Source: an uncultured bacterium (GTDB lineage Bacteria > UBA8481). Taken from it: a stretch of DNA of 64,000 bases. The stretch lies in contig CAZCME010000013.1 of the NCBI GenBank assembly GCA_964499705.1, positions 45,217 through 109,216 on the forward strand, given 5' to 3'. The position numbers and the translations under genes are program-made. This document shows positions 1 to 64,000 of this stretch, in pieces. Positions within the stretch are counted from its first letter, which is position 1. Each line of letters opens with the position of its first letter. The notes beneath the pieces were generated by a model that made no database searches, was not told where the DNA came from, and worked only from the letters and a program-made list of their open reading frames with translations.

Positions 1-738
1 ACGATGTCGGCCCCTTCCTCGATATCCAGAGCGATCTCCTTCATGGCCTCGCGCGCGTTCCGGAAATCCATCTGGTAGGACTTCCGGTCGCCGAACTGCG
101 GAGGACTCTGCGCAGCGTCGCGGAACGGGCCGTAGAACGCGGAAGCGTATTTCGCGCTGTATCCCATGATGCCGGTGGTCGAATGGCCGGCGGAATCGAG
201 CCCGCGCCGGATCGCTCCGACGGTACCGTCCATCATGCCCGAGGGCGCGACGAAATCGGCGCCCGCTTTCGCATAGGCGACGGAGGCCTTGACGTAACCC
301 TCCACCGCGGCGTCGTTGTCGACCTCCTTCGACGCCGTGATCGGACCGCAATGTCCATGATCCGTGTACTCGCAGAGGCAGACATCGGCGAAGACGAACA
401 TCCCGGGCAGCTTCGTCTTCAAGGCGCGGATCGCCATCGGAACGATACCATCCTCCGCCCACCCGGCCGAACCGGACGCGTCCTTCCGGTCGGGAATACC
501 GAAGAGCATGACCGCCCGGAGGCCATACGAATAAAGTTCCTCCGCGTCCGCCAGGAAGGTATCGATGGAGAACTGTTGGATGCCCGGCATGGAGACGATC
601 GGCTGGCGAACGCCGCTGCCGAACCGGATGAAATAGGGATACACGAGGTGATCGGCCGTCAGGGACGATTCCGCGACCAGGTCCCGCAGCGCGGGCGTGG
701 TCCTCAGCCGCCGGGGGCGTTGTGTCAGATTCAGCATG
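1..738 (-). CDS. hemB: Porphobilinogen synthase (delta-aminolevulinic acid dehydratase), partial; 3' end beyond window start
   Basis: Minus-strand reading frame from ATG at 736-738 is open to coordinate 1 (not in the ORF track because no stop is inside the window). My translation: MLNLTQRPRRLRTTPALRDLVAES...VSMPGIQQFSIDTF...LFGIPDRKDASGSAGWAEDGIV...FADVCLCEYTDHGHCG..., the characteristic ALAD pattern. Confidence 0.85.
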
Positions 739-848
739 GGAGAAGGATACGGTCTGTCACCGGAGCGGACAAGGGACGTGTGAGGGAGTGAAGCAGGTGT
801 CACTTTCAACTTTTGTTCGGAGGCTCTCTCCTGTAAATTGGTTTTCTC

Positions 849-2198
849 ATGGAAACCACCTACCAGCAGATCAGGAAACGGGACGGCTCGATCGTGCCGT
901 TCACGCCCATCCGGATCACCAACGCGATCTACAGGGCGGCCATCGCCGTCGGTGGACGCGATCGAACAACCGCGGAAAGCCTGACCGGGAAAGTCGTCGC
1001 CTATCTCCGCAGCCGGCACGCGGACGATATCCCGGCCGTGGAGATGGTCCAGGATGCGATCGAGAAGGTTCTCATCGAGAACGGCCACGCGAAGACGTCG
1101 AAGGCGTTCATCCTCTATCGCGACGAGCGGACCCGCAAGCGGCAGGGACGGATCGGCGACATGGCCGGACCGAACCAGCAGGGCGAATGCATTCCGTGGA
1201 AGAAGATCTGGAACATCCTCAACTGGGCCGTCGATCACCGCGTCGCGACCGTCGGGCAGCTGAACGAGCGGATCCTGGACGGTTCCTTCTTCGATCTCGT
1301 CAAGGAAAGCGAGGAAGCGTATTCGCTCGACATCGCCCGCGCCGCCGACGCCATCCTGAAGCGGCGCCATGAAGTGCGCGTCGTCATCGTCGCCGGCCCT
1401 TCCTCCTCGGGCAAGACGACGACGACCATCAAGATCGCGGAACATCTCCGCAACGAGGGTTTCGAGTTCGTGCCGTTCCACGTCGACAATTACTTCTTCA
1501 ACCTGGAGGACCATCCCAAGGATGAGTTCGGTGACTACGACTACGAGACACCGCAGGCCCTCGACCTTCCGCTCATCAACGATCATCTGAAGCGATTACT
1601 CGCGGGCGAGGGAGTCGACGTGCCCTATTTCAACTTCATGTCCGGCAAGCGGGAGGGATCTCACGAGCATCTCAAGATCAACGATCAGCAGATTCTGCTC
1701 ATCGATTCCCTGCATGGCCTCTACGGAGCCATGACCGAGGGAATACCCGTGACGGCGAAGTTCCGGCTCTATATCGAGACGCTTCTGCAGATGCGCGGGA
1801 CCGACGGAACATTCATTCGATGGACGGATCTGCGGCTCATCCGCCGCATGGTCCGCGATTCCCGGTCGCGGAACATGACGCCGACGAAGACTCTGGAGCA
1901 CTGGCACTATGTGCGCCGGTCGGAACTGGAGCATATCTGTCCGTTCGTCACGACCGTCGATTACGTTGTGAACGGCGCCCTGCCGTACGAGCTCCCCATC
2001 TGGGCCGCGCGCATGAGGGATAACTTCCAGAAATGGGCGAAAGAATACGAGGGAAATCATCACAAGACCGACGCCTTCCGCCGCGCCACCCGCGTCGCCA
2101 ACATGCTCGAATCCATAACCCCCTGGACCGATGAAACGATCGTCCCGGAAAATGCCCTGATGCGCGAATTCATAGGCGGCTCGTCGTACAAATACTAG
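849..2198 (+). CDS. ATP-cone domain fused to uridine kinase/phosphoribulokinase-like P-loop kinase
   Basis: ORF 849..2198. N-terminus (QQIRKRDGSIVPF...ITNAIYRA...AFILYRDER) resembles an ATP-cone; central Walker A VVIVAGPSSSGKTTTT and downstream HVDNYFF / YDYETPQALDL resemble uridine kinase family proteins. Confidence 0.7.
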   Translation: METTYQQIRKRDGSIVPFTPIRITNAIYRAAIAVGGRDRTTAESLTGKVVAYLRSRHADDIPAVEMVQDAIEKVLIENGHAKTSKAFILYRDERTRKRQGRIGDMAGPNQQGECIPWKKIWNILNWAVDHRVATVGQLNERILDGSFFDLVKESEEAYSLDIARAADAILKRRHEVRVVIVAGPSSSGKTTTTIKIAEHLRNEGFEFVPFHVDNYFFNLEDHPKDEFGDYDYETPQALDLPLINDHLKRLLAGEGVDVPYFNFMSGKREGSHEHLKINDQQILLIDSLHGLYGAMTEGIPVTAKFRLYIETLLQMRGTDGTFIRWTDLRLIRRMVRDSRSRNMTPTKTLEHWHYVRRSELEHICPFVTTVDYVVNGALPYELPIWAARMRDNFQKWAKEYEGNHHKTDAFRRATRVANMLESITPWTDETIVPENALMREFIGGSSYKY

Positions 2199-2200
2199 GG

Positions 2201-2228
2201 GGGGACATTCTCCAACATTCCAACATTG
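2201..2228 (-). repeat. 28-bp REP-like repeat, copy 1 (reverse orientation of CAATGTTGGAATGTTGGAGAATGTCCCC)
   Basis: Exact GGGGACATTCTCCAACATTCCAACATTG immediately after the stop of the kinase-like gene; inverted partner lies 67 bp downstream. Confidence 0.8.
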
Positions 2229-2295
2229 GCAATATTGAAGTTCACAATCCTTCCATGGAACTTTCCTTCGCAAAAGCACGTAACTCCTTCTGACA

Positions 2296-2323
2296 CAATG
2301 TTGGAATGTTGGAGAATGTCCCC
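2296..2323 (+). repeat. 28-bp REP-like repeat, copy 2 (CAATGTTGGAATGTTGGAGAATGTCCCC)
   Basis: Exact reverse complement of copy 1; together they form an inverted doublet with a 67-bp spacer (2229..2295). Confidence 0.8.
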
Positions 2324-2433
2324 TGTCTCCACTTCGCGACAGTCTGTTCGGATTCCAACGACACTAAAACTTACATAAACCAAGTTTGACCCATTGAAAT
2401 TACACCATTTGCGCGAATCCCATCCATGGCACA

Positions 2434-2766
2434 ATGATTGCTCTTATGTCCTGCATGATGCTCAAACAGACCCTGGAGGGACATGACATGATTCTCAATC
2501 CACCGCTCGATTCCTTTTCGCACACGCACGCCTCGGACCATGCAGAACGCCAAAACCTGTATCGCGAGCTTCTGACCGTCACGTGCGGCATCGATCTGAT
2601 CGGCGTCATCCTCATCATCGCGGGGCTCGTGAAGTGGTCGTATTTTCCGAGCCCGCATCTTCTGGAGACGCTCTTTCTGGGAGCCTGCGTCTTCTTCTCG
2701 GCGGGGGTCGCGCTCTGGGCGCTGGGAAATCGAAATACGGAATTCGAAAAGCTCACAGAGGTTTGA
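2434..2766 (+). CDS. Hypothetical small membrane protein
   Basis: ORF 2434..2766 with a hydrophobic stretch (IDLIGVILIIAGLV...LGACVFFSAGVALWAL); no recognisable motif; start uncertain. Confidence 0.35.
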   Translation: MIALMSCMMLKQTLEGHDMILNPPLDSFSHTHASDHAERQNLYRELLTVTCGIDLIGVILIIAGLVKWSYFPSPHLLETLFLGACVFFSAGVALWALGNRNTEFEKLTEV

Positions 2767-2807
2767 ATCGCCGGGGGGCGGAGACGTTCTTCGCCTCCCG
2801 CGGTTCC

Positions 2808-3341
2808 TTAGCGCGGTACCATGATGAATGGCAGGTTGCGATAGCGTTCCTGCCAGTCTAGACCGTACCCCACGACGAACTTGTCCTCGATGACGAATCC
2901 CGTGTAGTCCACCTTGACGTCCGTCTTGCGGCGGCTCGGCTTGTCGAGAAGCGAGCAGATCCTGATGGATTCCGGATTTCGGACGGACAGGATCTGCTTC
3001 AGGTAAGACCATGTGAGGCCGGTATCGACCACGTCCTCGACCATGAGAAGATGCCTGTTCTCCAGCGGCACGACGATGTCCTTGATGATCCGGACAACGC
3101 CGGAGGATTTCGTGGAGATGCCATAGGACGAGACGGAAATGAAATCGATCTCGATGGGAAGATGAATTTCGCGGACGAGATCCGCGAGAAAAACCGAGGC
3201 GCCCCTCAAGATGCCGACGACGAGGAGATCCTTGCCGCGGTATTCCTGGGTGATCGTTTCTCCCAACCTCTTGACGGCACCCCTGATCTGATCCTCGGTG
3301 ATGAGGACTTCTCCGATGACGTCATCCGCCCAACTCACCAT
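2808..3341 (-). CDS. hpt: Hypoxanthine phosphoribosyltransferase
   Basis: ORF 2808..3500 trimmed to the internal Met at 3341 (MVSWADDVIGEVLITEDQI...). PRTase motif LLMVEDVVDTGLT and overall Hpt-like sequence; lies downstream of tilS as in many bacteria. Confidence 0.85.
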   Translation of the reverse strand: MVSWADDVIGEVLITEDQIRGAVKRLGETITQEYRGKDLLVVGILRGASVFLADLVREIHLPIEIDFISVSSYGISTKSSGVVRIIKDIVVPLENRHLLMVEDVVDTGLTWSYLKQILSVRNPESIRICSLLDKPSRRKTDVKVDYTGFVIEDKFVVGYGLDWQERYRNLPFIMVPR

Positions 3342-3423
3342 GTTTGTCGCCTCCAGGATTGAAGTATGGAGGATGAAGGGCGACGAAGACAATGCCTCTT
3401 TTCTTCCTTCCAACGTGACTTCA

Positions 3424-4866
3424 TCACGCCGCGTCCGGACTCTCCGACTCGACCGGAGCCCGCTCCACATCGATACGCAACACCCGCGTCGTCGTCTCAT
3501 GGATCCGGGTCCGCTCGTCCTGCTTCAGGCCGATGACCCAGAGGATTCCTTCCTCGTCGCACAGGATCGGCCAGCGGTCCCGTTCAAGGAGCGAAATCTT
3601 CTCGTCGATGAAGATATCGTGCAGCTTCTTGGATCCCTGCATGCCGAAGGGCCGGATGCGATCGCCCTCGCGGCGCGTCCGGACGACCAGTCCGCCGCGA
3701 ATCGCGGAGCGATCGAAGAAAGCCGAGTCGCGGAGCACGCCCTCGGAAACGACGCGGAGCGAGCGGGGGCGGAATTCCTTCACGCCCGGGCTGTGCGACG
3801 CAAGTGAACACGTCACACTCAGAGAAAGCGGCGCGATCCGCGTGAGACCGTTCTCCTCCACGGGGAATACACCTTTCACGAGCGGCGAGACCTCAGGTGG
3901 ATGACCGATGACGAACGTCCTGCGGAAACGGCCTTCGACGTAGGCGAATAATTCGCCGGCCACGCTGACGCGTTTTTCATCGGCAACGACCCCGGCGAGA
4001 AGTTCAAGGAGCTCATATCCCGGAGCGACGCCGAACTTGACGAGGACGAGCTGGAAGACCCTGGCCCGAAGCGCGGGATGCAATTGCCGCAGGGATTCCA
4101 GTTCCCGCTCCAGTCGGCCGCCCGCCTCCCGCCACTTCCCCAGCTCCTCCGCCGCATGCGCCTCCAGGTAATCGTCCTCCCCGCGGATGATCTCCGCGGT
4201 CCGGCAAAGCCCGTCGATCAACTGGGGATTGCCGTGCTCCATCAGGAACGGCAGCACCTGGTGGCGGATCCTGTTCCGGGCGAAGACGATTTCCGCGTTG
4301 GTCGGATCGTCTCGGTGCGACACGCCCTGCGCTTCCGCGTAGCGGATGATCTCCGCGCGGCGCACCGAGAGGAGCGGCCGGAGAATAAGGAGCCCTCCGG
4401 AATTCCGGACGGGCGGAATGCCGGCCAGGCCGCGGATTCCCGTTCCCCGCAGGAGGCGGAAGAGCACGGTCTCCGCCTGGTCATCGGCATGATGCGCGGT
4501 CACGACCGCATCGAGGGCAAGCTTCCGAGCGGCGCGCTCCAGAAAGGCATATCGCGCCTTCCGCGCCCATTCCTCCACGGATCCTTCCCGCGACTCGAGC
4601 GTTCTCTTCTCGGAATGAACTTCCAGGCCGCATTCCCGCGCCGCCTTCTCGACGAATTTCCTGTCTTCGTCGGATCCGGGCCGCAGGTCATGGTCGAAAT
4701 GGAGCACAACGGGGATGAACAAGGATCGGGAGGCGAGGCGCCGGACGACATGCAGGAGCGTCATCGAGTCGATGCCGCCGGAGACCGCCACGCCCAGGCG
4801 CGCCGGCTTTCCATCGGGCAGATGCTCCGCCAGAAACGCCTCCACGATCTCGACCATGCCCTTCAT
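3424..4866 (-). CDS. tilS: tRNA(Ile)-lysidine synthetase
   Basis: ORF 3424..4866; N-terminal PP-loop motif VAVSGGIDSM and HHADDQAETVLFRLLRG region typical of TilS. Confidence 0.85.
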   Translation of the reverse strand: MKGMVEIVEAFLAEHLPDGKPARLGVAVSGGIDSMTLLHVVRRLASRSLFIPVVLHFDHDLRPGSDEDRKFVEKAARECGLEVHSEKRTLESREGSVEEWARKARYAFLERAARKLALDAVVTAHHADDQAETVLFRLLRGTGIRGLAGIPPVRNSGGLLILRPLLSVRRAEIIRYAEAQGVSHRDDPTNAEIVFARNRIRHQVLPFLMEHGNPQLIDGLCRTAEIIRGEDDYLEAHAAEELGKWREAGGRLERELESLRQLHPALRARVFQLVLVKFGVAPGYELLELLAGVVADEKRVSVAGELFAYVEGRFRRTFVIGHPPEVSPLVKGVFPVEENGLTRIAPLSLSVTCSLASHSPGVKEFRPRSLRVVSEGVLRDSAFFDRSAIRGGLVVRTRREGDRIRPFGMQGSKKLHDIFIDEKISLLERDRWPILCDEEGILWVIGLKQDERTRIHETTTRVLRIDVERAPVESESPDAA

Positions 4867-4943
4867 CCCTGATGATCATATCACGTTCTTTATCGCTCCA
4901 AGTCAACATGGCGCGAGCGCGGAGAATCCCTATAATCGACCCG

Positions 4944-6185
4944 ATGAGACATCCCCTCGGCAATCTTCTCCTGACCCTCTTCTGTTTCACGCCGATGGTT
5001 CCCGCGCACGCGGCCGACACGGTCACCATCTCGCTCTGGCATTCCTTTCGCGGGCAGGAAGCGATGGCCCTGGAGACCGTCGTCGCCACCTTCAACGAGC
5101 AGCATGCCGACAGGCTTGTGACACGGCAGATCGACGGGCATCGCTTCAACGACATCGTCGAGGAGGCATTCCAGAAGAACGGCGGTCCCGACATCGTGGT
5201 CTGGGCGCACGACAAGGTCGGGCCGTGGGCGAACCGCGGCTTCATCCTGCCCCTCGACGATCTCGTCGACACCGATACGCTCGATCTCTACATCCCGAAC
5301 TGCCTCGATGCCGTCCGAAGTTCCGGACGGCTGTACGGCCTGCCCCTCTCCTTTGAAACGCTCATCCTCTATTACAACCGCAACCTTGTCTCCCGTCCTC
5401 CCGCAACCACCGATGAACTGATCGAGATCGCCCGCGGGATTTCCAATCCGGCGGAAAAACGGTACGGCCTTGTTTACGAACGCGGCAATTTCTACTTCCA
5501 CGCGATCTGGCTGCACGGCTTCGGAGGCCGCGTCTTCGACGAAGCGGGCCGGTTCGACGTCCGATCGCCCGCGATGATCCGCTCCCTGGAATTCGCGCGC
5601 GACCTGTCCGCGACGCACCGGATCATCCCGGACACCGTCGACTGGAATGTCGAGATCGACCTCTTCAATGCCGGTCGCGCCGGCATGCTCATCAGCGGCC
5701 CCTGGGCCTGGGGCAGTCTCGACTGGGACAGCGTTCCAGTCGGCATCGCGGCAATGCCCGTCGTCTCCGCGACGAACCGGTTCGCCGCGCCGTTTCTCGG
5801 AGTCAAAGGCTTCTACATCAATGCCAGGTCCGCGCATCCCCGATCCAGCCTGGCCGCGATGACGCACCTCACGTCCGCCTTCAGCGGATGCCTCATGAAC
5901 GTGATGGCCGGCTATCTCCCCGCGAACCGGTTCGCGTATGAATTCAACGCGCTCGCGGAGCATCCCATCACGGCGAAGTGCGAGGAGCAGGTCGATTCGA
6001 CGGTGCTGATGCCGTCGAGCCGGGAGATGGGGTATGTGTGGCAGGTGATGATCCACGACAATGCCACGAACCACCCGGGATGTCTTGACAGGATTTTCCT
6101 GGAAGGAGTATCCGCGGAAGACGCGGCGCAGGAAGCATGGAATCGCTACCAGGCGCTGGCGGAAGCCGATCAGCGCGGAAAGTGA
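4944..6185 (+). CDS. ABC transporter substrate-binding protein (family 1 solute-binding, sugar type), orphan
   Basis: ORF 4872..6185; start placed at Met 4944 giving a signal peptide MRHPLGNLLLTLFCFTPMVPAHAAD; mature part resembles MalE-type binding proteins. No permease or ATPase genes adjacent. Confidence 0.65.
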   Translation: MRHPLGNLLLTLFCFTPMVPAHAADTVTISLWHSFRGQEAMALETVVATFNEQHADRLVTRQIDGHRFNDIVEEAFQKNGGPDIVVWAHDKVGPWANRGFILPLDDLVDTDTLDLYIPNCLDAVRSSGRLYGLPLSFETLILYYNRNLVSRPPATTDELIEIARGISNPAEKRYGLVYERGNFYFHAIWLHGFGGRVFDEAGRFDVRSPAMIRSLEFARDLSATHRIIPDTVDWNVEIDLFNAGRAGMLISGPWAWGSLDWDSVPVGIAAMPVVSATNRFAAPFLGVKGFYINARSAHPRSSLAAMTHLTSAFSGCLMNVMAGYLPANRFAYEFNALAEHPITAKCEEQVDSTVLMPSSREMGYVWQVMIHDNATNHPGCLDRIFLEGVSAEDAAQEAWNRYQALAEADQRGK

Positions 6186-6366
6186 GCGCATTCGGGCGGG
6201 CGGAAAAAGAAAAACCCCCGGAAGCGAGCGTCGCTCCGAGGGTTTCCTTGTCCCGGAATCCTTGACCCTTTTCAGGGGGCGTTCCGATTCCGAGCTTTAA
6301 ACCTCTGTTCGATTTCAGCGACCTGCTTTACCTTTTAGAAGGGCGGCCGCAACCTGTCCGAACGCG

Positions 6367-6585
6367 TCAGGCTCCCTGCTGGACCGCGAACGCCTCCAGG
6401 AGATCGGTCTTCCTGAAGCGGCGATGTCCCATGCGGGAGAAACGGTAGCACTTCAGCCTGTTCGATGAAGTCATGCGCCGGATCGTCGCCTGGGAGACAC
6501 CAAGAAATTTGGCGGCCTCGTCAATGCCGATGAATCCGTCGCGACCGTCGCTGATCCTGGGGGAAACCTCTTGAACCTGTTCCAT
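6367..6585 (-). CDS. Helix-turn-helix DNA-binding protein (excisionase/MerR-like HTH)
   Basis: 72-aa ORF with AAKFLGVSQATIRRMTSSNRLKCYRFSRMGHRRFRKTDL, an excisionase-type HTH pattern. Confidence 0.6.
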   Translation of the reverse strand: MEQVQEVSPRISDGRDGFIGIDEAAKFLGVSQATIRRMTSSNRLKCYRFSRMGHRRFRKTDLLEAFAVQQGA

Positions 6586-6753
6586 CTTCCTTCTCCTTTA
6601 GCGTATGATCTATATCGATCCCGATTTCGCCGGAAGCGAAGGCGGGACGGAGTATTTCGAGCCGATGCTCTTGAGCGCCGGAGGACTCTTTCGAGCCCTT
6701 TCCAACCGCTCCATCAAAGTAATCGGTTGGCTATAGCCAGACTTTAATATTTA

Positions 6754-6963
6754 TTGTTAGATTTTTTACCGGGAGGCTATTTTTACAGGCATATGGAACA
6801 ACATGGTGAGAATCGGATGAGCGAAGATGAGAAAACCATCCTCAAGTTCGACTCCGGAGCGGGAGGATTCGAGTACATGATCATCATCCTCGTCGTTCTC
6901 GCCGTTTTCATGCTCCTGGCGGGCGGTTACTTCCTCTGGACGTGGCAGCCGCCGGGCACCTGA
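6754..6963 (+). CDS. Hypothetical small membrane protein
   Basis: ORF 6754..6963 with a single hydrophobic helix (MIIILVVLAVFMLLAGGYFLW); weak support. Confidence 0.3.
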   Translation: MLDFLPGGYFYRHMEQHGENRMSEDEKTILKFDSGAGGFEYMIIILVVLAVFMLLAGGYFLWTWQPPGT

Positions 6964-7359
6964 TCATTCATCGTACGAAACCGCGGTGTGATGGCTGTAT
7001 TCGCCTATATGCGGCGGAAGCGACCAGCCCCGGCATCGCGCGTGACAACGATAGCAGACGGCAAGCTGGGGGACACGGCGGTAGAGCAACCAGTCGATGA
7101 GAGCCGCGACGGGAAGAGAGAGGCCGTATGTGGACGGCACGAGACCGATCGCAACGAGCATGATGGCGCATCCCAAGGCGGTGTTGAAATCGCGCTGGAG
7201 GTAGAAGTGCGGGCAATCGCAGAGCGGGCAATGTTCGAATGAGAATTCCGCATCGGGCAGGCTGAATGTTTTTCCGCACGCGGAACATTTCAAATTGCCG
7301 TCCGTGACGCAGATCGATGCCTTGCAGCCCGGACAATGACCGTCGATCGAACGGCTCAA
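6964..7359 (-). CDS. Zinc-ribbon membrane protein, hypothetical
   Basis: ORF with CPGC...CSAC and CPLCDC...CYRCHARC cysteine pairs flanking a hydrophobic segment; overlaps the stop of the upstream membrane protein gene by 4 nt (7356..7359). Confidence 0.5.
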   Translation of the reverse strand: MSRSIDGHCPGCKASICVTDGNLKCSACGKTFSLPDAEFSFEHCPLCDCPHFYLQRDFNTALGCAIMLVAIGLVPSTYGLSLPVAALIDWLLYRRVPQLAVCYRCHARCRGWSLPPHIGEYSHHTAVSYDE

Positions 7360-8129
7360 AGCGCGAGCCCATACCGGATGAGATAGTACTTGTAGGCCAG
7401 CTCACCCATCAGCATCGAAATGAGAACGACGTACAGAAGACCCGTCGCGGACTGCGTTGATTCGATCTTCACGGTGCCGAGGACGAAGAAGCCGACGATG
7501 AGCGGGAAGACCGTGCCGAAGATGAGCGCAATCCAGAGCAGGAATCCTTCGTAGGTCTGGAGATATTCCGACATCGGGATGAGCATGTCGCCCTCGAACA
7601 CGACCGGCCTGAACGCAAAGGCGTAAGCGTCCCAGATGAGACGCAGAACGAGGAGCGCGACGAGAACTCTCGCTGCATTTCGGAGAGGCCGGATCGAGAG
7701 CTTCTGGACGCTCAGATACCAGTGCCCGAGAACGACGGCATAAATGGAAGCGCAGAGAAGGAGCCCGCCGAGAACGGATGCCAGGAAGGATCCCGCATCC
7801 ATGGGTCTCACGTGACGTTGAAACGCCACGAGAACAAGAAGTCCCGCCGTCGCCGGAACAATAAAGAGAGAATCGCGGATGATCTCCCTCTTCCACGAAA
7901 CAGCCGTCACGGCCAGTGCAAGGACCATCCAAATGCCGATGAGAATCTTTGTTTCCTCCGGAATGCCCTGGAACCAGAGAATGAGGAGGACCACTCCCGC
8001 CGGAACATAGGCCATGCCGATGTTGAACCGGTAGAAGTCGGGATCGACAACATCCTTCGTGTGGCAGAAGAAGAAGAGCGGGTAGAGCGCTCCGATCAGG
8101 ATGAAGTCGAGATAGAGAATGGAGGACAT
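7356..8129 (-). CDS. Polytopic membrane protein, hypothetical (last gene of the bc-complex operon)
   Basis: 257-aa ORF with multiple hydrophobic helices, directly downstream of the multihaem cytochrome c gene on the same strand. Confidence 0.55.
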   Translation of the reverse strand: MSSILYLDFILIGALYPLFFFCHTKDVVDPDFYRFNIGMAYVPAGVVLLILWFQGIPEETKILIGIWMVLALAVTAVSWKREIIRDSLFIVPATAGLLVLVAFQRHVRPMDAGSFLASVLGGLLLCASIYAVVLGHWYLSVQKLSIRPLRNAARVLVALLVLRLIWDAYAFAFRPVVFEGDMLIPMSEYLQTYEGFLLWIALIFGTVFPLIVGFFVLGTVKIESTQSATGLLYVVLISMLMGELAYKYYLIRYGLAL

Positions 8130-8163
8130 AGGAGAAGTATGAAGTATGAAATACTTCGTACTT

Positions 8164-11031
8164 CTATTGCGCCGTCACAAGGTAATCGCGAAGTGCCTGG
8201 AGCTGCTTTTCCTCGTCCGGCGTTCCGCCGTCGAGGTTGGCGGGCATCCGGACTCCGGGATAGAAGGCGGCCGGGTTGCGGATCCATTTAACGATCCAGT
8301 CCGCGCGGAGCCTCTTTCCGGCGAGCGCCAGGTCGGGAGCCCATGTGTTGGATCCGCTGAGCGGCGTCTTCGCGCCGATGATGTGGCACGTAGTCGCGCA
8401 TCCCAGGTCGTCGACCAGTTGTCGGCCTGCCGCGACTTCCGCGGAAGAGGGATCGGGATGGCGAAGTTCGCTGAGGATCATGGTCGGCGTTTCCACGGCG
8501 GCGAAATAGTAGACGAGCGTGTTCAGCTCCGCGTCCCTGAATCCGAACGACGGCATGCGTACATTCAGCCACGGCCGCGGTCTCGCCATCGCCGGATCAC
8601 GGATGAAGTCGTAGAGCCACTCCGCCCGGATCTTCTGGCCGGTGCTGATGAGATTCGGAGGATTGACGTTCGTGAGCCACGGAGCATCGAAAACATCCGA
8701 TTCGACGCCTTCGTATTTCATCACGGCTTCGCGTATAACGGGCCGGATCGAGCCGCCGCGTCCTTCGATGATATGGCAACCCTGGCAGTTGTATTCGCGG
8801 ACGAGCCGCTGGCCCTGTTCCACGACGAGGTTCTTCGGGGTTCTCGGGAACATCTTCTCCGCCTTCACGCTGGGCTTCACGAATCCGACGATGGCCGTCA
8901 CGACCGCGTCGATCTCGGTGTCGGAGAGATCGAAGTTCGGCATCCGGAGCTTATCCAGCGGCGCAAGAACCCGCTCACGGTCGAAGATCCTCGGCTCCTT
9001 CAGCTTCTGCGTGAACCAGTCGTAGTTGTTATGGCCGATGTCATGAATGTAGCCGAAATCGAGCTTGGAAACCGGCTTGGAACCTTCCTCCGTCAATTCG
9101 GTGCCGATCGGCATCGCGGTGTCGAATCCGGGGATCTCGTGGCAGCCGAAGCAGCCATACGTGCCTATCAGTTTCCGGCCGGTGAACTCGAGCTTCTGCG
9201 CCTGAGAACTCTTTTCGATCGTCTCTTTCGCCTGGGCGTTCGTCATGTTCTTCGCGAGAAACTCCAGCATGATTCCATTCAGGATCTTCTCATCGAGGGG
9301 AGGAATCTCCGTGTTGAACTCCTCGTTCCTGTTCTGCATCAGGTACGCCGTGACATCAGCCGCTTCCTGATCCGTCAGTCTCAGATCGGGCATCCTCGTA
9401 TTGGGCGAGAACGCATGAGGATTCCTGATCCAGTTGTAGACCCAGTCGGCGGAGGTCTTCGTCGCCAGTCCCGTCAGCTCCGGCCCCTGCATTCTCCGTA
9501 TCATGTCCGACGTCGTGTTCGTCCTTATGAAGGCCGATCGATCCTTGTCAAAGTGCGTCTTGTCTTCCTGCAGGTGGCATCCGTAGCAGCCAGTCGTCGC
9601 GAGGATCTTTTCGCCGCGGGCCGGATCGCCGGGCATCGCCATCGAAGCCATCGCATGCGTATCGCTGAACTGGAAGAGGTAGGCGACCATCGCGTGGATT
9701 TCCTGGCGGGATCGAGCCTTCTGTTCGTCGGAGCTGTTGTTCGACTGATCGAAGAACCGCGGCATCCACGTGTTATGGCGGAAGCTCTTCGGGTTCAGGA
9801 TCCACCGGTACGTCCAATCCTTGGACGTCTTCGCGGCGATCTTCCTCAGCGACGGGCCCGGCTTCGACCGGCCCAGGTAGCGGGAGATGTTATGGCAGCC
9901 GTAGCATCCGGCCTTCTCGATGACCTGGAGGCCCAGGTTCAGTTTCTCCGCGCCGCGCAGTTCCGTGGCGTGCGAATGACAGTTCAGGCATCCCGCTTCC
10001 GTGTACTTCGTCGGAAGCATCGGAGTCTCCCAATAGTGATAGAGATACCAGCCGTATTTCGCCTTCCATTCCTCTTCCTGCTCATGTGACGACGGCCTGT
10101 GAATCGACATCAGGAAGCTCGTGCCGCGTCCGCGGCCCAGGTGGCAGCTCGCGCAGCCGAACTCCTCGACCGGATGCGGGGAGGCGCTCGAAAGAAACAG
10201 ATCCAGCTTCGGATGCGTCTTGAAGGGCTGGGCATCTTCCGCGAATTCGGGCCTCATGAGGCCCTGGTGGCAGGTCTGGCACCGGTCGACGCTCGGGACG
10301 CGGAGAAAGTTCAGGTTGTCGGTGACGTCAGGAACGACGACTTGTTCGATCTTGTAGGACGGGTTGAGGAAATCGAGAAGCGGCATGTCGCGAATGGCGT
10401 TGCCGATCTTCGCGAGGAGGCTCATGTTCTCCGGATCCATGTTCGCCAGTTTCCTCTGGAGAACGGCGGCCTTCCTGGCCAGCGCGGCGGCGGAATCGTT
10501 CAGAGCGCGGATGGCGTCCTGCTTCTTCATCATCTCGGCGGAGGCGCTCTCCAGGTCCGTCGCGGCCTTCTCGTTCTTCAGGCGCAATGCTTCCATCTCG
10601 CCGAAGAGCTTGTCCATCTCCGCCTTCTGCTTCTGCCCCTCATGCCCGTGGCCGCGTTGGTTCTCGTAGCGATATTTCGCGGCTTCGTACTCCGATTTGC
10701 GGAACTGGTAATCCTGGTTCGCCTTGTCGCTGACGGCCTTCAATTCCGTGATGGTTTTCGCAAACTCCTGGCTCACCATCTTCCGGATTTCCAGGTCCGC
10801 CTCCACCTGAGCGACCGCGTCGACCGCGTTCTGCAGGTCGGCGCTGGAGAGGACATCGCGCGTCTTGGAGATATCGAGCTTCCTGAATTCGCGCTGAAAG
10901 TGTTTCCATTCGCGGTCGTAGTCGTCCACGAACATCCAGATGAACGTGGCGAACATGATGATGCTCGATATCGCGAAGACCCGGTTCACCCGGGACATCA
11001 CGTAATATCTCTGCTCGCCCTTCTCCGCCAC
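8164..11031 (-). CDS. Multihaem c-type cytochrome (about 8 haem-binding sites), bc-complex associated
   Basis: 955-aa ORF with CxxCH motifs CQTCH, CASCH, CLNCH, CYGCH (twice), CFGCH, CQGCH and one CxxxCH (CATTCH); N-terminal TM segment followed by a coiled-coil-like region. Confidence 0.8.
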   Translation of the reverse strand: MAEKGEQRYYVMSRVNRVFAISSIIMFATFIWMFVDDYDREWKHFQREFRKLDISKTRDVLSSADLQNAVDAVAQVEADLEIRKMVSQEFAKTITELKAVSDKANQDYQFRKSEYEAAKYRYENQRGHGHEGQKQKAEMDKLFGEMEALRLKNEKAATDLESASAEMMKKQDAIRALNDSAAALARKAAVLQRKLANMDPENMSLLAKIGNAIRDMPLLDFLNPSYKIEQVVVPDVTDNLNFLRVPSVDRCQTCHQGLMRPEFAEDAQPFKTHPKLDLFLSSASPHPVEEFGCASCHLGRGRGTSFLMSIHRPSSHEQEEEWKAKYGWYLYHYWETPMLPTKYTEAGCLNCHSHATELRGAEKLNLGLQVIEKAGCYGCHNISRYLGRSKPGPSLRKIAAKTSKDWTYRWILNPKSFRHNTWMPRFFDQSNNSSDEQKARSRQEIHAMVAYLFQFSDTHAMASMAMPGDPARGEKILATTGCYGCHLQEDKTHFDKDRSAFIRTNTTSDMIRRMQGPELTGLATKTSADWVYNWIRNPHAFSPNTRMPDLRLTDQEAADVTAYLMQNRNEEFNTEIPPLDEKILNGIMLEFLAKNMTNAQAKETIEKSSQAQKLEFTGRKLIGTYGCFGCHEIPGFDTAMPIGTELTEEGSKPVSKLDFGYIHDIGHNNYDWFTQKLKEPRIFDRERVLAPLDKLRMPNFDLSDTEIDAVVTAIVGFVKPSVKAEKMFPRTPKNLVVEQGQRLVREYNCQGCHIIEGRGGSIRPVIREAVMKYEGVESDVFDAPWLTNVNPPNLISTGQKIRAEWLYDFIRDPAMARPRPWLNVRMPSFGFRDAELNTLVYYFAAVETPTMILSELRHPDPSSAEVAAGRQLVDDLGCATTCHIIGAKTPLSGSNTWAPDLALAGKRLRADWIVKWIRNPAAFYPGVRMPANLDGGTPDEEKQLQALRDYLVTAQ

Positions 11032-11046
11032 GTTCCGTCTTCCTCT

Positions 11047-12162
11047 CTAAATGTTGAAGAAATACTCGGGGATCGCCACGAGGTATTTCAGGTTGAATGT
11101 CCAGCGCAGGTACATCTTGATCGGAATGAGGATCGCCCACAGGAGCATCACGATGAAGGTGCTGTAGCGGATCGGCCCCAGGCCGGCGTACATCTTCTTC
11201 AGCCAGGTCTTCGCCAGGAGAGGCGGCATCACCGCGAAATATCCTCCGACGAATAGAATGCCCCACATCTCCCGCAGGAGAATGTTCTTCGGCAATCCGA
11301 TGTTCAGGCCCTTCATGTAGATGTATTCGGACAGGTTGACGTTCGTCAGCGCTTCGAGCTTATGCAGGTCCCACGCCTCGAACGGGCCGAAGAAGTTCCA
11401 GTTCGGGCCGCGGAGAAATGTCCCGATGAAGATGAGGTAGACCCAGAGGATGAGCCAGCCGAACATGAAGAGCGAGATCGCAAGGCGCCGCTGCTTGTAG
11501 CTGTAATACCCGACGCCCTTTTCATTGTTGTCGATGAAGGGAATCGCGGCGATGCCTCCGAGGACAAGCGTCGGGAGGATGACGCCGGCGATCCAGGGAT
11601 CGAAATAGACGAGAAGCTCCTGGAGACCGAGGAAGTACCACGGGGCCTTGGCCGGATTGGGCGAGAGCGTCAAGTTCGCGGGTTCCTCCACGGGTGCCGG
11701 GAGATAGATCGACCAGACGATGAGAAACGCGGTGCAGAGAATAAGGGAGATGAACTCGATGTAGACGAGGTCCGGCCAGACAAGCACTTTATCCTTCGGA
11801 TCATGGATTTCGGTCGGCTTCATCCCGCTCGCGAGCTTCGCGTCGTTCTCCACGGCCTGCTTCATCGCGAGCCAGAGGAAGAAGTATGTCAGGAATGCGA
11901 GCCCCGCGATCGGCACGTTATCGGGCTTTGTCAGAATGAGGCTGCAGTTCTCGTCGGCCAGTCCAATGAGAAAGAAGAGCGTCATCAGGGCGAAGACCGT
12001 GACCGCGCCCTTGTTGGTCCAGAGGAACGGGATCTTCAGCCGTGCGTTCCACTTCTCGAACCAGTCGTTCGGCGGAAAGACGAAGAAGAGACCGCCCGCC
12101 AGGACTGTGAATGTAATGCGCGGGTCCGAGAGGAAGTTGACGAATTCCTTGAGGTAATGCAT
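11047..12162 (-). CDS. Cytochrome b C-terminal domain protein (subunit IV-like, split cytochrome b)
   Basis: 371-aa polytopic membrane ORF containing PWYFLGLQELL, which resembles the conserved PEWY region of cytochrome b C-terminal domains; start overlaps the stop of the cytochrome b N-terminal gene by 1 nt. Confidence 0.75.
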   Translation of the reverse strand: MHYLKEFVNFLSDPRITFTVLAGGLFFVFPPNDWFEKWNARLKIPFLWTNKGAVTVFALMTLFFLIGLADENCSLILTKPDNVPIAGLAFLTYFFLWLAMKQAVENDAKLASGMKPTEIHDPKDKVLVWPDLVYIEFISLILCTAFLIVWSIYLPAPVEEPANLTLSPNPAKAPWYFLGLQELLVYFDPWIAGVILPTLVLGGIAAIPFIDNNEKGVGYYSYKQRRLAISLFMFGWLILWVYLIFIGTFLRGPNWNFFGPFEAWDLHKLEALTNVNLSEYIYMKGLNIGLPKNILLREMWGILFVGGYFAVMPPLLAKTWLKKMYAGLGPIRYSTFIVMLLWAILIPIKMYLRWTFNLKYLVAIPEYFFNI

Positions 12163-12974
12163 CAGGTCGGCCCCGATATTCCGCCGTCCTTGCGGACGCG
12201 CCAGAAGTGCACCGCCATCATGATCATGATGACAAAGGGAAGACCGATGCAGTGGAGCACATAGAACCGCAGGAGCGTCGCTTCGCCGACGAACCTACCG
12301 CCGAGAAGCGCGAACCGGACGTCGGAACCCTGGTGGACGAAGTTGATGTCACCGAGCGCCAGGAACGCCGTTCCCGGGCCCTGCGCTCCCATGAACGGTG
12401 TCGCACCGCCCATGTTGGATCCGACCGTGATGGCCCAGATCGCGAGCTGATCCCACGGCAGGAGATAACCCGTGAAGGAGAGAAGCATGGTGAGAAGGAG
12501 GAGAACGACGCCGACGACCCAGTTGAATTCGCGCGGCGGTTTGTACGAACCGGTCATGAAGACACGGAACATATGGAGCCAGACGGTGATGACCATCAGG
12601 TGAGCGCCCCAGCGGTGAATCTCGCGCATGATCCCCAGCGGCACCTGTTCGCCCAGGTCGACGATGTCACCGTAGGCGTATTCGACGGTCGGGCGGTAAT
12701 AGAACATGAGGAGAATACCGGTGATGGTGAGGACGAGGAAGATGAAGAACGTGAGTCCTCCCATGCACCAGGTGTATTTCACCTTCACGGCGTGAGTCGG
12801 GAGCTGGACGGGATGGAGGTGCAGAAAGACGTTGTTCAAAACGACCATCATCCGGTCGCGCCGCGTGGAGGGCGGGCCGCCGCCCTGGCGAAAGAGCGAC
12901 CGCCAGATTGGCGAATCGGCGATATACTTCCACACATCCGCCGGAGTGATCATCTTCTTCTGTTCGTCAGCCAT
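12162..12974 (-). CDS. Cytochrome b N-terminal domain protein (b6-like)
   Basis: 270-aa ORF with haem-ligand-bearing helices ([31 protein letters not shown]) typical of cytochrome b/b6. Confidence 0.85.
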
Positions 12975-12994
12975 CGTTTACCTTCCTGTTGTCA

Positions 12995-13897
12995 TCAGAC
13001 GCGGAGATAGGACTCGGGATTTTCCCATTCGCCCTTCTCCTGCTGAAACTTTCTCGTCTTGTCCACGAAGATCTGCCCGTCGTCCGCCATGACAATCTTG
13101 TAGCGTTCGAGCGGACGGGGGGCCGGCCCCTCGAAGTTGATGCCCGTTCTGCGAAATCCGCTGCCATGGCACGGGCACTTGAATTTTCCTTCGCCGGCCA
13201 GCCAGTTCGGCGTGCATCCCAGGTGCGTGCAGACCGTGGAGAGCGCGAACATGTTGCTGCCATCGCGGACGATCCAGACGCCGTATTTCTCCTTCCAGCG
13301 CTCGGAGACACCGGCGTCGTATTCGTCGGGGAAACCGGCTTTGAACGATTGCGGCGGCTCGAAGAGGACATTCGGGAACATGAAGCGCTGCATCATCGCG
13401 AGCGAGCCGGCGGTCGCGGCGGAGAAGGCGAACCAGCCGACGGAGAGCGCGGATATGAACGCGCGGCGGTCGACGCCTTCACCGTCGGGCATGAGGGCGG
13501 CGACGGGAGTCTTCTTCGGATCGAATTCGATGGCGTGAGCTTTCCCATAAATCTGATCGCGAGCGATGACGACCTGGCCGGGACCGATCGAAGCGGGAAG
13601 ATATTCGAGCGGCTTGGCTTCAGCAGGTTTCGCAGCAGCCGCAGGAACCGGTTTTGCAGCGGCGACAGCGGGTTTGGCAGCGCCGGCTGTCGCGGGCGTT
13701 GCTGCGGTGGTTACGGGCTTGGCGGCGGGCGAGGAGGATGCCGCCGATACGGACGCGGCTTTTTCAATGACGGGCGCGGAGCCTGCGACGGGCGAGGCCT
13801 TAGGAGCCACTTTCACTGCGGGCTTCTGGACTGAGGCGGCGGCTTCTTTTTTTTCCGGCTCCACGGAAGGAGCCGACTCTCTGTTTGATTCCGTCAT
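12995..13897 (-). CDS. Rieske [2Fe-2S] protein of the bc-type complex
   Basis: C-terminal CTHLGC...CPCHGS Rieske boxes; twin-arginine/TM anchor DRRAFISALSVGWFAF. The ~135 N-terminal residues are Ala/Pro/Lys-rich low complexity; an alternative start at Met 13492 (MPDGEGVDRRAF...) would remove it. Confidence 0.8.
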   Translation of the reverse strand: MTESNRESAPSVEPEKKEAAASVQKPAVKVAPKASPVAGSAPVIEKAASVSAASSSPAAKPVTTAATPATAGAAKPAVAAAKPVPAAAAKPAEAKPLEYLPASIGPGQVVIARDQIYGKAHAIEFDPKKTPVAALMPDGEGVDRRAFISALSVGWFAFSAATAGSLAMMQRFMFPNVLFEPPQSFKAGFPDEYDAGVSERWKEKYGVWIVRDGSNMFALSTVCTHLGCTPNWLAGEGKFKCPCHGSGFRRTGINFEGPAPRPLERYKIVMADDGQIFVDKTRKFQQEKGEWENPESYLRV

Positions 13898-14017
13898 ACG
13901 TAGCTGGATACACCTTGCGCGACTGAATTTAAGCGTCGGGGATTGTAATCATCCCATGTGAGTTTAATCAAGTGAAAATCTACACACACTCCTTTAATTT
14001 CTCTCCTCATTCGTCCT

Positions 14018-14926
14018 TCACCTGCCGGATGCTTCCATCGCGGCATGGCGAACTTTCATGTTCGGATCCTCTTTCGCCAATCTAGCGGTGGCCGCCTGTA
14101 AATCCGTATCCTGCAGCCCTTTGGACACTTCGATCACGACCTTGATCGCCTCATTCACTTCCTCGGAGCTGACCTCGGGAAATTCAGAGTAATAGTTCCG
14201 ATCCAGCAATTTCAGGAGCTGATCTTTCCCGGAAGGGTCCTTCATTTTTGCCAGCGCGATAGCCGCATCCCATCGGATGTTCGGCTCCGCATCATTAAGG
14301 GCTCCGCGCAGCACCTCGATCGAGGAAGAGTCGCCGATATTCCCGAGAGCGATGATCGCATTCAGGCGAATCCTCCCGTCCGGATGCGCGCTCGCCGTCA
14401 TGAGCGGCGGCACGGCGCGCGGATCGCGGATCGTCCCGAGCGCATGAATGAGGGAAGGCTTATTCTCATCGGGATCTTTTCCCAGAGCCGCGATGAGCGG
14501 CTCCACAAATGCGATGTTGCCCGTTCTTCCCATCGCCAGAGCGAGGTATTGCCGGACACGATTGTCGTCATGTTCCGCGTGTTCGAAAGCCGCGATCATC
14601 TCCGCGACAAATCGTTCTTCCTTCGGAACCAGCTCGGAATTGGCGAGAATCCGCGACAGCTCGAACGCCGCCTGCCAACGTTTCGTGGCCGCGCCCGTCT
14701 TGATGTCGTTCAGGTAATCGTATGTGGTGTGCTGCTCCATGGTGATGATCCGCACGATGAGATAGATGAGCACTGCGAAGACGGCGATGAGAAAAGGGAC
14801 AACGAAGAAGGAATGCACGATGACGCGGAGCAGGGACGGTTTTTTTTCAGGAGACGCGTTCGCCTGAGGCAGACTGGCCTGGGACACGTCGGACGTCGGG
14901 GGACCGGATGAGTGGGAATTTTCCAT
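14018..14926 (-). CDS. HEAT/PBS-lyase-like repeat protein with N-terminal membrane anchor
   Basis: 302-aa ORF; TM helix near the N-terminus, then repeated alpha-helical units (LIAALGKDPDENKPSLIHALGTIRDPRAVPPLM..., AIIALGNIGDSSSIEVLRGALND...) of HEAT-like type. Confidence 0.6.
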   Translation of the reverse strand: MENSHSSGPPTSDVSQASLPQANASPEKKPSLLRVIVHSFFVVPFLIAVFAVLIYLIVRIITMEQHTTYDYLNDIKTGAATKRWQAAFELSRILANSELVPKEERFVAEMIAAFEHAEHDDNRVRQYLALAMGRTGNIAFVEPLIAALGKDPDENKPSLIHALGTIRDPRAVPPLMTASAHPDGRIRLNAIIALGNIGDSSSIEVLRGALNDAEPNIRWDAAIALAKMKDPSGKDQLLKLLDRNYYSEFPEVSSEEVNEAIKVVIEVSKGLQDTDLQAATARLAKEDPNMKVRHAAMEASGR

Positions 14927-15045
14927 CGATGTGATTGCGGATTAAAACGGCCTGCGCGGATCAAGTCAATGCTCATGAAAATCCTGCGAGAGTCAAATCG
15001 GGTCAAGAGCGCCGTGATAACTATCTCCCTGCCCCCGGGCAGGAA

Positions 15046-15492
15046 TCAGGCGGCGGGAATGTTCAGAGCAGGACCGCCGTCCTCGGGGAAATCAGCGCGG
15101 CGTGAATTGGCGTCGTAGAGCATCTCGTAGATCCGGTGTGTCATCGGATTGGCTCCCTGGTTCGCCGCGTTCTTGGCGTAATCGTCAAGCACCATGGAGC
15201 GGAACGTCTCCTCGGTGGTGCCGCCGTCGAGAAATCCCGTCCGTTGCACGGCCTTGTCCATCTCCTTGAACATCATGCCGAAGAGGATGGAAACGAACTC
15301 GGAAGCGGTCTCCTTCATCTTCACTTCCTGCGGCGTGGATGCGGATTCGAAGAGCTTCCTGGACTTGTCGATCGAGCGGATGACCTTCTGGCCGAATTCC
15401 GGAGCGGAATTCCGGAGGTTTTCGAGTTGCTGCTCGCGGGCACGGTCGGCGGTCATGTCGCCGACCTTCAGGAGGGAGCCAAGACCAATCAT
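15046..15492 (-). CDS. Flagellar rod-binding protein (FlgJ N-terminal domain-like)
   Basis: ORF 15046..15621 trimmed to Met 15492 to avoid overlap with flgI; ASEFVSILFGMMFKEMDKAV...GGTTEETFRSMVLDDYAKNAA resembles rod-binding domains. Start uncertain (Met 15456 also possible). Confidence 0.55.
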   Translation of the reverse strand: MIGLGSLLKVGDMTADRAREQQLENLRNSAPEFGQKVIRSIDKSRKLFESASTPQEVKMKETASEFVSILFGMMFKEMDKAVQRTGFLDGGTTEETFRSMVLDDYAKNAANQGANPMTHRIYEMLYDANSRRADFPEDGGPALNIPAA

Positions 15493-15577
15493 AAAGCCGG
15501 ACCGACGACCCCCACGGATGGGGGAACGGCCTTGGCCGGCAGTGCCGCGAGAGTCCAGGGATGGACGGAGCGGCACA

Positions 15578-16699
15578 TCAGATGAACTCCAGTTCCGCGT
15601 GCAGTGCTCCGGCGGAGGCAATCGCCTGCAGCACCGCGATGATGTCCTTCGGCGTGGCGCCGACGGCGTTCAAGGCGCGGACCAGCTCCCGGACATTCGT
15701 GCCCTCGGGAAGCGTCACCGTATTCTCCGGTTGCTCCTCGATCGTCTGCTCCGTGGCGGCCGTGGCTCCGCCGCCCGTGCCCGCATTCGCGGCGGTCGTA
15801 CTCTTGATCGAGAGCGACAATTCGCCGTGCGAGATCGCGACGGTGGAAATGCGGGCGTTCTCTCCGAAGACGATCGTACCCGTCCGCTCGTTGATGATGA
15901 TCTTCGCCACCGCGTCGGGCTGCAGAAGGATATCCTCGATCTTCGCGATGAAGGGGACGGGATTATCGCGATAGTTGGCCGGCAGGATGACTTTGACGCG
16001 CTCCGCGTTTTCAGCGCGCGCCAGGGGCGGACGAAAGGCCGCGTTGACCGCGTCCGCGAGGCGCGAGGCCGTCGCGAAATCGGGGCGCTTCAGGACCCAG
16101 GTGAGCGAACCGTCCGCGTCGATCATGTCGGATGCGATGGAATTTTCGACGATCGCGCCGTTCGGAATCCGCGCCGTCGTCTTGTGGCTCTCCGCCGTCC
16201 GCGCTCCGGCCGCCCCCGACGAGAGCGATGCGCCGCCGCCCAGGGAGATCTGGCCCTGCGCCACGGCGTAGACCTTGCCGTCGGCTCCGACGAGCGGAGT
16301 CTGGAGGAGCACTCCGCCTTCGAGACTCTCAGCGTCGCCGATGGAGGAGACCGTGATATCAAGCTTCTGGCCGGCGGAGATGAACGGAGGAACCTGCACC
16401 GTCACGATGACCGCCGCGAGATTTTTCGGATCGAGCGTCTGCTGATCGAGCCGGATGCCGAACTTGCCGAGCATCGCGAGGACGGACTGGATCGTGAAGC
16501 GCGAACGGGCCGAATCACCCGTGCCCCGAAGGCCGACGACGATGCCGTAGCCGACGAGCTGGTTCTCCCGGACACCCACGAGCTTGGCGACATCCTTGAT
16601 GCGAACCGCCGGAGCGGAAGAAGCGGAGATGCCAAGCGCCATGATGAGCGCTAGAGCGGTGCCGCGATGGGCGGCGTGCAGAATGCGTGAGAGGCTCAA
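15578..16699 (-). CDS. flgI: Flagellar P-ring protein
   Basis: 373-aa ORF with signal peptide and overall FlgI-like sequence (IKDVAKLVGVRENQLVGYGIVVGLRGTGD...LGGGAS...); start overlaps the flgH stop by 4 nt. Confidence 0.9.
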   Translation of the reverse strand: MSLSRILHAAHRGTALALIMALGISASSAPAVRIKDVAKLVGVRENQLVGYGIVVGLRGTGDSARSRFTIQSVLAMLGKFGIRLDQQTLDPKNLAAVIVTVQVPPFISAGQKLDITVSSIGDAESLEGGVLLQTPLVGADGKVYAVAQGQISLGGGASLSSGAAGARTAESHKTTARIPNGAIVENSIASDMIDADGSLTWVLKRPDFATASRLADAVNAAFRPPLARAENAERVKVILPANYRDNPVPFIAKIEDILLQPDAVAKIIINERTGTIVFGENARISTVAISHGELSLSIKSTTAANAGTGGGATAATEQTIEEQPENTVTLPEGTNVRELVRALNAVGATPKDIIAVLQAIASAGALHAELEFI

Positions 16700-17505
16700 A
16701 AGAAGATCCCCGTCACGAAGGCGAAGGCCTTTTCCAGGAAGCTGGGGCGCTCGTCGTTCGTATAGCGGAGCGTCCCGTTCACCTTGATCGAAGCGTTCGC
16801 GACGGCATTGGACGAGACGATGTTGCTCGCGGAGACGTCATCAGGACGGATGTGGCCCGTCAGTTCGATGAGCTGTTCCTCGGAGTTCACGCGCATGATC
16901 TTGCGGGCGATGACCTGGAGATTGCCGTTCGGAAGAACGTTCAGGACTTCCGCGGCGACCGTCGCCGTCAGGGACGTGCGGCGGTCGGACTGGTTATCGC
17001 TGGAGAGCTTGCCCTCGTAATCGAGATTGATGAACGGCACGAACCGGCCGAAGAGATTCTTCGTTCCGGCTCCGTTGCCCGTCGGAGCGACCGTGCCATC
17101 AGCAGTCACTTCCTTTTCGCGCTCCGTCTTCCACTGGTGATTGGCGTCCGTCGTCTCGTCGATCCGGATCGTGATGATGTCGCCGGTCTTGAAGGAACGC
17201 TTGCCGGCGTTGAAGAGCCCGCCGCCGTTGCCCTGCTGCCACAGCGACACGGCGGACGCCTGGAAAGTCAGTGCGACGACGAGGCTCATGCCCATGATGA
17301 CCTTGGCCGCCAGTCCCGGCCCCCGCTTGCGGCGACTGCGCTTTCGCTTCTGGGGTGTCGGGTTCGCGGAAACGGGACGCGCCGATGGCGCCACGCTCGG
17401 CTCGCTCTGAAGCGCGGGCGCCGAATCGCCGACGAACGCGATCGCGGGCTGCGAAAACAGATCGAGCTGCAAGGGTTCTGCGTTTGTTTCTTCGTTCCTG
17501 TTCAT
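16696..17505 (-). CDS. flgH: Flagellar L-ring lipoprotein
   Basis: 269-aa ORF; C-terminal region (GDIITIRIDETTDANHQ...VLPNGNLQVIARKIMRVNSEEQLIELTGHIRPDDVSASNIVSSNAVANASIKVNGTL) is FlgH-like. N-terminal start may be internal. Confidence 0.85.
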   Translation of the reverse strand: MNRNEETNAEPLQLDLFSQPAIAFVGDSAPALQSEPSVAPSARPVSANPTPQKRKRSRRKRGPGLAAKVIMGMSLVVALTFQASAVSLWQQGNGGGLFNAGKRSFKTGDIITIRIDETTDANHQWKTEREKEVTADGTVAPTGNGAGTKNLFGRFVPFINLDYEGKLSSDNQSDRRTSLTATVAAEVLNVLPNGNLQVIARKIMRVNSEEQLIELTGHIRPDDVSASNIVSSNAVANASIKVNGTLRYTNDERPSFLEKAFAFVTGIFF

Positions 17506-17532
17506 GGCCTCATCCTTTTTTTCATTGCCGAA

Positions 17533-18510
17533 CTATTCGATGCTGACTTCGCCCGCTCCCGTGATCCGTCCCGAAATGATCCTGTTCGACGAAACGTTCC
17601 GGACCTTGATGATCTTGCCGATTCCGCCCGGCTCGAAGGCTTCCCCGATGGACGTGATCTCGAGCCCGCGACCGCGCACGATCATCCGGATCCGGTCTCC
17701 GCGCTTGACGAGAGTCTCCTGCTCGATGACCGACGAAGTCACGACCACGCCCGGAAGGACCGGCCTCGTGAGGACTCGACCGACCGCGGCTTCCAGGCTG
17801 CCGACCGCATCGCGCGGCTGCTCGAAGAGGTCGCGCGTCTCGACGCCGAGATCCTCGGCCCGGAGAATCGCTCCGCGTTCCGCGCGCTTGAGAGCGACAA
17901 CGACGGCTCCCGGCCGCACGGCTTTCAGGGTGACATTCTCCTTCTGCACTTCATCTCCGACCGAAAGCTCGATCGTGACAAAGAACTGCCCTTCCATCCG
18001 CCTCGGTTTCGAAACGGACAGCTCGACGTCGCCGAGCGGCAACGCCGGGATCGAAGGAGCGCGAACGACCTCAATTCGCACGTCGGCCGGTGCCTGCTTC
18101 TTCAGTTCGGCGACGACGGCCTCCATGATCCATTCGGATGAAACGTTCTGCCCCTTGCGGGAGACGACGATCTGCTCCTCGCCGCGGAGCGTGATCTGCT
18201 GGGGAAGAAATCCCTCCTGCAGAAGCCGCATGCGGATGTGATCCGAGGAAACGACCCGGCTGCGTCCCGGCGGAGGAGCGAATCCGACCGAAAGCAATTC
18301 GAGACGCTTCGCCTCGTCGGCGTTGATGCCGGAGATCGCGCAGACGTCTCCGAGCGAGATGAACTTCCCGTCGACCTCGGCTCCGTGCATCGTGGCCGTC
18401 AGTGCCGTCGCCGGCGCGGCGCAGATGAGAAAGCTCGCCACGACGCGGCTCAGGAGGCTGGGACGGAAGAGTCCCAGCTCATGGACGATCACGCGAACGA
18501 GGCTGCTCAT
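17533..18510 (-). CDS. flgA: Flagellar basal-body P-ring formation protein FlgA (SAF domain)
   Basis: 325-aa ORF with signal peptide and C-terminal SAF-like region (GVVVTSSVIEQETLVKRGDRIRMIVRGRGLEITSIGEA...GKIIKVRNVSSNRIISGRITGAGEV). Confidence 0.75.
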   Translation of the reverse strand: MSSLVRVIVHELGLFRPSLLSRVVASFLICAAPATALTATMHGAEVDGKFISLGDVCAISGINADEAKRLELLSVGFAPPPGRSRVVSSDHIRMRLLQEGFLPQQITLRGEEQIVVSRKGQNVSSEWIMEAVVAELKKQAPADVRIEVVRAPSIPALPLGDVELSVSKPRRMEGQFFVTIELSVGDEVQKENVTLKAVRPGAVVVALKRAERGAILRAEDLGVETRDLFEQPRDAVGSLEAAVGRVLTRPVLPGVVVTSSVIEQETLVKRGDRIRMIVRGRGLEITSIGEAFEPGGIGKIIKVRNVSSNRIISGRITGAGEVSIE

Positions 18511-18543
18511 GAAACGCTCGATGCCATGGAAGAGGTCATCGGA

Positions 18544-19329
18544 TTACCGTTTCAGGCTGGACGCTGTCGAGAGGATCGAATCCTGGGTCTGGATCGACTT
18601 GGAATTAACCTCGTAGGCGCGCTGGGCGACGATAAGGTCGATGAGTTCCTCCGCGACGTTCACGTTGGAGATCTCGATGAATCCCTGGCGCAACGCGCCG
18701 GTGCCGTTCTGGCCGGGATTTCCGGTCAAGGGCGGACCCGAGGCCGCGGTTTCGCGGTACGTGTTGGTGCCGAGCGCCTGGAGACCGGCGGGATTGACGA
18801 AGTTGGTGAGCTGGATCGTTCCGACACCCTGAAGAGTGCCGTCCGCGAGCTGCTGCGTCACGATCCCCTGCTGGTTGATCTCGATGTTGACAGCGGTCGG
18901 ATCGACCTGGATCGCGGGCTGCAGAAGGAATCCGGAGTGCGTCACGATCTGACCCGTCGAGTCGCGCTCGAAGGAACCGTCGCGCGTGTAGGCGACCGAA
19001 CCGTCCGGAAGCTGGATCTGGAAGAAGCCGGAACCCTCGATGGCGATGTTGAACTGGTTCTCCGTCTGGCGGAAGGACCCCTGCGTGAAGATCCGCTCCG
19101 TGGAGACGATGCTCGTGCCGTGTCCGACCTGCACGCCGGAAGGAACCTGCGTGCCGACCGAAGACGGCGTGCCTGCGAGATGGACCGTCTGGTAGAGAAG
19201 ATCCTGGAAGTGCGCGCGGGCGCGCTTGAAGCCGGTCGTGTTGACGTTGGCAAGATTATTCGCGATGACGTCGGTGTTGAATTGCTGCGCGGCCAGGCCG
19301 GTCGCGGCCGTGTAGAGGGCTCGGGTCAT
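18544..19329 (-). CDS. flgG: Flagellar basal-body rod protein FlgG
   Basis: 261-aa ORF; N-terminal MTRALYTAATGLAAQQFNTDVIANNLANVNTTGFK and C-terminal LIDLIVAQRAYEVNSKSIQTQDSILSTA are rod-protein signatures; AAGGAG Shine-Dalgarno upstream. Confidence 0.9.
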   Translation of the reverse strand: MTRALYTAATGLAAQQFNTDVIANNLANVNTTGFKRARAHFQDLLYQTVHLAGTPSSVGTQVPSGVQVGHGTSIVSTERIFTQGSFRQTENQFNIAIEGSGFFQIQLPDGSVAYTRDGSFERDSTGQIVTHSGFLLQPAIQVDPTAVNIEINQQGIVTQQLADGTLQGVGTIQLTNFVNPAGLQALGTNTYRETAASGPPLTGNPGQNGTGALRQGFIEISNVNVAEELIDLIVAQRAYEVNSKSIQTQDSILSTASSLKR

Positions 19330-19414
19330 CTAAGGCTCCTTGGTACTGCGATCGCGGCGAATCGGTCGGTCATCGCCGCGCGGGCTTCTCCAAAGAGACC
19401 AGCCCGTAAGTTAT

Positions 19415-19440
19415 TTATCGACCTTTCCAAACTAAACTAA
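19415..19440 (-). promoter_or_regulatory. Candidate sigma-28 (FliA)-type promoter upstream of flgG
   Basis: Minus-strand sequence TTTAGTTT-N11-GTCGATAA resembles the TAAAGTTT-N11-GCCGATAA class; located ~85 nt upstream of the flgG ATG. Pattern match only. Confidence 0.3.
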
Positions 19441-19462
19441 AGGGAACATTTTCGAACAATTA

Positions 19463-20308
19463 TCAGCCGACCCGGCCGACGTCGTTGACGGCCTGACCGA
19501 GGAGCGTGTCATGGGTCTGGACAACCTTGGCGGAAGTCTCGTAGGCGCGCTGCGATTTGATGAGATCGATCATCTCGCGGACAAGATTGACATTGGATTG
19601 CTCGAGCATGCCGGTCCGGAGCTTGGTGCCGAAGAGAAGCTTCTGGGGAGGACCGGACTCGTCCGTGGCGCGAAAAAGGGTATACCCGACCTTTTCCAGG
19701 CCATGGACATTCTCGAAGGATACCAATCTCAGCGCGTCGGCCGTCACCGGATCCTGCCAGAGGTTGACGCCTTCTCCGGTGTAGGTCGGATTCGTGATGA
19801 TCCGACCGTCCGGTTCGAATCGGATATTGGAGGCGTCGACCTTCACGGGACCGTTTTCCCCGAGGACGAGGGCTCCAGCCTGCGTCGCGAGGTATCCTTC
19901 GGAATTGACGATGAAATTTCCGGCGCGCGTGTACATCTTGCCCTGGGGAGTCAGAACCTCGAAGAAACCATAGGATCGCGCCACGCCGGGGATGCCCTCG
20001 ATCGCCATATCGAAGAGATTCCCGGTGTTGATGGTAGCCGGAGAAACCTCGTGAGTGGTGACGATGTCGTCCACCTGGACGCCCGTTCCCACTCGTCCCA
20101 CCGGCGGAGTGAGATCGAATTCGCGCATCGGAGTCACGAGCTTTTCATCGTGCATCCTGTGGGCGAGCATGGACGGGAAATCGCGGTACACGACCGTATC
20201 CTGCTTGAAACCGACCGTGTTGCCGTTCGCGAGGTTGTTGGCGATGACTTCCATCTCCACGCCCCGCGCGATCATCGCCATCGCACCCGTATAAAGTCCT
20301 CGATCCAT
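19463..20308 (-). CDS. flgF: Flagellar basal-body rod protein (FlgF-like)
   Basis: 281-aa ORF; rod-protein N-terminal motif VIANNLANGNTVGFK and C-terminal MIDLIKSQRAYETSAKVVQTHDTLLGQAV. Confidence 0.85.
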   Translation of the reverse strand: MDRGLYTGAMAMIARGVEMEVIANNLANGNTVGFKQDTVVYRDFPSMLAHRMHDEKLVTPMREFDLTPPVGRVGTGVQVDDIVTTHEVSPATINTGNLFDMAIEGIPGVARSYGFFEVLTPQGKMYTRAGNFIVNSEGYLATQAGALVLGENGPVKVDASNIRFEPDGRIITNPTYTGEGVNLWQDPVTADALRLVSFENVHGLEKVGYTLFRATDESGPPQKLLFGTKLRTGMLEQSNVNLVREMIDLIKSQRAYETSAKVVQTHDTLLGQAVNDVGRVG

Positions 20309-20355
20309 GTTTCTCGAATATCGGGATAGATTTGATATAACATGACAAGAAAATT

Positions 20356-20961
20356 ATGACCATCCGTCCTCCCGCCTTCGAACGCCTCGTCGATGCCCTG
20401 TCGAGATTCCCCTCGATCGGCCCCAAGACTGCCGCGCGGATCGCGCTCTGGCTTTTGAACCAGCCGCCGGAAGCCAGCGAGCGGATCGCGCGGGCCATCA
20501 CGGAAGCGCGGCAGACAATCAGAAGATGCAGGATCTGTTTCCAGTACGCGGAGGACGAGCTGTGTCCGGTCTGCGCCGATCCGGCGCGGGACAAATCCAT
20601 TCTTTGCGTCGTGGAGGAAGCCGTGGACGTCTGGAGCTTTGAGCGGACCGGGCGATATCGAGGAACCTACCATGTCCTCGGCGGCGCGATTTCTCCATTG
20701 GACGGAATCGGTCCCGACGAGCTGACAGTCCAGGCTCTCTTGGAACGAGTCGCGGATCCCGCGCAGGGAATAGCGGAAGTCATTCTCGCGACCGATCCCG
20801 ACACGGAGGGCAACGCCACCGCGCTCTTCATCGCAGACCACCTGCCGCGGAGCCGCGTCAAGGTAAGCCGACTCGCGCACGGGCTGCCCGTGGGCGGCGA
20901 ACTAGCCTATTCCGACGATGCGACTCTGGCGGAAGCTCTGGCGGGTCGACGGATTTTATGA
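20356..20961 (+). CDS. recR: Recombination protein RecR
   Basis: 201-aa ORF with C4 zinc finger (CRICFQYAEDELCPVC) and Toprim-like region (LCVVEEAVDVWSFERTGRYRGTYHVLGG); divergent from flgF. Confidence 0.9.
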   Translation: MTIRPPAFERLVDALSRFPSIGPKTAARIALWLLNQPPEASERIARAITEARQTIRRCRICFQYAEDELCPVCADPARDKSILCVVEEAVDVWSFERTGRYRGTYHVLGGAISPLDGIGPDELTVQALLERVADPAQGIAEVILATDPDTEGNATALFIADHLPRSRVKVSRLAHGLPVGGELAYSDDATLAEALAGRRIL

Positions 20962-21142
20962 ATCGACACCGGAAGCGAAACTGGCGGACGCAAGGGCCTG
21001 CGCACTTCTCCCTGGGCCTCTGCACCGAGTGGGCTCGATCTCTTTCGTCCGCAATTTTCATGAGACGAGGAGACACGCGTCTTGTGCGCCGGTTTCACCT
21101 CATATAGGATCGATTCTCGTTCAGCAGGGAGGAAAAAGTAGA

Positions 21143-23584
21143 ATGAGAAACAACGCTTCATGTTCGACGTTCCGAATTCGATATTTATTTCTGTCAGGTT
21201 ACTTACTCGCCCTATTCGCAGCGAGTGATACATCCGCCGCCGCGCTGATCTTTCCGGATTCGCCAGGACCGGTTGCCGACAAGGTATTCGGGCAGCCGGG
21301 TTTCATAACCAACACCGCCGGAACATCTCTCGATCAGATGTCTGGCCCTTCTGATATTCTTTTCGACTCCGTCGGTCGGATGTACATTGCGGACCTGAAC
21401 AACGACCGTATTCTAATCTTCGCAAACCAAGACGATACAAGGGCCGATTTTGTGATAGGCGGGCCAATCAGTGGCGCGTTGCCAGGTCTTACCGGGGTTC
21501 CTTCTGGCGCGGGGGCCGATAGGCTGAATGCTCCAACGTTTCTCGCTCTCTTTGACGGCCCGGACACCTCCGTGTTGTTTGTATCCGAACAGTTGAACCA
21601 GAGGGTTCTCGGTTACATCTTAAGGCAACCTGGGTTTTCATTTCTCAGCGACACGCTGGCAGACTATGTCTTTGGGCAACCCACGTTTGATACAAACGTT
21701 ATTTCCAACAATGGCACAGGGGCCTCGTTACTTTCTGCCGTTGGACTTCGGAATCCGGCCGGACTTTCAATCCTGGATACTGGAGCTTCCACGATTTCGC
21801 TTTTCGTTGCGGATAGAACCAACTTGCGTGTTCTCCGGTATGACATCAATAAATCCCTTTTTGGTCTCCCCAATAGCAGCATGGATACAATTCCGGATGA
21901 GTTGTGGGGACAACCCGATTTTATGACTTCCGAACTAACTTTTGCCGTTTCGCGAGAAATCATTAGAGGGCCGCTCGGTGTAGCTTCAACGCCGGACAGG
22001 TTATTCATTGCCGCGGTACAGCCGAGGGTCGTAGTCGAATCTCTCACCGATCCCGACACTTCTTTTGACGGAGTTTATGGTCAGCCCGATTTTACATCTC
22101 AGACTGCCGGAAATGACACCACCTCGCTCGCTTCGCTTTTCTTATCGGTGGCGATAGGTCCAACAAAAAATGTATTAGCGATCATAGACAGGCAAAATCA
22201 TCGTATTCTACTGCACACCGATACTTCAGGCGCAGATATCATTCCCGATGATATTATCGGCGATACGAACTTCGTGGCACCCGTTCTTACCGGACCAAGC
22301 GCACAGTCGCTGCGTCTCCCAACCGCAGCTTATTTCCGATCCGACTCTGAAGTTTGGGTCACCGATTTCGGCAATAATCGCGCCCTGAGATTTGACCGCG
22401 GCTCCAACAACACGCCTGTTGGAAATAATGTGAACGTGACGGAATCGTTTGCAGTCCAAGGATTCCTGGTTACTGTGAAATTCGCATCAGTTTCGCAGGC
22501 GGGCAACACCGAGATCAGGTTACTCGACTCGATCCCACCGCTCGGAACAGATTTCCGCCTGACGAGCGATTCACTCTGTCCATCTTCCGATAATATGATC
22601 TTCCAGATCGGAACGACTGCGATCTTCACAACGGCTCAAGTGACGATCAATTTCAATGATAATGCCTGCCTGAAAAGCCTTTCGGTTCCCAATAAACTGA
22701 GCCTTGAGATGTTGCATTTTGACCTAATCCCGCCAGACCCGGACACCGTGACGTTCGGTAATGCTAATCCGGGAACAAATGAGATCAAAAGCATCGATCT
22801 CACCACGCTTTCGCCCTTTGTCGTCGCGGAGAAGATCTTTCGCGATCTCACACCGCCGACTATCACAATCGAAATCGAGAGCGGACATGTTTTTCATAAC
22901 TACGACGAGCCGGTTTTCAAGCCCAAGTCATTTGTGACGCTCAGCGCGACGGACAGCTCCGGAGTTTCCACGTTTGAGTGGCGGATCGATGATGGCGAAT
23001 TCCAAAGCTACTCCGAACCGTTCCAGATTGGCGAGAGCGTCGCGCGATCGAAGGGGGCGAATCCGAAGTCTGAAACGCACGTTCTGACAGCGCGAGCAAG
23101 CGACGTCTTCGGTAATACAGAGGAAACGCATCTCATATTCCGACTTGCGTCAAACGGACAACCGCGCGTTGATCGCAGCGTGCAGAACCTCACTATCCAA
23201 AGGGGAACTCTTCACATTTTCTCGATGCTCGAAAGCATTCAATTCGACCTCGGAGAGGAGATCGTTCTCACCATTGTATATGAGAATTCGCAGGATGTTT
23301 ACCGGCCTAACAATCCAAACCCGACGCCCGATGGAGGACAAACGATCGTCAGCATTTTAGATTCCCTTGGTCGCGAAGTCCATTCGCAAAGACGACACCC
23401 CGATCCTGATCCCGCGAAAGTCACGATCGGTATGGGCGAGAAATTAACCTACTCCTATTCCGTCATTTCGAAGATGTTTCCAAATGGTCTGCCTGCGGGT
23501 CGATACACCCTTGTGATTCAGTTCCGCGGCGAGTTTGCCGGACATCATGCATTCGAGGTAATGGACGATGACAGCGTCAAATAA
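21143..23584 (+). CDS. Secreted NHL-repeat beta-propeller protein with C-terminal beta-rich extension
   Basis: ORF 20918..23584 trimmed to Met 21143 (GGGAGG Shine-Dalgarno 10 nt upstream; signal peptide MRNNASCSTFRIRYLFLSGYLLALFAASDTSAAA). Repeated GQPGF/GQPTF/GQPDF and (A/S)DxxNxR(I/V)L motifs; gene is visibly lower in GC than its flanks. Confidence 0.75.
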   Translation: MRNNASCSTFRIRYLFLSGYLLALFAASDTSAAALIFPDSPGPVADKVFGQPGFITNTAGTSLDQMSGPSDILFDSVGRMYIADLNNDRILIFANQDDTRADFVIGGPISGALPGLTGVPSGAGADRLNAPTFLALFDGPDTSVLFVSEQLNQRVLGYILRQPGFSFLSDTLADYVFGQPTFDTNVISNNGTGASLLSAVGLRNPAGLSILDTGASTISLFVADRTNLRVLRYDINKSLFGLPNSSMDTIPDELWGQPDFMTSELTFAVSREIIRGPLGVASTPDRLFIAAVQPRVVVESLTDPDTSFDGVYGQPDFTSQTAGNDTTSLASLFLSVAIGPTKNVLAIIDRQNHRILLHTDTSGADIIPDDIIGDTNFVAPVLTGPSAQSLRLPTAAYFRSDSEVWVTDFGNNRALRFDRGSNNTPVGNNVNVTESFAVQGFLVTVKFASVSQAGNTEIRLLDSIPPLGTDFRLTSDSLCPSSDNMIFQIGTTAIFTTAQVTINFNDNACLKSLSVPNKLSLEMLHFDLIPPDPDTVTFGNANPGTNEIKSIDLTTLSPFVVAEKIFRDLTPPTITIEIESGHVFHNYDEPVFKPKSFVTLSATDSSGVSTFEWRIDDGEFQSYSEPFQIGESVARSKGANPKSETHVLTARASDVFGNTEETHLIFRLASNGQPRVDRSVQNLTIQRGTLHIFSMLESIQFDLGEEIVLTIVYENSQDVYRPNNPNPTPDGGQTIVSILDSLGREVHSQRRHPDPDPAKVTIGMGEKLTYSYSVISKMFPNGLPAGRYTLVIQFRGEFAGHHAFEVMDDDSVK

Positions 23585-23729
23585 TGGCAGTGAAACTTCT
23601 TACATAACAATTGCGGACCAGATAGATCCTGTATTATACTGGTTTCGGATAAAGGGCATCAGTCGTTACTGACCCTTATCCTTGTTCCAGGATTCCATTG
23701 ACTGTGAACAATATTGCATCGGAGCTGAA

Positions 23730-24788
23730 ATGAAGCGCGTCGAACCCGCCTTGGTCAACGTGAAATTCGCGAAATTCCCGACGCCAACTGCTGCCGTTCT
23801 TGAGCTGACGAACAGATGCAACGAACAATGCATTCACTGCATTCGCGAATCACCCGATCTACGATTCGACGACGAACTTGCGACCGCCGAATGGCTGAAG
23901 GTCGTTGATGATCTTGCGGACATCCGTACTTTTTCCGTATGTCTGACGGGTGGAGAGTGCACGATCCACCCCGGGTTCCTGGAAATCATCGACCGATGCC
24001 GAAGCCATCGCATTAATGTGTCGATAAAGACAAATGCACTTTCGTTGGCGCGAATCGCGCCGATGCTAGCGCGCAAGGGAGTCGGATTCATTGAAATCTC
24101 GCTGTACGGCGCGACACCGGAATCGCACGATCGGTGCACCCGGATTTCCGGTTCATTCCAGCGTCTCGTCGAGGGTGTCAAGGCGGCGAGAAAAAACGGT
24201 ATTCCAGTCTCCATGAACGCGATTGTCTTTCGATGGAATGCTCATGAGGCTCTTGCGATGCGCCGGCTTGGCCAGGAACTGGATTGCCCGATCAAACGCG
24301 ACTTCATGCTCTCGACCACCGATCTTGGCAGGCACCTCGATCTGGAATTGGTGACGTCTGCCCAGATTCGAGAAATCGAGTCGATCTGGCCCATGAACAC
24401 GCTGCCGGGCGCGCAGAACCGTCTTTCCCGGGTAAAAATCTGTACTCAGGGCATGAACACAGTCTGCGTAACCGCGCGTGGCGAAGTACTTTCATGCGTC
24501 ACGATCCGCAAGCCGCTCGGCAACGTCAGAAAAAATGGCCTCGCCGATACCTGGCTCACCACGACGGGAGGTCACAGCGGTGCAGCCCGGCGAGCGCATG
24601 ACGTGGACTACGGGAATTTCACTCGCTGCGAAGCGTGCAAGCATCTTCCGGTCTGCAGCGTCTGCCTGGGACAAAACTTCGCCGCCACCGGCAGCTTTTA
24701 CGAACCTCCCCTTGAAAGATGCTTTATTACCATGTCATTATTCGGTAACAAGGAAGGGATGGAAAATGGAAAGGAAGTCCATGCGTAA
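23730..24788 (+). CDS. Radical SAM enzyme with C-terminal SPASM/twitch-like cysteine cluster (putative peptide maturase)
   Basis: ORF 23682..24788 (TTG) trimmed to ATG 23730 with GGAG upstream. CNEQCIHC (Cx3Cx2C) radical SAM cluster near the N-terminus; C-terminal CEACKHLPVCSVC auxiliary-cluster motif. Confidence 0.8.
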   Translation: MKRVEPALVNVKFAKFPTPTAAVLELTNRCNEQCIHCIRESPDLRFDDELATAEWLKVVDDLADIRTFSVCLTGGECTIHPGFLEIIDRCRSHRINVSIKTNALSLARIAPMLARKGVGFIEISLYGATPESHDRCTRISGSFQRLVEGVKAARKNGIPVSMNAIVFRWNAHEALAMRRLGQELDCPIKRDFMLSTTDLGRHLDLELVTSAQIREIESIWPMNTLPGAQNRLSRVKICTQGMNTVCVTARGEVLSCVTIRKPLGNVRKNGLADTWLTTTGGHSGAARRAHDVDYGNFTRCEACKHLPVCSVCLGQNFAATGSFYEPPLERCFITMSLFGNKEGMENGKEVHA

Positions 24789-24996
24789 GTTATATGAAAA
24801 GCCGGAGCTGATCTGCTACAGCGGAATCAAGGTCGGAGTCTATTCCGTCTCCAACTCCAACGCCAATTGTCAGGCGGATTGCGCCGCCACTGTCTGTTCA
24901 TTTGTCGCGACAGCGTCGGCGGCTCCATGCGACACCTGCGATAACGACAATTCCCAGTGCGCTACCGGCCTGAATCCCGTGGTGGACTGCCTCTAA
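24766..24996 (+). CDS. Cys-rich small peptide, candidate RiPP precursor (76 aa, 8 Cys)
   Basis: ATG 24766 preceded by AAGGAAGGG about 8 nt upstream; overlaps the last 23 nt of the radical SAM gene in another frame. Sequence MERKSMRKLYEKPELICYSGIKVGVYSVSNSNANCQADCAATVCSFVATASAAPCDTCDNDNSQCATGLNPVVDCL. Confidence 0.5.
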   Translation: MERKSMRKLYEKPELICYSGIKVGVYSVSNSNANCQADCAATVCSFVATASAAPCDTCDNDNSQCATGLNPVVDCL

Positions 24997-25045
24997 TCCG
25001 GCGCGCTTTCTTGCGCCTTCCCCACGCCTCCGATAACATCCTCGA

Positions 25046-25705
25046 ATGCCCTACTACGTCAGCATCGGTGGACAGAATTACGGACCGGCCGAGCCGGACG
25101 AGCTCCAGAAATGGCACAAGGCGGGTTCCTTCAATCCCACTGACTTCGTATGGAATGAAGACGCCAACGAGTGGACCGAGGCGGCCCGGTTCGCGCCGCT
25201 GGCGCACCACTTCGATACGGCGGCGGCACCGGCCGTGGGCATCGAGGAGATCGACGAGCTTCCGCGCGAACAGAGCGCGCTTCAGCCGGCCGCGGGTCCC
25301 GAAACCGAAAGCTGGTGCGCGAACCATGAGACGAACAGAGCGACGGCGGTCTGCCCCCATTGCCGGAAATCCTTCTGCGCCCAATGCATGGTCTCGACGG
25401 GAGGAATCTCCGTCTGCATCGACTGCGTCAGCTCCGAAAAGGGCTCCGCGACTAAAAGTCCGAAGCGCACGGTCCTTCTGATCGGCGCCGTCATCGTCCT
25501 CATCGGCATCGCCGTCGGATCCTATCTCTTCTTCGCTCCGAAGCCCATCGAGCAGCCGGCCACGCCGGAGCTGATCGAACTGAAGCGAGGAGATGCGCCG
25601 GCCTCTCTGGCGGCGCCGGACAAGGCCGCCCCTCCCGCTGAAACTCCGGACACATCCGATTCGTCGGCCGGAGCCGTTGCTCCTTCAGATACTTCCACAC
25701 CATGA
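25046..25705 (+). CDS. DUF4339-like N-terminal domain / zinc-finger / single-pass membrane protein
   Basis: N-terminus MPYYVSIGGQNYGPAEPDELQKWHKAGSFNPTDFVWNEDANEWTEA; Cys/His cluster CANHETNRATAVCPHCRKSFCAQCMV...CIDC; TM helix VLLIGAVIVLIGIAVGSYLFF; Pro/Ala-rich C-terminus. Stop overlaps the glnD start (ATGA). Confidence 0.6.
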   Translation: MPYYVSIGGQNYGPAEPDELQKWHKAGSFNPTDFVWNEDANEWTEAARFAPLAHHFDTAAAPAVGIEEIDELPREQSALQPAAGPETESWCANHETNRATAVCPHCRKSFCAQCMVSTGGISVCIDCVSSEKGSATKSPKRTVLLIGAVIVLIGIAVGSYLFFAPKPIEQPATPELIELKRGDAPASLAAPDKAAPPAETPDTSDSSAGAVAPSDTSTP

Positions 25706-28020
25706 AAGGTTTCATCGCGCCGCTCATTCCTCCAAGCGAGCCCGAGGAGCTGGCACTCTGGGGCTCCAATCTCACGAAAGCTCTCACCGACCTGACGGAG
25801 AAGCTGACCTCGCCGGCCTTTGCCGAGCTCGATCCCGCGCGCGTCAGCGCATACGCCGTCGGCGGATACGGGCGCCGCGAGCTCGTTCCCTTCTCGGACG
25901 TCGACATTCTCTTCGTCGTGAAAAAGGACAAGGAAGTCGACCTCTCGAAGTCGATCTCCTTCCTATGGAGCCTGGGACTGAAACCGAGCGTCCTCATCCG
26001 GAATCTCGACAACCTGAAGGCCGCGGTCGCTGACGATCTGCTCTTCGCAACGACTCTCATCGACGCGCGGCACCTTTTCGGTTTCGAAGCGGAGCTCCTG
26101 TCCGGCCCGAAGACGTGGATCCGGTCGATCCGTCCGAAATTCGCGGAGGAGCACGAGAAGGAGAGAATGATCCGGCACCTGAAATATCTCGGCGCGGGCC
26201 ATCAGGAGCCCAACGTCCGGGATGGTCGCGGAGGCCTGCGCGATCTCCAGGATCGCCGGTGGATCGGCGCCATGGACAACTGGGAGAAACGCGACGAGGC
26301 GCTCTCCCCGGGGCAATGGGAGGATTACCGCAGGCTCCTCGCCGCCCGCGCGATCATCCACTGCGCGCTGGAGAAGCGCGAGGACCGGCTGCTGCTGGAA
26401 GAACAACAGACGATCAACGACTGGCTCGGATGGCCCATCGGAAAAAATTTCGCGAAGGAAACGCTCAGCACGATGAAACGCGTCGTCCGATCCTTCGATC
26501 CGGCGCCGCCCGACCCCGAATCCCGCGTCACCATCACGGAATTTCTGAACCGCATCGGAGCCGCAGACGAGAAGCCGCCGGCGACTTACCTGCGAAGGTG
26601 CGACGAAACAGGCGACCTGGGCCGACTCATCCCGGAATGGACGCGCATCGAATGCCTCACGAGGAACGATCCGATCCACCTCTTCACGCCCGAGGAACAT
26701 ACGCTCCGGGCCGTGGAACACCTGGATGCGATGCTCGCCGAAGGCCGCTTCCCGATCGACATCGCCGCCCTGAAGCGCCGCGATCTCCTGACGCTCGCGC
26801 TCCTCTTCCACGACATCGGCAAGGGATCCGGCAGGGACCACGAGGTGCGCGGACGGGAAATCGCGGAGGAGACGATGGAACGATGGGGTTATCCGCCGGG
26901 CGACATCGCGCTCGTCGCGTTCCTCGTGAACGAGCATCTGCTTCTCTCGTCGAACGCGTTCATGCGGGACGTTCACGATCCGAGCCTCATCCATGATGTC
27001 GCGAAGCGGATCGGCGACATCGAAAAGCTGACGATGCTCTATCTCCTAACGGTCGCCGACATCCGTGCCGTCAACGTGGAGTCGTTTTCGGAATGGAAAG
27101 CGAACCTCCTCAATACTCTGACGCGCCGCCTGTACCGCCAATGCCAGGCTTACCTCCCGACCGCCAAGCTCGCGGCGGACATACTCCGGCGTCGTCACGA
27201 GGCCGTGCTGCGACTCCCAGGGATGGGAGGAGTGTCGCGGGAGTCCACGGAGGGACGGAGCGACCCGCTCATGGCCAGCGATGCTCTCGACATGGACATC
27301 GAACGGCACTTCGCCAACATCGACGCGCGGTACGCCCTTGCTCATTCGCCCGAGCAGATCGCCAGCCACATCAAGCTGATCCCGAGATTGACGGCCGAGA
27401 AGACGGTGATCGAGCACCACTCCCATCCGGAAATGGGCTACACGGAAGTCCTGGTCATCACTCAGACCCATCACGGCCTCTTCGCCGAGATCGCCGGCAC
27501 CCTGTCCGCGAAGGGCTTCAATATTCTCGAAGCGGACATTTCCACCCGGACCGACGGCATCGCGATCGACTCCTTCAAGGTGAGCGACACATTCGATCCG
27601 GACCGCTGGAAATCCTTCGACCGTGACCTGATGCGCCTTCTTTCTAAGGAGATTTCGGCGGCGGCGCTGATCGCGGAACGCATGCCCTACGCCCGCCGGA
27701 ACGACCGCAAGGGGTCAGCGGCCGGCCGCAAGAAAACCGCGATCCTCATCGATAACCAGAGTTCCAAGACAAACACCGTCGTCGAGGTGATGGCGCCGGA
27801 CGAGATGGGCATTCTATACAGAATCGCCAAGACATTTCGTGATTGCGAGATAGGCATCAATTCGGCTATCGTATCGACAACATCGGATCAGGTAGTCGAC
27901 GTCTTCTACGTCACCACCCGGTCCGGAGAGAAGATCACGGACAAGACGGGCATGGAACGAATGGAATACCTGTTGCGCCAGATTATTTCGACCGAGAATT
28001 CAGGAGCCGCCATAGCATGA
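25702..28020 (+). CDS. glnD: [Protein-PII] uridylyltransferase/uridylyl-removing enzyme
   Basis: 772-aa ORF with nucleotidyltransferase motif (AVGGYGRRELVPFSDVDILFV), HD domain (LLFHDIGKG) and C-terminal ACT-like repeats. Confidence 0.85.
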   Translation: MKGFIAPLIPPSEPEELALWGSNLTKALTDLTEKLTSPAFAELDPARVSAYAVGGYGRRELVPFSDVDILFVVKKDKEVDLSKSISFLWSLGLKPSVLIRNLDNLKAAVADDLLFATTLIDARHLFGFEAELLSGPKTWIRSIRPKFAEEHEKERMIRHLKYLGAGHQEPNVRDGRGGLRDLQDRRWIGAMDNWEKRDEALSPGQWEDYRRLLAARAIIHCALEKREDRLLLEEQQTINDWLGWPIGKNFAKETLSTMKRVVRSFDPAPPDPESRVTITEFLNRIGAADEKPPATYLRRCDETGDLGRLIPEWTRIECLTRNDPIHLFTPEEHTLRAVEHLDAMLAEGRFPIDIAALKRRDLLTLALLFHDIGKGSGRDHEVRGREIAEETMERWGYPPGDIALVAFLVNEHLLLSSNAFMRDVHDPSLIHDVAKRIGDIEKLTMLYLLTVADIRAVNVESFSEWKANLLNTLTRRLYRQCQAYLPTAKLAADILRRRHEAVLRLPGMGGVSRESTEGRSDPLMASDALDMDIERHFANIDARYALAHSPEQIASHIKLIPRLTAEKTVIEHHSHPEMGYTEVLVITQTHHGLFAEIAGTLSAKGFNILEADISTRTDGIAIDSFKVSDTFDPDRWKSFDRDLMRLLSKEISAAALIAERMPYARRNDRKGSAAGRKKTAILIDNQSSKTNTVVEVMAPDEMGILYRIAKTFRDCEIGINSAIVSTTSDQVVDVFYVTTRSGEKITDKTGMERMEYLLRQIISTENSGAAIA

Positions 28021-28042
28021 TGATGAGACAGGGCCCCGCCCT

Positions 28043-28924
28043 GTGAAGGTCCATTTCTACGGTGTCCGAGGTTCCCTGCCGACACCCGGCCCCTCGACGG
28101 TAAAGTACGGGGGCAACACATCCTGCGTCGAGGTCAGCGTTCCTGAAAGCGACAACATCTTCATCATCGACGCCGGCACCGGGATCCGCGAGCTCGGCGG
28201 CAAGCTCGCTTCCAAGCGCGACAAGGTCATCAACCTCTTCATCTCCCATACGCACTGGGATCACATCCAGGGCTTTCCCTTCTTCGTGCCGATCTACATG
28301 CCCCATCACAAGGTCAAGGTCTTTGGCCCCACCAACGATTCGCTCGACCTCTCCCTGCACGACGTCCTCACAAAGCAGATGGACTACTCCGTCTTCCCCG
28401 TCCGCTACGGCGAGCTCCAGGCGACGCTCTCGTACACGGCCATGAAGAAGGAGACGCTGATGATCGGCGAAGTCGAAGTGACGGCGCGCCCCCTGAATCA
28501 TCCCGTCCTGACGCTCGGATATTCCATCGCTCACAAGGGAAAGAAGGTCGTGTATCAGTCGGATCACGAACCTTTCTACAATCTTTTTTCCGACGGCGCG
28601 GAGGAGGCGGATTCCTTTATCAACGAGTTGAACCAGGAGATCGTGGATTTCGCCGCCGGAGCGGATCTTCTGATCGCCGACGCGATGTACACGGCCGAGG
28701 AATACGACAAGCACCGCGGCTGGGGACACTCCTCCGTTCTGCACGTCCTCGACCGCGCCATCGCCGCCAAATGCCGGAAGCTCGCCATCTTCCATCATGA
28801 CCCCCTGCACAACGACGCGTTCATGGATAAGATCTACGAGGATCTCATGGCGGAAAAAGCCAGGCGGGATGCGGGCGACCTGGAAATCTTCATAGCGGCG
28901 GAAGGTCTCGAGATTACTCTTTGA
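28043..28924 (+). CDS. MBL-fold metallo-hydrolase
   Basis: 293-aa ORF with the metallo-beta-lactamase motif ISHTHWDHIQGFP and downstream His/Asp ligands. Confidence 0.75.
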   Translation: MKVHFYGVRGSLPTPGPSTVKYGGNTSCVEVSVPESDNIFIIDAGTGIRELGGKLASKRDKVINLFISHTHWDHIQGFPFFVPIYMPHHKVKVFGPTNDSLDLSLHDVLTKQMDYSVFPVRYGELQATLSYTAMKKETLMIGEVEVTARPLNHPVLTLGYSIAHKGKKVVYQSDHEPFYNLFSDGAEEADSFINELNQEIVDFAAGADLLIADAMYTAEEYDKHRGWGHSSVLHVLDRAIAAKCRKLAIFHHDPLHNDAFMDKIYEDLMAEKARRDAGDLEIFIAAEGLEITL

Positions 28925-29292
28925 CCGGGGGAGGGGACATGATCTTCACGAGCAGATTCTTCAAGGTCATCGCCGGCCTTGCGATCCTGTTCTCGGCGGC
29001 CTGTTCGGCGCAACCCACGGGAATCGACCTGGAGAAGCTGGATGATGCGTCGCGGCACGCCGTGCGGCGCGCGGTCGAGCTCGTCATGGAAGCGAAGAAT
29101 GTCCGGGCGGAGGACGTGGAGGTGCTCTCGGCGGAAGCGGTCGACTGGCCGGACTCCTCCCTCGGACTGCCGGAACCGGGGATGATGTATGCCCAGGTGA
29201 TCACTCCTGGCCATCGCGTCAGGCTGAAGGCGAAAACGGACGAGATCCTCGAAGTGCATACGTCCGGAACGAGAGCAATCCTGAAACACTGA
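28921..29292 (+). CDS. Hypothetical small secreted protein or lipoprotein
   Basis: 123-aa ORF; N-terminal hydrophobic segment ending in SAAC; start overlaps the upstream stop. Confidence 0.4.
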   Translation: MTGGGDMIFTSRFFKVIAGLAILFSAACSAQPTGIDLEKLDDASRHAVRRAVELVMEAKNVRAEDVEVLSAEAVDWPDSSLGLPEPGMMYAQVITPGHRVRLKAKTDEILEVHTSGTRAILKH

Positions 29293-29367
29293 TTTGTTTC
29301 AGCCGGAAAATGGATTTTCGCGAACTGAAATCGTAAATCCTCAATCCTTATGATACAGTTTCACCCC

Positions 29368-32055
29368 ATGTTGACCTCTTCCGACATCCGCGAGTCGTTC
29401 CTCGGCTTCTTCGAGAAAAAAGGCCACCGCCGCGTGCCGTCGTCGCCCCTGCTGCCCGCGGAGGATCCGACCCTTCTGTTCACGAACGCGGGCATGAACC
29501 AGTTCAAGCTCGTTTTCACCGGCCGCGAATCGCGCGACTACAACCGGGCGGCTTCCTCGCAGCGTTGCGTGCGTGCGGGCGGCAAGCATAACGACCTGGA
29601 GAATGTCGGATACACGGCTCGCCACCACACCTTCTTCGAAATGCTGGGCAATTTCTCCTTCGGGGATTACTTCAAGGAAGGCGCCATCTCCTTCGCTTAC
29701 GATCTCCTCGTTCGAGAATGGAAGATGGATCCGGCGCGGCTCCTCTTCACGGTCTTCTCCGGCGAAGGCGGAATCCCGGCCGACGACGAGGCGCGCTCGT
29801 TGTGGAAGAAGATCGCGGGAGTCGGAGACGACCGCGTGCTGGGGCTGGGGATGCAGGACAATTTCTGGGCGATGGGCGACACGGGGCCGTGCGGACCGTG
29901 TTCCGAGATCCATTACCACCTGGGCGACGACATCGCGTGCGCGGAAGAGTCGGCCGGACGAAAATGCAAAGGTGTCGCGTGCGATTGCGACCGCTGGATG
30001 GAGATCTGGAACCTTGTCTTCATGCAGTACGAGCGATCGGGCGAAGGCGTGCTGACTCCCCTGCCTGCTCCCTCGATCGACACGGGCATGGGACTGGAGC
30101 GCGTCACCGCGGTCCTGCAGGGTAAACGCTCCAACTACGATACCGATCTTTTCCAGCGGATCATCGCGGAGATCGGATCGCGCATGAACAGGACCTATGG
30201 TCAGGAGGAGACGACCGACGTCTCCCTCAGGGTCGTCGCGGATCACCTCCGCGCCGCCGCGTTTCTCATCGCGGACGGCATCTATCCCTCGAACGAAGGG
30301 CGGGGCTATGTGCTGCGGAGGATCATGCGCCGTATGATCCGGCATGTCCGACTGATGGGTTCGCACGAACCCGTGGCCTTCACGCTCGTGCCCGTTCTCG
30401 TCGAGCTGATGGGCCAGGCTCATCCCGTCCTGGAAGAACGCGCGGCGATCATCACGCAGGCGATCCGCCGCGAGGAGGAGACATTCCTCGTCACGCTCGA
30501 TCGGGGCCTGTTGCTCCTGGACGAAGCCATCGCATCCCTGAAGGAGAAGACGATCCCCGGCAGCATCGTCTTCAAGCTGTATGACACATACGGATTTCCT
30601 CCGGACCTGACCGCCCTTCTCGCGCGCGACCGGAATCTCGCGATCGACCAGCCGGGATTCGACGCGGAAATGGCGGCTCAGCGGGATCGTTCGAGAAAGG
30701 CTTCGAGCTTCGAAGCGGCGGCGGAGATCGACACGGATGTGGAGACGCCGACGGAGTTCGTGGGATACGAGGAGCTCCGCGCGGATGCGCGCGTCCTCAC
30801 GGTCTTTCCCGAGGCGAACGGGAAGCATTGCGTCGTCCTCGATCGTTCGCCTTTCTACGCCGAGTCCGGCGGCCAGGTCGGCGATCAAGGCCTCATTTCG
30901 GGCGGAACAGCCCGCTTCCAGGTGGAGGGAACCATCAAGAATTCCCGGGGTGTTTATTTCCACACGGGCGTATTCGAATCCGGAATGCTCGACGTGGGCG
31001 CCCTAGTCCGCGCGGAGGTCAATCGCGGTGCGCGCGTGGCGACGGAGCGCCATCATACGGGAACGCATCTGCTTCACGCCGCGCTTCACGAAGTGCTGGG
31101 AGATCACGTACGGCAGGCCGGGTCGCTCGTGACGCCCGACAGGCTGCGCTTCGACTTCGCTCATTTCCAGGCCATGACTCCGGAAGAAATCCGAAAGGTC
31201 GAAGAAATCGCGAACGCCGCCGTGCTCGCCGACCTGGATGTCACGAAGCGGGTCTACCCCATAGAGGAAGCGAAGAAGATGGGGGCGAAGATGTTCTTCG
31301 GGGACAAGTACGGGGAACTGGTCCGCGTCGTCTCGATCGAAGGGCGCAGCGATTACGGCGAGAGCTCTTCGGCCGCTCGGGAAGTTGCATCGCGAGAGTT
31401 CTGCGGCGGCACTCATGTCCGGCGGAGCGGCGAGATCGGGATCATCAGGATCCTCTCGGAGTCGGCCATCTCGGCGGGAGTCCGGCGCATGGAAGCCGTG
31501 GCCGGAACGAAAGCGCTGGAGCATGTCGTCCGCCACGAGGAGATACTGCACACGGTCGGAGCCAGGCTAACTTCGACCGTGGCTGAGCTGCCGGAGCGGC
31601 TGGAGCGGGTGCTCGACGAGAGGAAAAAGCTCCAGAAGGAACTGGCGCGAGCGCGCGCGGAAAAGGCGATGCGGGAGGCGGATGAAGCCGTGAAGGGATT
31701 TCAGGACCTCGGCGGCGTCCGGCTGGGCGCGGCCTTCATCGAGGACATCGATCGCACCGCCATGCGACTGGTCGGAGACAAGCTCTTGCAATCCATCGGC
31801 AGCGGCGTCATCATCGTCGGCAGCAATCCCGCCGATGACGAAGGCCGCAGGAAAGCCGCGCTCTGCGTCCTCGTCTCCAAAGATCGGACGAACATCGTCA
31901 AGGCGGGTGACATCGTCGCGCGGCTGGCGAAGATATGCGGCGGCGGCGGCGGGGGACGACCTGAGATTGCCGAAGCGGGCGGCAAGGATGCGGCGAAGGT
32001 GCCCGAGGCGATCGATGCCGCGGCCGGAATCGTAAAGGAGCTGATGAAAGCATGA
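29368..32055 (+). CDS. alaS: Alanine--tRNA ligase
   Basis: ORF 29350..32055 trimmed to Met 29368 (MLTSSDIRESFLGFFEKKGH...); class II aaRS motifs and AlaS editing/C-terminal regions (HHTGTHLLH). Confidence 0.9.
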   Translation: MLTSSDIRESFLGFFEKKGHRRVPSSPLLPAEDPTLLFTNAGMNQFKLVFTGRESRDYNRAASSQRCVRAGGKHNDLENVGYTARHHTFFEMLGNFSFGDYFKEGAISFAYDLLVREWKMDPARLLFTVFSGEGGIPADDEARSLWKKIAGVGDDRVLGLGMQDNFWAMGDTGPCGPCSEIHYHLGDDIACAEESAGRKCKGVACDCDRWMEIWNLVFMQYERSGEGVLTPLPAPSIDTGMGLERVTAVLQGKRSNYDTDLFQRIIAEIGSRMNRTYGQEETTDVSLRVVADHLRAAAFLIADGIYPSNEGRGYVLRRIMRRMIRHVRLMGSHEPVAFTLVPVLVELMGQAHPVLEERAAIITQAIRREEETFLVTLDRGLLLLDEAIASLKEKTIPGSIVFKLYDTYGFPPDLTALLARDRNLAIDQPGFDAEMAAQRDRSRKASSFEAAAEIDTDVETPTEFVGYEELRADARVLTVFPEANGKHCVVLDRSPFYAESGGQVGDQGLISGGTARFQVEGTIKNSRGVYFHTGVFESGMLDVGALVRAEVNRGARVATERHHTGTHLLHAALHEVLGDHVRQAGSLVTPDRLRFDFAHFQAMTPEEIRKVEEIANAAVLADLDVTKRVYPIEEAKKMGAKMFFGDKYGELVRVVSIEGRSDYGESSSAAREVASREFCGGTHVRRSGEIGIIRILSESAISAGVRRMEAVAGTKALEHVVRHEEILHTVGARLTSTVAELPERLERVLDERKKLQKELARARAEKAMREADEAVKGFQDLGGVRLGAAFIEDIDRTAMRLVGDKLLQSIGSGVIIVGSNPADDEGRRKAALCVLVSKDRTNIVKAGDIVARLAKICGGGGGGRPEIAEAGGKDAAKVPEAIDAAAGIVKELMKA

Positions 32056-32225
32056 AGCAGAAAAGGAAGTCGGGAGAGACCACGGACGAAATGGAACAGG
32101 CGGAACTCGCGACCCTGGCTCCGGAGCTGGCGGCGAACGACAAGAGCGAAGAGAAAGCCTGGGGCATCAAGACCGACAAGGCGGCCTACAGCCGCCAGCG
32201 CATCGACATACCCGACCGCTGGTAA
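32052..32225 (+). CDS. Hypothetical 57-aa hydrophilic small protein
   Basis: ATG at 32052 overlaps the alaS stop (ATGA); my translation MKQKRKSGETTDEMEQAELATLAPELAANDKSEEKAWGIKTDKAAYSRQRIDIPDRW with genome-like GC-rich third positions. Below the ORF-track length cut-off. Confidence 0.25.
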   Translation: MKQKRKSGETTDEMEQAELATLAPELAANDKSEEKAWGIKTDKAAYSRQRIDIPDRW

Positions 32226-32241
32226 TTTCCGCTTCATCCCT

Positions 32242-32649
32242 TTGAGCAAGCCCTCGACCGTCCTCGCCGTCGACGCCGGCACGGTCCGGATCGGCTTGGC
32301 GATTTCCGACGAGACCGGCACGTTTGCATTTCCCCTCGAAGTCATCCCCGCAAAAAATGCGATTGCGCGAATCAAGGCGCTCTGCGAGGAGCGCACGGTG
32401 ACGCAGGTGATCGTGGGACTGCCGCTGACGATGAAGGGAGACATCGGCCCCGAAGCCGCGCGTGTGGAGAAGTTCATCCGGAAACTTCAGCGCGCTCTTC
32501 AACCCCTGCCCGTGACCGCCGTCGATGAACGGCTCAGTTCACTCGTGGCGGACCGTATTCTCGAATCCGGCAAGGGACACCCAAAGCGCGACGCCGTGGC
32601 GGCGGCGGTGATACTGGAGAGCTATCTGAAGACGATCAATGACAAATGA
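32242..32649 (+). CDS. ruvX: Putative pre-16S rRNA nuclease / Holliday junction resolvase-like protein (RuvX/YqgF)
   Basis: 135-aa ORF (TTG start in track) with VLAVDAGTVRIGLAISD... and VIVGLPLTMKGDIGPEA; canonical position downstream of alaS. Confidence 0.8.
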   Translation: MSKPSTVLAVDAGTVRIGLAISDETGTFAFPLEVIPAKNAIARIKALCEERTVTQVIVGLPLTMKGDIGPEAARVEKFIRKLQRALQPLPVTAVDERLSSLVADRILESGKGHPKRDAVAAAVILESYLKTINDK

Positions 32650-32719
32650 CGAATGAACAACGACTGATGAACAATTCCTGATTGTTCATCAGTCGTTGTT
32701 CATTCGTCATTTGTCATTG
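32637..32719. terminator. Perfect 39-bp inverted repeat with 5-nt loop; candidate bidirectional terminator
   Basis: Arms 32637..32675 and 32681..32719 are exact reverse complements (loop TCCTG). The arms contain the last codons and stops of convergent ruvX and asnB, so both proteins end in NDK. Confidence 0.5.
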
Positions 32720-34617
32720 GAACCCTGGTCCGCAAACTGACGGTGCCATAGCTCCAGCATCAGAAGCGCCCAGAGACGGAAGGCATTATTGCGGCGACCG
32801 GCCTTGTGGTCATCAATGAGGCGTTCGATGACTTCGCGCTTGAAGTAGCCGCGCGCGAGGGAACCCGAGTCCAGGAGGATCTCGCGAATATATCCGTGCA
32901 GCTCGCCCTGGAACCAATGCGAAAGCGGAACGCTGAAGCCCATCTTTCTTCGATAGAGAATCTCATACGGCAATATTCCGTGATGCGCTTCCTTCAAAAT
33001 TTTCTTCGACGAGAACGCTCCGACTTTCCACGTCCGCGGCAGGGAAGCGGCGAACTCCATGATCGACGTGTCGAGGAGAGGCGATCGGGTTTCGAGCGAG
33101 ACGGCCATGGAGGCGACATCGACCTTCACGAGAAGCGTATCCGGCAGGTACATGAGCGTATCGGAACGGAGAACGCGGTCGACGAGATCGGCCTTGCGGG
33201 GATTGTCCCAGCCGTCGGTCATGAGACGGAGGAGATAATCGTCGGCGGAGTGGTTGCCGAGCCGGGCGCGAAATTCGTCGGAGTACATCTGTTGCCGCGC
33301 CTCGGCGTCGAAGTATGCGAAGATGCTGAGATTGAACTTGTCCGGAGTGCATTGCGAGGCTCGCGCGAAGCGGCGGATCTTCCTCGCGAGCGATCGGTTT
33401 TGCACTCCCTCGGGAAGCCATGACGTCGCTTTTTCCGTGAGCGAGCGTATGCCGGAGGTCGTGAGGCTGGAATAAAGCCCGTGCATGAGGAGCGCGCGGT
33501 AGCGCTCGTAGCCACCGAAGTATTCGTCTCCCCCGTCGCCGTTCAACGCCACCGTGACGCGCTGGCGCGTCATGCGGCTGACGTAGTAGGTCGGCAGGGC
33601 GGACGAGTCGGCGTAGGGCTGGTCGTAGTGCCAGACGAGCTTCGGCAGGATCTCCATGGCGTCCGGTTCGACGATGAATTCCTCGTGCTGCGTGCCAAAC
33701 TTCTCCGCGACCATCCGGGCATACTGGGTCTCGTTGAAATCCCTGTTCGGAAATCCGATGGAAAACGTTTTGACCGGCGCGGAGGATACTTCCGCCATGG
33801 CGGAAACCACCGCCGAGGAATCGACGCCTCCGGAAAGAAACGCGCCGAGCGGAACGTCGGATATGAGCCGGGCTTTTGTGGCGTCGACGATCAATTCGCG
33901 TAGCCTGATTTTCGCGTCGTCGTACGAGAGATCGGTCTTCCGGACCCAATCCGCCTGCCAGTAGGTTTCGATCTTTGCGCTTTCGCCTGTCCAGACGAGT
34001 CGCGAAGCGGGAGGCAGGCGATGCACGCCATTGAAGATGGTTTTCGTTCCCGGAATCGACTGATATGTAAGATACAGATCGATCGACTCCGGATCGATTT
34101 CGCGCGGGCAGTTCGGAAGCGTCAGGAGCGCCTTGATCTCCGACGCGAAGTAGATCCCCTCGGCGTCCTCGAACCAGTACACCGGTTTTTTGCCCGCGCG
34201 ATCGCGCGCGATGAGGAGCGAGCGATCCCGCGTGTTCCAGATCGCGAACGCGAACATGCCCCTCAGTTTTTCCGGAACGCGCGCGCCGAGTTCCTCATAG
34301 AGATGAACGATCGCCTCCGTGTCGGAATGCGTCCGAAATCGATGACCCCTGGATTCCAGATCCGGCCGCAGCTCGAGAAAGTTGTATACCTCCCCGTTGA
34401 ACGTGATCCAGACCGATTCGTCCTCGTTGGACAAGGGTTGCCTGCCGCCCTCGAGATCGATGATGGAGAGCCGGCGATGTCCAAGCCCACAGCCTTCCAG
34501 CGCGACGTGCCCTTCCCCGTCGGGACCGCGATGGACCAGCGTATCGGTCATACGTTTGAGAACGGAAACGTCGGGCTTGCGCCCATCTCGATAAACAATT
34601 CCAGCTATGCCGCACAT
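32707..34617 (-). CDS. asnB: Asparagine synthase (glutamine-hydrolysing)
   Basis: ORF 32707..34647 trimmed to Met 34617 so the protein begins MCGIAGIV (catalytic Cys2); PP-loop SGGVDSS; the upstream 10 codons of the track ORF are encoded by a repeat copy. Confidence 0.85.
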   Translation of the reverse strand: MCGIAGIVYRDGRKPDVSVLKRMTDTLVHRGPDGEGHVALEGCGLGHRRLSIIDLEGGRQPLSNEDESVWITFNGEVYNFLELRPDLESRGHRFRTHSDTEAIVHLYEELGARVPEKLRGMFAFAIWNTRDRSLLIARDRAGKKPVYWFEDAEGIYFASEIKALLTLPNCPREIDPESIDLYLTYQSIPGTKTIFNGVHRLPPASRLVWTGESAKIETYWQADWVRKTDLSYDDAKIRLRELIVDATKARLISDVPLGAFLSGGVDSSAVVSAMAEVSSAPVKTFSIGFPNRDFNETQYARMVAEKFGTQHEEFIVEPDAMEILPKLVWHYDQPYADSSALPTYYVSRMTRQRVTVALNGDGGDEYFGGYERYRALLMHGLYSSLTTSGIRSLTEKATSWLPEGVQNRSLARKIRRFARASQCTPDKFNLSIFAYFDAEARQQMYSDEFRARLGNHSADDYLLRLMTDGWDNPRKADLVDRVLRSDTLMYLPDTLLVKVDVASMAVSLETRSPLLDTSIMEFAASLPRTWKVGAFSSKKILKEAHHGILPYEILYRRKMGFSVPLSHWFQGELHGYIREILLDSGSLARGYFKREVIERLIDDHKAGRRNNAFRLWALLMLELWHRQFADQGSNDK

Positions 34618-34629
34618 GGGGGAAGAATA

Positions 34630-34657
34630 GGGGACATTCTCCAACATTCCAACATTG
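34630..34657 (-). repeat. 28-bp REP-like repeat, copy 3
   Basis: Exact GGGGACATTCTCCAACATTCCAACATTG; on the minus strand it ends 12 nt upstream of the asnB ATG. Confidence 0.8.
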
Positions 34658-34826
34658 AGGATGAAGGAGTTATGGAATTCATTCCTAAAGGAATCATGAA
34701 AAGTTCATCATCATCTCGCGGGAAAATGCATCTGGGATATTTTTCAAGGCTGGAATCGCTGAAAATAGGGTCCAACACGCGAATGCGTCTGAGTTTTCAT
34801 CGTTTCAACCCCGATAAAATCCAGAC

Positions 34827-35849
34827 CTAAACGACTAACTCCTGCTGCGTCAATGTTGGAATGTTGGAGAATGTCCCCCTGATTGCTTCGGCAAGGGCTC
34901 CTTTGCGCCTGTCTTTTCGCATGCGAGAAACGATCATCGAATAATAACCATTCGGGTGGCGATCGCCGTCCTCATGCTGGATACGGTCGTAGGTCCAGCG
35001 GGCCAGCTCATGCGCAATGTAGATCGTGAGTTCGCGGTGCATCGCCTCGATCGACGACCATGCCTGGCGGCGCATTTCGGATGTGGCCATGACGAACCGG
35101 TCGGCCATCTGCTGAAGATCGCTCCAGGACCACGACACGGCGTCGCGGTCCATCGTGCGTCGCTTTCTGGTTTCTTCGAACCGCTGACGGCGTTCCGTCT
35201 GGAGTTCGATACGCTTTCGAAATAGATGCGAGCTCATGAAACGGCCGTTATGGCCCTCGCGAAACAGTGTTTCGTTGGATTCTGCGTTGAGTTCATTGAA
35301 CCATCTGTCCAATACGCCCAACTGTTTAACATGATCGAAGGAGGAGATGTTCTTTCCGAAGAGTTGCTCGGCGAGCAGATGCCGGTCGACGCGATTTCTC
35401 TGGGTTCCCATGCCCAGCATTTCCCGCGCACTGCACCAAGGATAAAGAAGCGGATCGCGTACGAAACCGGCACGGACTGGATTGAGGATGATGTAGGCGA
35501 CGACGGTTTCAAAGTAGGACTCCGTCTCGATGACGAGCGACTTCGATCTGCCCTGGAAGAGGTGGCCGGTCCGGTCGTGGCGTCGGTTGAGTTCCTGAGA
35601 GGCGCGCGTCAAAAATCGCCGCAGGAATTCCGAAATGTCGCCGCCGGGCGTTCGAAGGCAGAAATGAAAATGATTCGGCATGAGACAATAGGCATACGTG
35701 ACGACGCGAAACATCTTTGCCGACTCGAAATAGAGATCGAGAAATCGACGGTAATCGGACTCGTGCTGGAAGAACGGGTGCTTGTCGACGAAGCGATTGA
35801 GGACGTGGTAGACGGCGTCCTTGTAGGCGATGCGTGGACCTCTGGACAT
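34827..35849 (-). CDS. IS200-like Y1 (HUH) transposase, REP-associated tyrosine transposase (RAYT)-like
   Basis: 340-aa ORF; HUH motif CLMPNHFHFCL and tyrosine motif VAYIILNPVRAGFV align by eye with the PEHMHCIW and YIYINPVK regions of E. coli RayT; N-terminal AVYHVLNR. C-terminal codons read through a repeat copy. Confidence 0.75.
   Translation of the reverse strand: MSRGPRIAYKDAVYHVLNRFVDKHPFFQHESDYRRFLDLYFESAKMFRVVTYAYCLMPNHFHFCLRTPGGDISEFLRRFLTRASQELNRRHDRTGHLFQGRSKSLVIETESYFETVVAYIILNPVRAGFVRDPLLYPWCSAREMLGMGTQRNRVDRHLLAEQLFGKNISSFDHVKQLGVLDRWFNELNAESNETLFREGHNGRFMSSHLFRKRIELQTERRQRFEETRKRRTMDRDAVSWSWSDLQQMADRFVMATSEMRRQAWSSIEAMHRELTIYIAHELARWTYDRIQHEDGDRHPNGYYSMIVSRMRKDRRKGALAEAIRGTFSNIPTLTQQELVV
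34851..34878 (+). repeat. 28-bp REP-like repeat, copy 4
   Basis: Exact CAATGTTGGAATGTTGGAGAATGTCCCC; inverted partner of copy 3 with a 193-bp spacer; lies inside the last ~17 codons of the transposase ORF. Confidence 0.8.
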
Positions 35850-35860
35850 GGCGATGTCTC

Positions 35861-36202
35861 CTATCGGCTTGCGGTGCGGTCGAAATAGTCGCGGACGATG
35901 TTACGGAAGCGTGTGGATCGATGAGGAAGTTCGGCGAGCCATCGCATGTATGTCGGGTCGCGCCGGCTGATCTCCTCGAGCGACCGGCCGCGATGCTTGC
36001 CGAACGCGATTCGATGCGACCTGCCGTGGGGAATCAAACCGGATCGCTTCCGTTCGAAGTTATCGCTGCAGGCGGCTGAATAGACCTCGTCGGCCTTCCG
36101 GAAGGCTTCGTCTTCCGATAGGCCGATACTTCTGAAAATTCCGAATGCACAGGCGCGATCCTGCTCCGGGCTGGTCACTTTCCGCCGATCCTGTTTCGCC
36201 AT
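35861..36202 (-). CDS. Small protein with exodeoxyribonuclease X C-terminal-like (DUF3820-like) motif
   Basis: ORF 35861..36373 trimmed to Met 36202 (MAKQDRRKVTSP...); IAFGKHRGRSLEEISRRDPTYMRWLAEL resembles the FGKYKG...DP.YL.WL motif of that family (recalled, not searched). Confidence 0.45.
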   Translation of the reverse strand: MAKQDRRKVTSPEQDRACAFGIFRSIGLSEDEAFRKADEVYSAACSDNFERKRSGLIPHGRSHRIAFGKHRGRSLEEISRRDPTYMRWLAELPHRSTRFRNIVRDYFDRTASR

Positions 36203-36286
36203 TGTGGTCTCCTTTCGTGATTGAGTGTCATACAGAGCAGAAGTTGTGCCGGCAGAAGTGCTTATTTTCCAGCAAGAGCATATCCG

Positions 36287-36332
36287 GAAAAGTGTCGAAT
36301 CCTGGACACATGTCCAGAATTCGACACTTTTC
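36287..36332. promoter_or_regulatory. 46-bp imperfect dyad symmetry, candidate operator
   Basis: GAAAAGTGTCGAAT-CCTGGACA-CA-TGTCCAGA-ATTCGACACTTTTC; 14-bp outer arms perfect, inner arms 7 of 8; located ~85 bp upstream of the small gene preceding the transposase. Confidence 0.3.
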
Positions 36333-36551
36333 ACGCACAGGATTCTCAGGATCAACAGGATGAAAACCGGCAAATCATATATTTTGAACGTTCATCCTAT
36401 CCTGTGGATCCTGCTCAATATTGAAGCGAAAATAATATTTGCAGTGGCTATAGAGCTCGGGTATTGACTACGGGGACAGATATTTCTTGGATTGGAGCGC
36501 AGCCAGGATTTTGACTGCCGGCTGCAAAAATGTGTTCTATGATGAAAATGG

Positions 36552-37496
36552 ATGAAAATGGGCCGTCCAATCACTTTTCAGTTGTTGATTGGATCTATTC
36601 TTTTACTTTTTGCCGACGAAGGTCCCGCCGGAATCTGCCTTCTCTATTTCAGTCAGAACATCGCTACTTTTGGTCGAATTGCGTTTCATTCACGATCCAG
36701 ACGAATGATCGCGCTCGGCCTCATTCTTATTTTGGTTCAGATATTTTTTTGCATGAAACTTTTCTTTGCTCTCACGCTAGACACATTCGAGTTGCTTCTT
36801 CGCAACAACTTTATTCCTGCCGTTTTCGTTTTCTTCCTCGAAGGTGCGACAGTCGATGAGGCAATGGCGAAGCGCGCCGGCTTTTGGATCTTTCTAATTA
36901 ACTGGGCGATTCTCTCGGCCGGTATGATTGCGTTTGCTCGACTAAAAGCTGAGCACCACCTTCAATTCGCTATCATTGCGTTGGTAGCTCTCTGCAAAGG
37001 ACTGTCGCAACTGGCGCCAACATTGCGTGAAAACCGCAAGCGAACTCCGTTTGGGCACGCGGCATACGGGGTACTCGTTCTGATAATGCTATTCGGTTTC
37101 TATCACACAATTGGAAGCGAGCGTCCATCTGTTGATTACGCGGGCGCGCTTGAACGTGCATTAACGACAGGCGATTCAGAACAAGCGATTGCGCTTTTGC
37201 AATTAACCAATCCTTCCGGGCAAATCGTGGTCGCCCACCAGGTCGACGGCACACCTGCAATCGAGCTCGCGCTGCAATCTCAGTTGCCGCAGGTTCGCAA
37301 AGCGGCAATTAGAACGTATGAGGTCTGGATGATCAACGCCGTCGATCGGGATCCATCCGATCGTGATGACCTTGAACGTCGCTACAAATCTCACATGACC
37401 CCGCTACTGTCCGATCCTGTATCAAGAATTCAAGAACTGGCGAGGGAAGCATATGAAAATCCAAAAGGCTATTCGGGATGGAGAAGCCCGTTCTAA
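36552..37496 (+). CDS. Hypothetical membrane protein with C-terminal helical-repeat region
   Basis: 314-aa ORF in an AT-richer stretch; several hydrophobic helices then a soluble C-terminal part (ALLQLTNPSGQIVVAHQVDGTPAIELALQSQLPQVRKAAIRTYEV); start uncertain. Confidence 0.45.
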   Translation: MKMGRPITFQLLIGSILLLFADEGPAGICLLYFSQNIATFGRIAFHSRSRRMIALGLILILVQIFFCMKLFFALTLDTFELLLRNNFIPAVFVFFLEGATVDEAMAKRAGFWIFLINWAILSAGMIAFARLKAEHHLQFAIIALVALCKGLSQLAPTLRENRKRTPFGHAAYGVLVLIMLFGFYHTIGSERPSVDYAGALERALTTGDSEQAIALLQLTNPSGQIVVAHQVDGTPAIELALQSQLPQVRKAAIRTYEVWMINAVDRDPSDRDDLERRYKSHMTPLLSDPVSRIQELAREAYENPKGYSGWRSPF

Positions 37497-37627
37497 TTTT
37501 CGTGACTGTGAAAGGAGATATTCTCTACATTCCTACATTTAAATAAATGAGTTGCAGAAGCGTCATTCCGGCGAATACAAAATTTGCATTTGCTCTGAAC
37601 AACTGCCTTCTCTAACTCCATCATCCT

Positions 37628-37655
37628 CAATGTTGGAATGTTGGAGAATGTCCCC
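37628..37655 (+). repeat. 28-bp REP-like repeat, copy 5
   Basis: Exact CAATGTTGGAATGTTGGAGAATGTCCCC ending 14 nt upstream of the STAS gene ATG. Confidence 0.8.
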
Positions 37656-37669
37656 CTATACTCCCTCTC

Positions 37670-38035
37670 ATGGAATTCGATCGCATACCGGGGGACACCG
37701 TCACTCGCTTCATTCTCTCAGGCTCCATGGAGACGGGGCGGTTCGAGCGGTTTCGCTTCGAGGCCAAGGATGCCGTCATCCCGCAGTCGCCCCACCTGAT
37801 GCTCGATGTGTCCGGCGTCGACTTCATCGATTCGTGCGGGATCGGGACGATGATCGAGCTCTTCAAGCACACGAAACTCCACGGCGGGGAGCTCATCATC
37901 GCGGGAATGCAGGAGCACCTCGTCAAGCTCTTCCAGATGCTGAAGCTCGATACGTTCTTCACCATGGTGCCCGACTTATCCGCCGGAGAAGCTCTGCTGG
38001 CGAAGATTCGCCGCAGGGATCAGGGCGTGTCATGA
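37670..38035 (+). CDS. STAS-domain protein (anti-sigma-factor antagonist-like)
   Basis: 121-aa ORF; LMLDVSGVDFIDSCGIGTMIELFKHTKLHGGELIIAGMQEHLVKLFQMLKLDTFF is a SpoIIAA/STAS pattern. Confidence 0.75.
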   Translation: MEFDRIPGDTVTRFILSGSMETGRFERFRFEAKDAVIPQSPHLMLDVSGVDFIDSCGIGTMIELFKHTKLHGGELIIAGMQEHLVKLFQMLKLDTFFTMVPDLSAGEALLAKIRRRDQGVS

Positions 38036-39477
38036 CGCCGGAGAACGACAAGGCTCCGGCGGAATCGGTTTTGCCCGGGTCCGCGTCCCCGAAAACCGCT
38101 CAGCTCGAATCGATCTTCTCCCAGCTCGACAAGATCCAGAAGCAGGTTTCACTGACGAGGCACGAGCGGCCGATGACGGAGATGTTCTTCGAAGTGCGCG
38201 AGCGGAAGTCGGTCCTCTTCGCCAACATATCCCGCGCCGTTCTGAAAAGCCTTTCCAGCCACGATCGTATGATGACAATGATCCGCAGCTCCATGTCGCG
38301 GGAGGAAAAATCGCGCGAATTGAAGGCGAGTTCCGCGGTCATTCTTCAGGATGTACTCTCCGCACTGGCAGCATCGCTGACGACGCGCGAGAAGGAACTC
38401 GTCCTCCTGGAGATCATCGACGAGGTCCTCGGCCTGGGCCCCATCGAGCAGCTGATCCGGGACCGGGAGATCGGGGAGATCATGATCAACGGGCCGGACT
38501 TCATTTTCATCGAGCGGCGCGGCAAGATCGAGCTTACTCCGCTGAAATTCCAGGATACCGAGCACCTCATGAAGACGGTGGAGAAGATCCTCTCGCCGGT
38601 GGGCCGCCGCGTGAACGAGTCGACTCCCTGTGTCGACGCGCGCCTGGCGGACGGCTCGCGCGTCCACGTCGCCATCGCTCCGGTCGCCCTGAACGGCCCT
38701 CTCGTGACGATCCGGAAATTCCCGGAGCGCGCATTGACGCTCGACGACTTGATCGACGCGGGCACGCTCTCTCCGGCCATGGCGGATTTCCTGAAATGCT
38801 GCGTGGAAGGACAGTTGAATATTCTCGTGTCCGGAGGAACCGGCAGCGGAAAAACCACGCTCTTGAATGTGCTCGGCATGTTCATCCCGAGCGGAGAGCG
38901 GATCGTCGTCATCGAGGATTCGGCGGAACTGCAGATCCACCGGATGCACGTCAACGTCGCGCGACTGGAATCCAAGCTGGCCAACATGGAAGGGCGGGGC
39001 GAGATCCCGATCCGCGAATTATTGAGGAACGCGCTCAGGATGCGGCCAGACAGGATCGTCATCGGCGAGGTACGCGGAGGCGAAGCGTTCGAGATGCTGC
39101 AGGCGATGAACACCGGGCATGACGGCTCTCTTTCCACGGCGCACGCGAATTCGCCGATGGACATGATCCACAGGCTGGAAGGGATGTGCCTGATGGCGGG
39201 GCTCGACCTTCCGATTCCTGTCATCCGGCGGATGATCGCGGGAGGCCTCAACCTCATCATCCAACAGAACCGCCTGAAGGATGGAACTCGCCGAATGGTG
39301 GAAATCTCCGAGGTTGCCGGCATGGAGGACGGTCACGTCAAACTCCAGTCGCTCTGGAAATTCCGTTCGACCGGAACCGACGCGCGGGGAAGAATCGCGG
39401 GAGCGTTCGATCGATCGGCTCACCAGCCCAAGTGTCTCGACAAGCTCGTCTCGGCGGCGACGGAACTGAACCTGTAG
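38032..39477 (+). CDS. CpaF/TadA/VirB11-family secretion ATPase, orphan
   Basis: ATG 38032 overlaps the STAS stop (ATGA); Walker A VSGGTGSGKTTLLN, Walker B/Asp box IVVIEDSAEL, His box GHDGSLSTAHANS. The upstream 160 codons of track ORF 37552..39477 are out-of-frame read-through. Confidence 0.8.
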   Translation: MTPENDKAPAESVLPGSASPKTAQLESIFSQLDKIQKQVSLTRHERPMTEMFFEVRERKSVLFANISRAVLKSLSSHDRMMTMIRSSMSREEKSRELKASSAVILQDVLSALAASLTTREKELVLLEIIDEVLGLGPIEQLIRDREIGEIMINGPDFIFIERRGKIELTPLKFQDTEHLMKTVEKILSPVGRRVNESTPCVDARLADGSRVHVAIAPVALNGPLVTIRKFPERALTLDDLIDAGTLSPAMADFLKCCVEGQLNILVSGGTGSGKTTLLNVLGMFIPSGERIVVIEDSAELQIHRMHVNVARLESKLANMEGRGEIPIRELLRNALRMRPDRIVIGEVRGGEAFEMLQAMNTGHDGSLSTAHANSPMDMIHRLEGMCLMAGLDLPIPVIRRMIAGGLNLIIQQNRLKDGTRRMVEISEVAGMEDGHVKLQSLWKFRSTGTDARGRIAGAFDRSAHQPKCLDKLVSAATELNL

Positions 39478-39535
39478 TTCCCGGTCATGGCTCATCATTT
39501 CCCGTCGTCAATTCCGCGAAAGCGGGACTGACGAA

Positions 39536-40237
39536 TTATTCCATCAGGTTGTACTTCACGATGTGCCGGAACGCGGCGACGCCGTCTTTCCACGTGATCT
39601 TCTTGCCTTCGTCGTAAGTCCGGCCGAAGTAGGAGATCGGGATTTCGAAGATCCGGGCTCGCGCTTTCGCCACCTTGGCGGTCAGTTCGGGCTCAATGCC
39701 GAAACGGTTTTCCTTCAGGTTCAAACTCTTCAAAAGCGGCGCGCGGAACGCCTTGTAGCCGGTCTCCATGTCGGTAAGGTTGATGTTCGAGAATGCGTTC
39801 GACATGAGCGTCAGGAACATGTTACCGAGATAATGCCAGAAGTACAGGACACGGTGGGGACCTCCGAGAAAGCGCGAGCCGTACACGACGTCGGCGTCGT
39901 TGTTGAGAATGGGAGCGATGAGCGCGGCAATGTCCTTGGGATCGTATTCGAGATCGGCGTCCTGGATGACGATGATATCGCCCGACGCCAGGGCGATGCC
40001 TTCGCGAAGGGCCGCCCCTTTCCCGCGGTTGACGGGGCAGTATTTCGTCACGAGTTTCGCGACCGGATGCGCTTCCGTGTATTCGCGGATCCGGTCCGGA
40101 GTGCCGTCCTGCGACGCATCGTCGACGATGATGATCTCGGTGTCGTCCGCTCCAGTCTTGACCGCGCGGACCCGATCGAGGATCGTATGAATCGTATCGT
40201 GCTCGTTGTAAACGGGTATGACGATGGAAAGTTTCAT
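39536..40237 (-). CDS. Family 2 glycosyltransferase (Dpm1-like)
   Basis: ORF 39536..40273 trimmed to Met 40237 (MKLSIVIPVYNE...); IIVDDASQDGT and VIQDADLEYDP motifs. Confidence 0.8.
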   Translation of the reverse strand: MKLSIVIPVYNEHDTIHTILDRVRAVKTGADDTEIIIVDDASQDGTPDRIREYTEAHPVAKLVTKYCPVNRGKGAALREGIALASGDIIVIQDADLEYDPKDIAALIAPILNNDADVVYGSRFLGGPHRVLYFWHYLGNMFLTLMSNAFSNINLTDMETGYKAFRAPLLKSLNLKENRFGIEPELTAKVAKARARIFEIPISYFGRTYDEGKKITWKDGVAAFRHIVKYNLME

Positions 40238-40247
40238 GGCCATGCTC

Positions 40248-41003
40248 CTAGATCGATCCATTCGCCGGCGCAAAATGCCGGTCCGTCGCCACCCCGATGC
40301 GATGCATCGAGAAGCGTAAAAGGCGCCACAAGATGTTGAGGCCGTATTTCACGGAGCGTTGGAAATTGATCTGCGACGCTTCGTCGAAATAGCGCGTCTC
40401 GATGGGGATCTCGACGAAACGCATTCCCGCCTGGATGCCCTGCAGGATGATCTCCGTGTCGAATATGAAGTCGTCGGAATTTTCGTCCATGCGGATCGCC
40501 TCGAGATATTTCCGCGTGTACGCGCGGAACCCGGAGTGGATCTCCGTCAGGTACACGCAACACGTGATGTTGAAGATCGCGGTCAGGGCGACATTCGCGA
40601 CGAATTTCCACTTCGGCATGCCTCCCTCGTTGAAGCGGCCACCCAGCATGCGGGAACCGAACGCGGCGTCGGCGCGACCTTCCTTCAAGGGAGCCAGCAG
40701 ATCGGGGATCATGCGGGGATCATACTGGTGGTCGGGATGGACCATCACGACGATGTCGGCGCCGCGATCCAGCGCGGTCCGGTAACACGTCTTCTGATTC
40801 CCTCCATAGCCGCGGTTTCTGGGATGGACCGTCACTTCGATTCCCAGGGATCGGGCCTTCTCCACGGTCTTGTCCCGCGAAGCGTCGTCGACACAGAGCA
40901 CATGATCAAAGTGGCCCTGCGGTAGGTCGTGGTACGTGCGCTCGATCGTCTTCTCCGCGTTGTACGCGGGCATCACGATCCAGACAACCGGGTTCCTGTC
41001 CAT
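40248..41003 (-). CDS. Family 2 glycosyltransferase
   Basis: 251-aa ORF with VWIVMPAYNAEKTI, LCVDDASRD and VVMVHPDHQYDP motifs. Confidence 0.8.
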   Translation of the reverse strand: MDRNPVVWIVMPAYNAEKTIERTYHDLPQGHFDHVLCVDDASRDKTVEKARSLGIEVTVHPRNRGYGGNQKTCYRTALDRGADIVVMVHPDHQYDPRMIPDLLAPLKEGRADAAFGSRMLGGRFNEGGMPKWKFVANVALTAIFNITCCVYLTEIHSGFRAYTRKYLEAIRMDENSDDFIFDTEIILQGIQAGMRFVEIPIETRYFDEASQINFQRSVKYGLNILWRLLRFSMHRIGVATDRHFAPANGSI

Positions 41004-41012
41004 TCAGGAAAT

Positions 41013-42509
41013 CTAGCGACTCGGCGACTTCGGAGCAAGGGGGACGAGATCGGGGGGCAGGGACTTGTACACGACGAAAAGAATGCGACTGTCGAGATCG
41101 TGGGAGGCGAAGTCAATATTCCTGGCTACAAGGAGCCGTTCCCAATTTCTCGTGTTCGCGTCATCCGGCAATAAGACCGCGGGGCGCTCCGCACGCCGCA
41201 ACTGTTCCGTCCACACAGGACGTCGGTCACTGGAATTGGGAGGCATTGTCGCGGACACGGGGATCCGCCCCAGCAGGCGAAATCCGATCGGATAACCGAG
41301 ATCGTAGTCCGCATACAACCCGTCCGCGCCCGCCCGTAGGATGATGTCCGCGGCGCGGCCGACAACGGGATGGGGGGCGAACGCGGCAATCATGCGGACA
41401 TCCGCATACAACGAGACCACGACGAGCGGAATCAGAACGCAGCGCGCGCCGTACTTGCCGAAAGCCTGAACGGCGACGACGAGCGCGATCGCTACCGTGG
41501 TCCACTGGCGATCGCGCGTCAGATTACCCGCAAGATTGAATAGAAGCAGCGCGACGAGGAAGGAAAGAACAAGGATGCCCCATTCGCTCCCCTGCCTGTG
41601 AAGGAGAACGCCGCCCCAGACAGCCAGTCCCAGAAGGATAACGGCTCCAGCGAGACCTCCGCAGGGCGAGAACAGATTCGACAGCCCCAGCATCGTCTCC
41701 ATGATCCACTGAGGCACCTGGCCGACGCGGCCCATCATCGCGTCCCACAGATTCGACTGGGCCGTCGCGTCCAGCGATCGCCCTCCCAAGCGCCGGAATG
41801 TGGCGCCCGGAGCGATGGAGAGATTATATATCCAGAACGGCAGGCTCCCCGCCATGAAGCCCGCGCACATCGACAAGCAACCCTTCACGTGGAGGGAGCG
41901 CTTCCAGAGGAGAAGCACAAGACCTGAAATAAGAAAGGGCAGGCCAAGCCAGAGGATCATGAAAGACGCTCCCATTAGAAAGCCCGCGGCCAGGAAATCG
42001 CGCGAGCGAAGGGAGCGGGAAGCCGCGATGCACATGATCCAGATGGCGAAACCCAGGCAATACGTCTCGGGATAGCCTCCGTGGGCTGTTGTCGAGAGCA
42101 AGAACATGGTGGGAAGCGAAGCCGCCATCGCCATGGCGGCCAGGTAGGAATTGAAAGTATCGAACGCGCGACGCAGTGACAAGAACACAAGGGGAGCCAG
42201 CACGGCGTCATAGAGGAGCGTAGGCAGACGAAAAGAGAAGGGGCTCGGTCCATACCAGGCCATGAACGGTATGCTCAGGTAGGAAATGAGCGCCGACGCA
42301 TAATGCGCGCCCCAGCAATAGAGGGGATATTCCTCCCCTCGCGCGATCGCGAATGCCATGAGACCGAATACGCTTTCGTCTCCGGACAATTCGCTGCGGG
42401 AAATGAGCGGCAGGCGGAGTAGAATCGCGAACGCTCCGGTCACCAGGGCGGGAAACATCAGATTGGAGGATGGATCACGCGCGGTTTCGGGAGAAGGAGA
42501 AGCGCTCAC
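41013..42509 (-). CDS. Polytopic membrane glycosyltransferase-like protein (ArnT/PMT-like)
   Basis: 498-aa ORF, about 12 hydrophobic helices, located with the two GT2 genes; family assignment by architecture only. Confidence 0.5.
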   Translation of the reverse strand: MSASPSPETARDPSSNLMFPALVTGAFAILLRLPLISRSELSGDESVFGLMAFAIARGEEYPLYCWGAHYASALISYLSIPFMAWYGPSPFSFRLPTLLYDAVLAPLVFLSLRRAFDTFNSYLAAMAMAASLPTMFLLSTTAHGGYPETYCLGFAIWIMCIAASRSLRSRDFLAAGFLMGASFMILWLGLPFLISGLVLLLWKRSLHVKGCLSMCAGFMAGSLPFWIYNLSIAPGATFRRLGGRSLDATAQSNLWDAMMGRVGQVPQWIMETMLGLSNLFSPCGGLAGAVILLGLAVWGGVLLHRQGSEWGILVLSFLVALLLFNLAGNLTRDRQWTTVAIALVVAVQAFGKYGARCVLIPLVVVSLYADVRMIAAFAPHPVVGRAADIILRAGADGLYADYDLGYPIGFRLLGRIPVSATMPPNSSDRRPVWTEQLRRAERPAVLLPDDANTRNWERLLVARNIDFASHDLDSRILFVVYKSLPPDLVPLAPKSPSR

Positions 42510-42590
42510 GCGCCGATAATACAGTGTCAGGCCGCCTCATTGCCATATTCAATGTGGTCATGTGACGGCCCGGCATCGTAGAATGCCGGC

Positions 42591-44138
42591 ATGAAATGGA
42601 ACAGCTACGATTTCGTTCTCTCCGCTGACGCCCAGTGGAACGGCGCGAGCCAGGATTATATCCGCGACCTCCGGGAGTATCGCCGCGCCGATCTGAAGAG
42701 CGAATACCAGACGATCGTCTCTCCGGAACTGCATCGACTGTTGCCTCGACGGGCCGGACGAACGTTCGAGTCGGCCGACCAGAGCACATGCGTCCGGGTC
42801 AGGGCGATCGACCAGCGGATCGGATTCCCGGCGGAGTTCTTCCAGTGCATGCTCCAGAAGCCCCAGCACTACGTCGACTACCACAGCCGGCATCCGGCAT
42901 TCATGAGCCTCGTGCGGAACAATCACGCGAAGCTGAACGAAATCCTGGACGCGGGATTCCGCGCCTATTACGCGCGCGGCGTCTCTCCCGATCATGCGAT
43001 CTACGACGAGATCGACCGGCTCTTCCGCAGTGAAGACGCGGAAATGCGCGGGATGCTGAAGGGATACCTCACGCAGAAGCCGCAGCGCGCGATCTTCCTC
43101 ATCGACGTGGAGTCGGCACCGGCATCGCTGCCGTGGCTGGAGCCCGTCTACCAGACGATCAAGCACCACCTGCTGAACTGGGGGATCGACCACATCGCGG
43201 TCCTGACCGGAAAAGGTTATCACTTTGTTACGCAGGTTCCGCTGTATGCGGAACGCGGCATCCACGACGGCAAGGCGCATCTGAACTATGCAATGCTGAA
43301 CCTCATGGCGCGCGGCGGTCCCGTCAAACCCGAGACGCTCGACGGGCTCGTGTCCGTCCGCTGGGGCAGCCGTAAGCAGTCTCCGACGCCCCTCCTGTCG
43401 CAACGCTCCTACCAGGGCATGTGGAAGCTGCAGCAGTTTTTTCTCGTCAACATCGCCGACGACATCCGGCGCCAGCTCTCTCGCGCGAGGATGAATCCGT
43501 GGGTCAACTTCAGCGACACGGAGAAGGAGACCGTCATCCTGGACACGACGAGCATGCTGCGGCAGGTGGAGATGGGCGTCTTCGGCAGCGTCGGAAGCCT
43601 GTACAACAAGAAGAGAAATCCGCCGAAGGTCCGGATCATCCGCAGCCGGAACGGGCACGAATTCTTCCGGAACGACCTGAACTGGATGCTCTCCACGCGA
43701 ACCGATCTCGGCGCCGTGAAGCACCACCTCGTCCACACCGGTGGCCGCATCCCCGACGGCTCGCGTGGCATCGAGAACATGATCCACGGGTATGATTCCA
43801 GCCGGATGAAACGCGAACTGCACGACCCCTGCGACCGACCGCTCTCGCCGGAATGGATCTCCGAGATCTTTCAGTCGAACTACCGCATCATCTGGCAGCG
43901 GTGCCCGGAGATCCTCTCCCACATCGAGCACGCCCAGCCGAATTTCCTGAATCCGTCATGTCTCTCTTATGTCTATCGCCGCCTGGCCGCGCGCGGATTC
44001 TCCGTGCCGGAGATGATGACGATCACGAAGGCGGTGTACTGCGATCCGGCCAAGAACGTTCAGATCGACGGCAAGTATTCAAAGGACGAATGGTGCCGGT
44101 GGCCCGAGCTGCTGCTGGGAGAGTGGTTCAAGGGGTAG
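42591..44138 (+). CDS. Hypothetical protein, 515 aa, no recognisable domain
   Basis: Long ORF with genome-typical codon usage and non-repetitive composition; several His-rich segments (WGIDHIAVLTGKGYHF, HHLVHTGGRIPDG) but no motif I can assign. Confidence 0.55.
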   Translation: MKWNSYDFVLSADAQWNGASQDYIRDLREYRRADLKSEYQTIVSPELHRLLPRRAGRTFESADQSTCVRVRAIDQRIGFPAEFFQCMLQKPQHYVDYHSRHPAFMSLVRNNHAKLNEILDAGFRAYYARGVSPDHAIYDEIDRLFRSEDAEMRGMLKGYLTQKPQRAIFLIDVESAPASLPWLEPVYQTIKHHLLNWGIDHIAVLTGKGYHFVTQVPLYAERGIHDGKAHLNYAMLNLMARGGPVKPETLDGLVSVRWGSRKQSPTPLLSQRSYQGMWKLQQFFLVNIADDIRRQLSRARMNPWVNFSDTEKETVILDTTSMLRQVEMGVFGSVGSLYNKKRNPPKVRIIRSRNGHEFFRNDLNWMLSTRTDLGAVKHHLVHTGGRIPDGSRGIENMIHGYDSSRMKRELHDPCDRPLSPEWISEIFQSNYRIIWQRCPEILSHIEHAQPNFLNPSCLSYVYRRLAARGFSVPEMMTITKAVYCDPAKNVQIDGKYSKDEWCRWPELLLGEWFKG

Positions 44139-45037
44139 TGCTCACCACGATCACGTTCAGCTCCCGCGACCGGGAGACGGTTCAGGACCTGGACGAACGC
44201 TTCCATCGATCCGATGCCTGCGACCCCTGGGTCAAATCCTTCTTTATCCACGCTTATCGCGATCTCTTCGACGACATCAGGAGCGTCGCGCCGGCGGTCG
44301 CCGTGCCGTACAACTGCGGAACGCTCATCGCCGCTCCCAACGGCAAGCTCGTCGGCATCGACCTGACGCTTCTGGAGAATTATTACGGCGGTCGCGACTG
44401 GAATGTGCCGGGCTGGCTGTACGATCTCATCTCCGACCGTCTCGACGTCCTCATCGTCTCGCACGGGCACTGGGATCATTGCTGGGTGGAACTCATCTGG
44501 AGCATGATCCGGAAGGGCAAGACCGTGATCGTGCCGGAGGGAATCCGCACCTGCGCGCCCAAGTTCCTGCCGCAGGGGTGTCGCGGTGTAGCGGACGACG
44601 CGCGCTTCTGGTGGAACGGGCTCCATTTCGCCTTTCACCACAACAGGCACGTGTACGACGGCGGACGCGGCATGAATGTCCTGACGACGCGCATCTGGGA
44701 CGGCCGGAACGTCTACCTGCACACATCTGATGCGGACCCCACCGACGAGGAGCGATTCCGCTGGCACGATCCTCATCCTGTCGATGTGCTCCTCTTCAAG
44801 TTCGGCGGCGTCTCCCCCTTCGTCTCCGACTACGACGCCCTGGTCCGGACCGTGGACCTGATCTCCCCCCGAAAGCTCCTGCTGCCCATTCACCTGAACG
44901 AATTCGGCCATCGGGGCACGGGAGCCGCTCTGCCGTATGGGCACACGTATGACGTCTTCGAGAGGTATCGCGCGGAGGGTCGGCTCGGGTCGAGGCGGTA
45001 TGCCGTCCTCTTCGGGAACAGGATAGTCCGTCTGTAG
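44138..45037 (+). CDS. MBL-fold metallo-hydrolase-like protein
   Basis: Reading frame of ORF 43853..45037; contains VLIVSHGHWDHCW (HxHxDH) before the first internal ATG, so the start must be the GTG at 44138 overlapping the upstream stop (AAGGGG just 5'). Start uncertain. Confidence 0.5.
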   Translation: MLTTITFSSRDRETVQDLDERFHRSDACDPWVKSFFIHAYRDLFDDIRSVAPAVAVPYNCGTLIAAPNGKLVGIDLTLLENYYGGRDWNVPGWLYDLISDRLDVLIVSHGHWDHCWVELIWSMIRKGKTVIVPEGIRTCAPKFLPQGCRGVADDARFWWNGLHFAFHHNRHVYDGGRGMNVLTTRIWDGRNVYLHTSDADPTDEERFRWHDPHPVDVLLFKFGGVSPFVSDYDALVRTVDLISPRKLLLPIHLNEFGHRGTGAALPYGHTYDVFERYRAEGRLGSRRYAVLFGNRIVRL

Positions 45038-45040
45038 GGA

Positions 45041-45069
45041 GGGGAAATTCTATGTTGGAGAATGTCCCC
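45041..45069 (+). repeat. Degenerate hairpin copy of the 28-bp repeat family, copy 6
   Basis: GGGGAAATTCT-ATGTTGG-AGAATGTCCCC: the right half matches the family consensus (ATGTTGGAGAATGTCCCC), the left arm is its near-complement. Confidence 0.6.
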
Positions 45070-45283
45070 TTGACGCTGCGGCTTTCTCTTCGATATAGTT
45101 TCTCCTGAAGGATCCCTGATCCTTCCAAGCAGAGGCACCCGCCTCTCACCTCGCAGCCTGCCGCTGTTTCCGGCGCGGACTTGCGCGACCGAGGTTTTCG
45201 TGTTTTGCCTGTGACGACGTGTGTCCAGGGGGCGGGTATCCAAGGATCGGCCGGACAGCGCAGTTGAACAAGGAGACCGCGGA

Positions 45284-45796
45284 ATCAGCAAAGGAAAGCT
45301 CAGAATCAACGAGGACATCAACGTTCGCGAAGTGAGGCTGATCGGGGAAAATTCCGAGCAGCTCGGAATCGTCAGCAAGGAAGAGGCTCTGGCAAAGGCT
45401 CGCGCCGCCGGCCTCGATCTCTGCGAAATCGCAGCGAATGCGAAGCCGCCCGTCTGCAAGCTCATGGATTTCGGGAAATACAAGTACGAAATGCAGAAGA
45501 AGCTGAAGGAAGCGCGGAAGAAGCAGAAGGTGATCCACGTCAAGGAAGTCAAGCTCTCCCCCAAGATCAACGAACACGACTACCTCAACAAGTACAACGC
45601 GGTGGAACGGTTCATATCCGAGGGAGACAAGGTGAAGGTGACGATGGTATTTCGAGGCCGCGAGGGAGCACATCCCGAGTTCGGCGCGAAGATCATCAAC
45701 AGGCTGGTCGAACAGATCAAGACAACGGCTCAGATCGACCGCATGCCCAAGCAGGAAGGCAACCAACTCTCGGTGATCCTCTCCCCGATGCCCTAG
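45284..45796 (+). CDS. infC: Translation initiation factor IF-3, probable non-AUG (AUC) start
   Basis: ORF 45221..45796 (GTG in track) is IF-3-like (KLRINEDINVREVRLIGENSEQLGIV...PPVCKLMDFGKYKYE...). A strong AAGGAG at 45270..45275 sits 8 nt before an in-frame ATC at 45284; no Shine-Dalgarno precedes the GTG. Confidence 0.75.
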   Translation: MSKGKLRINEDINVREVRLIGENSEQLGIVSKEEALAKARAAGLDLCEIAANAKPPVCKLMDFGKYKYEMQKKLKEARKKQKVIHVKEVKLSPKINEHDYLNKYNAVERFISEGDKVKVTMVFRGREGAHPEFGAKIINRLVEQIKTTAQIDRMPKQEGNQLSVILSPMP

Positions 45797-45857
45797 GCTC
45801 GGATGAAGGCATCGCCCGGGAACCGGCGCTGCCTTGTGGAAGAGGAGAAAGAAGAGT

Positions 45858-46049
45858 ATGCCCAAATTGAAATCGCACAGCGGAGCCAAGAAGAGGTTCC
45901 GCGTCACCGCGAGCGGGAAAGTCACCAGCAAGAAGGCCGGCCGGAAGCACAACCTTTCCCATAAAGCCCGGAACCGCATGCGCAAATTGAGGACCGGACT
46001 TGTTCTGGCGCCCGTCGAGACGAAAAAGGTTCTCGGCGTTCTGAAATAA
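45858..46049 (+). CDS. rpmI: 50S ribosomal protein L35
   Basis: ORF 45834..46049 trimmed to Met 45858: MPKLKSHSGAKKRFRVTASGKV... Confidence 0.9.
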   Translation: MPKLKSHSGAKKRFRVTASGKVTSKKAGRKHNLSHKARNRMRKLRTGLVLAPVETKKVLGVLK

Positions 46050-46061
46050 GGAGACACTACA

Positions 46062-46451
46062 ATGCCAAGAGCCAAGGGCGCTTCATCGCGCCAGAAGAGA
46101 CACAAGATATTCAAACTCGCGGAAGGAATGCGCGGAGGCCGGTCGAAGCTGTACAAGACGGCCAAGGAATCGGTCATTCGAGCGCTCTCGTTCTCATACC
46201 GCGACCGCAAGACGAAGAAGCGCGAGTACCGCGCTCTCTGGATCGCCCGCATCAACGCAGCGACCCGCAACTCCGGAATGAGCTACAGCCGCTTCATCGA
46301 CGGGCTTAAAAAAGCCGGCGTCGATATCAACCGCAAGATGCTTTCCGAGCTGGCGGTCAACAGTCCGGACGCGATGAACAACCTCATCGAGATCGCCCGT
46401 TCGCAGCAGGCAGCGGAGAATCCGGTCGCGACTTCTGCACAGCAGGGATAG
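46062..46451 (+). CDS. rplT: 50S ribosomal protein L20
   Basis: MPRAKGASSRQKRHKIFKLAEG...YRDRKTKKREYRALWIARINAA is L20-like. Confidence 0.9.
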   Translation: MPRAKGASSRQKRHKIFKLAEGMRGGRSKLYKTAKESVIRALSFSYRDRKTKKREYRALWIARINAATRNSGMSYSRFIDGLKKAGVDINRKMLSELAVNSPDAMNNLIEIARSQQAAENPVATSAQQG

Positions 46452-46499
46452 AGGCGGAACCATTTCCACCTGGCGTACCGGAGCCGGGATCACACGCGC

Positions 46500-47603
46500 A
46501 TGAATGAGCGGTTGCGCGCGCTCCGGGACGAAGCGCTCGGCCGGATCGAGGCGGCATCGGCCGCGGAGCTGGAGAACCTGCGCGTCAGCTATCTGGGCCG
46601 CAAGAGCGAGCTGAAGTCCCTCTTGAAGACGCTCGGGTCCCTCTCCCCGGAAGAACGCCCCGCGTTCGGAGCCGCCGTCAACGCGGCGGTGCGGGAGATC
46701 GAGGGGCGGATCGAGGCGCGCCTGGAGCAGCTCTCCACGACCTCGAGCGGGCCGCTCATCGATTTCACGCGCCCCGGGTTCGCGCGTCGCCAGGGACTTC
46801 CGCACCCCATTATTTCCACGATCGAACAGATCACTCAAATCTTCGTCCGGCTCGGATACGGCGTCGCCGACGGACCCGACATCGAGGATGACGCGCACAA
46901 TTTCCGCGACCTGAATTTCCCTCCGGATCATCCCGCGCGCGACGCTCAGGATACATTTTTCGTCAAGCGACATCCGATCGGCGACAATCCCCTGCTGCTC
47001 CGCACGCATACCTCGCCTGTCCAGATCCGCGTCATGGAGGCGATGACTCCTCCCCTGTCCATCATCATCCCGGGCCGGACCTACCGCGCGGATGCCCAGG
47101 ACGCGACGCACTCCCCGATCTTCCACCAGGTCGAAGGGCTCGTCGTCGGATACCACATCTCGATGGCCGATCTGAAGGGGACGCTGGAACATTTCGCGCA
47201 GGAATTCTTCGGCCCGAAATTCCACGTCCGGTTCCGGCCGTCGTTCTTTCCCTTCACCGAACCGTCCGCCGAAGTCGATGTCTCCTGCGTCGCCTGTCGC
47301 GGCGACGGTCGTTCCGTTCCTCCCTGGACGTCCCCGGCGTCTCCCGCGCACGCGGGAGCGGGCGCCTCATGCCGCGTCTGCCGGGGCACCGGTTGGCTGG
47401 AAATTCTCGGCGCGGGCATGGTGGATCAGAACGTCTTCGAAGCGGTCTGCGCCAGGCGCGGCGACCGCGTCTACGACCCTGAAAAAATCTCCGGATTCGC
47501 CTTCGGAATGGGAGTGGAACGCGTGACGATGCTCCGCCACGGCGTCGACGACCTGCGGCTCTTCTTCGAAAACGATCCGCGATTTCTCGCGATGCTGGCA
47601 TGA
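46500..47603 (+). CDS. pheS: Phenylalanine--tRNA ligase alpha subunit
   Basis: Class II aaRS motifs (FRPSFFPFTEPSAEVDV, GFAFGMGVERVTMLRHGVDDLR); carries an extended double-CxxC insertion between them. Confidence 0.9.
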   Translation: MNERLRALRDEALGRIEAASAAELENLRVSYLGRKSELKSLLKTLGSLSPEERPAFGAAVNAAVREIEGRIEARLEQLSTTSSGPLIDFTRPGFARRQGLPHPIISTIEQITQIFVRLGYGVADGPDIEDDAHNFRDLNFPPDHPARDAQDTFFVKRHPIGDNPLLLRTHTSPVQIRVMEAMTPPLSIIIPGRTYRADAQDATHSPIFHQVEGLVVGYHISMADLKGTLEHFAQEFFGPKFHVRFRPSFFPFTEPSAEVDVSCVACRGDGRSVPPWTSPASPAHAGAGASCRVCRGTGWLEILGAGMVDQNVFEAVCARRGDRVYDPEKISGFAFGMGVERVTMLRHGVDDLRLFFENDPRFLAMLA

Positions 47604-47613
47604 GCGATCCGCG

Positions 47614-49650
47614 ATGAGAATTCTCCGTTCGTGGCTGTCGGAATTCGTCGACCTCGACAGCATCCATGATGACGACACGCTCGCGGCGCTCTTTTCCCGC
47701 GCGGGCATCGAGGTGGCGGCGCGCATGCCCTCGGAAACCGGCACGATCTTCGAGGTCGAGGTGACGGCCAACCGACCGGACCTGCTCTGCCACAGGGGCG
47801 TCGCCCGGGAACTGGCCGCGCTGATGGAGACTCCGATGAAGCCGTCGACGGCCGGAGCCGAACTCGATTCCGGAGGCACCTATCCGATCCAGATTCTCGC
47901 TCCCCAGTGTTCCCGTTACAGCGGCGTCGTCCTGAGAAACATCACGGTGACGGAGGCGCCGTCGTGGATGGCCGATCGGATCAGCGCCATGGATCTGAAA
48001 CCGATCTCCAACGTCGTCGACGCCACCAACTACGCGCTCTTCGAGCTGAATCATCCGCTGCACGCCTTCGATCTCGACAAGCTCGACGGCGAGATCCAGG
48101 TCCGCCACGCGCGCGACGGAGAACGGATCGCTCTCCTCGACGGAACCGACCGGCTCCTGACGCGCGACGACCTCGTGATCGCGGATTCGAGGCGCGCCGT
48201 CGCCCTCGCGGGCGTGATGGGCGGCGCGGACACGGCCGTGACGACGGAGACGAAGAATCTCCTCCTGGAGGCCGCCTGGTTCGATCCGGCCGCCGTCCGG
48301 AAGACCGCGCGACGGCTCGGCATCTCCACCGATTCGTCGTATCGCTTCGAGCGCGGCGCCGATCCGGAGGGAACGATCCCCGCGTTGAAACTGCTCGTCT
48401 CGCTCATCCAGAACACGGCCGGAGGCGAGATCGAGCATGGCGTCCACGATGTCCGTCGCGAGCCGGTGCAGGCGCGATTCGCCGCGATGCGGCCCGGAAG
48501 AATCCGGGACATGCTCGGCCATGACGTGGAGCGATGGGAAGGCAAGCTCAACGCCATCGGCGTCACCGTCGCCGGCGGCCAGGCCATCCTGCCTTCATGG
48601 CGTCCCGATCTCTCGCGGGAAATCGATCTCATCGAGGAACTCGCGCGCCTCGACGGATACGACAAGATCCGAGCGACGCTCCCGTTTCGCGCGGGGCGCA
48701 CGCGCGATTTCCATTACGAGCATGCCGATGCGTCGCGGTATCGCTCCCTGAAGGAATCCATCGCCGATTTCGCGACCGCGCAGGGATTCGATCGATGCCT
48801 CAATTTTTCCTTCGATCGCCCCGAAGGAGGCGACGTCGAGCTTCTCAATCCCATCAACGCCGAAGAATCCGTGCTCCGCGGCTCGCTCCTGCCGTCCCTC
48901 CTCCGGACCGCCGGACTTCGCGCCGACCGCGCGGGCGAGAATTCCGCGTTTCTTTTCGAGATGGACAAGATCTTCAGAAACGGGGATGCGGCGCCCGAGG
49001 AGCGGGATTGCGCCGCGTTCCTTTTGTCCGGCCGCGCGGAGGATCGCCGCTATGACGGCCGTGCGGCCGACGAGATCACGATCGATCATCTGCTCGGAAT
49101 CCTCCGCGCTCTCTCGAACACGCTCCGGGTGCGGATCGAATATCGCCCTGGAAATTCCGACGGTCTCTTCCAGGCTCGATTCGCCGGAGCCCTGTTCCAG
49201 ACGTTCGCCGCGATTCTCGCGAACGATGCTCCCTGCGGAATCGCGGGAGAAATCCGGTCGAACGGAGGAGCGAAAGTCTACGGCGCGGAGCTCGATCTGT
49301 ATGCGCTGCACGGGATCGTCGCGGAGTTCGCGCCACCGCGCTACGAGCCACTGCCCCGCTATCCGGGTTCTACGAGGGATCTGGCTTTCTGGATCGCTTC
49401 CGACACGCTTGTCGGTTCCCTCGTGGATGCCGCGCGCGCGGCCGGAGTGGATATCCTGGAGAGTTGCGAGATATTCGACGTCTTCACGGCGAAGGCCGCC
49501 GCCGGCGCGGTCCCGAGGAAATCGGTCGCGCTCCGGCTGAGCTTCCGTTCGAAAGACCGGACGCTGACGGAGGAGGAAGTGGCGGAGGGCACGCGTCGGA
49601 TCAAGGAGAGGATCTGCGCCGCATGCGGCGGGGAGCTTCGCGCGTCATGA
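47614..49650 (+). CDS. pheT: Phenylalanine--tRNA ligase beta subunit (short form)
   Basis: 678-aa ORF with B3/4 and B5-like regions and C-terminal FDVF...RLSFRSKDRTLTEEEV anticodon-binding-like end; directly follows pheS. Confidence 0.85.
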   Translation: MRILRSWLSEFVDLDSIHDDDTLAALFSRAGIEVAARMPSETGTIFEVEVTANRPDLLCHRGVARELAALMETPMKPSTAGAELDSGGTYPIQILAPQCSRYSGVVLRNITVTEAPSWMADRISAMDLKPISNVVDATNYALFELNHPLHAFDLDKLDGEIQVRHARDGERIALLDGTDRLLTRDDLVIADSRRAVALAGVMGGADTAVTTETKNLLLEAAWFDPAAVRKTARRLGISTDSSYRFERGADPEGTIPALKLLVSLIQNTAGGEIEHGVHDVRREPVQARFAAMRPGRIRDMLGHDVERWEGKLNAIGVTVAGGQAILPSWRPDLSREIDLIEELARLDGYDKIRATLPFRAGRTRDFHYEHADASRYRSLKESIADFATAQGFDRCLNFSFDRPEGGDVELLNPINAEESVLRGSLLPSLLRTAGLRADRAGENSAFLFEMDKIFRNGDAAPEERDCAAFLLSGRAEDRRYDGRAADEITIDHLLGILRALSNTLRVRIEYRPGNSDGLFQARFAGALFQTFAAILANDAPCGIAGEIRSNGGAKVYGAELDLYALHGIVAEFAPPRYEPLPRYPGSTRDLAFWIASDTLVGSLVDAARAAGVDILESCEIFDVFTAKAAAGAVPRKSVALRLSFRSKDRTLTEEEVAEGTRRIKERICAACGGELRAS

Positions 49651-49889
49651 GCGTTGTGAATCTCGACGATCTCGAGAATGCCGTGGAGCGTCTGATCGGC
49701 GCGCTCGTCGCGGAACGGTCGCGGAAGAAGGAACTGATGATCCGGCTCGCGGAGCAGGAAGCGCGCCTGGAGAAGGAACCGTTCGAGGTCGAGACGCTGC
49801 GGAAGGAAAACGCCCGCCTGAAGCGGAACTGCTCGATCGCGGCGGAGAAGATCGAGGAGCTCCTCGCCAAAATGGATACGCCCACATGA
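49647..49889 (+). CDS. Small coiled-coil protein (ZapB-like), hypothetical
   Basis: ATG 49647 overlaps the pheT stop; 80-aa heptad-rich MSVVNLDDLENAVERLIGALVAERSRKKELMIRLAEQEARLEKEPFEVETLRKENARLKRN...; the longer track ORF 49464..49889 is out of frame upstream. Confidence 0.45.
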   Translation: MSVVNLDDLENAVERLIGALVAERSRKKELMIRLAEQEARLEKEPFEVETLRKENARLKRNCSIAAEKIEELLAKMDTPT

Positions 49890-50167
49890 AGCAGACGGTC
49901 CATGTCATGGGGCAGAACGTGACGGTCAACACCGCCTCCACCGATCCCGTCTATGCTCACGATGTGGCTCAGCACGTGAACCAGGTCTCCGCTCGTATTG
50001 CGGCCCAGCTTCCGAAGATCTCCCGGGAGATGCTCGCCATCATGACCGCGATGGAAATATCGGATGAACTCTTCCGGCAGACATCCAGCGCCCTTCCGGA
50101 AGGCCGCCGGCCGAAGGCGCGGATCGAGACCCTCCTGAAGCGGATCAACGACGCGATAGGAAACTGA
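49886..50167 (+). CDS. zapA: Cell division protein ZapA
   Basis: 93-aa ORF; VHVMGQNVTVNTASTDPVYAHDVAQHVNQ...MLAIMTAMEISDELF fits the ZapA pattern; start overlaps the upstream stop. Confidence 0.65.
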   Translation: MKQTVHVMGQNVTVNTASTDPVYAHDVAQHVNQVSARIAAQLPKISREMLAIMTAMEISDELFRQTSSALPEGRRPKARIETLLKRINDAIGN

Positions 50168-50225
50168 TCTCTTCGGTTGCTAACCCCTTGACCATCACGC
50201 GCCGGATGATTACGCTCGCGGCAGG

Positions 50226-51605
50226 ATGAATCATTCGGGCCGATCGCTTCTCCTTCTCTTCCTCCTGATCCTCTTCTCCTCCTGTACCCCCACAAGGCTC
50301 GCTGTCACTTCGACGCCGACCGGCGCCGTGGAAATCGACGGTCGCGAGCGAGGCATGACTCCTGTCACCATCGAAACCGAGTCGGGCCGGACGCACGACA
50401 TCGTCGTTTCGGCGGCGGGATACGAGAACTGGCGTTCCCGCGTCCGCGTCGAGCGGGACCAGGAAGTTCATGCGATCCTGACGCGCACACCTCCGCCCGT
50501 GACCGTCAAGGAAACCGTCGAAGTGCCGACCGCGTCCCGGACAAGGCTCGCGGTCTTCGTCGAACCGGACGGGGGCGAGGTCTGGGTCGATGGAAAGAGT
50601 CGCGGCATGGCCCGGGCCGACCGGCCTGTCGAGGTCGTGTACACGACGAATCCGACGCTGGCCGACGTGGTCGTGACGCGCGAGGGCTTCCGGAAATGGA
50701 CGCGGTCCGTGGATCTCGAATCGGGCCGCGAGAACCGCGTCATCATCCGCATGGAACCGCTCGCGGCCTGGTACACGTTCACCTCCGACGCGGAGATGCT
50801 CCGCAACACCGTCAGCCAGGTCGTATCCTCCACGGCGAACCTGCCATCCCTCGACCGATCTTCGAAAATCGCCGTGCTCTCCATCGCTCACGGCGAAGGC
50901 TCCGACGAGCCGCTGCAATCGCTCCTCGACGACGCCTTCATAACCACGCTCGCCCAGGCGGGATTTTCTCCGGCGGAAAACGACGACCACATGCTGGTGC
51001 AGCTGGCGCATTCCGCTTCCGGAGATTCCATCCCCATCAACGTGATCACGGACAACAAGGGCCCTGACCGGCCGTTCGTTTACGACGCGGAAATCGCGAC
51101 GAAGAGAACCGAGCGCGCGGTGGACGCCCTCCCGGTCACGATCACATCGAGCGTGAGAACGACAACCGAGGATGACGACGTGACGACGGAATCGACGACG
51201 ATCCGGACGGAAACGGTGATGAAGGAGCGGACGCGGCAGATTCCCATCACGGCTTACATTCCCACGGCCGACCAGTTCCTGGCGTATCGCGTCCTGGATT
51301 GCGGGATCTCCAAGACGCCGATCGAGGAGGGAGAAGCGCGCGAGGAGAACATGCTGTATCGCCGCGCCGAATTGCGCGTTCACCTGCGCGTCATCAACGC
51401 CAAGACAGGGATCATCACGTGGGCCGGATTCCTGACCGGGAGAACCGCGGATGAAATTCCCGTGCGCGTCAGCATGGACCTGGCGAATCCGCCGAACCGC
51501 ATGTATGCCGATCCGCTTCCGGACTCGTGGCAGAAATTGCGTCACCCTCCGTCCCGAAGGGTGAACATGGATGTACCGGCCGTCGTCTCCCCCACGCCGC
51601 GCTGA
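50226..51605 (+). CDS. PEGA-domain lipoprotein, paralog 1
   Basis: Signal/lipobox-like N-terminus (LLLLFLLILFSSCTPTRLA) then two PEGA-like beta modules (AVEIDGRERGMTPVT..., EVWVDGKSRGMAR...) and a C-terminal domain sharing blocks with the downstream paralog (KGPDRPFVYDA). Confidence 0.6.
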   Translation: MNHSGRSLLLLFLLILFSSCTPTRLAVTSTPTGAVEIDGRERGMTPVTIETESGRTHDIVVSAAGYENWRSRVRVERDQEVHAILTRTPPPVTVKETVEVPTASRTRLAVFVEPDGGEVWVDGKSRGMARADRPVEVVYTTNPTLADVVVTREGFRKWTRSVDLESGRENRVIIRMEPLAAWYTFTSDAEMLRNTVSQVVSSTANLPSLDRSSKIAVLSIAHGEGSDEPLQSLLDDAFITTLAQAGFSPAENDDHMLVQLAHSASGDSIPINVITDNKGPDRPFVYDAEIATKRTERAVDALPVTITSSVRTTTEDDDVTTESTTIRTETVMKERTRQIPITAYIPTADQFLAYRVLDCGISKTPIEEGEAREENMLYRRAELRVHLRVINAKTGIITWAGFLTGRTADEIPVRVSMDLANPPNRMYADPLPDSWQKLRHPPSRRVNMDVPAVVSPTPR

Positions 51606-51612
51606 ACTTTCT

Positions 51613-53151
51613 TTGAAAGTACTGCATCGCTCTCTTCCGGCACTTCTTCTTCTCGCGGCGTCATGCACTCCCACGCAACTCGCGATCTACTCCCGGCCGG
51701 GCGGAGCGGAGGTTTACATCGACGACAGGCTGTATGCGCGGACGGTGAACGAAGCGACGCCCGTGACGCTGGAAGTGCGGAGCGGAAAATATGGAGTGAG
51801 CATTCTGAAGGACGGGTATCACCCCTGGGCGCGGACCGTGGACGCCAAGCCCTACTCCGTCACTCCCGTCCTGGCCGACCTGGTCCCGATCGAACCCATC
51901 CGGACCTATGTGCCGATCGGGGCCGTCGAGATCCGCATTCATCCGGCGGGAGCGCGCGCCTGGCTAGACGGACAACTCCTGTCACAGCTACCGGAGAACG
52001 CGGGAGAACCCTTCATCATCGAGGGGTTGACGCCGGAGGCGCACGTCCTCCGGGTCGAACGGCAGGGATACGAGTCGGAGGAAACCCGGTTTGAAATCTT
52101 CTCGCAGCTCGTTTCGAACGTCACCCTGAGGCTGGAGCCTTTGAAGCCGTACTATGTCTACCCTTCGAACGACGATCTCCTGAGGAACGCGGCGGTACGC
52201 GCGCTTCGGGGAATCGCTCATCTGCCCGGGATGCGTTCCACGAAGACGATCGGCCTTGTGAGCCTTGACGGGGAAGCGGACGAACTGGACGGGCTCCGGC
52301 CGCTCGTGGAGGACGTGATGATCGCGGAGCTCGCCCGCAACGGCCGGGGCGTGGTCGAAAGGGAGAATCATCTCCTCGTGCGCCTCGCGCAGGAATCGGC
52401 GCGTTCCGATTCCTTCTCGCTCGAAGTGCTCACGAAGCACGGCGGGCCCGACCGGCCGTTCCTGTATGACGCGCGCCTCAAGTCAGCCGCGGACGCGATC
52501 GCGATGCTGGCGACGGACACGGCGGGGCGGGCGCGGCAGATCATCGTCCGCAATCGCGTCGAAGAACCGCTCGCGCATCTGAAGACCGCGGACCAGATCA
52601 TCGGCTATCGCATCGTGGAACGTTCGCTGCGATCCGATCCGATCGACGATCCCGGCTCGCCCGAGCCGATGATCCGGCGCGAAGCGATCATCCGCCTCTT
52701 CATCCGCTTCCTCGACGCGAAAACCGGAATTGTGCAATGGGCGGAACGTTTCGAGGCGTCAGTCGCGGACCGTGTGCCGCAGCGTGTGTACCGCTGGCTC
52801 GAGCATCCGCCCTCGCGCACGTACGCCTACGAGATGAAGCAGAAGCCCGGAAGGGACGCGCGCGAATCCCGGGATACCGCGGCGGCATCGCCCCCGATCG
52901 AATATTTCACCGAGGACGACCTGGGCGGCATCGGCGACCAGGATATCCTCTTCTGGTACTGGCGGAACATGGGCGAAGCCTATCTCCGTGCCGGCCGCTT
53001 CGGCGACGCCGCGCGCCACCTGCGGGAGGCCGTGGCGATCCGGCCGCTGGACTACGAATCAAGGATGCTCTACGCCGAATCGCTCCTGAAGAACGGTCAA
53101 TTGAACGAGGCGGGCCGTGAATACATCCAGGCCATGCGACGCATGGAATGA
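51613..53151 (+). CDS. PEGA-domain lipoprotein, paralog 2, with C-terminal TPR-like tail
   Basis: Track ORF 51571..53151 overlaps paralog 1; in-frame TTG at 51613 gives lipoprotein N-terminus LKVLHRSLPALLLLAASCTPTQLA. Shares CTPT(R/Q)LA, PEGA modules and HGGPDRPFLYDA with paralog 1. Confidence 0.6.
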   Translation: MKVLHRSLPALLLLAASCTPTQLAIYSRPGGAEVYIDDRLYARTVNEATPVTLEVRSGKYGVSILKDGYHPWARTVDAKPYSVTPVLADLVPIEPIRTYVPIGAVEIRIHPAGARAWLDGQLLSQLPENAGEPFIIEGLTPEAHVLRVERQGYESEETRFEIFSQLVSNVTLRLEPLKPYYVYPSNDDLLRNAAVRALRGIAHLPGMRSTKTIGLVSLDGEADELDGLRPLVEDVMIAELARNGRGVVERENHLLVRLAQESARSDSFSLEVLTKHGGPDRPFLYDARLKSAADAIAMLATDTAGRARQIIVRNRVEEPLAHLKTADQIIGYRIVERSLRSDPIDDPGSPEPMIRREAIIRLFIRFLDAKTGIVQWAERFEASVADRVPQRVYRWLEHPPSRTYAYEMKQKPGRDARESRDTAAASPPIEYFTEDDLGGIGDQDILFWYWRNMGEAYLRAGRFGDAARHLREAVAIRPLDYESRMLYAESLLKNGQLNEAGREYIQAMRRME

Positions 53152-53162
53152 AATCCACGCAA

Positions 53163-53194
53163 CCAAATCCCAAATCCCAAATCCCGAATCCCAA
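53163..53194. repeat. Tandem heptanucleotide repeat (CCAAATC, ~4.5 copies, one variant)
   Basis: CCAAATC CCAAATC CCAAATC CCGAATC CCAA in the intergenic region; an inverted complement TTGGGATTTGGATT occurs at 53267..53280 abutting the HD-GYP gene start. Confidence 0.7.
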
Positions 53195-53257
53195 CTTCTC
53201 CATACGGAAGCGGAAACGGGCCGGGCAATCTTCCTGCCTTGATGGTCGGAAACGGAA

Positions 53258-54427
53258 ATGTGTATTTTGGGATTTGGATTAATGTACACAGTCGAAGTGC
53301 GCGACGCGAAGGCGGGCATGACGCTCTCGCGGCCGGTCTTCACCCGGAACGGAAACCTGCTCCTCGATGCCGGCACCCGCCTCTCCGATCATACCCTCGA
53401 CCTGCTCGATCTCTGGGGCATCTTCGACATCCAGGTCGATTCGATCGACTCGCCTTCCGGTCACGCGCCCGCTCCCCGGCAGAAGAAAAAGTTCGATCCT
53501 GTGAAGCGCGAGGCCGAGAAGAAGCGAGTGGAGGATGTGGGCGGCTGGGTGCGCGATGAGATCGAGGGTCTCATGAAGCAGATGAATTCCGGGGGAAGGG
53601 ACATCGACATGGAGCGGCTCAAGGGAGTCGCGGAGTCGATCGTGGAGGAATCCATGAAGGACAACGAGCTGATGGTCTCCCTGACGACGCTCATGGACTT
53701 CGACAGCTATCTCTTCTCGCACGCCGTCCACGTCTCGATTCTCTCCGTCGTGATCGGCATCGCGATGGGCCTCACGCAGAAGGAAATCCAATCGCTGGCC
53801 ATCGGAGGAGCGCTCATCGATCTCGGAATGCTTAAGGTGGACCGGAAAATATGGGATAAGGACGGCGTCCTGTCGGAAGCCGAGTTCAACTTCGTGAAAC
53901 AGCATCCGCTCCTGGGATTGAAGGACGCCGAGCCGCACTGCCGGGGCGATGTGGCTTCTCTCCGGATCATCGCGGAGCATCACGAGCGGCTGGACGGATC
54001 GGGCTATCCCCGGAAGCTGCGGGACAAGGCGATTCATCCTCTGGCGAAGATCGTCGCCGTCTGCGACATCTATGACGCGATGCAGCAGCCCCGCGCCTAC
54101 AGGAAGAAGTGGCTCCCCTACCAGGTCATGGGCCATCTGCTCGTCTCGTCCACGGAGACCCTGGACGCGCAGGTTGTGAAGACTTTTCTCCGCACGATGT
54201 CCGCGTATCCCATCGGATCGTTCGTGAAGATGGATACCGGCCAGGTCGGCGTCGTCGTCTCCTCCAATCCCGCCAGCCCGATCCGACCTGTCGTGAAGCT
54301 CTTCCTGCTGGCTTCGGGAGAGACCATGGAGAAGCCGGAATTCGCGGATCTTTCCGCCGATAAGAGATTCATCATCGGACCGATCGATCCCCGCCAGATC
54401 CACGTCAAACCCTTCGATGTTTTCTAA
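53258..54427 (+). CDS. HD-GYP domain phosphodiesterase (c-di-GMP-type)
   Basis: HD motif (HAVHVS) and EHHERLDGSGYPRKL GYP signature. Alternative start at Met 53282 (MYTVEVRD...) would place the inverted heptamer segment in the 5' leader. Confidence 0.8.
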   Translation: MCILGFGLMYTVEVRDAKAGMTLSRPVFTRNGNLLLDAGTRLSDHTLDLLDLWGIFDIQVDSIDSPSGHAPAPRQKKKFDPVKREAEKKRVEDVGGWVRDEIEGLMKQMNSGGRDIDMERLKGVAESIVEESMKDNELMVSLTTLMDFDSYLFSHAVHVSILSVVIGIAMGLTQKEIQSLAIGGALIDLGMLKVDRKIWDKDGVLSEAEFNFVKQHPLLGLKDAEPHCRGDVASLRIIAEHHERLDGSGYPRKLRDKAIHPLAKIVAVCDIYDAMQQPRAYRKKWLPYQVMGHLLVSSTETLDAQVVKTFLRTMSAYPIGSFVKMDTGQVGVVVSSNPASPIRPVVKLFLLASGETMEKPEFADLSADKRFIIGPIDPRQIHVKPFDVF

Positions 54428-54439
54428 AGCGACGACGGG

Positions 54440-55966
54440 ATGAATTCTCATTCCGGGATCGCGCGGTGCCGGACCGCGGTCCTGTCCGGGATAGACGCTC
54501 TTCCGGTGGATGTGGAAGTGGATATCGGGCGCGGATTGCCGGGCCTCAAGTGCGTCGGGTTGCCGGGCGCCAGCGTGAAGGAATCGGAGGAGCGGGTCAA
54601 ATCGGCGATCCGGAAATCGGGCTTCGACTGGACGAGGAAGCGGATCACGGTCAATCTCGCGCCCGCCGACCTGCGAAAGGAAGGCTCCGGTCTCGACCTC
54701 CCCATCGCCCTCGGAATTCTCGCCGCTTCCGGAGCGCTGCCTCACGAAGCGCTGGAAGGATGGATGGTCCTCGGGGAATTATCGCTGGACGGCCAGCTCC
54801 GCCCGGTCCGCGGCGCCTTGAATTTCGCGATGCTGGCCCGCCGCTCGGGCGTCAGGCGATTGCTGGTTCCGCAGGAAAATGTCGCGGAAGCCTCGCTCTG
54901 CCATGACGTGGATGTCCACTCCGCGCGGAATCTTGCTGAAGCGGCTGCGCTGTTGCCGGCCCCCGGTGCTGTTCCACCTCGTGCGCCCGCGTCGGCGATT
55001 CCGGAAAGCGACCTGGACTTCGCGGATGTCCGCGGACTTTCGACACCGCGCCGGGCCGCGCTTGTCGCCGCGGCGGGCGGCCACAATATTCTCATGATCG
55101 GGCCGCCCGGTTCCGGGAAGACGATGATCGCGCGACGCTTTCCGACGATCCTGCCGGCGCTGGAATTCGACGACGCCCTGGAGATGCTCCGGATCCATTC
55201 CGCGGTCGGCCTGACCCTGAACGGCACGCTCCCGTCGATTCCTCCATTCCGCGCCCCCCACCATACGACCTCCGCGGTCGGCATGATCGGCGGCGGCCAT
55301 CCGATGCGGCCCGGCGAAGTGTCGCTGGCGCACCGTGGCATTCTCTTCCTGGACGAGCTGCCGGAATTCCGCCGCGATCTCCTGGAGTCGCTGCGTCAGC
55401 CGATCGAGGACGGGCACGTCACGGTGACGCGTGCGTCGGGATCGGCGAATTTCCCCGCGAAGTTCATGCTCGTCGCCGCCATGAATCCCTGCCCCTGCGG
55501 CCAGCTCGGCTCGGACATCCCGTGCGAATGCGCGCCGTCGCAAGTCGGCAAGTACATGCGCCGCATCTCCGGTCCGCTCCTGGACCGCATCGATATCCAC
55601 CTGGAGGTTCCGCGCCGGCCGTACCGCGAGACATCCGCGAACGCGCCCGGCGAAACATCCGCTTCGCTGCGGCAGCGGGTGACCGAGGCGAGAACGCGCC
55701 AGAATCTGAGATATGCGAAGGCTCGATATCGCACCAACGCGCAGGTTTCCGCGAAGGCGTTTCGGCAGTCCTTCGAAGCGGAGGAGGCCGCGCACGAACT
55801 GCTGCGGGAATCGGTCGACGGGCTCGGATTGTCCGCGCGCGCCGCGGAGAAGGTGGAGCGCCTGGCGCGGACCGTCGCGGACCTGGCGGGGCGGGACCTG
55901 GTCACGGAAGACGATGTCGCCGAAGCGGTCGGCTACAGGACGCTCGACAGGCGTTGCCGCGCATGA
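54440..55966 (+). CDS. comM: YifB/ComM-family Mg-chelatase-like AAA+ ATPase
   Basis: N-terminal Lon-protease-like domain, Walker A MIGPPGSGKTMIA, Walker B ILFLDELPEF, and Cys cluster NPCPCGQLGSDIPCEC typical of the family. Confidence 0.85.
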   Translation: MNSHSGIARCRTAVLSGIDALPVDVEVDIGRGLPGLKCVGLPGASVKESEERVKSAIRKSGFDWTRKRITVNLAPADLRKEGSGLDLPIALGILAASGALPHEALEGWMVLGELSLDGQLRPVRGALNFAMLARRSGVRRLLVPQENVAEASLCHDVDVHSARNLAEAAALLPAPGAVPPRAPASAIPESDLDFADVRGLSTPRRAALVAAAGGHNILMIGPPGSGKTMIARRFPTILPALEFDDALEMLRIHSAVGLTLNGTLPSIPPFRAPHHTTSAVGMIGGGHPMRPGEVSLAHRGILFLDELPEFRRDLLESLRQPIEDGHVTVTRASGSANFPAKFMLVAAMNPCPCGQLGSDIPCECAPSQVGKYMRRISGPLLDRIDIHLEVPRRPYRETSANAPGETSASLRQRVTEARTRQNLRYAKARYRTNAQVSAKAFRQSFEAEEAAHELLRESVDGLGLSARAAEKVERLARTVADLAGRDLVTEDDVAEAVGYRTLDRRCRA

Positions 55967-57933
55967 AGAAGGAGGATATTCGAAACCAGCTGCGAGGATT
56001 GCAGGCTCTGCAGGGGCTCGCGCCGTCGTTCCTCGACGAGATCGCGGAACTGGGGGTGGAAAGAACATACGCGCGCGATTCGATCGTCATATCCGAAGGG
56101 CAGGTCGTGGAACATTTCTTCGTGATACTCGGAGGACGGCTGCTGGCTCACTATGGCGACAAGGTTGTTTCGCACATGGAGCGAGGCGACACGTTCGGCC
56201 AGCTGAGCCTGATGGCGGAAGTGCCGTCGCTCGTCACCGTGAAGGTGCGGCACGACGCGCGGCTCCTGCACGTTCCGCGCAATCTCTTCCGGAAAGCGCT
56301 GGCATCGAGCCCGGAGTTCGCGGCGCAGATCTTCAAGGGTTCCGCCGCGCGCCTCGCGACGATCAACCAGGAGACGAGGACGCGCCAGCCCGTCATCGTC
56401 GCCGTGCATTCGGCGCCCGCGGGAGTCGGCAAGACGAAGTTCGCCATCAACCTGGCGTGCGCCATGGCCGCGGAAAATGCCGGCCGCGTGCTTCTTGTCG
56501 ATGTCGCCACGGAGAAAAAGCGCTTCATCGACATCTTCGGTTTCGGAGGATCTCTGCCTCTTGTCGATCTGCGGGACATCGAGACATCGAGCCGGGACGC
56601 GGTGCGGGAAAAAACGCGAAAGCACGATGCCGGGTTCGAGATACTCCGCCTGGCCCATCGCGGGAGCTCCGCGAGCGCGGACCAGACGCGCGAGGACGAG
56701 GCGGTCGCGCCGCTGCTTTCATCGCTGTCCCGGACATTCCATTACATCGTGACCGATCTGCCTCCGGTCATGGACGCGACCGTCTGGAAATTCCTGACGC
56801 ACGCCGATACCGCGATCATCCTGACGTCGGCCGAGCCGGTCCATCTCGCGCAAACAGCCAATCTCCTCGGAAAGCTGCCCGGCAAGGCCAGGGTCCTTGT
56901 GACGCGGGCCACGACCGAGCTCGAAGCCAAACGAGAAACGATCGACACCGCGCTCGGACAGCGCGTGGACGAATTCCTCGAGGAGCTCCCGGAAGGCGAT
57001 GAAATCGCTTTCATCTCCCGCCCGGGATCCCGCTACGCCTCGGCGGTACGCCGCCTCGCTCGCGGCATCCTCGGCCGGCTCGTGGGCCTGGCGCTCTCCG
57101 GAGGCGCCGCGAGAGGGATGGCTCACATCGGCGTCCTGAAGGTGCTGGAAGAGGAAGGCATCCGGCCCGATATCATCGCCGGAACTTCGATGGGGGCCCT
57201 GATCGGCGGGATGTGGGCGTCCGGGAGCAACGCGGCCGTATTGGAAAGGATCGCGCGGAGGATCCGACGGAGCGAGTTCTTCAGCATCTTCGACCTGGCC
57301 CTGCCGCCTTCGTCAGGGCTCCTTCGCGGCACCAAGGTCGATCACTTCATCCGCGGCGTCTTCGGCCAGAAGCGCTTCTGCGACCTTCTGATTCCGCTCC
57401 GGGTCATCGCCACCGACATCGACACGGGAGATCACGTCGTCTTCGATCACGGTTCCGTGGCCGACGCCGTCCGGTCTTCCGTGGCCATCCCCGGAATCCT
57501 GAAGCCGAACATCGTCGACGGCAGGCGCCTGACGGACGGCGCCGTCATCGCTCCCGTTCCCGTCGATACGCTGCGGGAGGCGGGCGTGTCCCGGATCATC
57601 GCCGTCAACGCGATTCCCACCGCCGAATGCTTCCGCGATTACAGCCGTTCGGCGATCCAGCCCGCGGCGGGACGGAGCGATTTTCTCGCGCGCCTCTTCC
57701 ATTTCAGCACCCGCGACGTGCCAAGCCTTCTCGATATCATCGTCCGCTCGAACCAGTTCATGGAGGCGGCGATCGCGGAACATTCCTGCCAGGGCGCCTC
57801 GGTCATCATCCGCCCGTGGCTCCCGGAACTGCACTGGATGGATTTCGACTCCGCGCCGCGCTTCATCGAGTCCGGCGTCAAGGCCGCCAGGGAGGCGATG
57901 CCGGAGATCAGGGAGATGATGAATGGGGGATAA
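55963..57933 (+). CDS. Three-domain fusion: cNMP-binding domain / ParA-MinD-like P-loop domain / patatin-like phospholipase
   Basis: ATG 55963 overlaps the comM stop (ATGA); the upstream part of track ORF 55522..57933 is out of frame. cNMP-binding (ISEGQVVEHFFVILGGRL...GDTFGQLSLM); P-loop AVHSAPAGVGKTKFAINLA with Walker B IVTDLPP; patatin motifs SGGAARG, GTSMG, TDGAV. Confidence 0.75.
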   Translation: MKKEDIRNQLRGLQALQGLAPSFLDEIAELGVERTYARDSIVISEGQVVEHFFVILGGRLLAHYGDKVVSHMERGDTFGQLSLMAEVPSLVTVKVRHDARLLHVPRNLFRKALASSPEFAAQIFKGSAARLATINQETRTRQPVIVAVHSAPAGVGKTKFAINLACAMAAENAGRVLLVDVATEKKRFIDIFGFGGSLPLVDLRDIETSSRDAVREKTRKHDAGFEILRLAHRGSSASADQTREDEAVAPLLSSLSRTFHYIVTDLPPVMDATVWKFLTHADTAIILTSAEPVHLAQTANLLGKLPGKARVLVTRATTELEAKRETIDTALGQRVDEFLEELPEGDEIAFISRPGSRYASAVRRLARGILGRLVGLALSGGAARGMAHIGVLKVLEEEGIRPDIIAGTSMGALIGGMWASGSNAAVLERIARRIRRSEFFSIFDLALPPSSGLLRGTKVDHFIRGVFGQKRFCDLLIPLRVIATDIDTGDHVVFDHGSVADAVRSSVAIPGILKPNIVDGRRLTDGAVIAPVPVDTLREAGVSRIIAVNAIPTAECFRDYSRSAIQPAAGRSDFLARLFHFSTRDVPSLLDIIVRSNQFMEAAIAEHSCQGASVIIRPWLPELHWMDFDSAPRFIESGVKAAREAMPEIREMMNGG

Positions 57934-58018
57934 ATACGAAGACACGAAGTTTGATATTCAACACAATTCTTTTGCTTTTCTCTTCGCGTCCTGGTGTCTT
58001 CGTGGTTAAATCCCACTC

Positions 58019-59506
58019 ATGATCTCCAACTGGAGCCGATTCACGGCGTGGCCGGCGCGCGAAATGAAGCGCCTCCAGGACCGGCTCCTCGTGGATTTCC
58101 TTCGCGAAGACCTCGTCCCGTTTTCCTCCTACTACGCGAAGCTTTTCGACGAGCAGGATATCGACGTGGATGAGATCAACGCGGTGTCCGACCTCGCGGG
58201 TCTTCCCTTCACGACGAAGTCGGATCTCATCGCGGCATTGGACGAAGATCCGCTCGCCTTCGTCCTCCGGCCGACCGCGGACCTGATCCGGGCTCACTGG
58301 CCCCTTGCGAGAAAGTTACCGCTCCTGGCGCGGAAGCTCTTCAAGGGCGAAGCCGATGTGAAGCGCGTCCTGGAGAAGGAATACCTGCCGATCTTCATGA
58401 CGGCAACGACGGGACGCGCGGCGAAACCCGTGTCGTTTCTTTACACGCGAGCGGACATGTATCGACTTCGCACGGCGGGGCGTCGCACCGCTGATGTCAT
58501 TGGCCTGACATCCGCGGATCGCTGCATCAACCTCTTCCCTTATGCTCCGCATCTCGCCTTCTGGCAGGTCGCCTTCGCGGGTTTCGAATCGGGCATCTTC
58601 ATGCTCTCCACGGGCGGCGGGAAGACCATCGGCACGGCGGGAAATATCCGCGCGATGGAAAAAGTGAAGCCCACGTGCCTCCTCGGCGTCCCGAGCTACG
58701 TGTATCACATCCTCCGATGCGCGGAGAAGGAAGGATTGAAGCTGTCGTCGATCAACACGATCGTGCTGGGCGCCGAAAAGGTGCCGCCCGGCCTGAAGGA
58801 ACGTCTCTCCGACCTGGTCGTTCGCCTGGGAGGAAAGCCGCCGCGCGTCGTGGGGACATATGGATTCACCGAAGCCAAGATGGCGTGGTCGGAATGCGAT
58901 GGCGGCACCCAGGGCAGGGAAAGTTCCGGTTACCATCTCTATCCCGACATGGAAATCATCGAGATCGTCGAACCGGAAACAGGCCGCGTCGTCGGCGAAG
59001 GCGAAAGCGGCGAGATCGTCTACACGTCGCTCGATGGGCGCGGCACGGCCGTGCTGCGGTATCGAACGGGAGACTACTGCGAGGGCGGAATCACGTATGG
59101 CCCGTGTCCTCATTGCGGCAAGACCCTTCCCCGTCTCTCCTCGAACATCACGCGTCTTTCGAACGTGAAGGATGTCAGCCTCACCAAGGTCAAGGGCACG
59201 CTCGTCGATCTGAATCACATCGCCTCGCTCCTGTCGGACGCAAGCGAGATCGAGGAGTGGCAGCTTGAGATATCGAAACTGAATGACGATCCGTCCGAGG
59301 TGGACGTCATGACGCTCTCCTTCACGCCCGTCGCGGGAGCGCGGATCGAGCCGAAGGAAATCTCCCGCAGGATCTTTGACGCCACGGAAGTGGCCTTGAA
59401 CAAGGTCGAAGTCCTGGCGCTTCCGGAGATGGTCGCGAAGCTGGGGCTCGAAACCGAATTGAAGGAGAAACGAATCATCGACCGCAGAGCGGAAGCGAAG
59501 AAGTAG
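58019..59506 (+). CDS. Phenylacetate-CoA ligase-like adenylate-forming enzyme (PaaK / F390 synthetase family)
   Basis: 495-aa ORF; N-terminal LAGLPFTTKSDL motif, TTGRAAKPV (AMP-binding P-loop-like), and C-terminal domain typical of PaaK-like ligases. Confidence 0.7.
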   Translation: MISNWSRFTAWPAREMKRLQDRLLVDFLREDLVPFSSYYAKLFDEQDIDVDEINAVSDLAGLPFTTKSDLIAALDEDPLAFVLRPTADLIRAHWPLARKLPLLARKLFKGEADVKRVLEKEYLPIFMTATTGRAAKPVSFLYTRADMYRLRTAGRRTADVIGLTSADRCINLFPYAPHLAFWQVAFAGFESGIFMLSTGGGKTIGTAGNIRAMEKVKPTCLLGVPSYVYHILRCAEKEGLKLSSINTIVLGAEKVPPGLKERLSDLVVRLGGKPPRVVGTYGFTEAKMAWSECDGGTQGRESSGYHLYPDMEIIEIVEPETGRVVGEGESGEIVYTSLDGRGTAVLRYRTGDYCEGGITYGPCPHCGKTLPRLSSNITRLSNVKDVSLTKVKGTLVDLNHIASLLSDASEIEEWQLEISKLNDDPSEVDVMTLSFTPVAGARIEPKEISRRIFDATEVALNKVEVLALPEMVAKLGLETELKEKRIIDRRAEAKK

Positions 59507-59523
59507 GAACTACGCGGCTTCCT

Positions 59524-60057
59524 TCAAATTCCGCCCTCTTCGACCCGATCGAGCTTCTGAACGGTTCCATCCGGAGCCGAAATCTCGAAAGGAAACCAGA
59601 GATCGCGCGAGTCGTCGTCCATGCGACACGAGAGCTCCTCGATTCCGCCCCCGACATCCGTGACGCGAATTTTCACATCGGCATCGAGATCCTTCGACGG
59701 ACCGGGAGCCCAGTATCGGACGGCGACGCGCCAGGAACCTGTTTCGCGGGCCGGAACGAAGCGGAGTTCCTCGTCGCCGGAGAGTCCGGAGACACGCTCG
59801 GTCGCGGCGGTTTTTTTCGCGAGCACGCGCACGTTGGAATCGCCGGATGATGCGGCCATCTGCCAGAGCTCGACATCGAGGTCGGCATCATTATCCCAGG
59901 AGAGCCGGATCAGTACTCCCTGCTGTTGCGGCTCGCCACAACCCAGGATGGTCGCCGCGACAAAAAGCGCGGTAGCCAGAACCTTGACGAAGCCGGCGTG
60001 CCCGCGTACGATTTCAGAGGAAATGAATTTGTCCGGCCGCATCATCCCGGCCATCAT
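59524..60057 (-). CDS. Hypothetical lipoprotein
   Basis: 177-aa ORF; lipobox-like LFVAATILGCGEP; rest hydrophilic, no motif. Confidence 0.5.
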   Translation of the reverse strand: MMAGMMRPDKFISSEIVRGHAGFVKVLATALFVAATILGCGEPQQQGVLIRLSWDNDADLDVELWQMAASSGDSNVRVLAKKTAATERVSGLSGDEELRFVPARETGSWRVAVRYWAPGPSKDLDADVKIRVTDVGGGIEELSCRMDDDSRDLWFPFEISAPDGTVQKLDRVEEGGI

Positions 60058-60092
60058 ATTCCAAAACCGGTTATCTGATATTCGAATTCACC

Positions 60093-60165
60093 GGGCGCGT
60101 AACTCAGCGGCTAGAGTGCCACCTTCACACGGTGGAAGTCGCAGGTTCAATCCCTGCCGCGCCCA
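60093..60165 (+). tRNA. tRNA-Val (anticodon CAC)
   Basis: 73-nt cloverleaf folded by hand: acceptor GGGCGCG/CGCGCCC, D-stem ACTC/GAGT, anticodon stem CCACC/GGTGG with loop TTCACAC (anticodon CAC), T-stem GCAGG/CCTGC with loop TTCAATC, discriminator A; CCA not encoded. Confidence 0.85.
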
Positions 60166-60266
60166 GGATCAGCGGCTGCCATCCATCAGCGGGAGGAAAT
60201 TCGTGTGAATCGGAAGCGCGAAGATTTTTCAGAATATCGGCCCATCGCTCGCGACTTCATGGTGCC

Positions 60267-60791
60267 ATGACGACCACCCCCATCAACAATCTCGCTGCCG
60301 TCCCCTTCCTGGCGCTCCTGGACGACAACGAATGCCGGGCTCTGGGAGCGCGCCTGCAATCCAAATCCTATCAAGCCGGCGAGGAAATATTCGCGCAGGG
60401 GCAGCCGGGGGATTCGTTCTACATCGTGAAAAGCGGTCGCGTGAAGATCTTCATCGAGAGCGGGGACGGAGAAGAGATCGTCTTGACGGAGAGCAAGGCG
60501 GGCGACGCGTTCGGCGAAATCTCGCTCTTCGACGGAGGTCCGCGCACCGCCACCGCCGTCGCCGCATCGCAGGCCGAATTGCTCTGGCTCGATCGAGGAC
60601 GCCTCCTCGATTTTCTCTCCGACTTCCCGCATGCCGCGCTCGACCTCATGGCGTTCATGGGTCGCAGGCTTCGCGAGACGGACGAATTGCTCCGCGTCAT
60701 CATCGCCCGCAAGCCCGAGAGCAAGGCGGCCGAAGAAAACTCCACCTTCGATCAGATCTCCAGGAGCATCAGGAAGTTCCTGTCGGCCTGA
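60267..60791 (+). CDS. Stand-alone cyclic-nucleotide-binding domain protein (Crp-like effector domain, no obvious HTH)
   Basis: ORF 60132..60791 trimmed to Met 60267 (MTTTPINNLAAVPFLALL...); motifs GDSFYIVKSGRVKIF and AGDAFGEISLFDGGPRTATAVA; C-terminus too short for a Crp-type DNA-binding domain. Confidence 0.7.
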   Translation: MTTTPINNLAAVPFLALLDDNECRALGARLQSKSYQAGEEIFAQGQPGDSFYIVKSGRVKIFIESGDGEEIVLTESKAGDAFGEISLFDGGPRTATAVAASQAELLWLDRGRLLDFLSDFPHAALDLMAFMGRRLRETDELLRVIIARKPESKAAEENSTFDQISRSIRKFLSA

Positions 60792-60838
60792 TGCGCGCCA
60801 TGGACGAAGCCGCGGCCGTGCGATAACCTCCGTCGCGG

Positions 60839-63800
60839 ATGGCCTCCAAGGGAACCAAGGGTAAGGAAGCGAAAAAGAGCTCCGCCGCGTCCAAGCGCCT
60901 GCGTGCTCTTCTGTGGGGTTTCCTCATCGGCATCCTCGTCTGCGCTTTCACGCTGGCCGTCGGTACGACGAATTTCGCGAAGAAGACGGAGCTGATCACG
61001 CTCGATCTCCGCTATCGCCAGAGGCCTCCCGTACGTTTTCATCCCGATGTCGGATATATCGACTTCGACGACTCTTCCATCGCGCTCTTCGGCCGCTGGG
61101 TCTGGCCGCGACACCGGATGGTGGCGCTCGTTCGAACGCTCGATCGATACGACGCGCGCGCGGCCGGATACGACGTCTTCTTCACGGAAAAAAACGACGT
61201 TGTCCTGGCCACGGACCGGCTCGCGAGAGAATCCTCCGACACGGGCACCGCGCCTCCTCCCGTGGAGAAGGTCACGGCGGCCTTCCGGGACTACGACATG
61301 GAATTCGAGGAGGCGATCCGCGACGCGGGCAACATGTATCTGGGCCAGTTCATGCCTCAGCCCGACGCGGAAATGGCCGCGGGAAGCCCGACGGAGAGAC
61401 GGGCCAAGATCCAGAACTACATCGACTCCCAGTTCATGCCCACGCGCACGCCGGATCAACTGGCGGCGCTCGTGGTGGCCGAGCAATTCGCCGTCGACGC
61501 CGATTCCGCGATGGACGAGCATCTCTACAAGGCCATCGGCATCACGACGGTGCTGCCCGAACTCTCTCTCGCCGCGGCGGGCGTGGGCTACGCCCAGATC
61601 ATCGAGGATCTCGATCCCGCCGTCCGACTGTATCCCCTCTTCATGTATTTCAACCGAAAGGCCTACCCTTCCATCGCCGTCGTCATGCTCTGCCGGCTCC
61701 TCGATGTGCCGGTGCAGAACATCCGCATCGTGCCGGGCGAGTTCATCGAGTTCCCGAACGCGCTGACCGAGCCTCCGGACCAGTCGGTGCTCGCCGATCC
61801 GGAACACCCCGTCCGGAAGGAAGCGCCCCGCGGGACGATTCGCATCCCCGTGGATCAGCATGGCCAGATGCTCGTCAACTGGGCGGGCTCCTTCATGGAA
61901 CGGGGCCTCCATATATCTTTTCGCAGCATATCAGCCTTCCATGCGCTCGCGCGCTCCAAGGAGATCGCCGGGCGCTACGCCCCCGTGCCCGACTCCTATG
62001 CGCCACTCCGTGACGAAATCTGGACGGCCATCAGCGAGGACAAGCTGGTGACGGACGAGGAAGGCAGGAGACTAGCCGAGGAGATCGCTCTGGCTCACGT
62101 CGTGGAGCCGATGCTGGACGCGGGCGTTTCGCCGGTGGACGCATGGACGACGGTGACATCGGGCCCGGAGCCCATCTGCCCGCCCGAGCCGAACTTGAAG
62201 GACGTCATCACCGCGCTCGACGTCGCTCATCGCGCCCGGGACGGGCAGGACACGACCAGCCCCCTCGGCGAAACCTGGAATCGGGAGATCAGCCGCAACA
62301 TCGCCTTCTTCGCGAAACGCGATCGCCTCCAGGAAGTATCGCCTCTTTATTTTCCACGGCCCTCCTCCGCCATGTGGGACGGAGAGATGAAGGAATTCTC
62401 GCCGGTCGACCTGGAAAACAAGATGCTCATGATCGGACTGACCGGGATCGGCACGATCGATCTGAACCCGATGCCATTCGAGCGCGCCTGTCCGATGGTG
62501 GCGCTGCACACCAACGCCCTGAACACGATTCTCACGAAGCAGTTCCTCCAGTTCCCCGAAAAATCCGACCGTTACATCGCCGTGCTCATCCTGGGGCTGG
62601 GCGCGTCCCTTCTCTGCGCTTTCCTCTCGCCCTCGCAGGCCTTCCTGCTCTGCCTCGCCATGGGAGGCGGCTACACATGGCAGGTCTGGTCCTACTGGCG
62701 CAACGACGGCCGCTGGGTCCCGCTCGTGGAGCCGCTCCTTGCGCTTTCGCTCACCTACGTCATCCACGTCGTCATCGAATTCATCCGCGCGCTCCGCGCC
62801 AAGCAGCAGATCCGCGGCCTCTTCTCGACGATGGTCTCCCCGAACGTCCTGAAGCTCATGGAGCAGAATCCGGACAAGTTCTCCCTGACCGGCGAACGAA
62901 AGCCCGGCACGATGTTCTTCTCCGGGATCGAGGGATTCGGCAAGGTGACGCAGGGTGTCGCTCCGGAGGATCTCTCCGCGATCCTCGGCATGTATCTCAC
63001 GCCGACGAGCGAGATCATCATGGATTACGACGGTTACATCGACAAGTACGAGGGCCATATCATCATGGCCGATTTCGGAGTTCCGCTGGACGATCCGGGC
63101 CACCCGTGGAAGTGCTGCTACTCCGCGATCGAGCAGCAGCAGGATATCGAGGCCTTCCGCGTCTTCGTCGCGGCGCGCTACGGCGAGGACGTCACGGTCG
63201 CCATGGGAATCAACAGCGGTTACGTCTCCGCGGGGAACATGGGCTCGGAGAAAAAAATGCAGTACACTGTGATGGGCGACGCCGTGAACGTGTCGGCCCG
63301 GTTCCGTCCCGCGAACATCATCTACAACACGGGAGTCATCACCGGCGAAGCCACGGAACCGCTCATTCGCGACACGGTCGAGCTCCGCATGCTCGACAAG
63401 CTCCTCCTGAAAGGCAAGACCAAGCCCACGACCATCTATGAAGTGATGGGGTGGAAGGAAGAGAGCTATCTGAAGACGAAGGCGGGAAAACCCGTGCCGC
63501 CGTCGCTCTTTGTCCGCTGGCGAACCTGCCCGCCGGAGAAGGTCTTCGGATATATCCTCTTCTGGCGCAGGCGTGAAAAGGACCACGGAGTCGCTCTCTG
63601 CGGCGAGATCGCGGCGTTCTTCGAATCGGTGGTCCCGATCGCGGAAGAGATCATGATCCACTCCGCGACGCTCTCCATCAGCTCCCTGGATGCCGCCATC
63701 AACCGCGTCGAGGACGCCGTCAGGAGCATCGCTCCGGAATCCTGGTCCACGCCGGATGTTCCGCCGCGACAGGAAGGCGATCCGACATGGATGCAGAAGC

Positions 63801-64000
63801 TCCATCACTGGGCCATCCGCGTGGAGGCGATGGACAAGGTGCTGCACGACGCGCATCACCGCGGAGCCACCTCGCCGGACGGCGTGCCCGCGGTCGTGGA
63901 GCTTTTGATGCAGACCGTCTCTCTCGCCGGCAAGATCCAGCGGCTCCGCGAAAACCTGCCCAGGCAGTCCCGGCTCGGCATCGCCTCCATCAACCGCGCG
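60839..64000 (+). CDS. CHASE2 sensor domain-containing class III adenylate/guanylate cyclase, partial (3' end beyond window)
   Basis: Frame open from ATG 60839 to the window end (no such ORF in the track, consistent with no stop in the window). My translation: MASKGTKGK..., CHASE2-like ITLDLRYRQRPP...YIDFDDSSIALFGRWVWPRHRMVALVRTLDRYDARAAGYDVFF, TM helices, then cyclase domain MFFSGIEGFGKV...MADFGVPLDDPGH...YTVMGDAVNVSARF. Confidence 0.75.
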   Translation, partial: MASKGTKGKEAKKSSAASKRLRALLWGFLIGILVCAFTLAVGTTNFAKKTELITLDLRYRQRPPVRFHPDVGYIDFDDSSIALFGRWVWPRHRMVALVRTLDRYDARAAGYDVFFTEKNDVVLATDRLARESSDTGTAPPPVEKVTAAFRDYDMEFEEAIRDAGNMYLGQFMPQPDAEMAAGSPTERRAKIQNYIDSQFMPTRTPDQLAALVVAEQFAVDADSAMDEHLYKAIGITTVLPELSLAAAGVGYAQIIEDLDPAVRLYPLFMYFNRKAYPSIAVVMLCRLLDVPVQNIRIVPGEFIEFPNALTEPPDQSVLADPEHPVRKEAPRGTIRIPVDQHGQMLVNWAGSFMERGLHISFRSISAFHALARSKEIAGRYAPVPDSYAPLRDEIWTAISEDKLVTDEEGRRLAEEIALAHVVEPMLDAGVSPVDAWTTVTSGPEPICPPEPNLKDVITALDVAHRARDGQDTTSPLGETWNREISRNIAFFAKRDRLQEVSPLYFPRPSSAMWDGEMKEFSPVDLENKMLMIGLTGIGTIDLNPMPFERACPMVALHTNALNTILTKQFLQFPEKSDRYIAVLILGLGASLLCAFLSPSQAFLLCLAMGGGYTWQVWSYWRNDGRWVPLVEPLLALSLTYVIHVVIEFIRALRAKQQIRGLFSTMVSPNVLKLMEQNPDKFSLTGERKPGTMFFSGIEGFGKVTQGVAPEDLSAILGMYLTPTSEIIMDYDGYIDKYEGHIIMADFGVPLDDPGHPWKCCYSAIEQQQDIEAFRVFVAARYGEDVTVAMGINSGYVSAGNMGSEKKMQYTVMGDAVNVSARFRPANIIYNTGVITGEATEPLIRDTVELRMLDKLLLKGKTKPTTIYEVMGWKEESYLKTKAGKPVPPSLFVRWRTCPPEKVFGYILFWRRREKDHGVALCGEIAAFFESVVPIAEEIMIHSATLSISSLDAAINRVEDAVRSIAPESWSTPDVPPRQEGDPTWMQKLHHWAIRVEAMDKVLHDAHHRGATSPDGVPAVVELLMQTVSLAGKIQRLRENLPRQSRLGIASINRA

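Follow-up and report, generated by a model that had tools for sequence, protein, structure and literature searches.

A probable TIRtron with two orphan genes between its inverted repeats in a groundwater Candidatus Hydrogenedentota genome

In the 64-kb stretch of DNA analysed here (hereinafter the window), which comes from a groundwater Candidatus Hydrogenedentota MAG, a gene for a tyrosine transposase and several copies of a repeat lie between asnB and a divergently transcribed gene pair coding for a STAS protein and a TadA/CpaF-type ATPase. The question raised by this locus is whether a small mobile or recombination-prone islet interrupts core genes, as suggested in a preliminary description made from the sequence, or whether the transposase and the repeats form a resident unit. 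The RAYT-like transposase, the small protein with an ExoX-like C-terminal motif, the 46-bp dyad and the AT-rich membrane protein gene listed in that description are all found where it placed them (Table 1). Its delimitation of the segment, between copies 4 and 5 of the repeat, has to be amended: these items are present, but copy 4 lies inside the end of the transposase open reading frame (ORF), and the pair that brackets the segment consists of copies 3 and 5.

Table 1. Repeat copies, genes and other features of the transposase locus and the window
Feature	Positions	Strand	Remarks
Empty TIR doublet, copies 1 and 2	2200-2325		Exact cores; copies 67 nt apart; no gene inside
asnB	34617 (ATG start, MCGIAG)		Beside copy 3; longer ORF start, 34647, falls within copy 3
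TIR copy 3	34630-34677	+	Exact core, 34630-34657; downstream bracketing arm
Transposase (TIRYT) gene	34827-35849	-	340 aa; Pfam Y1_Tnp, E=2.4e-9
TIR copy 4	34835-34880	-	Exact core, 34851-34878; convergent doublet with copy 3 (spacer, 163 nt)
Small orphan gene	35861-36202	-	113 aa; ExoX-like C-terminal motif (Pfam ExoX-like_C, PF20600, E=6.8e-8)
46-bp dyad	36287-36332		22-nt arms, 95% complementary, 2-nt gap
AT-rich orphan membrane gene (ORFan)	36552-37496	+	314 aa; about 5-6 hydrophobic helices in N-terminal half, soluble C-terminal half
Degenerate TIR copy 5'	37513-37553	+	Local alignment; convergent doublet with copy 5
TIR copy 5	37608-37657	-	Exact core, 37628-37655; upstream bracketing arm
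STAS gene	37670-38035		Other flank of the segment
TadA/CpaF-type ATPase gene	38032-39477		Adjoins STAS gene
Truncated head-to-head TIR mini-copy	45039-45071	-	GGGGAAATTCT-ATGTTGG-AGAATGTCCCC; 16-mer census and sequence

The transposase combines an N-terminal HUH/tyrosine nuclease domain of the RAYT fold with a C-terminal domain (about residues 235-330) that has the fold of DnaA domain IV, and its top PDB match by sequence is TnpA_REP. Its score against the NCBIfam family REP_Tyr_transpos (NF047646) is 69.3 bits and thus falls under the curated RAYT threshold of 80. The HUH and Tyr motifs are invariant across 17 homologues. In a search of 5.8 billion protein clusters, the nearest relative is 55% identical. 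The last 17 codons lie within repeat copy 4, and the tail of the protein (residues 331-340) is modelled with pLDDT <50. The gene is present in a single copy within the window.

The repeat (TIR) consists of a G-rich head, GGGGACATTC, two tandem copies of the 8-mer TCCAACAT, and a tail that ends in GGAGTTA. Its 28-nt core, GGGGACATTCTCCAACATTCCAACATTG, occurs exactly at 2201(+), 2296(-), 34630(+), 34851(-) and 37628(-), with 0 occurrences expected by chance; a degenerate sixth copy (5'; local alignment score 20, shuffle maximum 13, matched by 0/300 shuffles) and a truncated seventh bring the arrangement in 64 kb to three convergent doublets and one truncated copy, with two of the doublets bracketing the transposase gene. 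Copies 3 (34630-34677) and 5 (37608-37655) are properly inverted to bracket the segment; with a complementarity of 94% over 48 nt, they resemble each other more closely than any other two copies. All 16-mers with at least 3 copies in the window come from the TIR. A single unit is not palindromic (fold z = -0.36; 57/200 shuffles are equally good) and carries neither a GTAG nor a CGTC tag at its ends; as single-stranded DNA, the doublets fold into hairpins with z = -7.5 (copies 1/2), -8.1 (3/4) and -4.2 (5'/5). The doublet of copies 1 and 2 belongs to the TIR family as a MITE/REPIN-like form and recurs in two independent assemblies (L170 and L171). The census covers ~70 kb of the genome, that is, the window and a 6.4-kb extension of one of its ends (in L170), in which no further copy was found. 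An exact 23-mer of the core has 0 matches in 185,579 species-representative genomes, a set that does not include the source genome, and accordingly the family is known from one population only.

Comparison of the homologous loci shows that this arrangement is not peculiar to the window. Inverted arms flank the gene in 11 of the 12 testable loci of full-length homologues (scores of 21-37 vs shuffle maxima of 12-18) and in 24 of 31 loci of more distant homologues; none were seen around the close homologue L091. The repeats are lineage-specific and follow the same build, a GGKGWCATTC head and then two tandem 8-mers, with this layout found in the arms of 8 of 11 lineages at an offset of 10-11 and with the 8-mer sequence varying by lineage; in most of the distant loci, the head is GGGGTCAG. 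One of the loci (L004) has doublets flanking the gene on either side, with the sense copy overlapping its 3' end exactly as in the window. The homologues occur singly amid housekeeping genes, and a single-copy tyrosine transposase flanked by repeats in such surroundings is the normal state of this family.

Among the known systems, the closest parallels are found in the TIRtrons and their TIRYT transposases (Di Nocera, De Gregorio and Rocco, 2013, PMC3733652), a class equivalent to subclass 2.1 of TnpA-Y1 (Quentin et al., 2018, PMC6006769). In the available text of the former paper, many but not all TIRs have a GGGGWSAS head, the arms overlap the gene ends and the TIR families occur in dimers; in that of the latter, subclass 2.1 is characterized by a DnaA_C/HTH C-terminus. 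With the units so described, the locus shares a long (~330 aa) RAYT-like protein with a Y1 core, HUH motif, catalytic Tyr and a C-terminal extension of the DnaA_C/HTH type; terminal inverted repeats that have a GGGG-W-S-A head, are not palindromic, flank the gene and overlap its ends; a moderately abundant TIR family that is dispersed in dimers within the window; and the position of a single-copy gene amid housekeeping genes. The head in the window, GGGGACAT, departs from the published GGGGWSAS consensus, matching at 7/8 positions with T rather than C/G as the final base (that of the homologue L003, GGGGACAG, matches at 8/8), and neither paper, in the available text, names a species of the host phylum, Hydrogenedentota. 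The locus also deviates in its distant upstream arm: with two orphan genes and the dyad in between, this arm is 1.76 kb away from the start codon. The two tandem 8-mers that regularly follow the head, documented here across lineages, are not mentioned in the available texts of the two papers.

REPtrons, or REPIN-RAYT systems (Nunvar, 2010; Bertels and Rainey, 2011, PMC3116915; structure 4er8, PMC3479197), resemble the locus in having a single-copy gene flanked by its own repeat, with repeats dispersed in intergenic DNA as hairpin-forming inverted doublets and the flanking 16-mers the most abundant. However, the REP is a 20-40-nt imperfect palindrome, whereas the TIR units are non-palindromic and lack the GTAG/CGTC tag, and the protein from the window differs from the RAYTs of REPtrons in its sub-threshold NCBIfam score and in an extra domain of ~200 aa. 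Elements of the IS200/IS605 type (TnpA Y1; ISHp608, 2vhg) lack terminal inverted repeats, carry their hairpins subterminally, occur as several near-identical copies and often include tnpB. None of this is seen here: the window holds one gene copy, and its ends are formed by inverted repeats, which singly do not fold. As in MITEs, gene-less doublets share their bounding inverted repeats with the autonomous unit, but the partner enzyme is a tyrosine HUH nuclease rather than a DDE transposase, and target-site duplication was not seen at the locus.

Taken with its homologues, the segment is likely to be a TIRtron, that is, a single-copy TIRYT between inverted cognate repeats, with two orphan genes lodged inside. 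The transposase unit as such is a known but little-studied kind of unit: in the literature found, the term TIRYT appears only in the two papers above. Since the repeat-flanked single-copy state is normal for the family, the transposase and the repeats represent an ordinary TIRtron and do not point to a recent islet.

The repeat was probably spread by the transposase. By analogy with RAYTs and IS200/IS605 enzymes, the HUH/Tyr domain would cut and rejoin single-stranded DNA at the conserved TIR head, which is a candidate cleavage site, and the DnaA-domain-IV-like C-terminal domain would recognise the lineage-specific tandem 8-mers, which are candidate binding sites; in these respects, the locus and its relatives provide a testable anatomy. 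By the same analogy, the transposase gene would stay in place and the enzyme would act in trans on the gene-less doublets, which would thereby spread into intergenic DNA. The hairpins that convergent doublets can form are long. To our knowledge, activity has so far been demonstrated for no TIRYT. TIRYTs are numerous in uncultured phyla.

The only unusual part of the locus is the 1.66-kb insert that separates the transposase gene from the upstream doublet. The small gene ends 11 nt upstream of the transposase gene, on the same strand, and therefore the two are probably co-transcribed. A search of the 5.8 billion clusters with the small protein returned the query itself only, the gene is absent from the other TIRYT loci compared (tblastn), and the AlphaFold model made without an alignment has a pLDDT of 57, insufficient for a fold search. 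The dyad is located between the divergent small gene and ORFan, 85 nt upstream of the former, and folds as single-stranded DNA with z = -8.9; its half-site occurs nowhere else in the window, and no Rfam family matches it. Most likely, it serves as an operator for the divergent promoters there. The ORFan, when compared with 1.84 billion representative proteins, matched only the representative of its own cluster and, weakly, one partial sequence (E 9e-5); it has no Pfam match and is absent from the other TIRYT loci compared. Rfam, PHROG and PADLOC searches of the region and its three proteins yielded nothing.

The lower GC content that the preliminary description noted at 36.2-37.6 kb is borne out: in 400-nt intervals (mean 0.602, sd 0.046), those starting at 36201-36501 have values of 0.43-0.44, the minimum of the window, and the deviation is limited to 36.2-37.5 kb (0.43-0.49). 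The codon statistics proposed there as a check point the same way for the ORFan (GC 0.49, GC3 0.495 vs GC3 of 0.75-0.83 in the flanking core genes), although for that gene only, the transposase and the small gene having a GC3 of 0.69, near that of the host. The insert DNA was probably acquired secondarily. The gene-proximal upstream arm that is present in homologues is missing here: between the transposase start and the ORFan (35850-36551), the search for a TIR relic gave no significant match (64/300 shuffles were equally good). Because such a relic is not detectable, copy 5 could belong to a doublet of independent origin and not be the upstream arm proper. No convincing direct repeats or target-site duplications flank the insert.

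On either side of the segment, a TIR copy adjoins a promoter-like sequence. The STAS gene is preceded by TTGGAA-18-TATACT-7-ATG, with the TTGGAA inside copy 5 and a promoter-like scanner match at 37633-37662, and asnB by TTGGAA-17-TATTCT-6-ATG, where the head of copy 3 abuts TATTCT, 12 nt before the ATG; the latter match is weak (8/12 positions) and absent from the scanner output. Since copies at -10-like hexamers supply TTGGAA at 17-18 nt, the TIR probably contributes the -35 element to hybrid promoters, which would give near-leaderless asnB and STAS transcripts. The geometry resembles that of outward-facing -35 elements borne by insertion sequences, where the end of the repeat would likewise supply a -35-like hexamer 17-18 nt from a resident -10, and suggests that TIRs can replace the -35 of host promoters. 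The doublets may in addition act as terminators. In a TIR-less relative (L087), the asnB upstream region reads TTGGAT-17-TATCCT-6-ATG; that it might be a decayed TIR, as a likeness by eye suggested, was rejected, the local alignment being no better than those of shuffles.

If the 3.0 kb spanned by copies 3 and 5 are, or recently were, one transposable unit, a tyrosine-transposase element that captured passengers and inserted between asnB and the STAS operon, it would be understandable that the two outermost copies are correctly inverted and more alike than any others, that compositionally foreign DNA lies in the interior, and that the small gene and the ORFan accompany no other family member, as fits captured cargo. 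This reading is nevertheless very unlikely, as nothing supports mobility of the segment as a whole. The transposase is single-copy, with a nearest relative at 55% identity, no part of the unit has a second copy in the window, and neither the small protein nor, bar the one weak partial match, the ORFan has relatives in billions of proteins. Furthermore, repeat-flanked immobile genes are the norm in the family, and two of the three genes have a host-like GC3, the ORFan alone being foreign. The presence/absence comparison is a weak test for want of an informative close relative: the five contigs obtained in independent replicate assemblies are collinear with the window and show neither an empty site nor a variant context, and an exact look-up of the STAS protein for strain variants found collinear contigs only. 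The more distant comparison has no power, as none of the asnB relatives (L087, 88% identical; L088, 77%; L089, 73%, these three from the 5.8-billion-protein database; L007, 64%, from a search of genome contigs) shares the asnB neighbourhood. Moreover, the neighbours of asnB differ on both sides in every relative found, which takes away the ground for the statement that the segment interrupts core genes and precludes inference of the ancestral asnB/STAS junction. A coincidental neighbourhood, in which 5'/5 is an unrelated, independent doublet upstream of STAS, while the ORFan and the small gene were acquired horizontally in separate events, in a permissive intergenic gap, and the dyad belongs to them rather than to the transposase system, is unlikely as well, but has more in its favour: the empty doublet 1/2 implies that doublets insert independently, no TIR relic is found beside the transposase start, and the ORFan is sharply unlike the transposase and the small gene in composition. 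Against it, total absence of an upstream arm would require an explanation, given its presence in 11 of the 12 testable close homologues; copy 5 is in the right orientation and is the best match to copy 3; and the small gene, which shares the strand of the transposase gene, is spaced 11 nt from it and has a similar composition.

The promoter geometry also lends itself to the view that the repeats are mainly promoter or operator modules and that a domesticated, transposase-like regulator binds the 8-mers through its DnaA-like domain and controls asnB, the STAS/Tad ATPase operon and other genes, with little or no transposition at present. In line with this view, 2 of the 5 exact copies precede start codons by 12-14 nt, both in one orientation and with TTGGAA at -35 spacing from -10-like hexamers, TTGGAA spans the junction of the tandem 8-mers, the fold of the C-terminal domain is of the type that binds double-stranded DNA, and the 28-nt core is invariant in five copies. 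However, the invariant HUH and Tyr catalytic residues argue that the nuclease chemistry is retained, the remaining copies face gene 3' ends or sit in a coding end, where there is nothing to regulate, and the doublet organisation and the truncated copy resemble products of transposition and decay; a mainly regulatory role is very unlikely. A broader combination, in which the TIRYT and its repeats form a genome-wide wiring system and not merely a selfish element, is improbable too: the C-terminal domain would read the 8-mers as double-stranded DNA and co-evolve with them in each lineage, the doublets would be portable modules, each a terminator with an outward -35, that drive near-leaderless asnB and the STAS/Tad ATPase operon, and the TIRYT, perhaps with the ExoX-C-motif protein, would place and occupy these modules. 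A related and likewise improbable reading takes the 3-kb unit between copies 3 and 5 as the first TIRtron seen to carry passenger genes.

Read as an islet, the locus would be a minor finding. As a probable TIRtron, it illustrates that a transposase plus repeats in such genomes need not imply recent insertion. It also bears on annotation, in that the tail of the transposase is encoded by the repeat, and the ORF of asnB extends into TIR copy 3, so that the called protein has 10 residues too many.

Judged by its sequence, the element around the transposase gene is a TIRtron of a Hydrogenedentota bacterium, and its transposase is of the TIRYT kind already described. RAYT-like genes bracketed by non-palindromic terminal inverted repeats (TIRs) were reported by Di Nocera et al. 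(2013; PMC3733652), who coined the names TIRYT for the gene and TIRtron for the unit, and according to whom many TIR heads read GGGGWSAS, TIRs sometimes overlap gene ends and some form moderately abundant families "in dimers or clusters". Most TIRYTs were placed by Quentin et al. (2018; PMC6006769) in TnpA-Y1 subclass 2.1, with a Bac_DnaA_C or HTH-like C-terminus, and the GGGG head was described there as unlike a DnaA box; in a full-text literature search, only these two papers contained the term "TIRYT". The gene order, derived from ORFs with Pfam and NCBIfam matches, is given in the table. The identical transposase protein is recorded in metagenome assemblies from the Hainich aquifer (well H51) and, on a 109.6-kb contig, in a Candidatus Hydrogenedentota MAG at NCBI.

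Genes and other features around the transposase (window positions)
Feature	Position	Strand
alaS	29350-32055	+
ruvX	32242-32649	+
asnB	32707-34617	-
Y1 transposase, 340 aa	34827-35849	-
ExoX-like_C protein, 113 aa	35861-36202	-
46-bp dyad	36287-36332	.
Membrane ORF (ORFan), 314 aa, without family	36552-37496	+
STAS protein	37670-38035	+
TadA/CpaF-type ATPase	38032-39477	+

The repeat copies noted in the preliminary description are real: the 28-nt core GGGGACATTCTCCAACATTCCAACATTG occurs exactly at five places, with 0 expected by chance. Positions 37513-37553 contain a sixth, degenerate copy (score 20; best shuffle 13), and a truncated head-to-head mini-copy, GGGGAAATTCT-ATGTTGG-AGAATGTCCCC, is found at 45039-45071; all 16-mers with at least three occurrences in the window derive from this repeat. 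The extended unit spans ~44 nt and ends in GGAGTTA. The repeat is dispersed as gene-less doublets, and three convergent doublets with outward heads (2200-2325, 34630-34880 and 37513-37657) fold better than shuffles (z = -7.5, -8.1 and -4.2); the folding of a single unit is no better than that of shuffles (z = -0.36). The mini-copy directly follows the stop codon of the ORF at 43853-45037 and is itself followed by TTGACG-18-TATAGT.

The catalytic residues and folds of the transposase are evident: the HUH motif (H60-F61-H62) and Y119 within YxxxNPxRAG are invariant across 17 full-length homologues (35-56% identical), and the AlphaFold model built from their alignment has a pLDDT of 85. The best PDB sequence match, to the TnpA_REP structure 4er8, is weak (E = 0.08), and the NCBIfam RAYT model yields 69.3 bits against a cut-off of 80. 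Besides this sub-threshold score, the units differ from those of a classical REP/RAYT system in being non-palindromic and in lacking a GTAG or CGTC tag, and this assignment was rejected on these grounds. An IS200/IS605 element was likewise rejected, given that the unit has inverted repeats, is present in one copy and lacks subterminal hairpins.

The same organization recurs among the relatives. Three homologues on long contigs are represented by one gene each, located among housekeeping genes (proS and glycosyltransferases; rpsO-pnp and miaB; a T2SF/MoxR cluster) and bracketed by an inverted, genome-specific repeat that recurs elsewhere in the respective locus. A metagenome scan contributed 80 further loci, and the flanking arms were evaluated with a scripted test against shuffles. 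Significant inverted arms flank the gene in 11 of the 12 testable close loci (scores 21-37 against shuffle maxima of 12-18), L091 being the single locus without them; as a rule, the upstream arm stops 2-26 nt short of the start codon and the downstream one runs over the stop codon. In the close family, an arm consists of a GGKGWCATTC head and a tandem pair of 8-mers at offset 10-11; the two 8-mers of a pair are nearly the same, but their sequence changes from one lineage to the next (e.g., TCCAACAT, TTCTACAT, GCCACTTT, TGCACAAA and TCTGACTT). Flanking arms were also found for 24 of 31 more distant relatives, most of them with the head GGGGTCAG. In the locus of homologue P0008 (L004), the gene has doublets on both sides, and the sense-oriented copy overlaps its 3′ end exactly like copy 4 (core at 34851) in the window. 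A second family of repeats built along similar lines, GGTGTCATTCTTGCAGTCTGACAGTTTC, is also found in the P0008 genome, away from the transposase gene (L004 1169-1228 and 10341-10442), where its units form tight doublets separated by 2-5 nt; P0008 and another homologue, P0003, come from one shared metagenome.

This family-wide architecture of head and tandem 8-mers, paired with a DnaA-IV-like domain, is a by-product of the analysis. If TnpA_REP and IS608 are a guide, the HUH/Tyr domain would nick and rejoin single-stranded DNA at the head, which is conserved; for reading the lineage-specific 8-mers, the best candidate is the DnaA-IV-like domain, and the transposase may act in trans on doublets. 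Such reading of the 8-mers would resolve the difficulty raised by Quentin et al., who saw no likeness between the head and a DnaA box.

Seen from the transposase gene, the upstream arm in correct orientation is copy 5 (core at 37628) and the downstream arm is copy 3 (34630), and these two are the best-matching repeat pair (94% over 48 nt). The upstream doublet is 1.66 kb from the transposase start codon, with no detectable repeat relic in between; the interval contains the small ExoX-C-motif gene, the dyad and the ORFan. The small gene ends 11 nt upstream of the transposase gene, on the same strand and with similar composition. The dyad noted earlier is genuine (22-nt arms, 95% complementary, fold z = -8.9) and unique in the window; it lies in a divergent promoter region and is most simply an operator for a dimeric regulator, and nothing links it to the TIR repeat family. 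The low GC content of the segment was also borne out, the 400-nt windows starting at 36201-36501 being the lowest (0.43-0.44; mean 0.602, sd 0.046), and GC3 is 0.495 in the ORFan, 0.69 in the transposase and small genes and 0.75-0.83 in core genes. Homology searches retrieved only the small protein itself and, for the ORFan, only the representative of its own cluster and one weak partial match (E 9e-5); PHROG and PADLOC searches gave 0 matches for either, and both genes are absent beside every other family member's locus checked. An insert of two orphan genes inside a TIRtron is unusual, and we infer that this DNA was gained secondarily and is specific to the lineage, and that the ORFan at least was horizontally acquired or is very young. 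At the ORFan start, a perfect 10-nt tandem duplication (36542-36561), ATGAAAATGG twice, gives two ATG-AAA-ATG starts in different frames, only the second opening the 314-codon ORF.

The observations of the preliminary description thus stand, and its interpretation of the segment as a mobile or recombination-prone islet is only partly supported. The claim that core genes are interrupted is unsupported, asnB and the STAS operon being simply neighbours in divergent orientation. Because relatives of the transposase gene are typically present once, between repeats and in the midst of core genes, neither the transposase nor the repeats point to a recent insertion. Neither a target duplication nor a second copy was found, and in independent replicate assemblies five contigs run collinear with the window (99.6-100% identity). 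In each of the four closest asnB relatives (88, 77, 73 and 64% identity), the flanking genes differ on either side, so that the comparison is uninformative; none of the four has the repeat or transposase near asnB. In replicate R3 (~4x coverage), the locus is split into two contigs (L002 and L173), one ending at 36283 beside the dyad and the other beginning at 37065, with the most AT-rich 0.78 kb unassembled.

Other by-products are two annotation corrections and a possible function of the repeats as promoter parts. In public annotation, the asnB product has 646 aa and begins at an ATG within copy 3, and the 10 additional codons of the longest ORF (region 34615-34647) are repeat sequence. Class-II amidotransferases use an N-terminal cysteine (catalytic Cys-2), and the true start must therefore be MCGIAG (34617), yielding a protein of 636 aa; asnB relatives likewise begin at MCGIAG. 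Copies 3 and 5 adjoin -10-like hexamers just before start codons and contain an internal TTGGAA at -35 spacing, namely TTGGAA-17-TATTCT-6-ATG upstream of asnB and TTGGAA-18-TATACT-7-ATG upstream of the STAS gene. Given this spacing and the same geometry at asnB of a repeat-less relative (TTGGAT-17-TATCCT-6-ATG), it is plausible that near-leaderless mRNAs are made from hybrid promoters whose -35 element is contributed by the repeat. The remaining copies face gene 3′ ends, without a -10-like hexamer.

Between copies 3 and 4, a 52-codon ORF (34672-34830) has its start preceded by the Shine-Dalgarno-like repeat tail AAGGAG; in the homologous locus L003, this tail, GGAGTTAGAC, is likewise found ~10 nt ahead of the transposase ATG. 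Convergent ruvX and asnB meet at a perfect inverted repeat with 39-nt arms 5 nt apart (32637-32719), probably a bidirectional terminator; both ORFs terminate within its arms, hence both proteins end in NDK. In replicate assembly R1, contig L171 is 99.6% identical to window positions 1-2784 and diverges completely from 2785 (L171 2992-3509), ~460 nt from the copy 1/2 doublet; the divergent part is an ORF without a Pfam match and reflects either structural variation between strains or a chimeric assembly. GC also falls below 0.50 (400-nt windows) at 21600-23900 and about 6500, and the end of Hydrogenedentota J006 contig L007 (7057-7151) carries two CRISPR-like repeats, GTTTCCCCCGCACGCGCGGGGATGGACCG.

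Follow-up and report, generated by a model that had tools for sequence, protein, structure and literature searches.

A translationally coupled STAS protein as a candidate regulatory partner of a CpaF-family ATPase encoded apart from Tad genes

Introduction

Why the gene for a small STAS protein should run into the gene for a hexameric secretion-type ATPase, with no pilus genes beside them, is the question raised by a two-gene unit of Candidatus Hydrogenedentota. The unit lies in a 64-kb MAG sequence of this group, the whole of which was analyzed and is called the window here. A preliminary description, made from the sequence of the window, had held the layout to differ from the standard Tad one and had proposed that the ATPase is under a partner-switching-like form of regulation or has a non-secretory role. 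We examine the two proteins, the recurrence of the pair in other loci, and the readings that could account for it.

Results

The two open reading frames of the preliminary description were recovered exactly by ORF listing and translation, and the ATGA in which the STAS stop codon and the ATPase start codon overlap was equally evident on direct reading (Table 1); the homologous ATPases share the same start point. Public proteins identical to the pair are named as Candidatus Hydrogenedentota MAG proteins, and the one identical to the STAS protein (MEK8024027.1) is entered as a STAS domain-containing protein of a Candidatus Hydrogenedentota bacterium. The codon-position GC of the STAS gene (0.59/0.37/0.83) is usual for genes of the window, and a scan for promoters and terminators gave no signal exceeding the shuffled expectation.

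Table 1. Features of the STAS-ATPase unit (positions in the window)
Feature	Position	Strand	Basis
STAS gene, single domain, 121 aa	37670..38035	+	ORF listing/translation, Pfam, NCBIfam
Asp54-Ser55 codons (GAT TCG), motif FIDSCGIG, candidate phosphorylation site	37829..37834	+	Alignment with SpoIIAA
ATGA stop/start overlap, translational coupling	38032..38035	+	Direct sequence reading
CpaF/TadA-family hexameric secretion-type ATPase gene, 481 aa; paralogue unlinked to Tad genes	38032..39477	+	T2SSE
N-terminal motif R46-P47-M48-T49 (RPxT[D/E])	38167..38178	+	Specific to STAS-linked ATPases
Walker A, GGTGSGKTT, residues 268-276	38833..38859	+	Columns invariant or nearly so in family alignment
Loop LQIHRMHVNVAR, residues 300-311, 2-residue insertion after Asp box	38929..38964	+	Spacing comparison
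Walker B/catalytic Glu region, DRIVIGEVRG, residues 340-349	39049..39078	+	Family alignment
His box GHDGSLSTAHAN, residues 362-373	39115..39150	+	Family alignment

By fold and motifs the ATPase is a member of the CpaF family, but its genomic setting is not the one that defines a Tad motor, and it falls short of the curated cutoffs. Pfam T2SSE matched it with 210 bits (E=4e-62), and the best NCBIfam model was that of the TadA family (TIGR03819), with 301.8 bits against a cutoff of 373.15; the protein was under every curated NCBIfam cutoff tried, i.e., TIGR03819, VirB11, TrbB, and FlaI. Residues 104-460 match the Caulobacter CpaF structures 8RKD and 9E24 with 353 bits. The Walker A motif, the Asp box, the Walker B motif with the catalytic Glu, and the His box of T2SSE proteins are all present, and all of the invariant positions of a 38-sequence CpaF alignment are kept, including R341, G345, E346, and R348 of the Walker B region (D340 is nearly so, in at least 90% of the sequences) and G362, H363, D364, G365, S366, T369, H371, and N373 of the His box. 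The AF2 model (mean pLDDT of 83) begins with a disordered tip and an N-terminal helical bundle, after which the usual N1 and C-terminal domains follow. Judged from its sequence, the protein has every canonical CpaF feature, and none of them argues against ordinary pilus work; contrary to a non-secretory role, it could still dock on a Tad platform whose genes lie elsewhere.

The STAS protein was recognized by Pfam STAS (57.6 bits, E=1.2e-15) and also by STAS_2, and its score against the NCBIfam anti-sigma-antagonist superfamily, 47 bits, is under the cutoff of that model. Asp54 and Ser55 align with D57 and S58 of B. subtilis SpoIIAA, S58 being the phosphorylated serine, and both residues are invariant in all six STAS proteins aligned (five upstream ones and a downstream one of locus L086, described below). 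The upstream STAS protein of locus L171 has FIDSAALG at this point, and the Asp-Ser is retained in all upstream STAS proteins. A conserved phosphorylatable Ser or Thr, which the preliminary description had named as something to look for, is thus found in Ser55. A single domain with such a serine is what characterizes SpoIIAA and RsbV, and the protein would by these traits qualify as an anti-sigma antagonist. A word-indexed homologue search with it returned the self-match alone.

Pfam annotation, which covered the majority of the window's larger ORFs, placed AlaRS, RuvX, an asparagine synthase, and an IS200/REP-type tyrosine transposase near the pair, which also lies by a low-GC segment that holds a membrane-protein gene without known family. 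On the 3' side are two GT2 glycosyltransferase genes and one for a PMT_2-family protein on the other strand, followed by IF3, L20, PheS/T, and ZapA; flagellar rod and ring genes, a cytochrome cluster, and cyclic-nucleotide signaling genes are farther off in the window. The GC and codon-position GC of the pair are host-like, and those of the adjoining segment are not. Pfam found no pilin, TadB/C, TadZ, RcpC, secretin, or prepilin peptidase in the 64 kb and no PP2C, receiver domain, or RsbW-like kinase. No Tad component was found in the window with a T2SSF HMM or with phmmer queries of Flp, TadE, TadG, RcpC, secretin, TadB/C, and VWA proteins, and searches with Tad proteins picked up only the ATPase and, weakly and with TadZ as query, a ParA domain. 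The claim that pilin, secretin, and platform genes are missing nearby was borne out by these searches, but since pilus genes are often scattered, their absence beside the pair is weak evidence for a role outside pili. A 314-aa membrane-protein gene (36552-37496) was considered as a platform and rejected, being in the low-GC segment and without a homologue in the other loci.

Five more loci from metagenomes (L002, L003, L085, L086, and L171), which range in GC from 36 to 67%, have the same coupled pair, so that six independent loci, all from metagenomes or MAGs, are known. The genes overlap by 4 nt, as ATGA, in L002 (67% identity), in L085 (a Hydrogenedentota MAG of 36% GC), and in L171, while in L086 (67% GC) there is a 3-nt gap between them. 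For L003, also a Hydrogenedentota MAG, the ATPase was deposited with a truncated N terminus; its true start codon shares a TGATG with the STAS stop codon. No Shine-Dalgarno-like sequence lies upstream of the ATPase start in L002 and L171; with several junctions lacking one, the ATPase is probably translated through termination-reinitiation from the STAS gene, which would hold the STAS:ATPase ratio constant. The flanks vary among the loci, comprising aconitase/ribF-truB, an antitoxin (adjacent to the pair in L003), hypothetical genes/PNP, or response regulators, and L002 and L003 both have ribF-truB-rbfA-infB downstream. Within the stretches fetched for the five loci, about 10 to 21 kb each, there was no Tad, T2SS, or T4P gene and no T2SSF match. 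Among the six loci, the STAS identities and the ATPase identities delimit the same three groups (Pearson 0.68), as is expected of co-inherited partners.

For comparison, 160 ordinary CpaF loci were taken from the matches listed in scans of genome and metagenome collections with the ATPase; among the matches listed, there were generic CpaFs only, with identities of at most 56%. An HMM made from these STAS proteins and SpoIIAA detected a STAS ORF in none of the 160 control loci, and most of them had TadB/C. T2SSF (TadB/C-type) matches were present in 129 fetched loci, nearly all within the control set, and Tad components were found in the control loci L087, L169, and L004. By core distance, the relatives without STAS that come nearest (P0012, P0115, and P0014) are all in Tad loci, two of which (L087 and L169) are complete and have retained their own ATPase, which counts against a motor that has simply been displaced. 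By itself, an overlap of 4 nt is commonplace in operons, and it is the recurrence of the coupled pair in five further loci with unrelated flanks, compared to 0/160 ordinary CpaF loci, that lifts it above chance. On this comparative evidence, the pairing is not accidental. The gene-neighborhood conservation that the preliminary description had wished to see examined takes the form of a pair kept in six loci with differing flanks, and its view that the layout is not a standard Tad one gains support from the conservation of the coupled pair without pilus genes.

The sister group formed by L086 and L171 has additional components. A second STAS gene lies downstream in L086, overlapping the 3' end of the ATPase gene, and the ATPase of L171 (P0122) has a C-terminal STAS domain fused to it that is 42% identical to this separate STAS protein and has Ala where the serine would be. 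The fusion has the look of "Rosetta stone" evidence that the two proteins associate physically, but it is known from one contig, and as the unfused genes overlap by 4 nt, it could be a frameshift artifact. In both loci a gene for a receiver-PP2C (SpoIIE) phosphatase abuts the module, and genes for a receiver protein and a receiver-HD-GYP/HDOD protein are found upstream. No PP2C phosphatase or receiver was present in the window, L002, L003, or L085, and neither a GHKL kinase (HATPase_c_2, RsbW/SpoIIAB type) nor a sigma factor was found in the window or among the called genes of L002, L003, L085, L086, and L171.

The STAS-linked ATPases have two markers of their own. R46, P47, and T49 are invariant in the five that were aligned, and the RPxT[D/E] motif that they form, which in the AF2 model sits in a low-confidence loop right before helix 49-76, was confined to STAS-linked proteins among the best 120 database matches. 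The spacing in the Asp-box loop is 11 residues in 6/6 STAS-linked ATPases, compared to 9 in ordinary CpaF (126 CpaF ORFs of the control loci and 110 matches among the listed homologues, about 236 single-domain proteins); a spacing of 11 was otherwise seen only in tandem double-CpaF proteins, in their N-terminal halves. The motif and the 2-residue insertion appear to mark the STAS-linked ATPases as a distinct lineage, whose monophyly rests on these two traits only, since in a neighbor-joining tree of the conserved ATPase core the STAS-linked proteins did not come out as a single clade. An exhaustive profile search with the N-terminal region of the ATPase found 2 proteins among 1.84 billion representatives, one of them the fusion P0122, and a word-indexed search with the N-terminal alignment gave nothing at E<=0.01. 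Two matches in a collection of that size mean that the lineage is rare or thinly sampled, and this apparent rarity is the main limit on the weight of the finding.

Discussion

We consider the chance to be slightly better than even (about 0.55) that the STAS protein is a dedicated regulatory partner of this CpaF paralogue, a figure that applies to the regulatory pairing and not to the identity of the machine downstream, and such a partner would probably be phospho-switchable. The two genes would then be a self-contained, co-inherited module in which STAS is made in a fixed ratio with a divergent CpaF paralogue. The conserved Asp-Ser, the STAS fusion, the adjacent receiver-PP2C, and the missing Shine-Dalgarno sequences favor direct binding of STAS to the ATPase under the control of serine phosphorylation, and we infer that this binding gates ATP turnover, docking, or the assembly of the hexamer. 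Phosphorylation of Ser55 would decide the state of the gate, with the kinase and the phosphatase encoded elsewhere in the genome, and in the sister lineage the adjacent receiver-PP2C may dephosphorylate STAS on phosphorelay input. The most speculative part is that the ATPase might be an alternative, signal-gated motor that still serves a type IV filament or a Tad-like membrane platform whose genes lie elsewhere. Given that no locus has a kinase and that the window, L002, L003, and L085 have no phosphatase or receiver, STAS could also be a constitutive subunit. The partner-switching-like regulation proposed in the preliminary description therefore holds in part: the coupled pair, the conserved serine, the fusion, and the PP2C of two relatives speak for it, while the RsbW/SpoIIAB kinase and the sigma factor of such modules were found in no locus.

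The same signs of signaling could be read without any pilus, although we regard this as unlikely. The ATPase would then run without type IV filament machinery, e.g., as a cytoplasmic remodeling or translocating ATPase, and the hexamer would be the output of a partner-switching variant or a stand-in for the RsbW-type kinase. Consistent with this are the lack of Tad, T2SS, and T4P genes in the window and in the stretches around the other five loci, the failure to find a GHKL kinase in any locus despite the conserved phospho-Ser position, the purely signaling neighbors in L086 and L171, and an N-terminal region unlike that of canonical CpaF. However, the platform-facing and catalytic features of CpaF are all kept, the closest relatives are genuine Tad motors, and to our knowledge, no T2SSE-family ATPase acts as a protein kinase. 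That the pair is a free-standing signaling machine, with the ATPase recruited as partner-switching output or kinase equivalent and no pilus or secretion apparatus behind it, seems to us a shade less likely still; if true, the T2SSE/CpaF superfamily would gain a new functional class, and STAS switches a new class of output.

Less probable again, and in our view distinctly doubtful, is simple relocation, in which rearrangement would have moved the organism's ordinary Tad motor away from its pilus locus and STAS would be an unrelated neighbor. Relocation is supported by the full set of CpaF features and by signs of local rearrangement beside the pair, namely, the IS200/REP-type transposase gene and the low-GC segment. 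It does not predict a STAS-ATPase junction that is kept in six loci of very different GC with different flanks, a STAS-ATPase fusion, or a lineage with its own motif and insertion, and it is at odds with the related canonical Tad loci, which retain their own ATPase, and with the lack of STAS ORFs in the 160 control loci. A mobile or defense-type cassette, i.e., a horizontally moving two-gene accessory system of, for example, anti-phage function or plasmid origin, would fit the differing genomic positions, the transposase adjacent in the window, and the antitoxin in L003, but it is highly improbable, as PADLOC gave no meaningful match (a single P-loop-only one at E=0.004), the pair is host-like in GC and codon-position GC where the neighboring segment is not, L002 and L003 have the same downstream genes, and the STAS and ATPase groupings track the loci, which fits vertical co-inheritance.

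If the STAS protein is a regulatory partner, the pair would combine parts of several described systems. The ATPase is like Caulobacter CpaF (8RKD, 9E24) in its T2SSE fold, its catalytic boxes, and its predicted N-terminal helical bundle, N1 domain, and C-terminal domain. It differs from the CpaF/TadA of Tad systems in that it is not encoded with TadB/TadC, TadZ, Flp, RcpC, or a secretin, has a coupled STAS gene upstream, the RPxT[D/E] motif, and the 2-residue insertion, and scores below the NCBIfam TadA-family cutoff. The other half is like SpoIIAA and RsbV, a single-domain STAS with the Asp-Ser motif, which in the sister lineage has a receiver-input PP2C next to it; unlike in those modules, the gene in the partner position encodes a hexameric secretion-type ATPase, and there is no RsbW/SpoIIAB kinase and no sigma factor. 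Several regulators of type IV filament ATPases are known, such as the receiver-ParA protein TadZ/CpaE, the c-di-GMP-binding MshEN domains, and PilZ/FimX. Like these accessory proteins and domains, STAS would tie the activity or localization of a motor ATPase to signaling, but none of them is a STAS protein, and TadZ is present in L087 and L169 and absent from the STAS-linked loci.

An ATPase as the partner of a STAS protein has a precedent in MlaB, a small STAS protein bound to the P-loop ATPase MlaF that supports its ATPase activity or stability. The pair described here likewise has a small STAS encoded with a P-loop ATPase, and MlaB chains were among the weak PDB matches. The NCBIfam mlaB model (NF033618) gave 29.8 bits with our STAS protein against a cutoff of 90, and the window has no Mla genes. 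Unlike MlaB, the window STAS is nearer to the anti-sigma antagonists (47 versus 30 bits, both below cutoff), and its ATPase is of the T2SSE/CpaF type and not an ABC protein. The premise of the preliminary description that STAS domains mainly partner with kinases or anti-sigma factors was too narrow, as MlaB binds an ATPase and STAS switches also act on enzymes. HsbR-HsbA of Pseudomonas is reportedly a receiver-PP2C and STAS switch with a non-sigma target. In Anabaena, a switch of the receiver-PP2C HenR and the STAS protein All4160 acts directly on a glycosyltransferase (PMC13555669). L086 and L171 resemble these two systems in having a response-regulator-PP2C that adjoins a phosphorylatable STAS; they would differ in acting on a CpaF-type ATPase, a target not reported for either, and the window lineage has no phosphatase within reach.

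Full-text literature searches found no paper that joins STAS proteins with CpaF, TadA, Tad, or pilus ATPases, and in a review of single-domain STAS proteins, there is no ATPase or pilus partner among those given. The STAS-CpaF pair suggests a so far undescribed control of this type of motor. A STAS phospho-switch wired to a filament motor would, if true, be a new control principle and would lengthen the list of non-sigma outputs for partner-switching modules. Being small, conserved, and simple to express, the pair makes the regulatory idea directly testable, and it would give a first functional handle on an uncharacterized module of Hydrogenedentota, a phylum without well-studied cultured members.

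The tandem proteins P0003-P0007 (817-838 aa) were the top-scoring matches of the ATPase; they are not orthologues, and their high scores are due to their two ATPase domains. One of them, P0004, sits in a genuine Tad locus, and the 2-residue insertion that the tandem double-CpaF proteins of real Tad loci have in common with the STAS-linked ATPases is an observation that runs counter to the regulatory-partner reading.

Gene models and tandem forms of the ATPase

The deposited model of P0008, a CpaF-family protein of Hydrogenedentota encoded beside a STAS gene in metagenomic locus L003 (1089-2600), has 371 aa and is N-terminally truncated. Its frame stays open as far upstream as an ATG overlapping the stop codon of the STAS gene, and from this start the protein has about 503 aa and includes the conserved N-terminal motif RPxT[D/E]. 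P0003-P0007, high-scoring database matches to the ATPase, are tandem proteins of 817-838 aa that each carry two CpaF-type ATPase domains, and their first halves share with the STAS-linked ATPases the 2-residue loop insertion after the Asp box. The gene of one of them, P0004, sits in a Tad-like locus, L004, with genes for a VWA protein, TadB, TadC and TadE.

Surroundings of the pair

The segment immediately 5' of the STAS gene (34827-37600) looks like an insertion. The part that follows its ExoX-like ORF and directly precedes the STAS gene has a low GC content, 43-50%, and the 314-aa ORF inside it encodes a protein with about six predicted membrane helices, whose C-terminal part is soluble. This ORF had no match in Pfam, NCBIfam or PADLOC, and a search for a homologue in related loci found none. 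GYF_2-domain proteins occur about 12 kb from the pair in the window and about 5 kb from it in L086, another metagenomic locus with the pair, which is probably a coincidence.

Features of the window and of related loci
Feature	Sequence	Position	Strand	Remark
Multi-haem cytochrome c	window	within 8164-13897	-	955 aa; FixO/cbb3-like parts
Flagellar cluster	window	15046-20308	-	FlgF/G-type rod proteins, FlgA, FlgH, FlgI, rod-binding FlgJ-like protein
RecR	window	20356-20961		after flagellar cluster
888-aa protein, then radical-SAM/SPASM enzyme	window	20918-24788		NHL-repeat match of 888-aa protein weak
GYF_2-domain protein	window	25046-25705		~12 kb upstream of pair
IS200/REP-associated tyrosine-transposase-like gene	window	34827-35849	-	340 aa
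ORF with ExoX-like C-terminal motif	window	35861-36373	-	adjoins transposase-like gene
314-aa ORF	window	36552-37496	+	in low-GC segment
HD_5 (HD-GYP-type) protein	window	within 53258-64000
ChlI/YifB-like gene	window	54440-55966		overlaps fusion ORF
cNMP-binding + ParA/MinD-like + patatin fusion	window	55522-57933
cNMP-binding protein	window	60132-60791
CHASE2-adenylate/guanylate cyclase	window	within 53258-64000		incomplete, continues past window end
Tandem CpaF-type ATPase gene	L004	1436-3922
GYF_2-domain protein	L086	13987-16086		~5 kb downstream of pair

Other regions of the window

The 955-aa cytochrome c gene adjoins genes for a cytochrome b, with its N- and C-terminal parts split, and a Rieske protein, and together they form an unusual bc-type respiratory cluster. 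The third-position GC of the genes for the 888-aa protein and the radical-SAM/SPASM enzyme is unusually low (0.55-0.62 versus about 0.8 in the genome), and this region may therefore be an island of foreign origin or a locus for peptide maturation. A flagellar basal-body cluster is also present in this Hydrogenedentota MAG. Cyclic-nucleotide signalling genes are densely clustered at 53258-64000, where the patatin fusion probably has its true start downstream of the ChlI/YifB-like gene that its ORF overlaps.

Follow-up and report, generated by a model that had tools for sequence, protein, structure and literature searches.

The stretch of DNA analysed here (64,000 nucleotides, referred to as the window) contains two neighbouring genes on the plus strand, termed A and B. 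Gene A (42591..44138) starts with an ATG, ends with the stop codon TAG at 44136-44138 and encodes a 515-aa protein of the AEP (primase-polymerase-like) superfamily (MEK8022910.1 / AAB229_03795), annotated at NCBI as 'hypothetical protein'. Gene B (44138..45037) encodes a 299-aa metallo-beta-lactamase (MBL)-fold hydrolase (MEK8022909.1 / AAB229_03790). Both open reading frames, proposed as genes in a preliminary description of this DNA, are real, and the N-terminus of A (MKWN...) is common to the protein and 18 full-length homologues. A consensus scan placed a promoter-like site (TGGTCA-18-TAGAAT, a consensus match only) at 42555..42584 on the plus strand, whose -10 element ends 6 nt 5' of the ATG of A and which is overlapped by the palindrome CCGGCAT-N6-ATGCCGG (42570-42589). 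The mRNA of A may be leaderless. The divergent upstream neighbour of A is a PMT_2 (GT-C) glycosyltransferase gene (41013..42509, minus strand), beyond which lie two GT2 genes (40248-41003 and 39536-40273, minus strand); these Pfam assignments, given as context only, bear out the glycosyltransferase cluster previously noted beside the pair. Downstream of B, the degenerate repeat copy reported earlier is real; the 17-nt intergenic repeat found there, TGTTGGAGAATGTCCCC (45053..45069, plus strand), is one of six exact copies in the window (0.02 expected). Directly 3' of this copy and upstream of infC, the consensus scan identified the promoter-like sequence TTGACG-18-TATAGT (45070-45099), and the repeat and this site mark the end of the A-B unit. 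No terminator-like sites were found in the scanned interval 42300-45300 around A and B, and the one Rfam match in the window, a tRNA, lay outside the A-B locus.

The stop codon of A and the start codon of B share a single base (TAGTG, 44136..44140, plus strand). The start of B was assigned to the GTG at 44138-44140 by alignment with 20 homologues, in most of which the initial Met (MLTTITF...) falls on this codon; three relatives with 73-80% identity carry an ATG at exactly this position. The SHGHWDH motif occupies residues 108-114 of the 299-aa product (nt 44459-44479) and precedes the first internal Met (residue 123), so that translation of B must begin at a non-ATG codon. Both the order of motif and ATG and the GTG start overlapping the upstream stop codon had been put forward in the preliminary description, and the N-termini of the homologues agree with the latter. 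The NCBI call for B in this MAG uses GTG 44123, five codons upstream (304 aa); with either codon, the start of B overlaps the end of A. The reading frame is coding and conserved in relatives; a non-coding frame there had been named in the preliminary description as an outcome that would speak against its view. Since B is translated from a GTG overlapping the stop codon of A, the two genes are co-transcribed and, judging from the sequence, probably translationally coupled in this genome.

Searches of Pfam, NCBIfam, PADLOC and PHROGs with A and its relatives gave no match; in Pfam, A lacked a match at E <= 0.1 and 47 relatives lacked one at E <= 1. A sequence search of the PDB with A alone or with a 47-sequence profile (A3) returned only noise, and even this profile provided no sequence-level link to any AEP family. 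Literature searches retrieved no description of the family. The earlier statement that the 515-aa protein has no assignable motif is therefore correct for the sequence databases, whereas it does not hold at the level of the fold, where an AEP core with three catalytic motifs is recognized. The predicted structure of A comprises the alpha/beta module and the RRM-like module of the AEP catalytic core, with the NHEJ/BER-type enzymes Prim-PolC and LigD-PolDom as nearest folds. Motif I, the acidic D-x-D/D-x-E signature on a beta-strand, is represented by D172-V-E174 (FLIDVES; 43104..43112, plus strand) at the end of a predicted strand (residues 166-176, AF2 secondary structure); it is invariant in 18 homologues, and aligned distant relatives have D in 70/70 and E/D in 69/70 cases. 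Motif II (sGxGxH) corresponds to G207-K-G-Y-H211 (43209..43223, plus strand) at the start of the predicted strand 209-217. TGKGYH211 is invariant within the A family, G209 is kept in 79/79 and H211 in 66/79 of the aligned distant relatives (N in 9/79), and hhalign aligned the motif with TPSGGH of a paralogue described below. The third catalytic acid (motif III, hD) is D318 (VILDTTS; 43542..43544, plus strand) at the end of the predicted strand 314-318, unchanged throughout A1 and the 47-sequence alignment A3 and present as D in 72/72 aligned distant relatives. The three motifs, near-universal in 84 distant relatives, are located on the predicted beta-strands expected for AEPs. A C-terminal all-helical domain (approximately residues 360-515; 43668..44135, plus strand), delimited by AF2 secondary structure and conservation, aligns with the C-terminal domain of the paralogue, and its residues R370, P388, G393, Y401, S404 and P455 are kept superfamily-wide. 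The AEP assignment thus draws on predicted structure and motif logic in place of a sequence-level link, and A is, by its modelled fold, a so far unclassified and very rare member of the AEP superfamily with conserved catalytic residues. A confident assignment to a characterised family, named in the preliminary description as the outcome that would speak against its view, was accordingly reached at the superfamily level only.

In the proposed activity, the acidic triad of A would bind two Mn2+/Mg2+ ions and, together with the His of motif II, the incoming (d)NTP. The nucleotide would then be passed to a 3'-OH on a nucleic-acid template, with the conserved C-terminal helical domain possibly assisting in the binding of the template or initiating nucleotide. 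The closest folds, Prim-PolC (M. smegmatis, PDB 6sa0) and the LigD polymerase domain/Prim-PolD (2fao, 2iru, 5dmu), form the NHEJ/BER branch of the AEP 'proper' clade and share only 10-13% identity with A, with neither an HMM-level relationship nor membership by Pfam or PDB profile. They carry D-x-D rather than D-x-E in motif I and comprise ~300-330 aa, whereas the 515 aa of A include an additional ~160-aa N-terminal region and the ~155-aa conserved C-terminal helical domain. Unlike these enzymes, A has a paralogous AEP-like gene as its partner in other lineages. A 5'-phosphate-binding pocket and surface Loops 1-3 are features of LigD-PolDom/Prim-PolC (PMC7442782). Neither Ku nor an ATP-dependent ligase (LigD/LigC) was found among the Pfam-annotated neighbours of A, those of loci L015-L021 having been scanned in part. 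PriS, the catalytic small subunit of the archaeal/eukaryotic replicative primase (8b9d, 1v33, 1zt2), is characterized by a Zn-binding motif and the Fe-S partner PriL. A shows neither: it has no PF01896 match, lacks the conserved Zn-binding Cys/His cluster (only C438 is near-invariant), has no detected PriL-like (Fe-S) neighbour and is mainly bacterial. The absence of a Zn-finger combined with the PolDom-like core makes replicative priming less likely than a repair-type role in extension or gap filling. Against this reading of A, Ku, an ATP-dependent ligase and a helicase are not consistently found near the gene, and most of its contexts are unrelated to DNA metabolism, with the cell-envelope glycan genes described below recurring among them.

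The A family comprises 18 clusters among 5.8 billion (5.8e9) proteins, yielded 104 matches among 1.84e9 representatives in a profile search and occurs in 8 of 185,579 species genomes; gene A is found in a handful of bacterial candidate phyla and in the Methanosarcinales. A putative wider AEP-like superfamily amounts to ~100 clusters at 50% identity, distributed over candidate bacterial phyla, CPR, DPANN and Methanosarcinales. Such a patchy distribution with inter-domain transfer could be expected if A were a replication primase left behind by an integrated mobile element now in decay, and MGEs carry the majority of the bacterial AEP families described to date (PMC5862659). Compared with the MGE and defence PrimPols, a group including pRN1 ORF904, RepB', NrS-1, CAPP and PrimPol-PV1 (PMC5862659), A lacks MGE surroundings and viral relatives, has no helicase, PriCT or CRISPR genes fused to it or alongside it, and matches nothing in PADLOC or PHROGs; the SF3/DnaB-type helicase or PriCT that accompanies a PrimPol replicase in a plasmid, virus or integrated element is missing. 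No integrase, helicase, capsid or plasmid genes were present in ~16 contexts, IMG/VR contigs contained no relatives of A1, PHROGs gave no match, and a BFVD fold search with A produced no match at E < 1e-3. The GC content is ~0.60 across the A-B region with no compositional anomaly, and Hydrogenedentota retain A at 60-83% identity in differing housekeeping contexts, its neighbours in the examined loci being housekeeping genes. An origin from a decayed element is therefore highly improbable. Gene A is chromosomal and under purifying selection, and its family is chromosomal, absent from viral collections and not mobile.

B is an ordinary di-metal hydrolase with the MBL fold and belongs to the UlaG/YhfI/PhnP type, whose members are mostly phosphodiesterases and lactonases. 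Its Pfam matches to Lactamase_B_3/B_2 were weak and below the cut-off (Lactamase_B_3 at 22.0 bits, gathering cut-off 24). Among the 21 homologues found, eleven had a precomputed PF13483 match, and B homologues are annotated as 'UlaG (beta-lactamase superfamily)' by JGI. The AF2 model of B (pLDDT 90.5) was matched by Foldseek to MBL-fold hydrolases with a probability of 1.0 and TM 0.52-0.59, including UlaG, YhfI, PhnP, NAPE-PLD and TM0207. The MBL motif H109-G-H111-W-D113-H114 (44462..44479) and the further candidate ligands H171 (44648), H195 (44720), D198 (44729), H252 (44891) and H258 (44909), all on the plus strand, are invariant columns of alignment A5; B thus combines the fold with the HxHxDH motif and a complete set of downstream H, D and H ligands. 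A beta-CASP insertion domain, as in the MBL nucleases SNM1/Artemis, CPSF73 and RNase J, was not found in the AF2 model, which consists of a single compact MBL domain, and the best Foldseek matches were non-beta-CASP enzymes (IntS11 at rank 49, TM 0.44). B shares the alpha-beta/beta-alpha fold of the UlaG/YhfI/PhnP/TM0207-type hydrolases, but only 12-17% identity, and differs from them by an extra ~50-aa N-terminal helical segment; it also lacks a ula, phn or RNA-processing context. A 741-aa gene located 5' of a B homologue (L023) was considered as a relative of A and rejected; by sequence it appears to encode a multi-pass membrane protein, with no recorded Pfam match.

Linkage of the two genes was surveyed in 15 other lineages with an A homologue, of which L012 was uninformative, its contig ending just past A. 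In L010+L013, B adjoins A with a deduced spacer of ~76 nt, and in L015 it lies 2.6 kb from A, with a GH63-like glycosidase gene in between; in the remaining lineages surveyed, B was not found beside A. Adjacency or proximity was thus detected only in the window, L010+L013 and L015, the spacing among these closest relatives going from a 1-nt overlap to ~76 nt and 2.6 kb, and B homologues also occur in unrelated contexts. Of the tight coupling suggested in the preliminary description, the overlap and co-expression in this genome stand, whereas the step from the overlap to a functional pair is weak, with adjacency deduced in 1/15 other lineages. The one-base overlap is real and limited to this lineage, so that A and B do not constitute a conserved system of two genes. 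Being lineage-specific and decaying among close relatives, the adjacency of A and B is best read as local gene packing.

In 8 other lineages, the gene directly 3' of A is the ~445-aa paralogous AEP-like gene, which was aligned to A by hhalign with a probability of 98.3% (E 1.2e-14) and carries its own D-x-E, SGGH and D motifs. The identities of A and the paralogue co-vary, also across the boundary between bacteria and archaea. A tblastn search for the paralogue within the 64-kb window was negative, and the partner profile, searched against a database, retrieved no protein with the AAB229 locus prefix of this MAG, most matches being without a name. Partner matches of 45-48% identity, one cluster of which belongs to Candidatus Wallbacteria, were rejected as an unlinked partner of the clade represented by the window. 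The ~445-aa paralogue is the ancestral, co-transferred partner of A and is missing from the window. In a sister AEP-like subfamily, the gene is invariably joined to one for an EndoIV-like TIM barrel (AP_endonuc_2), either by coupling, with an overlap of 3-7 nt in 15 loci, or by fusion. The TIM-barrel partner possesses an EndoIV-like five-His ligand set, and its best PDB match is MJ1311, listed as a predicted EndoIV homologue (PMC2770678), with sugar isomerases at similar E-values. When compared with classical Nfo at the HMM level, the fusions gave only AP_endonuc_2 and a weak CbiR-like phosphodiesterase match. Given the strict coupling to a phosphoesterase-like TIM barrel in the sister subfamily, the pairing of an AEP with a phosphoesterase, and hence of A with B, may be functional.

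A and B could form a functional module of an AEP polymerase and an end-cleaning or incising metallo-phosphoesterase, comparable to LigD (POL + PE domains) or to AP endonuclease and Prim-PolC in BER. In such a module, B would remove 3'-blocks or introduce nicks into damaged DNA, and the gap would be filled by A. The stop/start overlap, which implies co-expression, the adjacency or proximity kept in the three closest lineages and the largely phosphodiesterase nature of the nearest solved folds of B (PhnP, YhfI, cAMP-bound MBL, ElaC-like, NAPE-PLD) are consistent with such a module, as are the sister subfamily with its overlapping or fused AP_endonuc_2 TIM barrel and His-rich EndoIV-like ligands, an archaeal homologue located upstream of an Lhr helicase and an SbcD/PdeM-like metallophosphoesterase, and another that adjoins an EEP-family nuclease/phosphatase. 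However, the pairing is missing from most A lineages, B has other contexts, a GH63-like glycosidase separates the genes in L015, and there is no ligase nearby. Moreover, B has no beta-CASP or other nucleic-acid-specific module, phosphoesterases are frequent chance neighbours, and the pattern was assembled post hoc. A joint function of this kind is possible, though we lean against it. We are similarly doubtful of a broader scheme, in which the members of an undescribed AEP-like superfamily would be ligase- and Ku-independent repair modules of an AEP polymerase and an interchangeable metallo-phosphoesterase (an EndoIV-like TIM barrel in operons or fusions, the MBL protein here, Metallophos with Lhr in one archaeon), the A-type branch would be a heterodimer of two catalytically intact AEP paralogues encoded by a cassette moving between bacteria and archaea, and the A-B overlap would reflect real functional coupling.

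Genes for cell-envelope glycan metabolism recur near A or B, namely in the window (PMT_2/GT2/GT2), L015 (Wzy_C and the GH63-like gene), L013 (Wzy_C, 3' of B), L004 (GT4 genes and NeuB), L016 (epimerase), L002 (PMT_2 and GT2-TPR) and the L033-39 group. If meaningful, this recurrence would point to a nucleotidyltransferase with the AEP fold that has been co-opted for a non-nucleic-acid role in the metabolism of cell-envelope glycans, such as nucleotidylating or polymerising a sugar-phosphate, with B as an accessory hydrolase; a GT-C-like membrane protein downstream in six short-subfamily loci and the scores of the TIM-barrel partner against sugar isomerases and epimerases would fit as well. To our knowledge, no AEP acts on anything except nucleic acids. 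The glycan genes are conserved in neither order nor identity, the six GT-C loci, being closely related to one another, represent roughly one observation, envelope genes are plentiful in these genomes, and the five-His set of the TIM barrel resembles EndoIV rather than sugar isomerases when compared with the nine EndoIV residues named in PMC2770678. A glycan-related role of A is thus improbable.

We consider it likely that A represents a new AEP branch, probably a repair-type polymerase, and that A and B are co-expressed in this genome, their adjacency being best read as local packing. Archaea and eukaryotes use AEPs as their primases, and bacteria use them as repair polymerases in NHEJ and BER; new AEP branches have repeatedly brought further DNA transactions to light, among them PrimPol repriming, CAPP and gap filling by Prim-PolC. 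The branch described here is invisible to every sequence library tried, is chromosomal instead of mobile, and has moved between Methanosarcinales and candidate phyla of bacteria. Its members occur as tandem, apparently active paralogues or coupled to an EndoIV-like TIM barrel. For annotation, MEK8022910.1 and MEK8022909.1, so far listed as hypothetical proteins, can now be assigned at the level of the fold, and the start codon of B can be corrected. If active, the A branch would give poorly known phyla an additional polymerase for repair or tolerance and offer a protein pair that is tractable to experiment.

Gene A occupies nt 42591-44138 of the + strand (ATG start, 515 aa) and is followed by gene B, whose + strand frame ends at 45037, within a bacterial chromosome fragment (GC content of the window ~60%), which its best database match assigns to a Candidatus Hydrogenedentota MAG. 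Both frames agreed with the preliminary description, coordinates included. The TAG stop of A (44136-44138) and a GTG in the frame of B (44138-44140) overlap as TAGTG. In the 299-aa product starting at this GTG, SHGHWDH comprises residues 108-114, ahead of the first Met at residue 123, which makes a non-ATG start unavoidable. The N-terminal Met (MLTTITF...) of 20 B homologues aligns exactly onto GTG 44138, and three relatives (73-80% identity) carry an ATG at the equivalent codon; the proposed start overlapping the stop of A was thus upheld. The NCBI annotation of the MAG places the start of B five codons earlier, at GTG 44123 (MEK8022909.1, 304 aa), which is probably a mis-call; a 315-aa variant in MGnify also begins upstream of the homologue-supported start. 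Inspection of the sequence revealed no good Shine-Dalgarno motif before GTG 44138 or GTG 44123, which fits termination-reinitiation. Judging from the overlap and the lack of a terminator-like site in the scanned region around both genes, A and B are co-transcribed in this genome.

As described previously, the pair lies between glycosyltransferase genes (PMT_2, GT2 and GT2 by Pfam; - strand, upstream of A) and a repeat copy (45053-45069), beyond which the infC-rplT-pheST region follows, as judged from its ORFs. Glycan genes recur near A homologues, as would be expected if A had a role in envelope glycan metabolism; however, these neighbours are unordered, and such a role is considered highly unlikely. 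Upstream of A (42555-42591), a -10-like TAGAAT ends 6 nt 5' of the ATG, so that the transcript may lack a leader or carry only a very short one. This element is covered by a perfect 7-bp palindrome, CCGGCAT-N6-ATGCCGG (42570-42589), which ends 1 nt before the ATG. The 17-nt repeat, TGTTGGAGAATGTCCCC, is present in the window in six exact copies (0.02 expected), located at 2201-2217 and 34630-34646 on the - strand and at 2307-2323, 34862-34878, 37639-37655 and, downstream of B, 45053-45069 on the + strand. Five of the six sit inside a longer repeat of ~46 nt (TAACTCC...CAATGTTGGAA...). All copies lie outside likely genes, with the repeat end 12-14 nt 5' of a start codon in two cases, and the repeat may serve this organism as a promoter or regulatory element.

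Searches of Pfam, NCBIfam, PADLOC, PHROGs and PDB returned no sequence match for A, and only 18 clusters of homologues, each full length and 36-100% identical, were recovered from 5.8 billion proteins. The residues invariant among them include D172-x-E174, G207-K-G-Y-H211, D309, D318 and R324. Since this pattern resembles motifs I-III (D-x-E, GxH, D) of the archaeo-eukaryotic primase-polymerase (AEP) superfamily, a structural model of A was compared with known structures. The best match was Prim-PolC (6sa0; score 14.9, 236 residues aligned), followed by the Methanocella NHEJ polymerase (12.9), LigD PolDom (2fao and 2iru; 12.5-12.7), CAPP (10.3), PriS of human, yeast, Tetrahymena, Pyrococcus and Sulfolobus (8.5-10.1) and a group comprising cyanophage S-2L PrimPol, RepB', HP0184, HSV primase and human PrimPol (5.8-7.7). 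Motif I lies on predicted strand 166-176, motif II on 209-217 and motif III on 314-318. Searching 1.84 billion representatives with a profile yielded 104 relatives, most of which have 460-490 aa and match positions 162-512 of A only. Near-universal in 84 of these relatives are D172, E/D174, G209, H211 and D318, as well as K340, R370, Y401 and S404. The N-terminal region of A (~160 aa) is particular to its family, whereas the helical domain at the C-terminus is conserved. No link to a described AEP family was found at the sequence level. Fold match, motif positions and conservation in relatives together identify A as a predicted new, catalytically intact-looking branch of the superfamily. The earlier view of A as unrecognised and without an assignable motif thus held for the sequence libraries, but not for its fold and motifs I-III.

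B gave weak matches to Lactamase_B_3 and B_2, just under the Pfam cut-off. Its homologues (n = 21, 49-100% identity) are in part labelled 'UlaG (beta-lactamase superfamily)' by JGI. The model of B (pLDDT 90.5) matched MBL-fold hydrolases (probability 1.0, TM 0.52-0.59), including T. maritima TM0207-type proteins, UlaG, a cAMP-binding MBL protein, YhfI, NAPE-PLD, PhnP and ElaC-like proteins, most of these neighbours being phosphodiesterases. The ligands HxHxDH, H171, H195, D198 and H252 are invariant, and no beta-CASP domain was detected in B, which is thus predicted to be an ordinary MBL-fold metallo-hydrolase.

Linkage of A and B was surveyed in 15 further lineages that possess an A homologue. 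In the closest relative (A 83% identical), contig L010 stops 70 nt past A, and its last 21 nt are the first 21 nt of contig L013 from the same sample, which begins 27 nt 5' of a B homologue (80% identity); A is likely followed, after ~76 nt, by B, which has an ATG start. The spacer (L010 3617-3686 / L013 1-27) contains inverted ATGAAGGATGA / TCATCCTTCAT repeats, which probably broke the assembly, the contigs meeting on the shared 21-mer. The two genes are 2.6 kb apart in L015 (73% identity), B being downstream of A on the same strand, with a gene for an 857-aa GH63/MGH1-like glycosidase with a pullulanase-associated domain (8151-10721) between them. A Wzy_C-TPR protein is encoded divergently upstream in L015, and Wzy_C also follows B in L013. 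In sample SRR22388142, A and B (both 76% identical) are on contigs with unrelated neighbours. No B homologue was found in the fetched flanks of the remaining lineages, and no A near the B homologue on a 489-kb contig. Given this series (76 nt, 2.6 kb, absent), linkage is confined to the nearest relatives of the window and decays stepwise. The previously suggested coupling therefore applies only locally, and the pair co-occurs in L010+L013 and L015, but not in the flanks of the other lineages. The adjacency gives the impression of eroding synteny and not of an operon kept by selection, and functional cooperation of A and B is regarded as doubtful.

The conserved neighbour of A is a different gene (~435-457 aa), which follows it in eight lineages (two Methanosarcinales, Riflebacteria, Muiribacteriota, Planctomycetota and three Hydrogenedentota-like), the junction ranging between an overlap of 4 nt and a gap of 179 nt. 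Such a tandem cassette, with an A-type gene of ~515-537 aa in first place, was noted at loci L002/L022, L003, L009 and L016-L021. Comparison by hhalign (98.3% probability, E 1.2e-14, 298 columns; motifs II, III and the C-terminal domain aligned) shows this partner to be distantly paralogous to A. Its own invariant residues are D78-x-E80, TPSGGH133 and D231, and the D-x-E, GxH and D motifs are intact in both gene types. The identities of A and partner co-vary between loci (68% vs 67% for Riflebacteria and 59% vs 62% for Muiribacteriota, each against Methanosarcinales), so the cassette moves as a unit, also across domains. The identity of 59-68% between Methanosarcinales and these two bacterial groups implies that the pair was exchanged between domains recently. 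No partner gene is present in the 64-kb window, and a database search, in which most matches were unnamed, did not find one for its MAG. In one Brocadiia MAG the two types are unlinked, and the partner type can also be found on its own.

When metagenomes were scanned with the shorter sister subfamily (~460-490 aa), 28 loci were recovered, 15 of which carry an AP_endonuc_2 (xylose-isomerase-like) TIM-barrel gene directly upstream, in at least four divergent lineages (loci within L026-L041; e.g. L033, 5933-6919 with 6926-8398). In most of the 15, the TIM-barrel stop overlaps the AEP-like start by 3-7 nt; in Patescibacteria both are fused, and P0179 represents a similar fusion (proteins P0057, P0071, P0179). 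The barrel keeps H109, H152, E196, D229-x-x-H232, H276, H286 and E342, a His-rich set that we take to match eight of the nine residues serving metal binding and catalysis in EndoIV. Among PDB sequences, the barrel was closest to MJ1311 (E 2.6e-4), a predicted M. jannaschii EndoIV homologue (PMC2770678). Because sugar isomerases score almost as well, the resemblance to EndoIV is no more than suggestive. In L001 (9652-12941), the archaeal A homologue P0014 is followed after 70 nt by genes for an Lhr-type helicase and for an SbcD/PdeM-like metallophosphoesterase, the classic Lhr-MPE damage-response pair, and another A homologue adjoins an EEP nuclease/phosphatase. Together, these contexts point, with weak to moderate force, to DNA repair. 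L001 also has a PolX-PHP gene, located 3.3 kb upstream.

Whereas predicted fold, motifs, motif conservation, gene arrangement and distribution are taken as established, the catalytic mechanism can be proposed by inference. A would bind two divalent metals via D172, E174 and D318 and an NTP with the help of H211, and would then initiate or lengthen a nucleic-acid chain, with the C-terminal helical domain as a candidate module for the template or initiating nucleotide. That A acts as the primase of a mobile genetic element is scarcely credible. Because a Zn-finger is absent and the core is PolDom-like, the predicted activity that we favour is synthesis of the repair type, which has been described for Prim-PolC (PMC7442782, PMC5663958). 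The finding is real and goes beyond 'an unrecognised protein': A would represent a new branch of the AEP superfamily.
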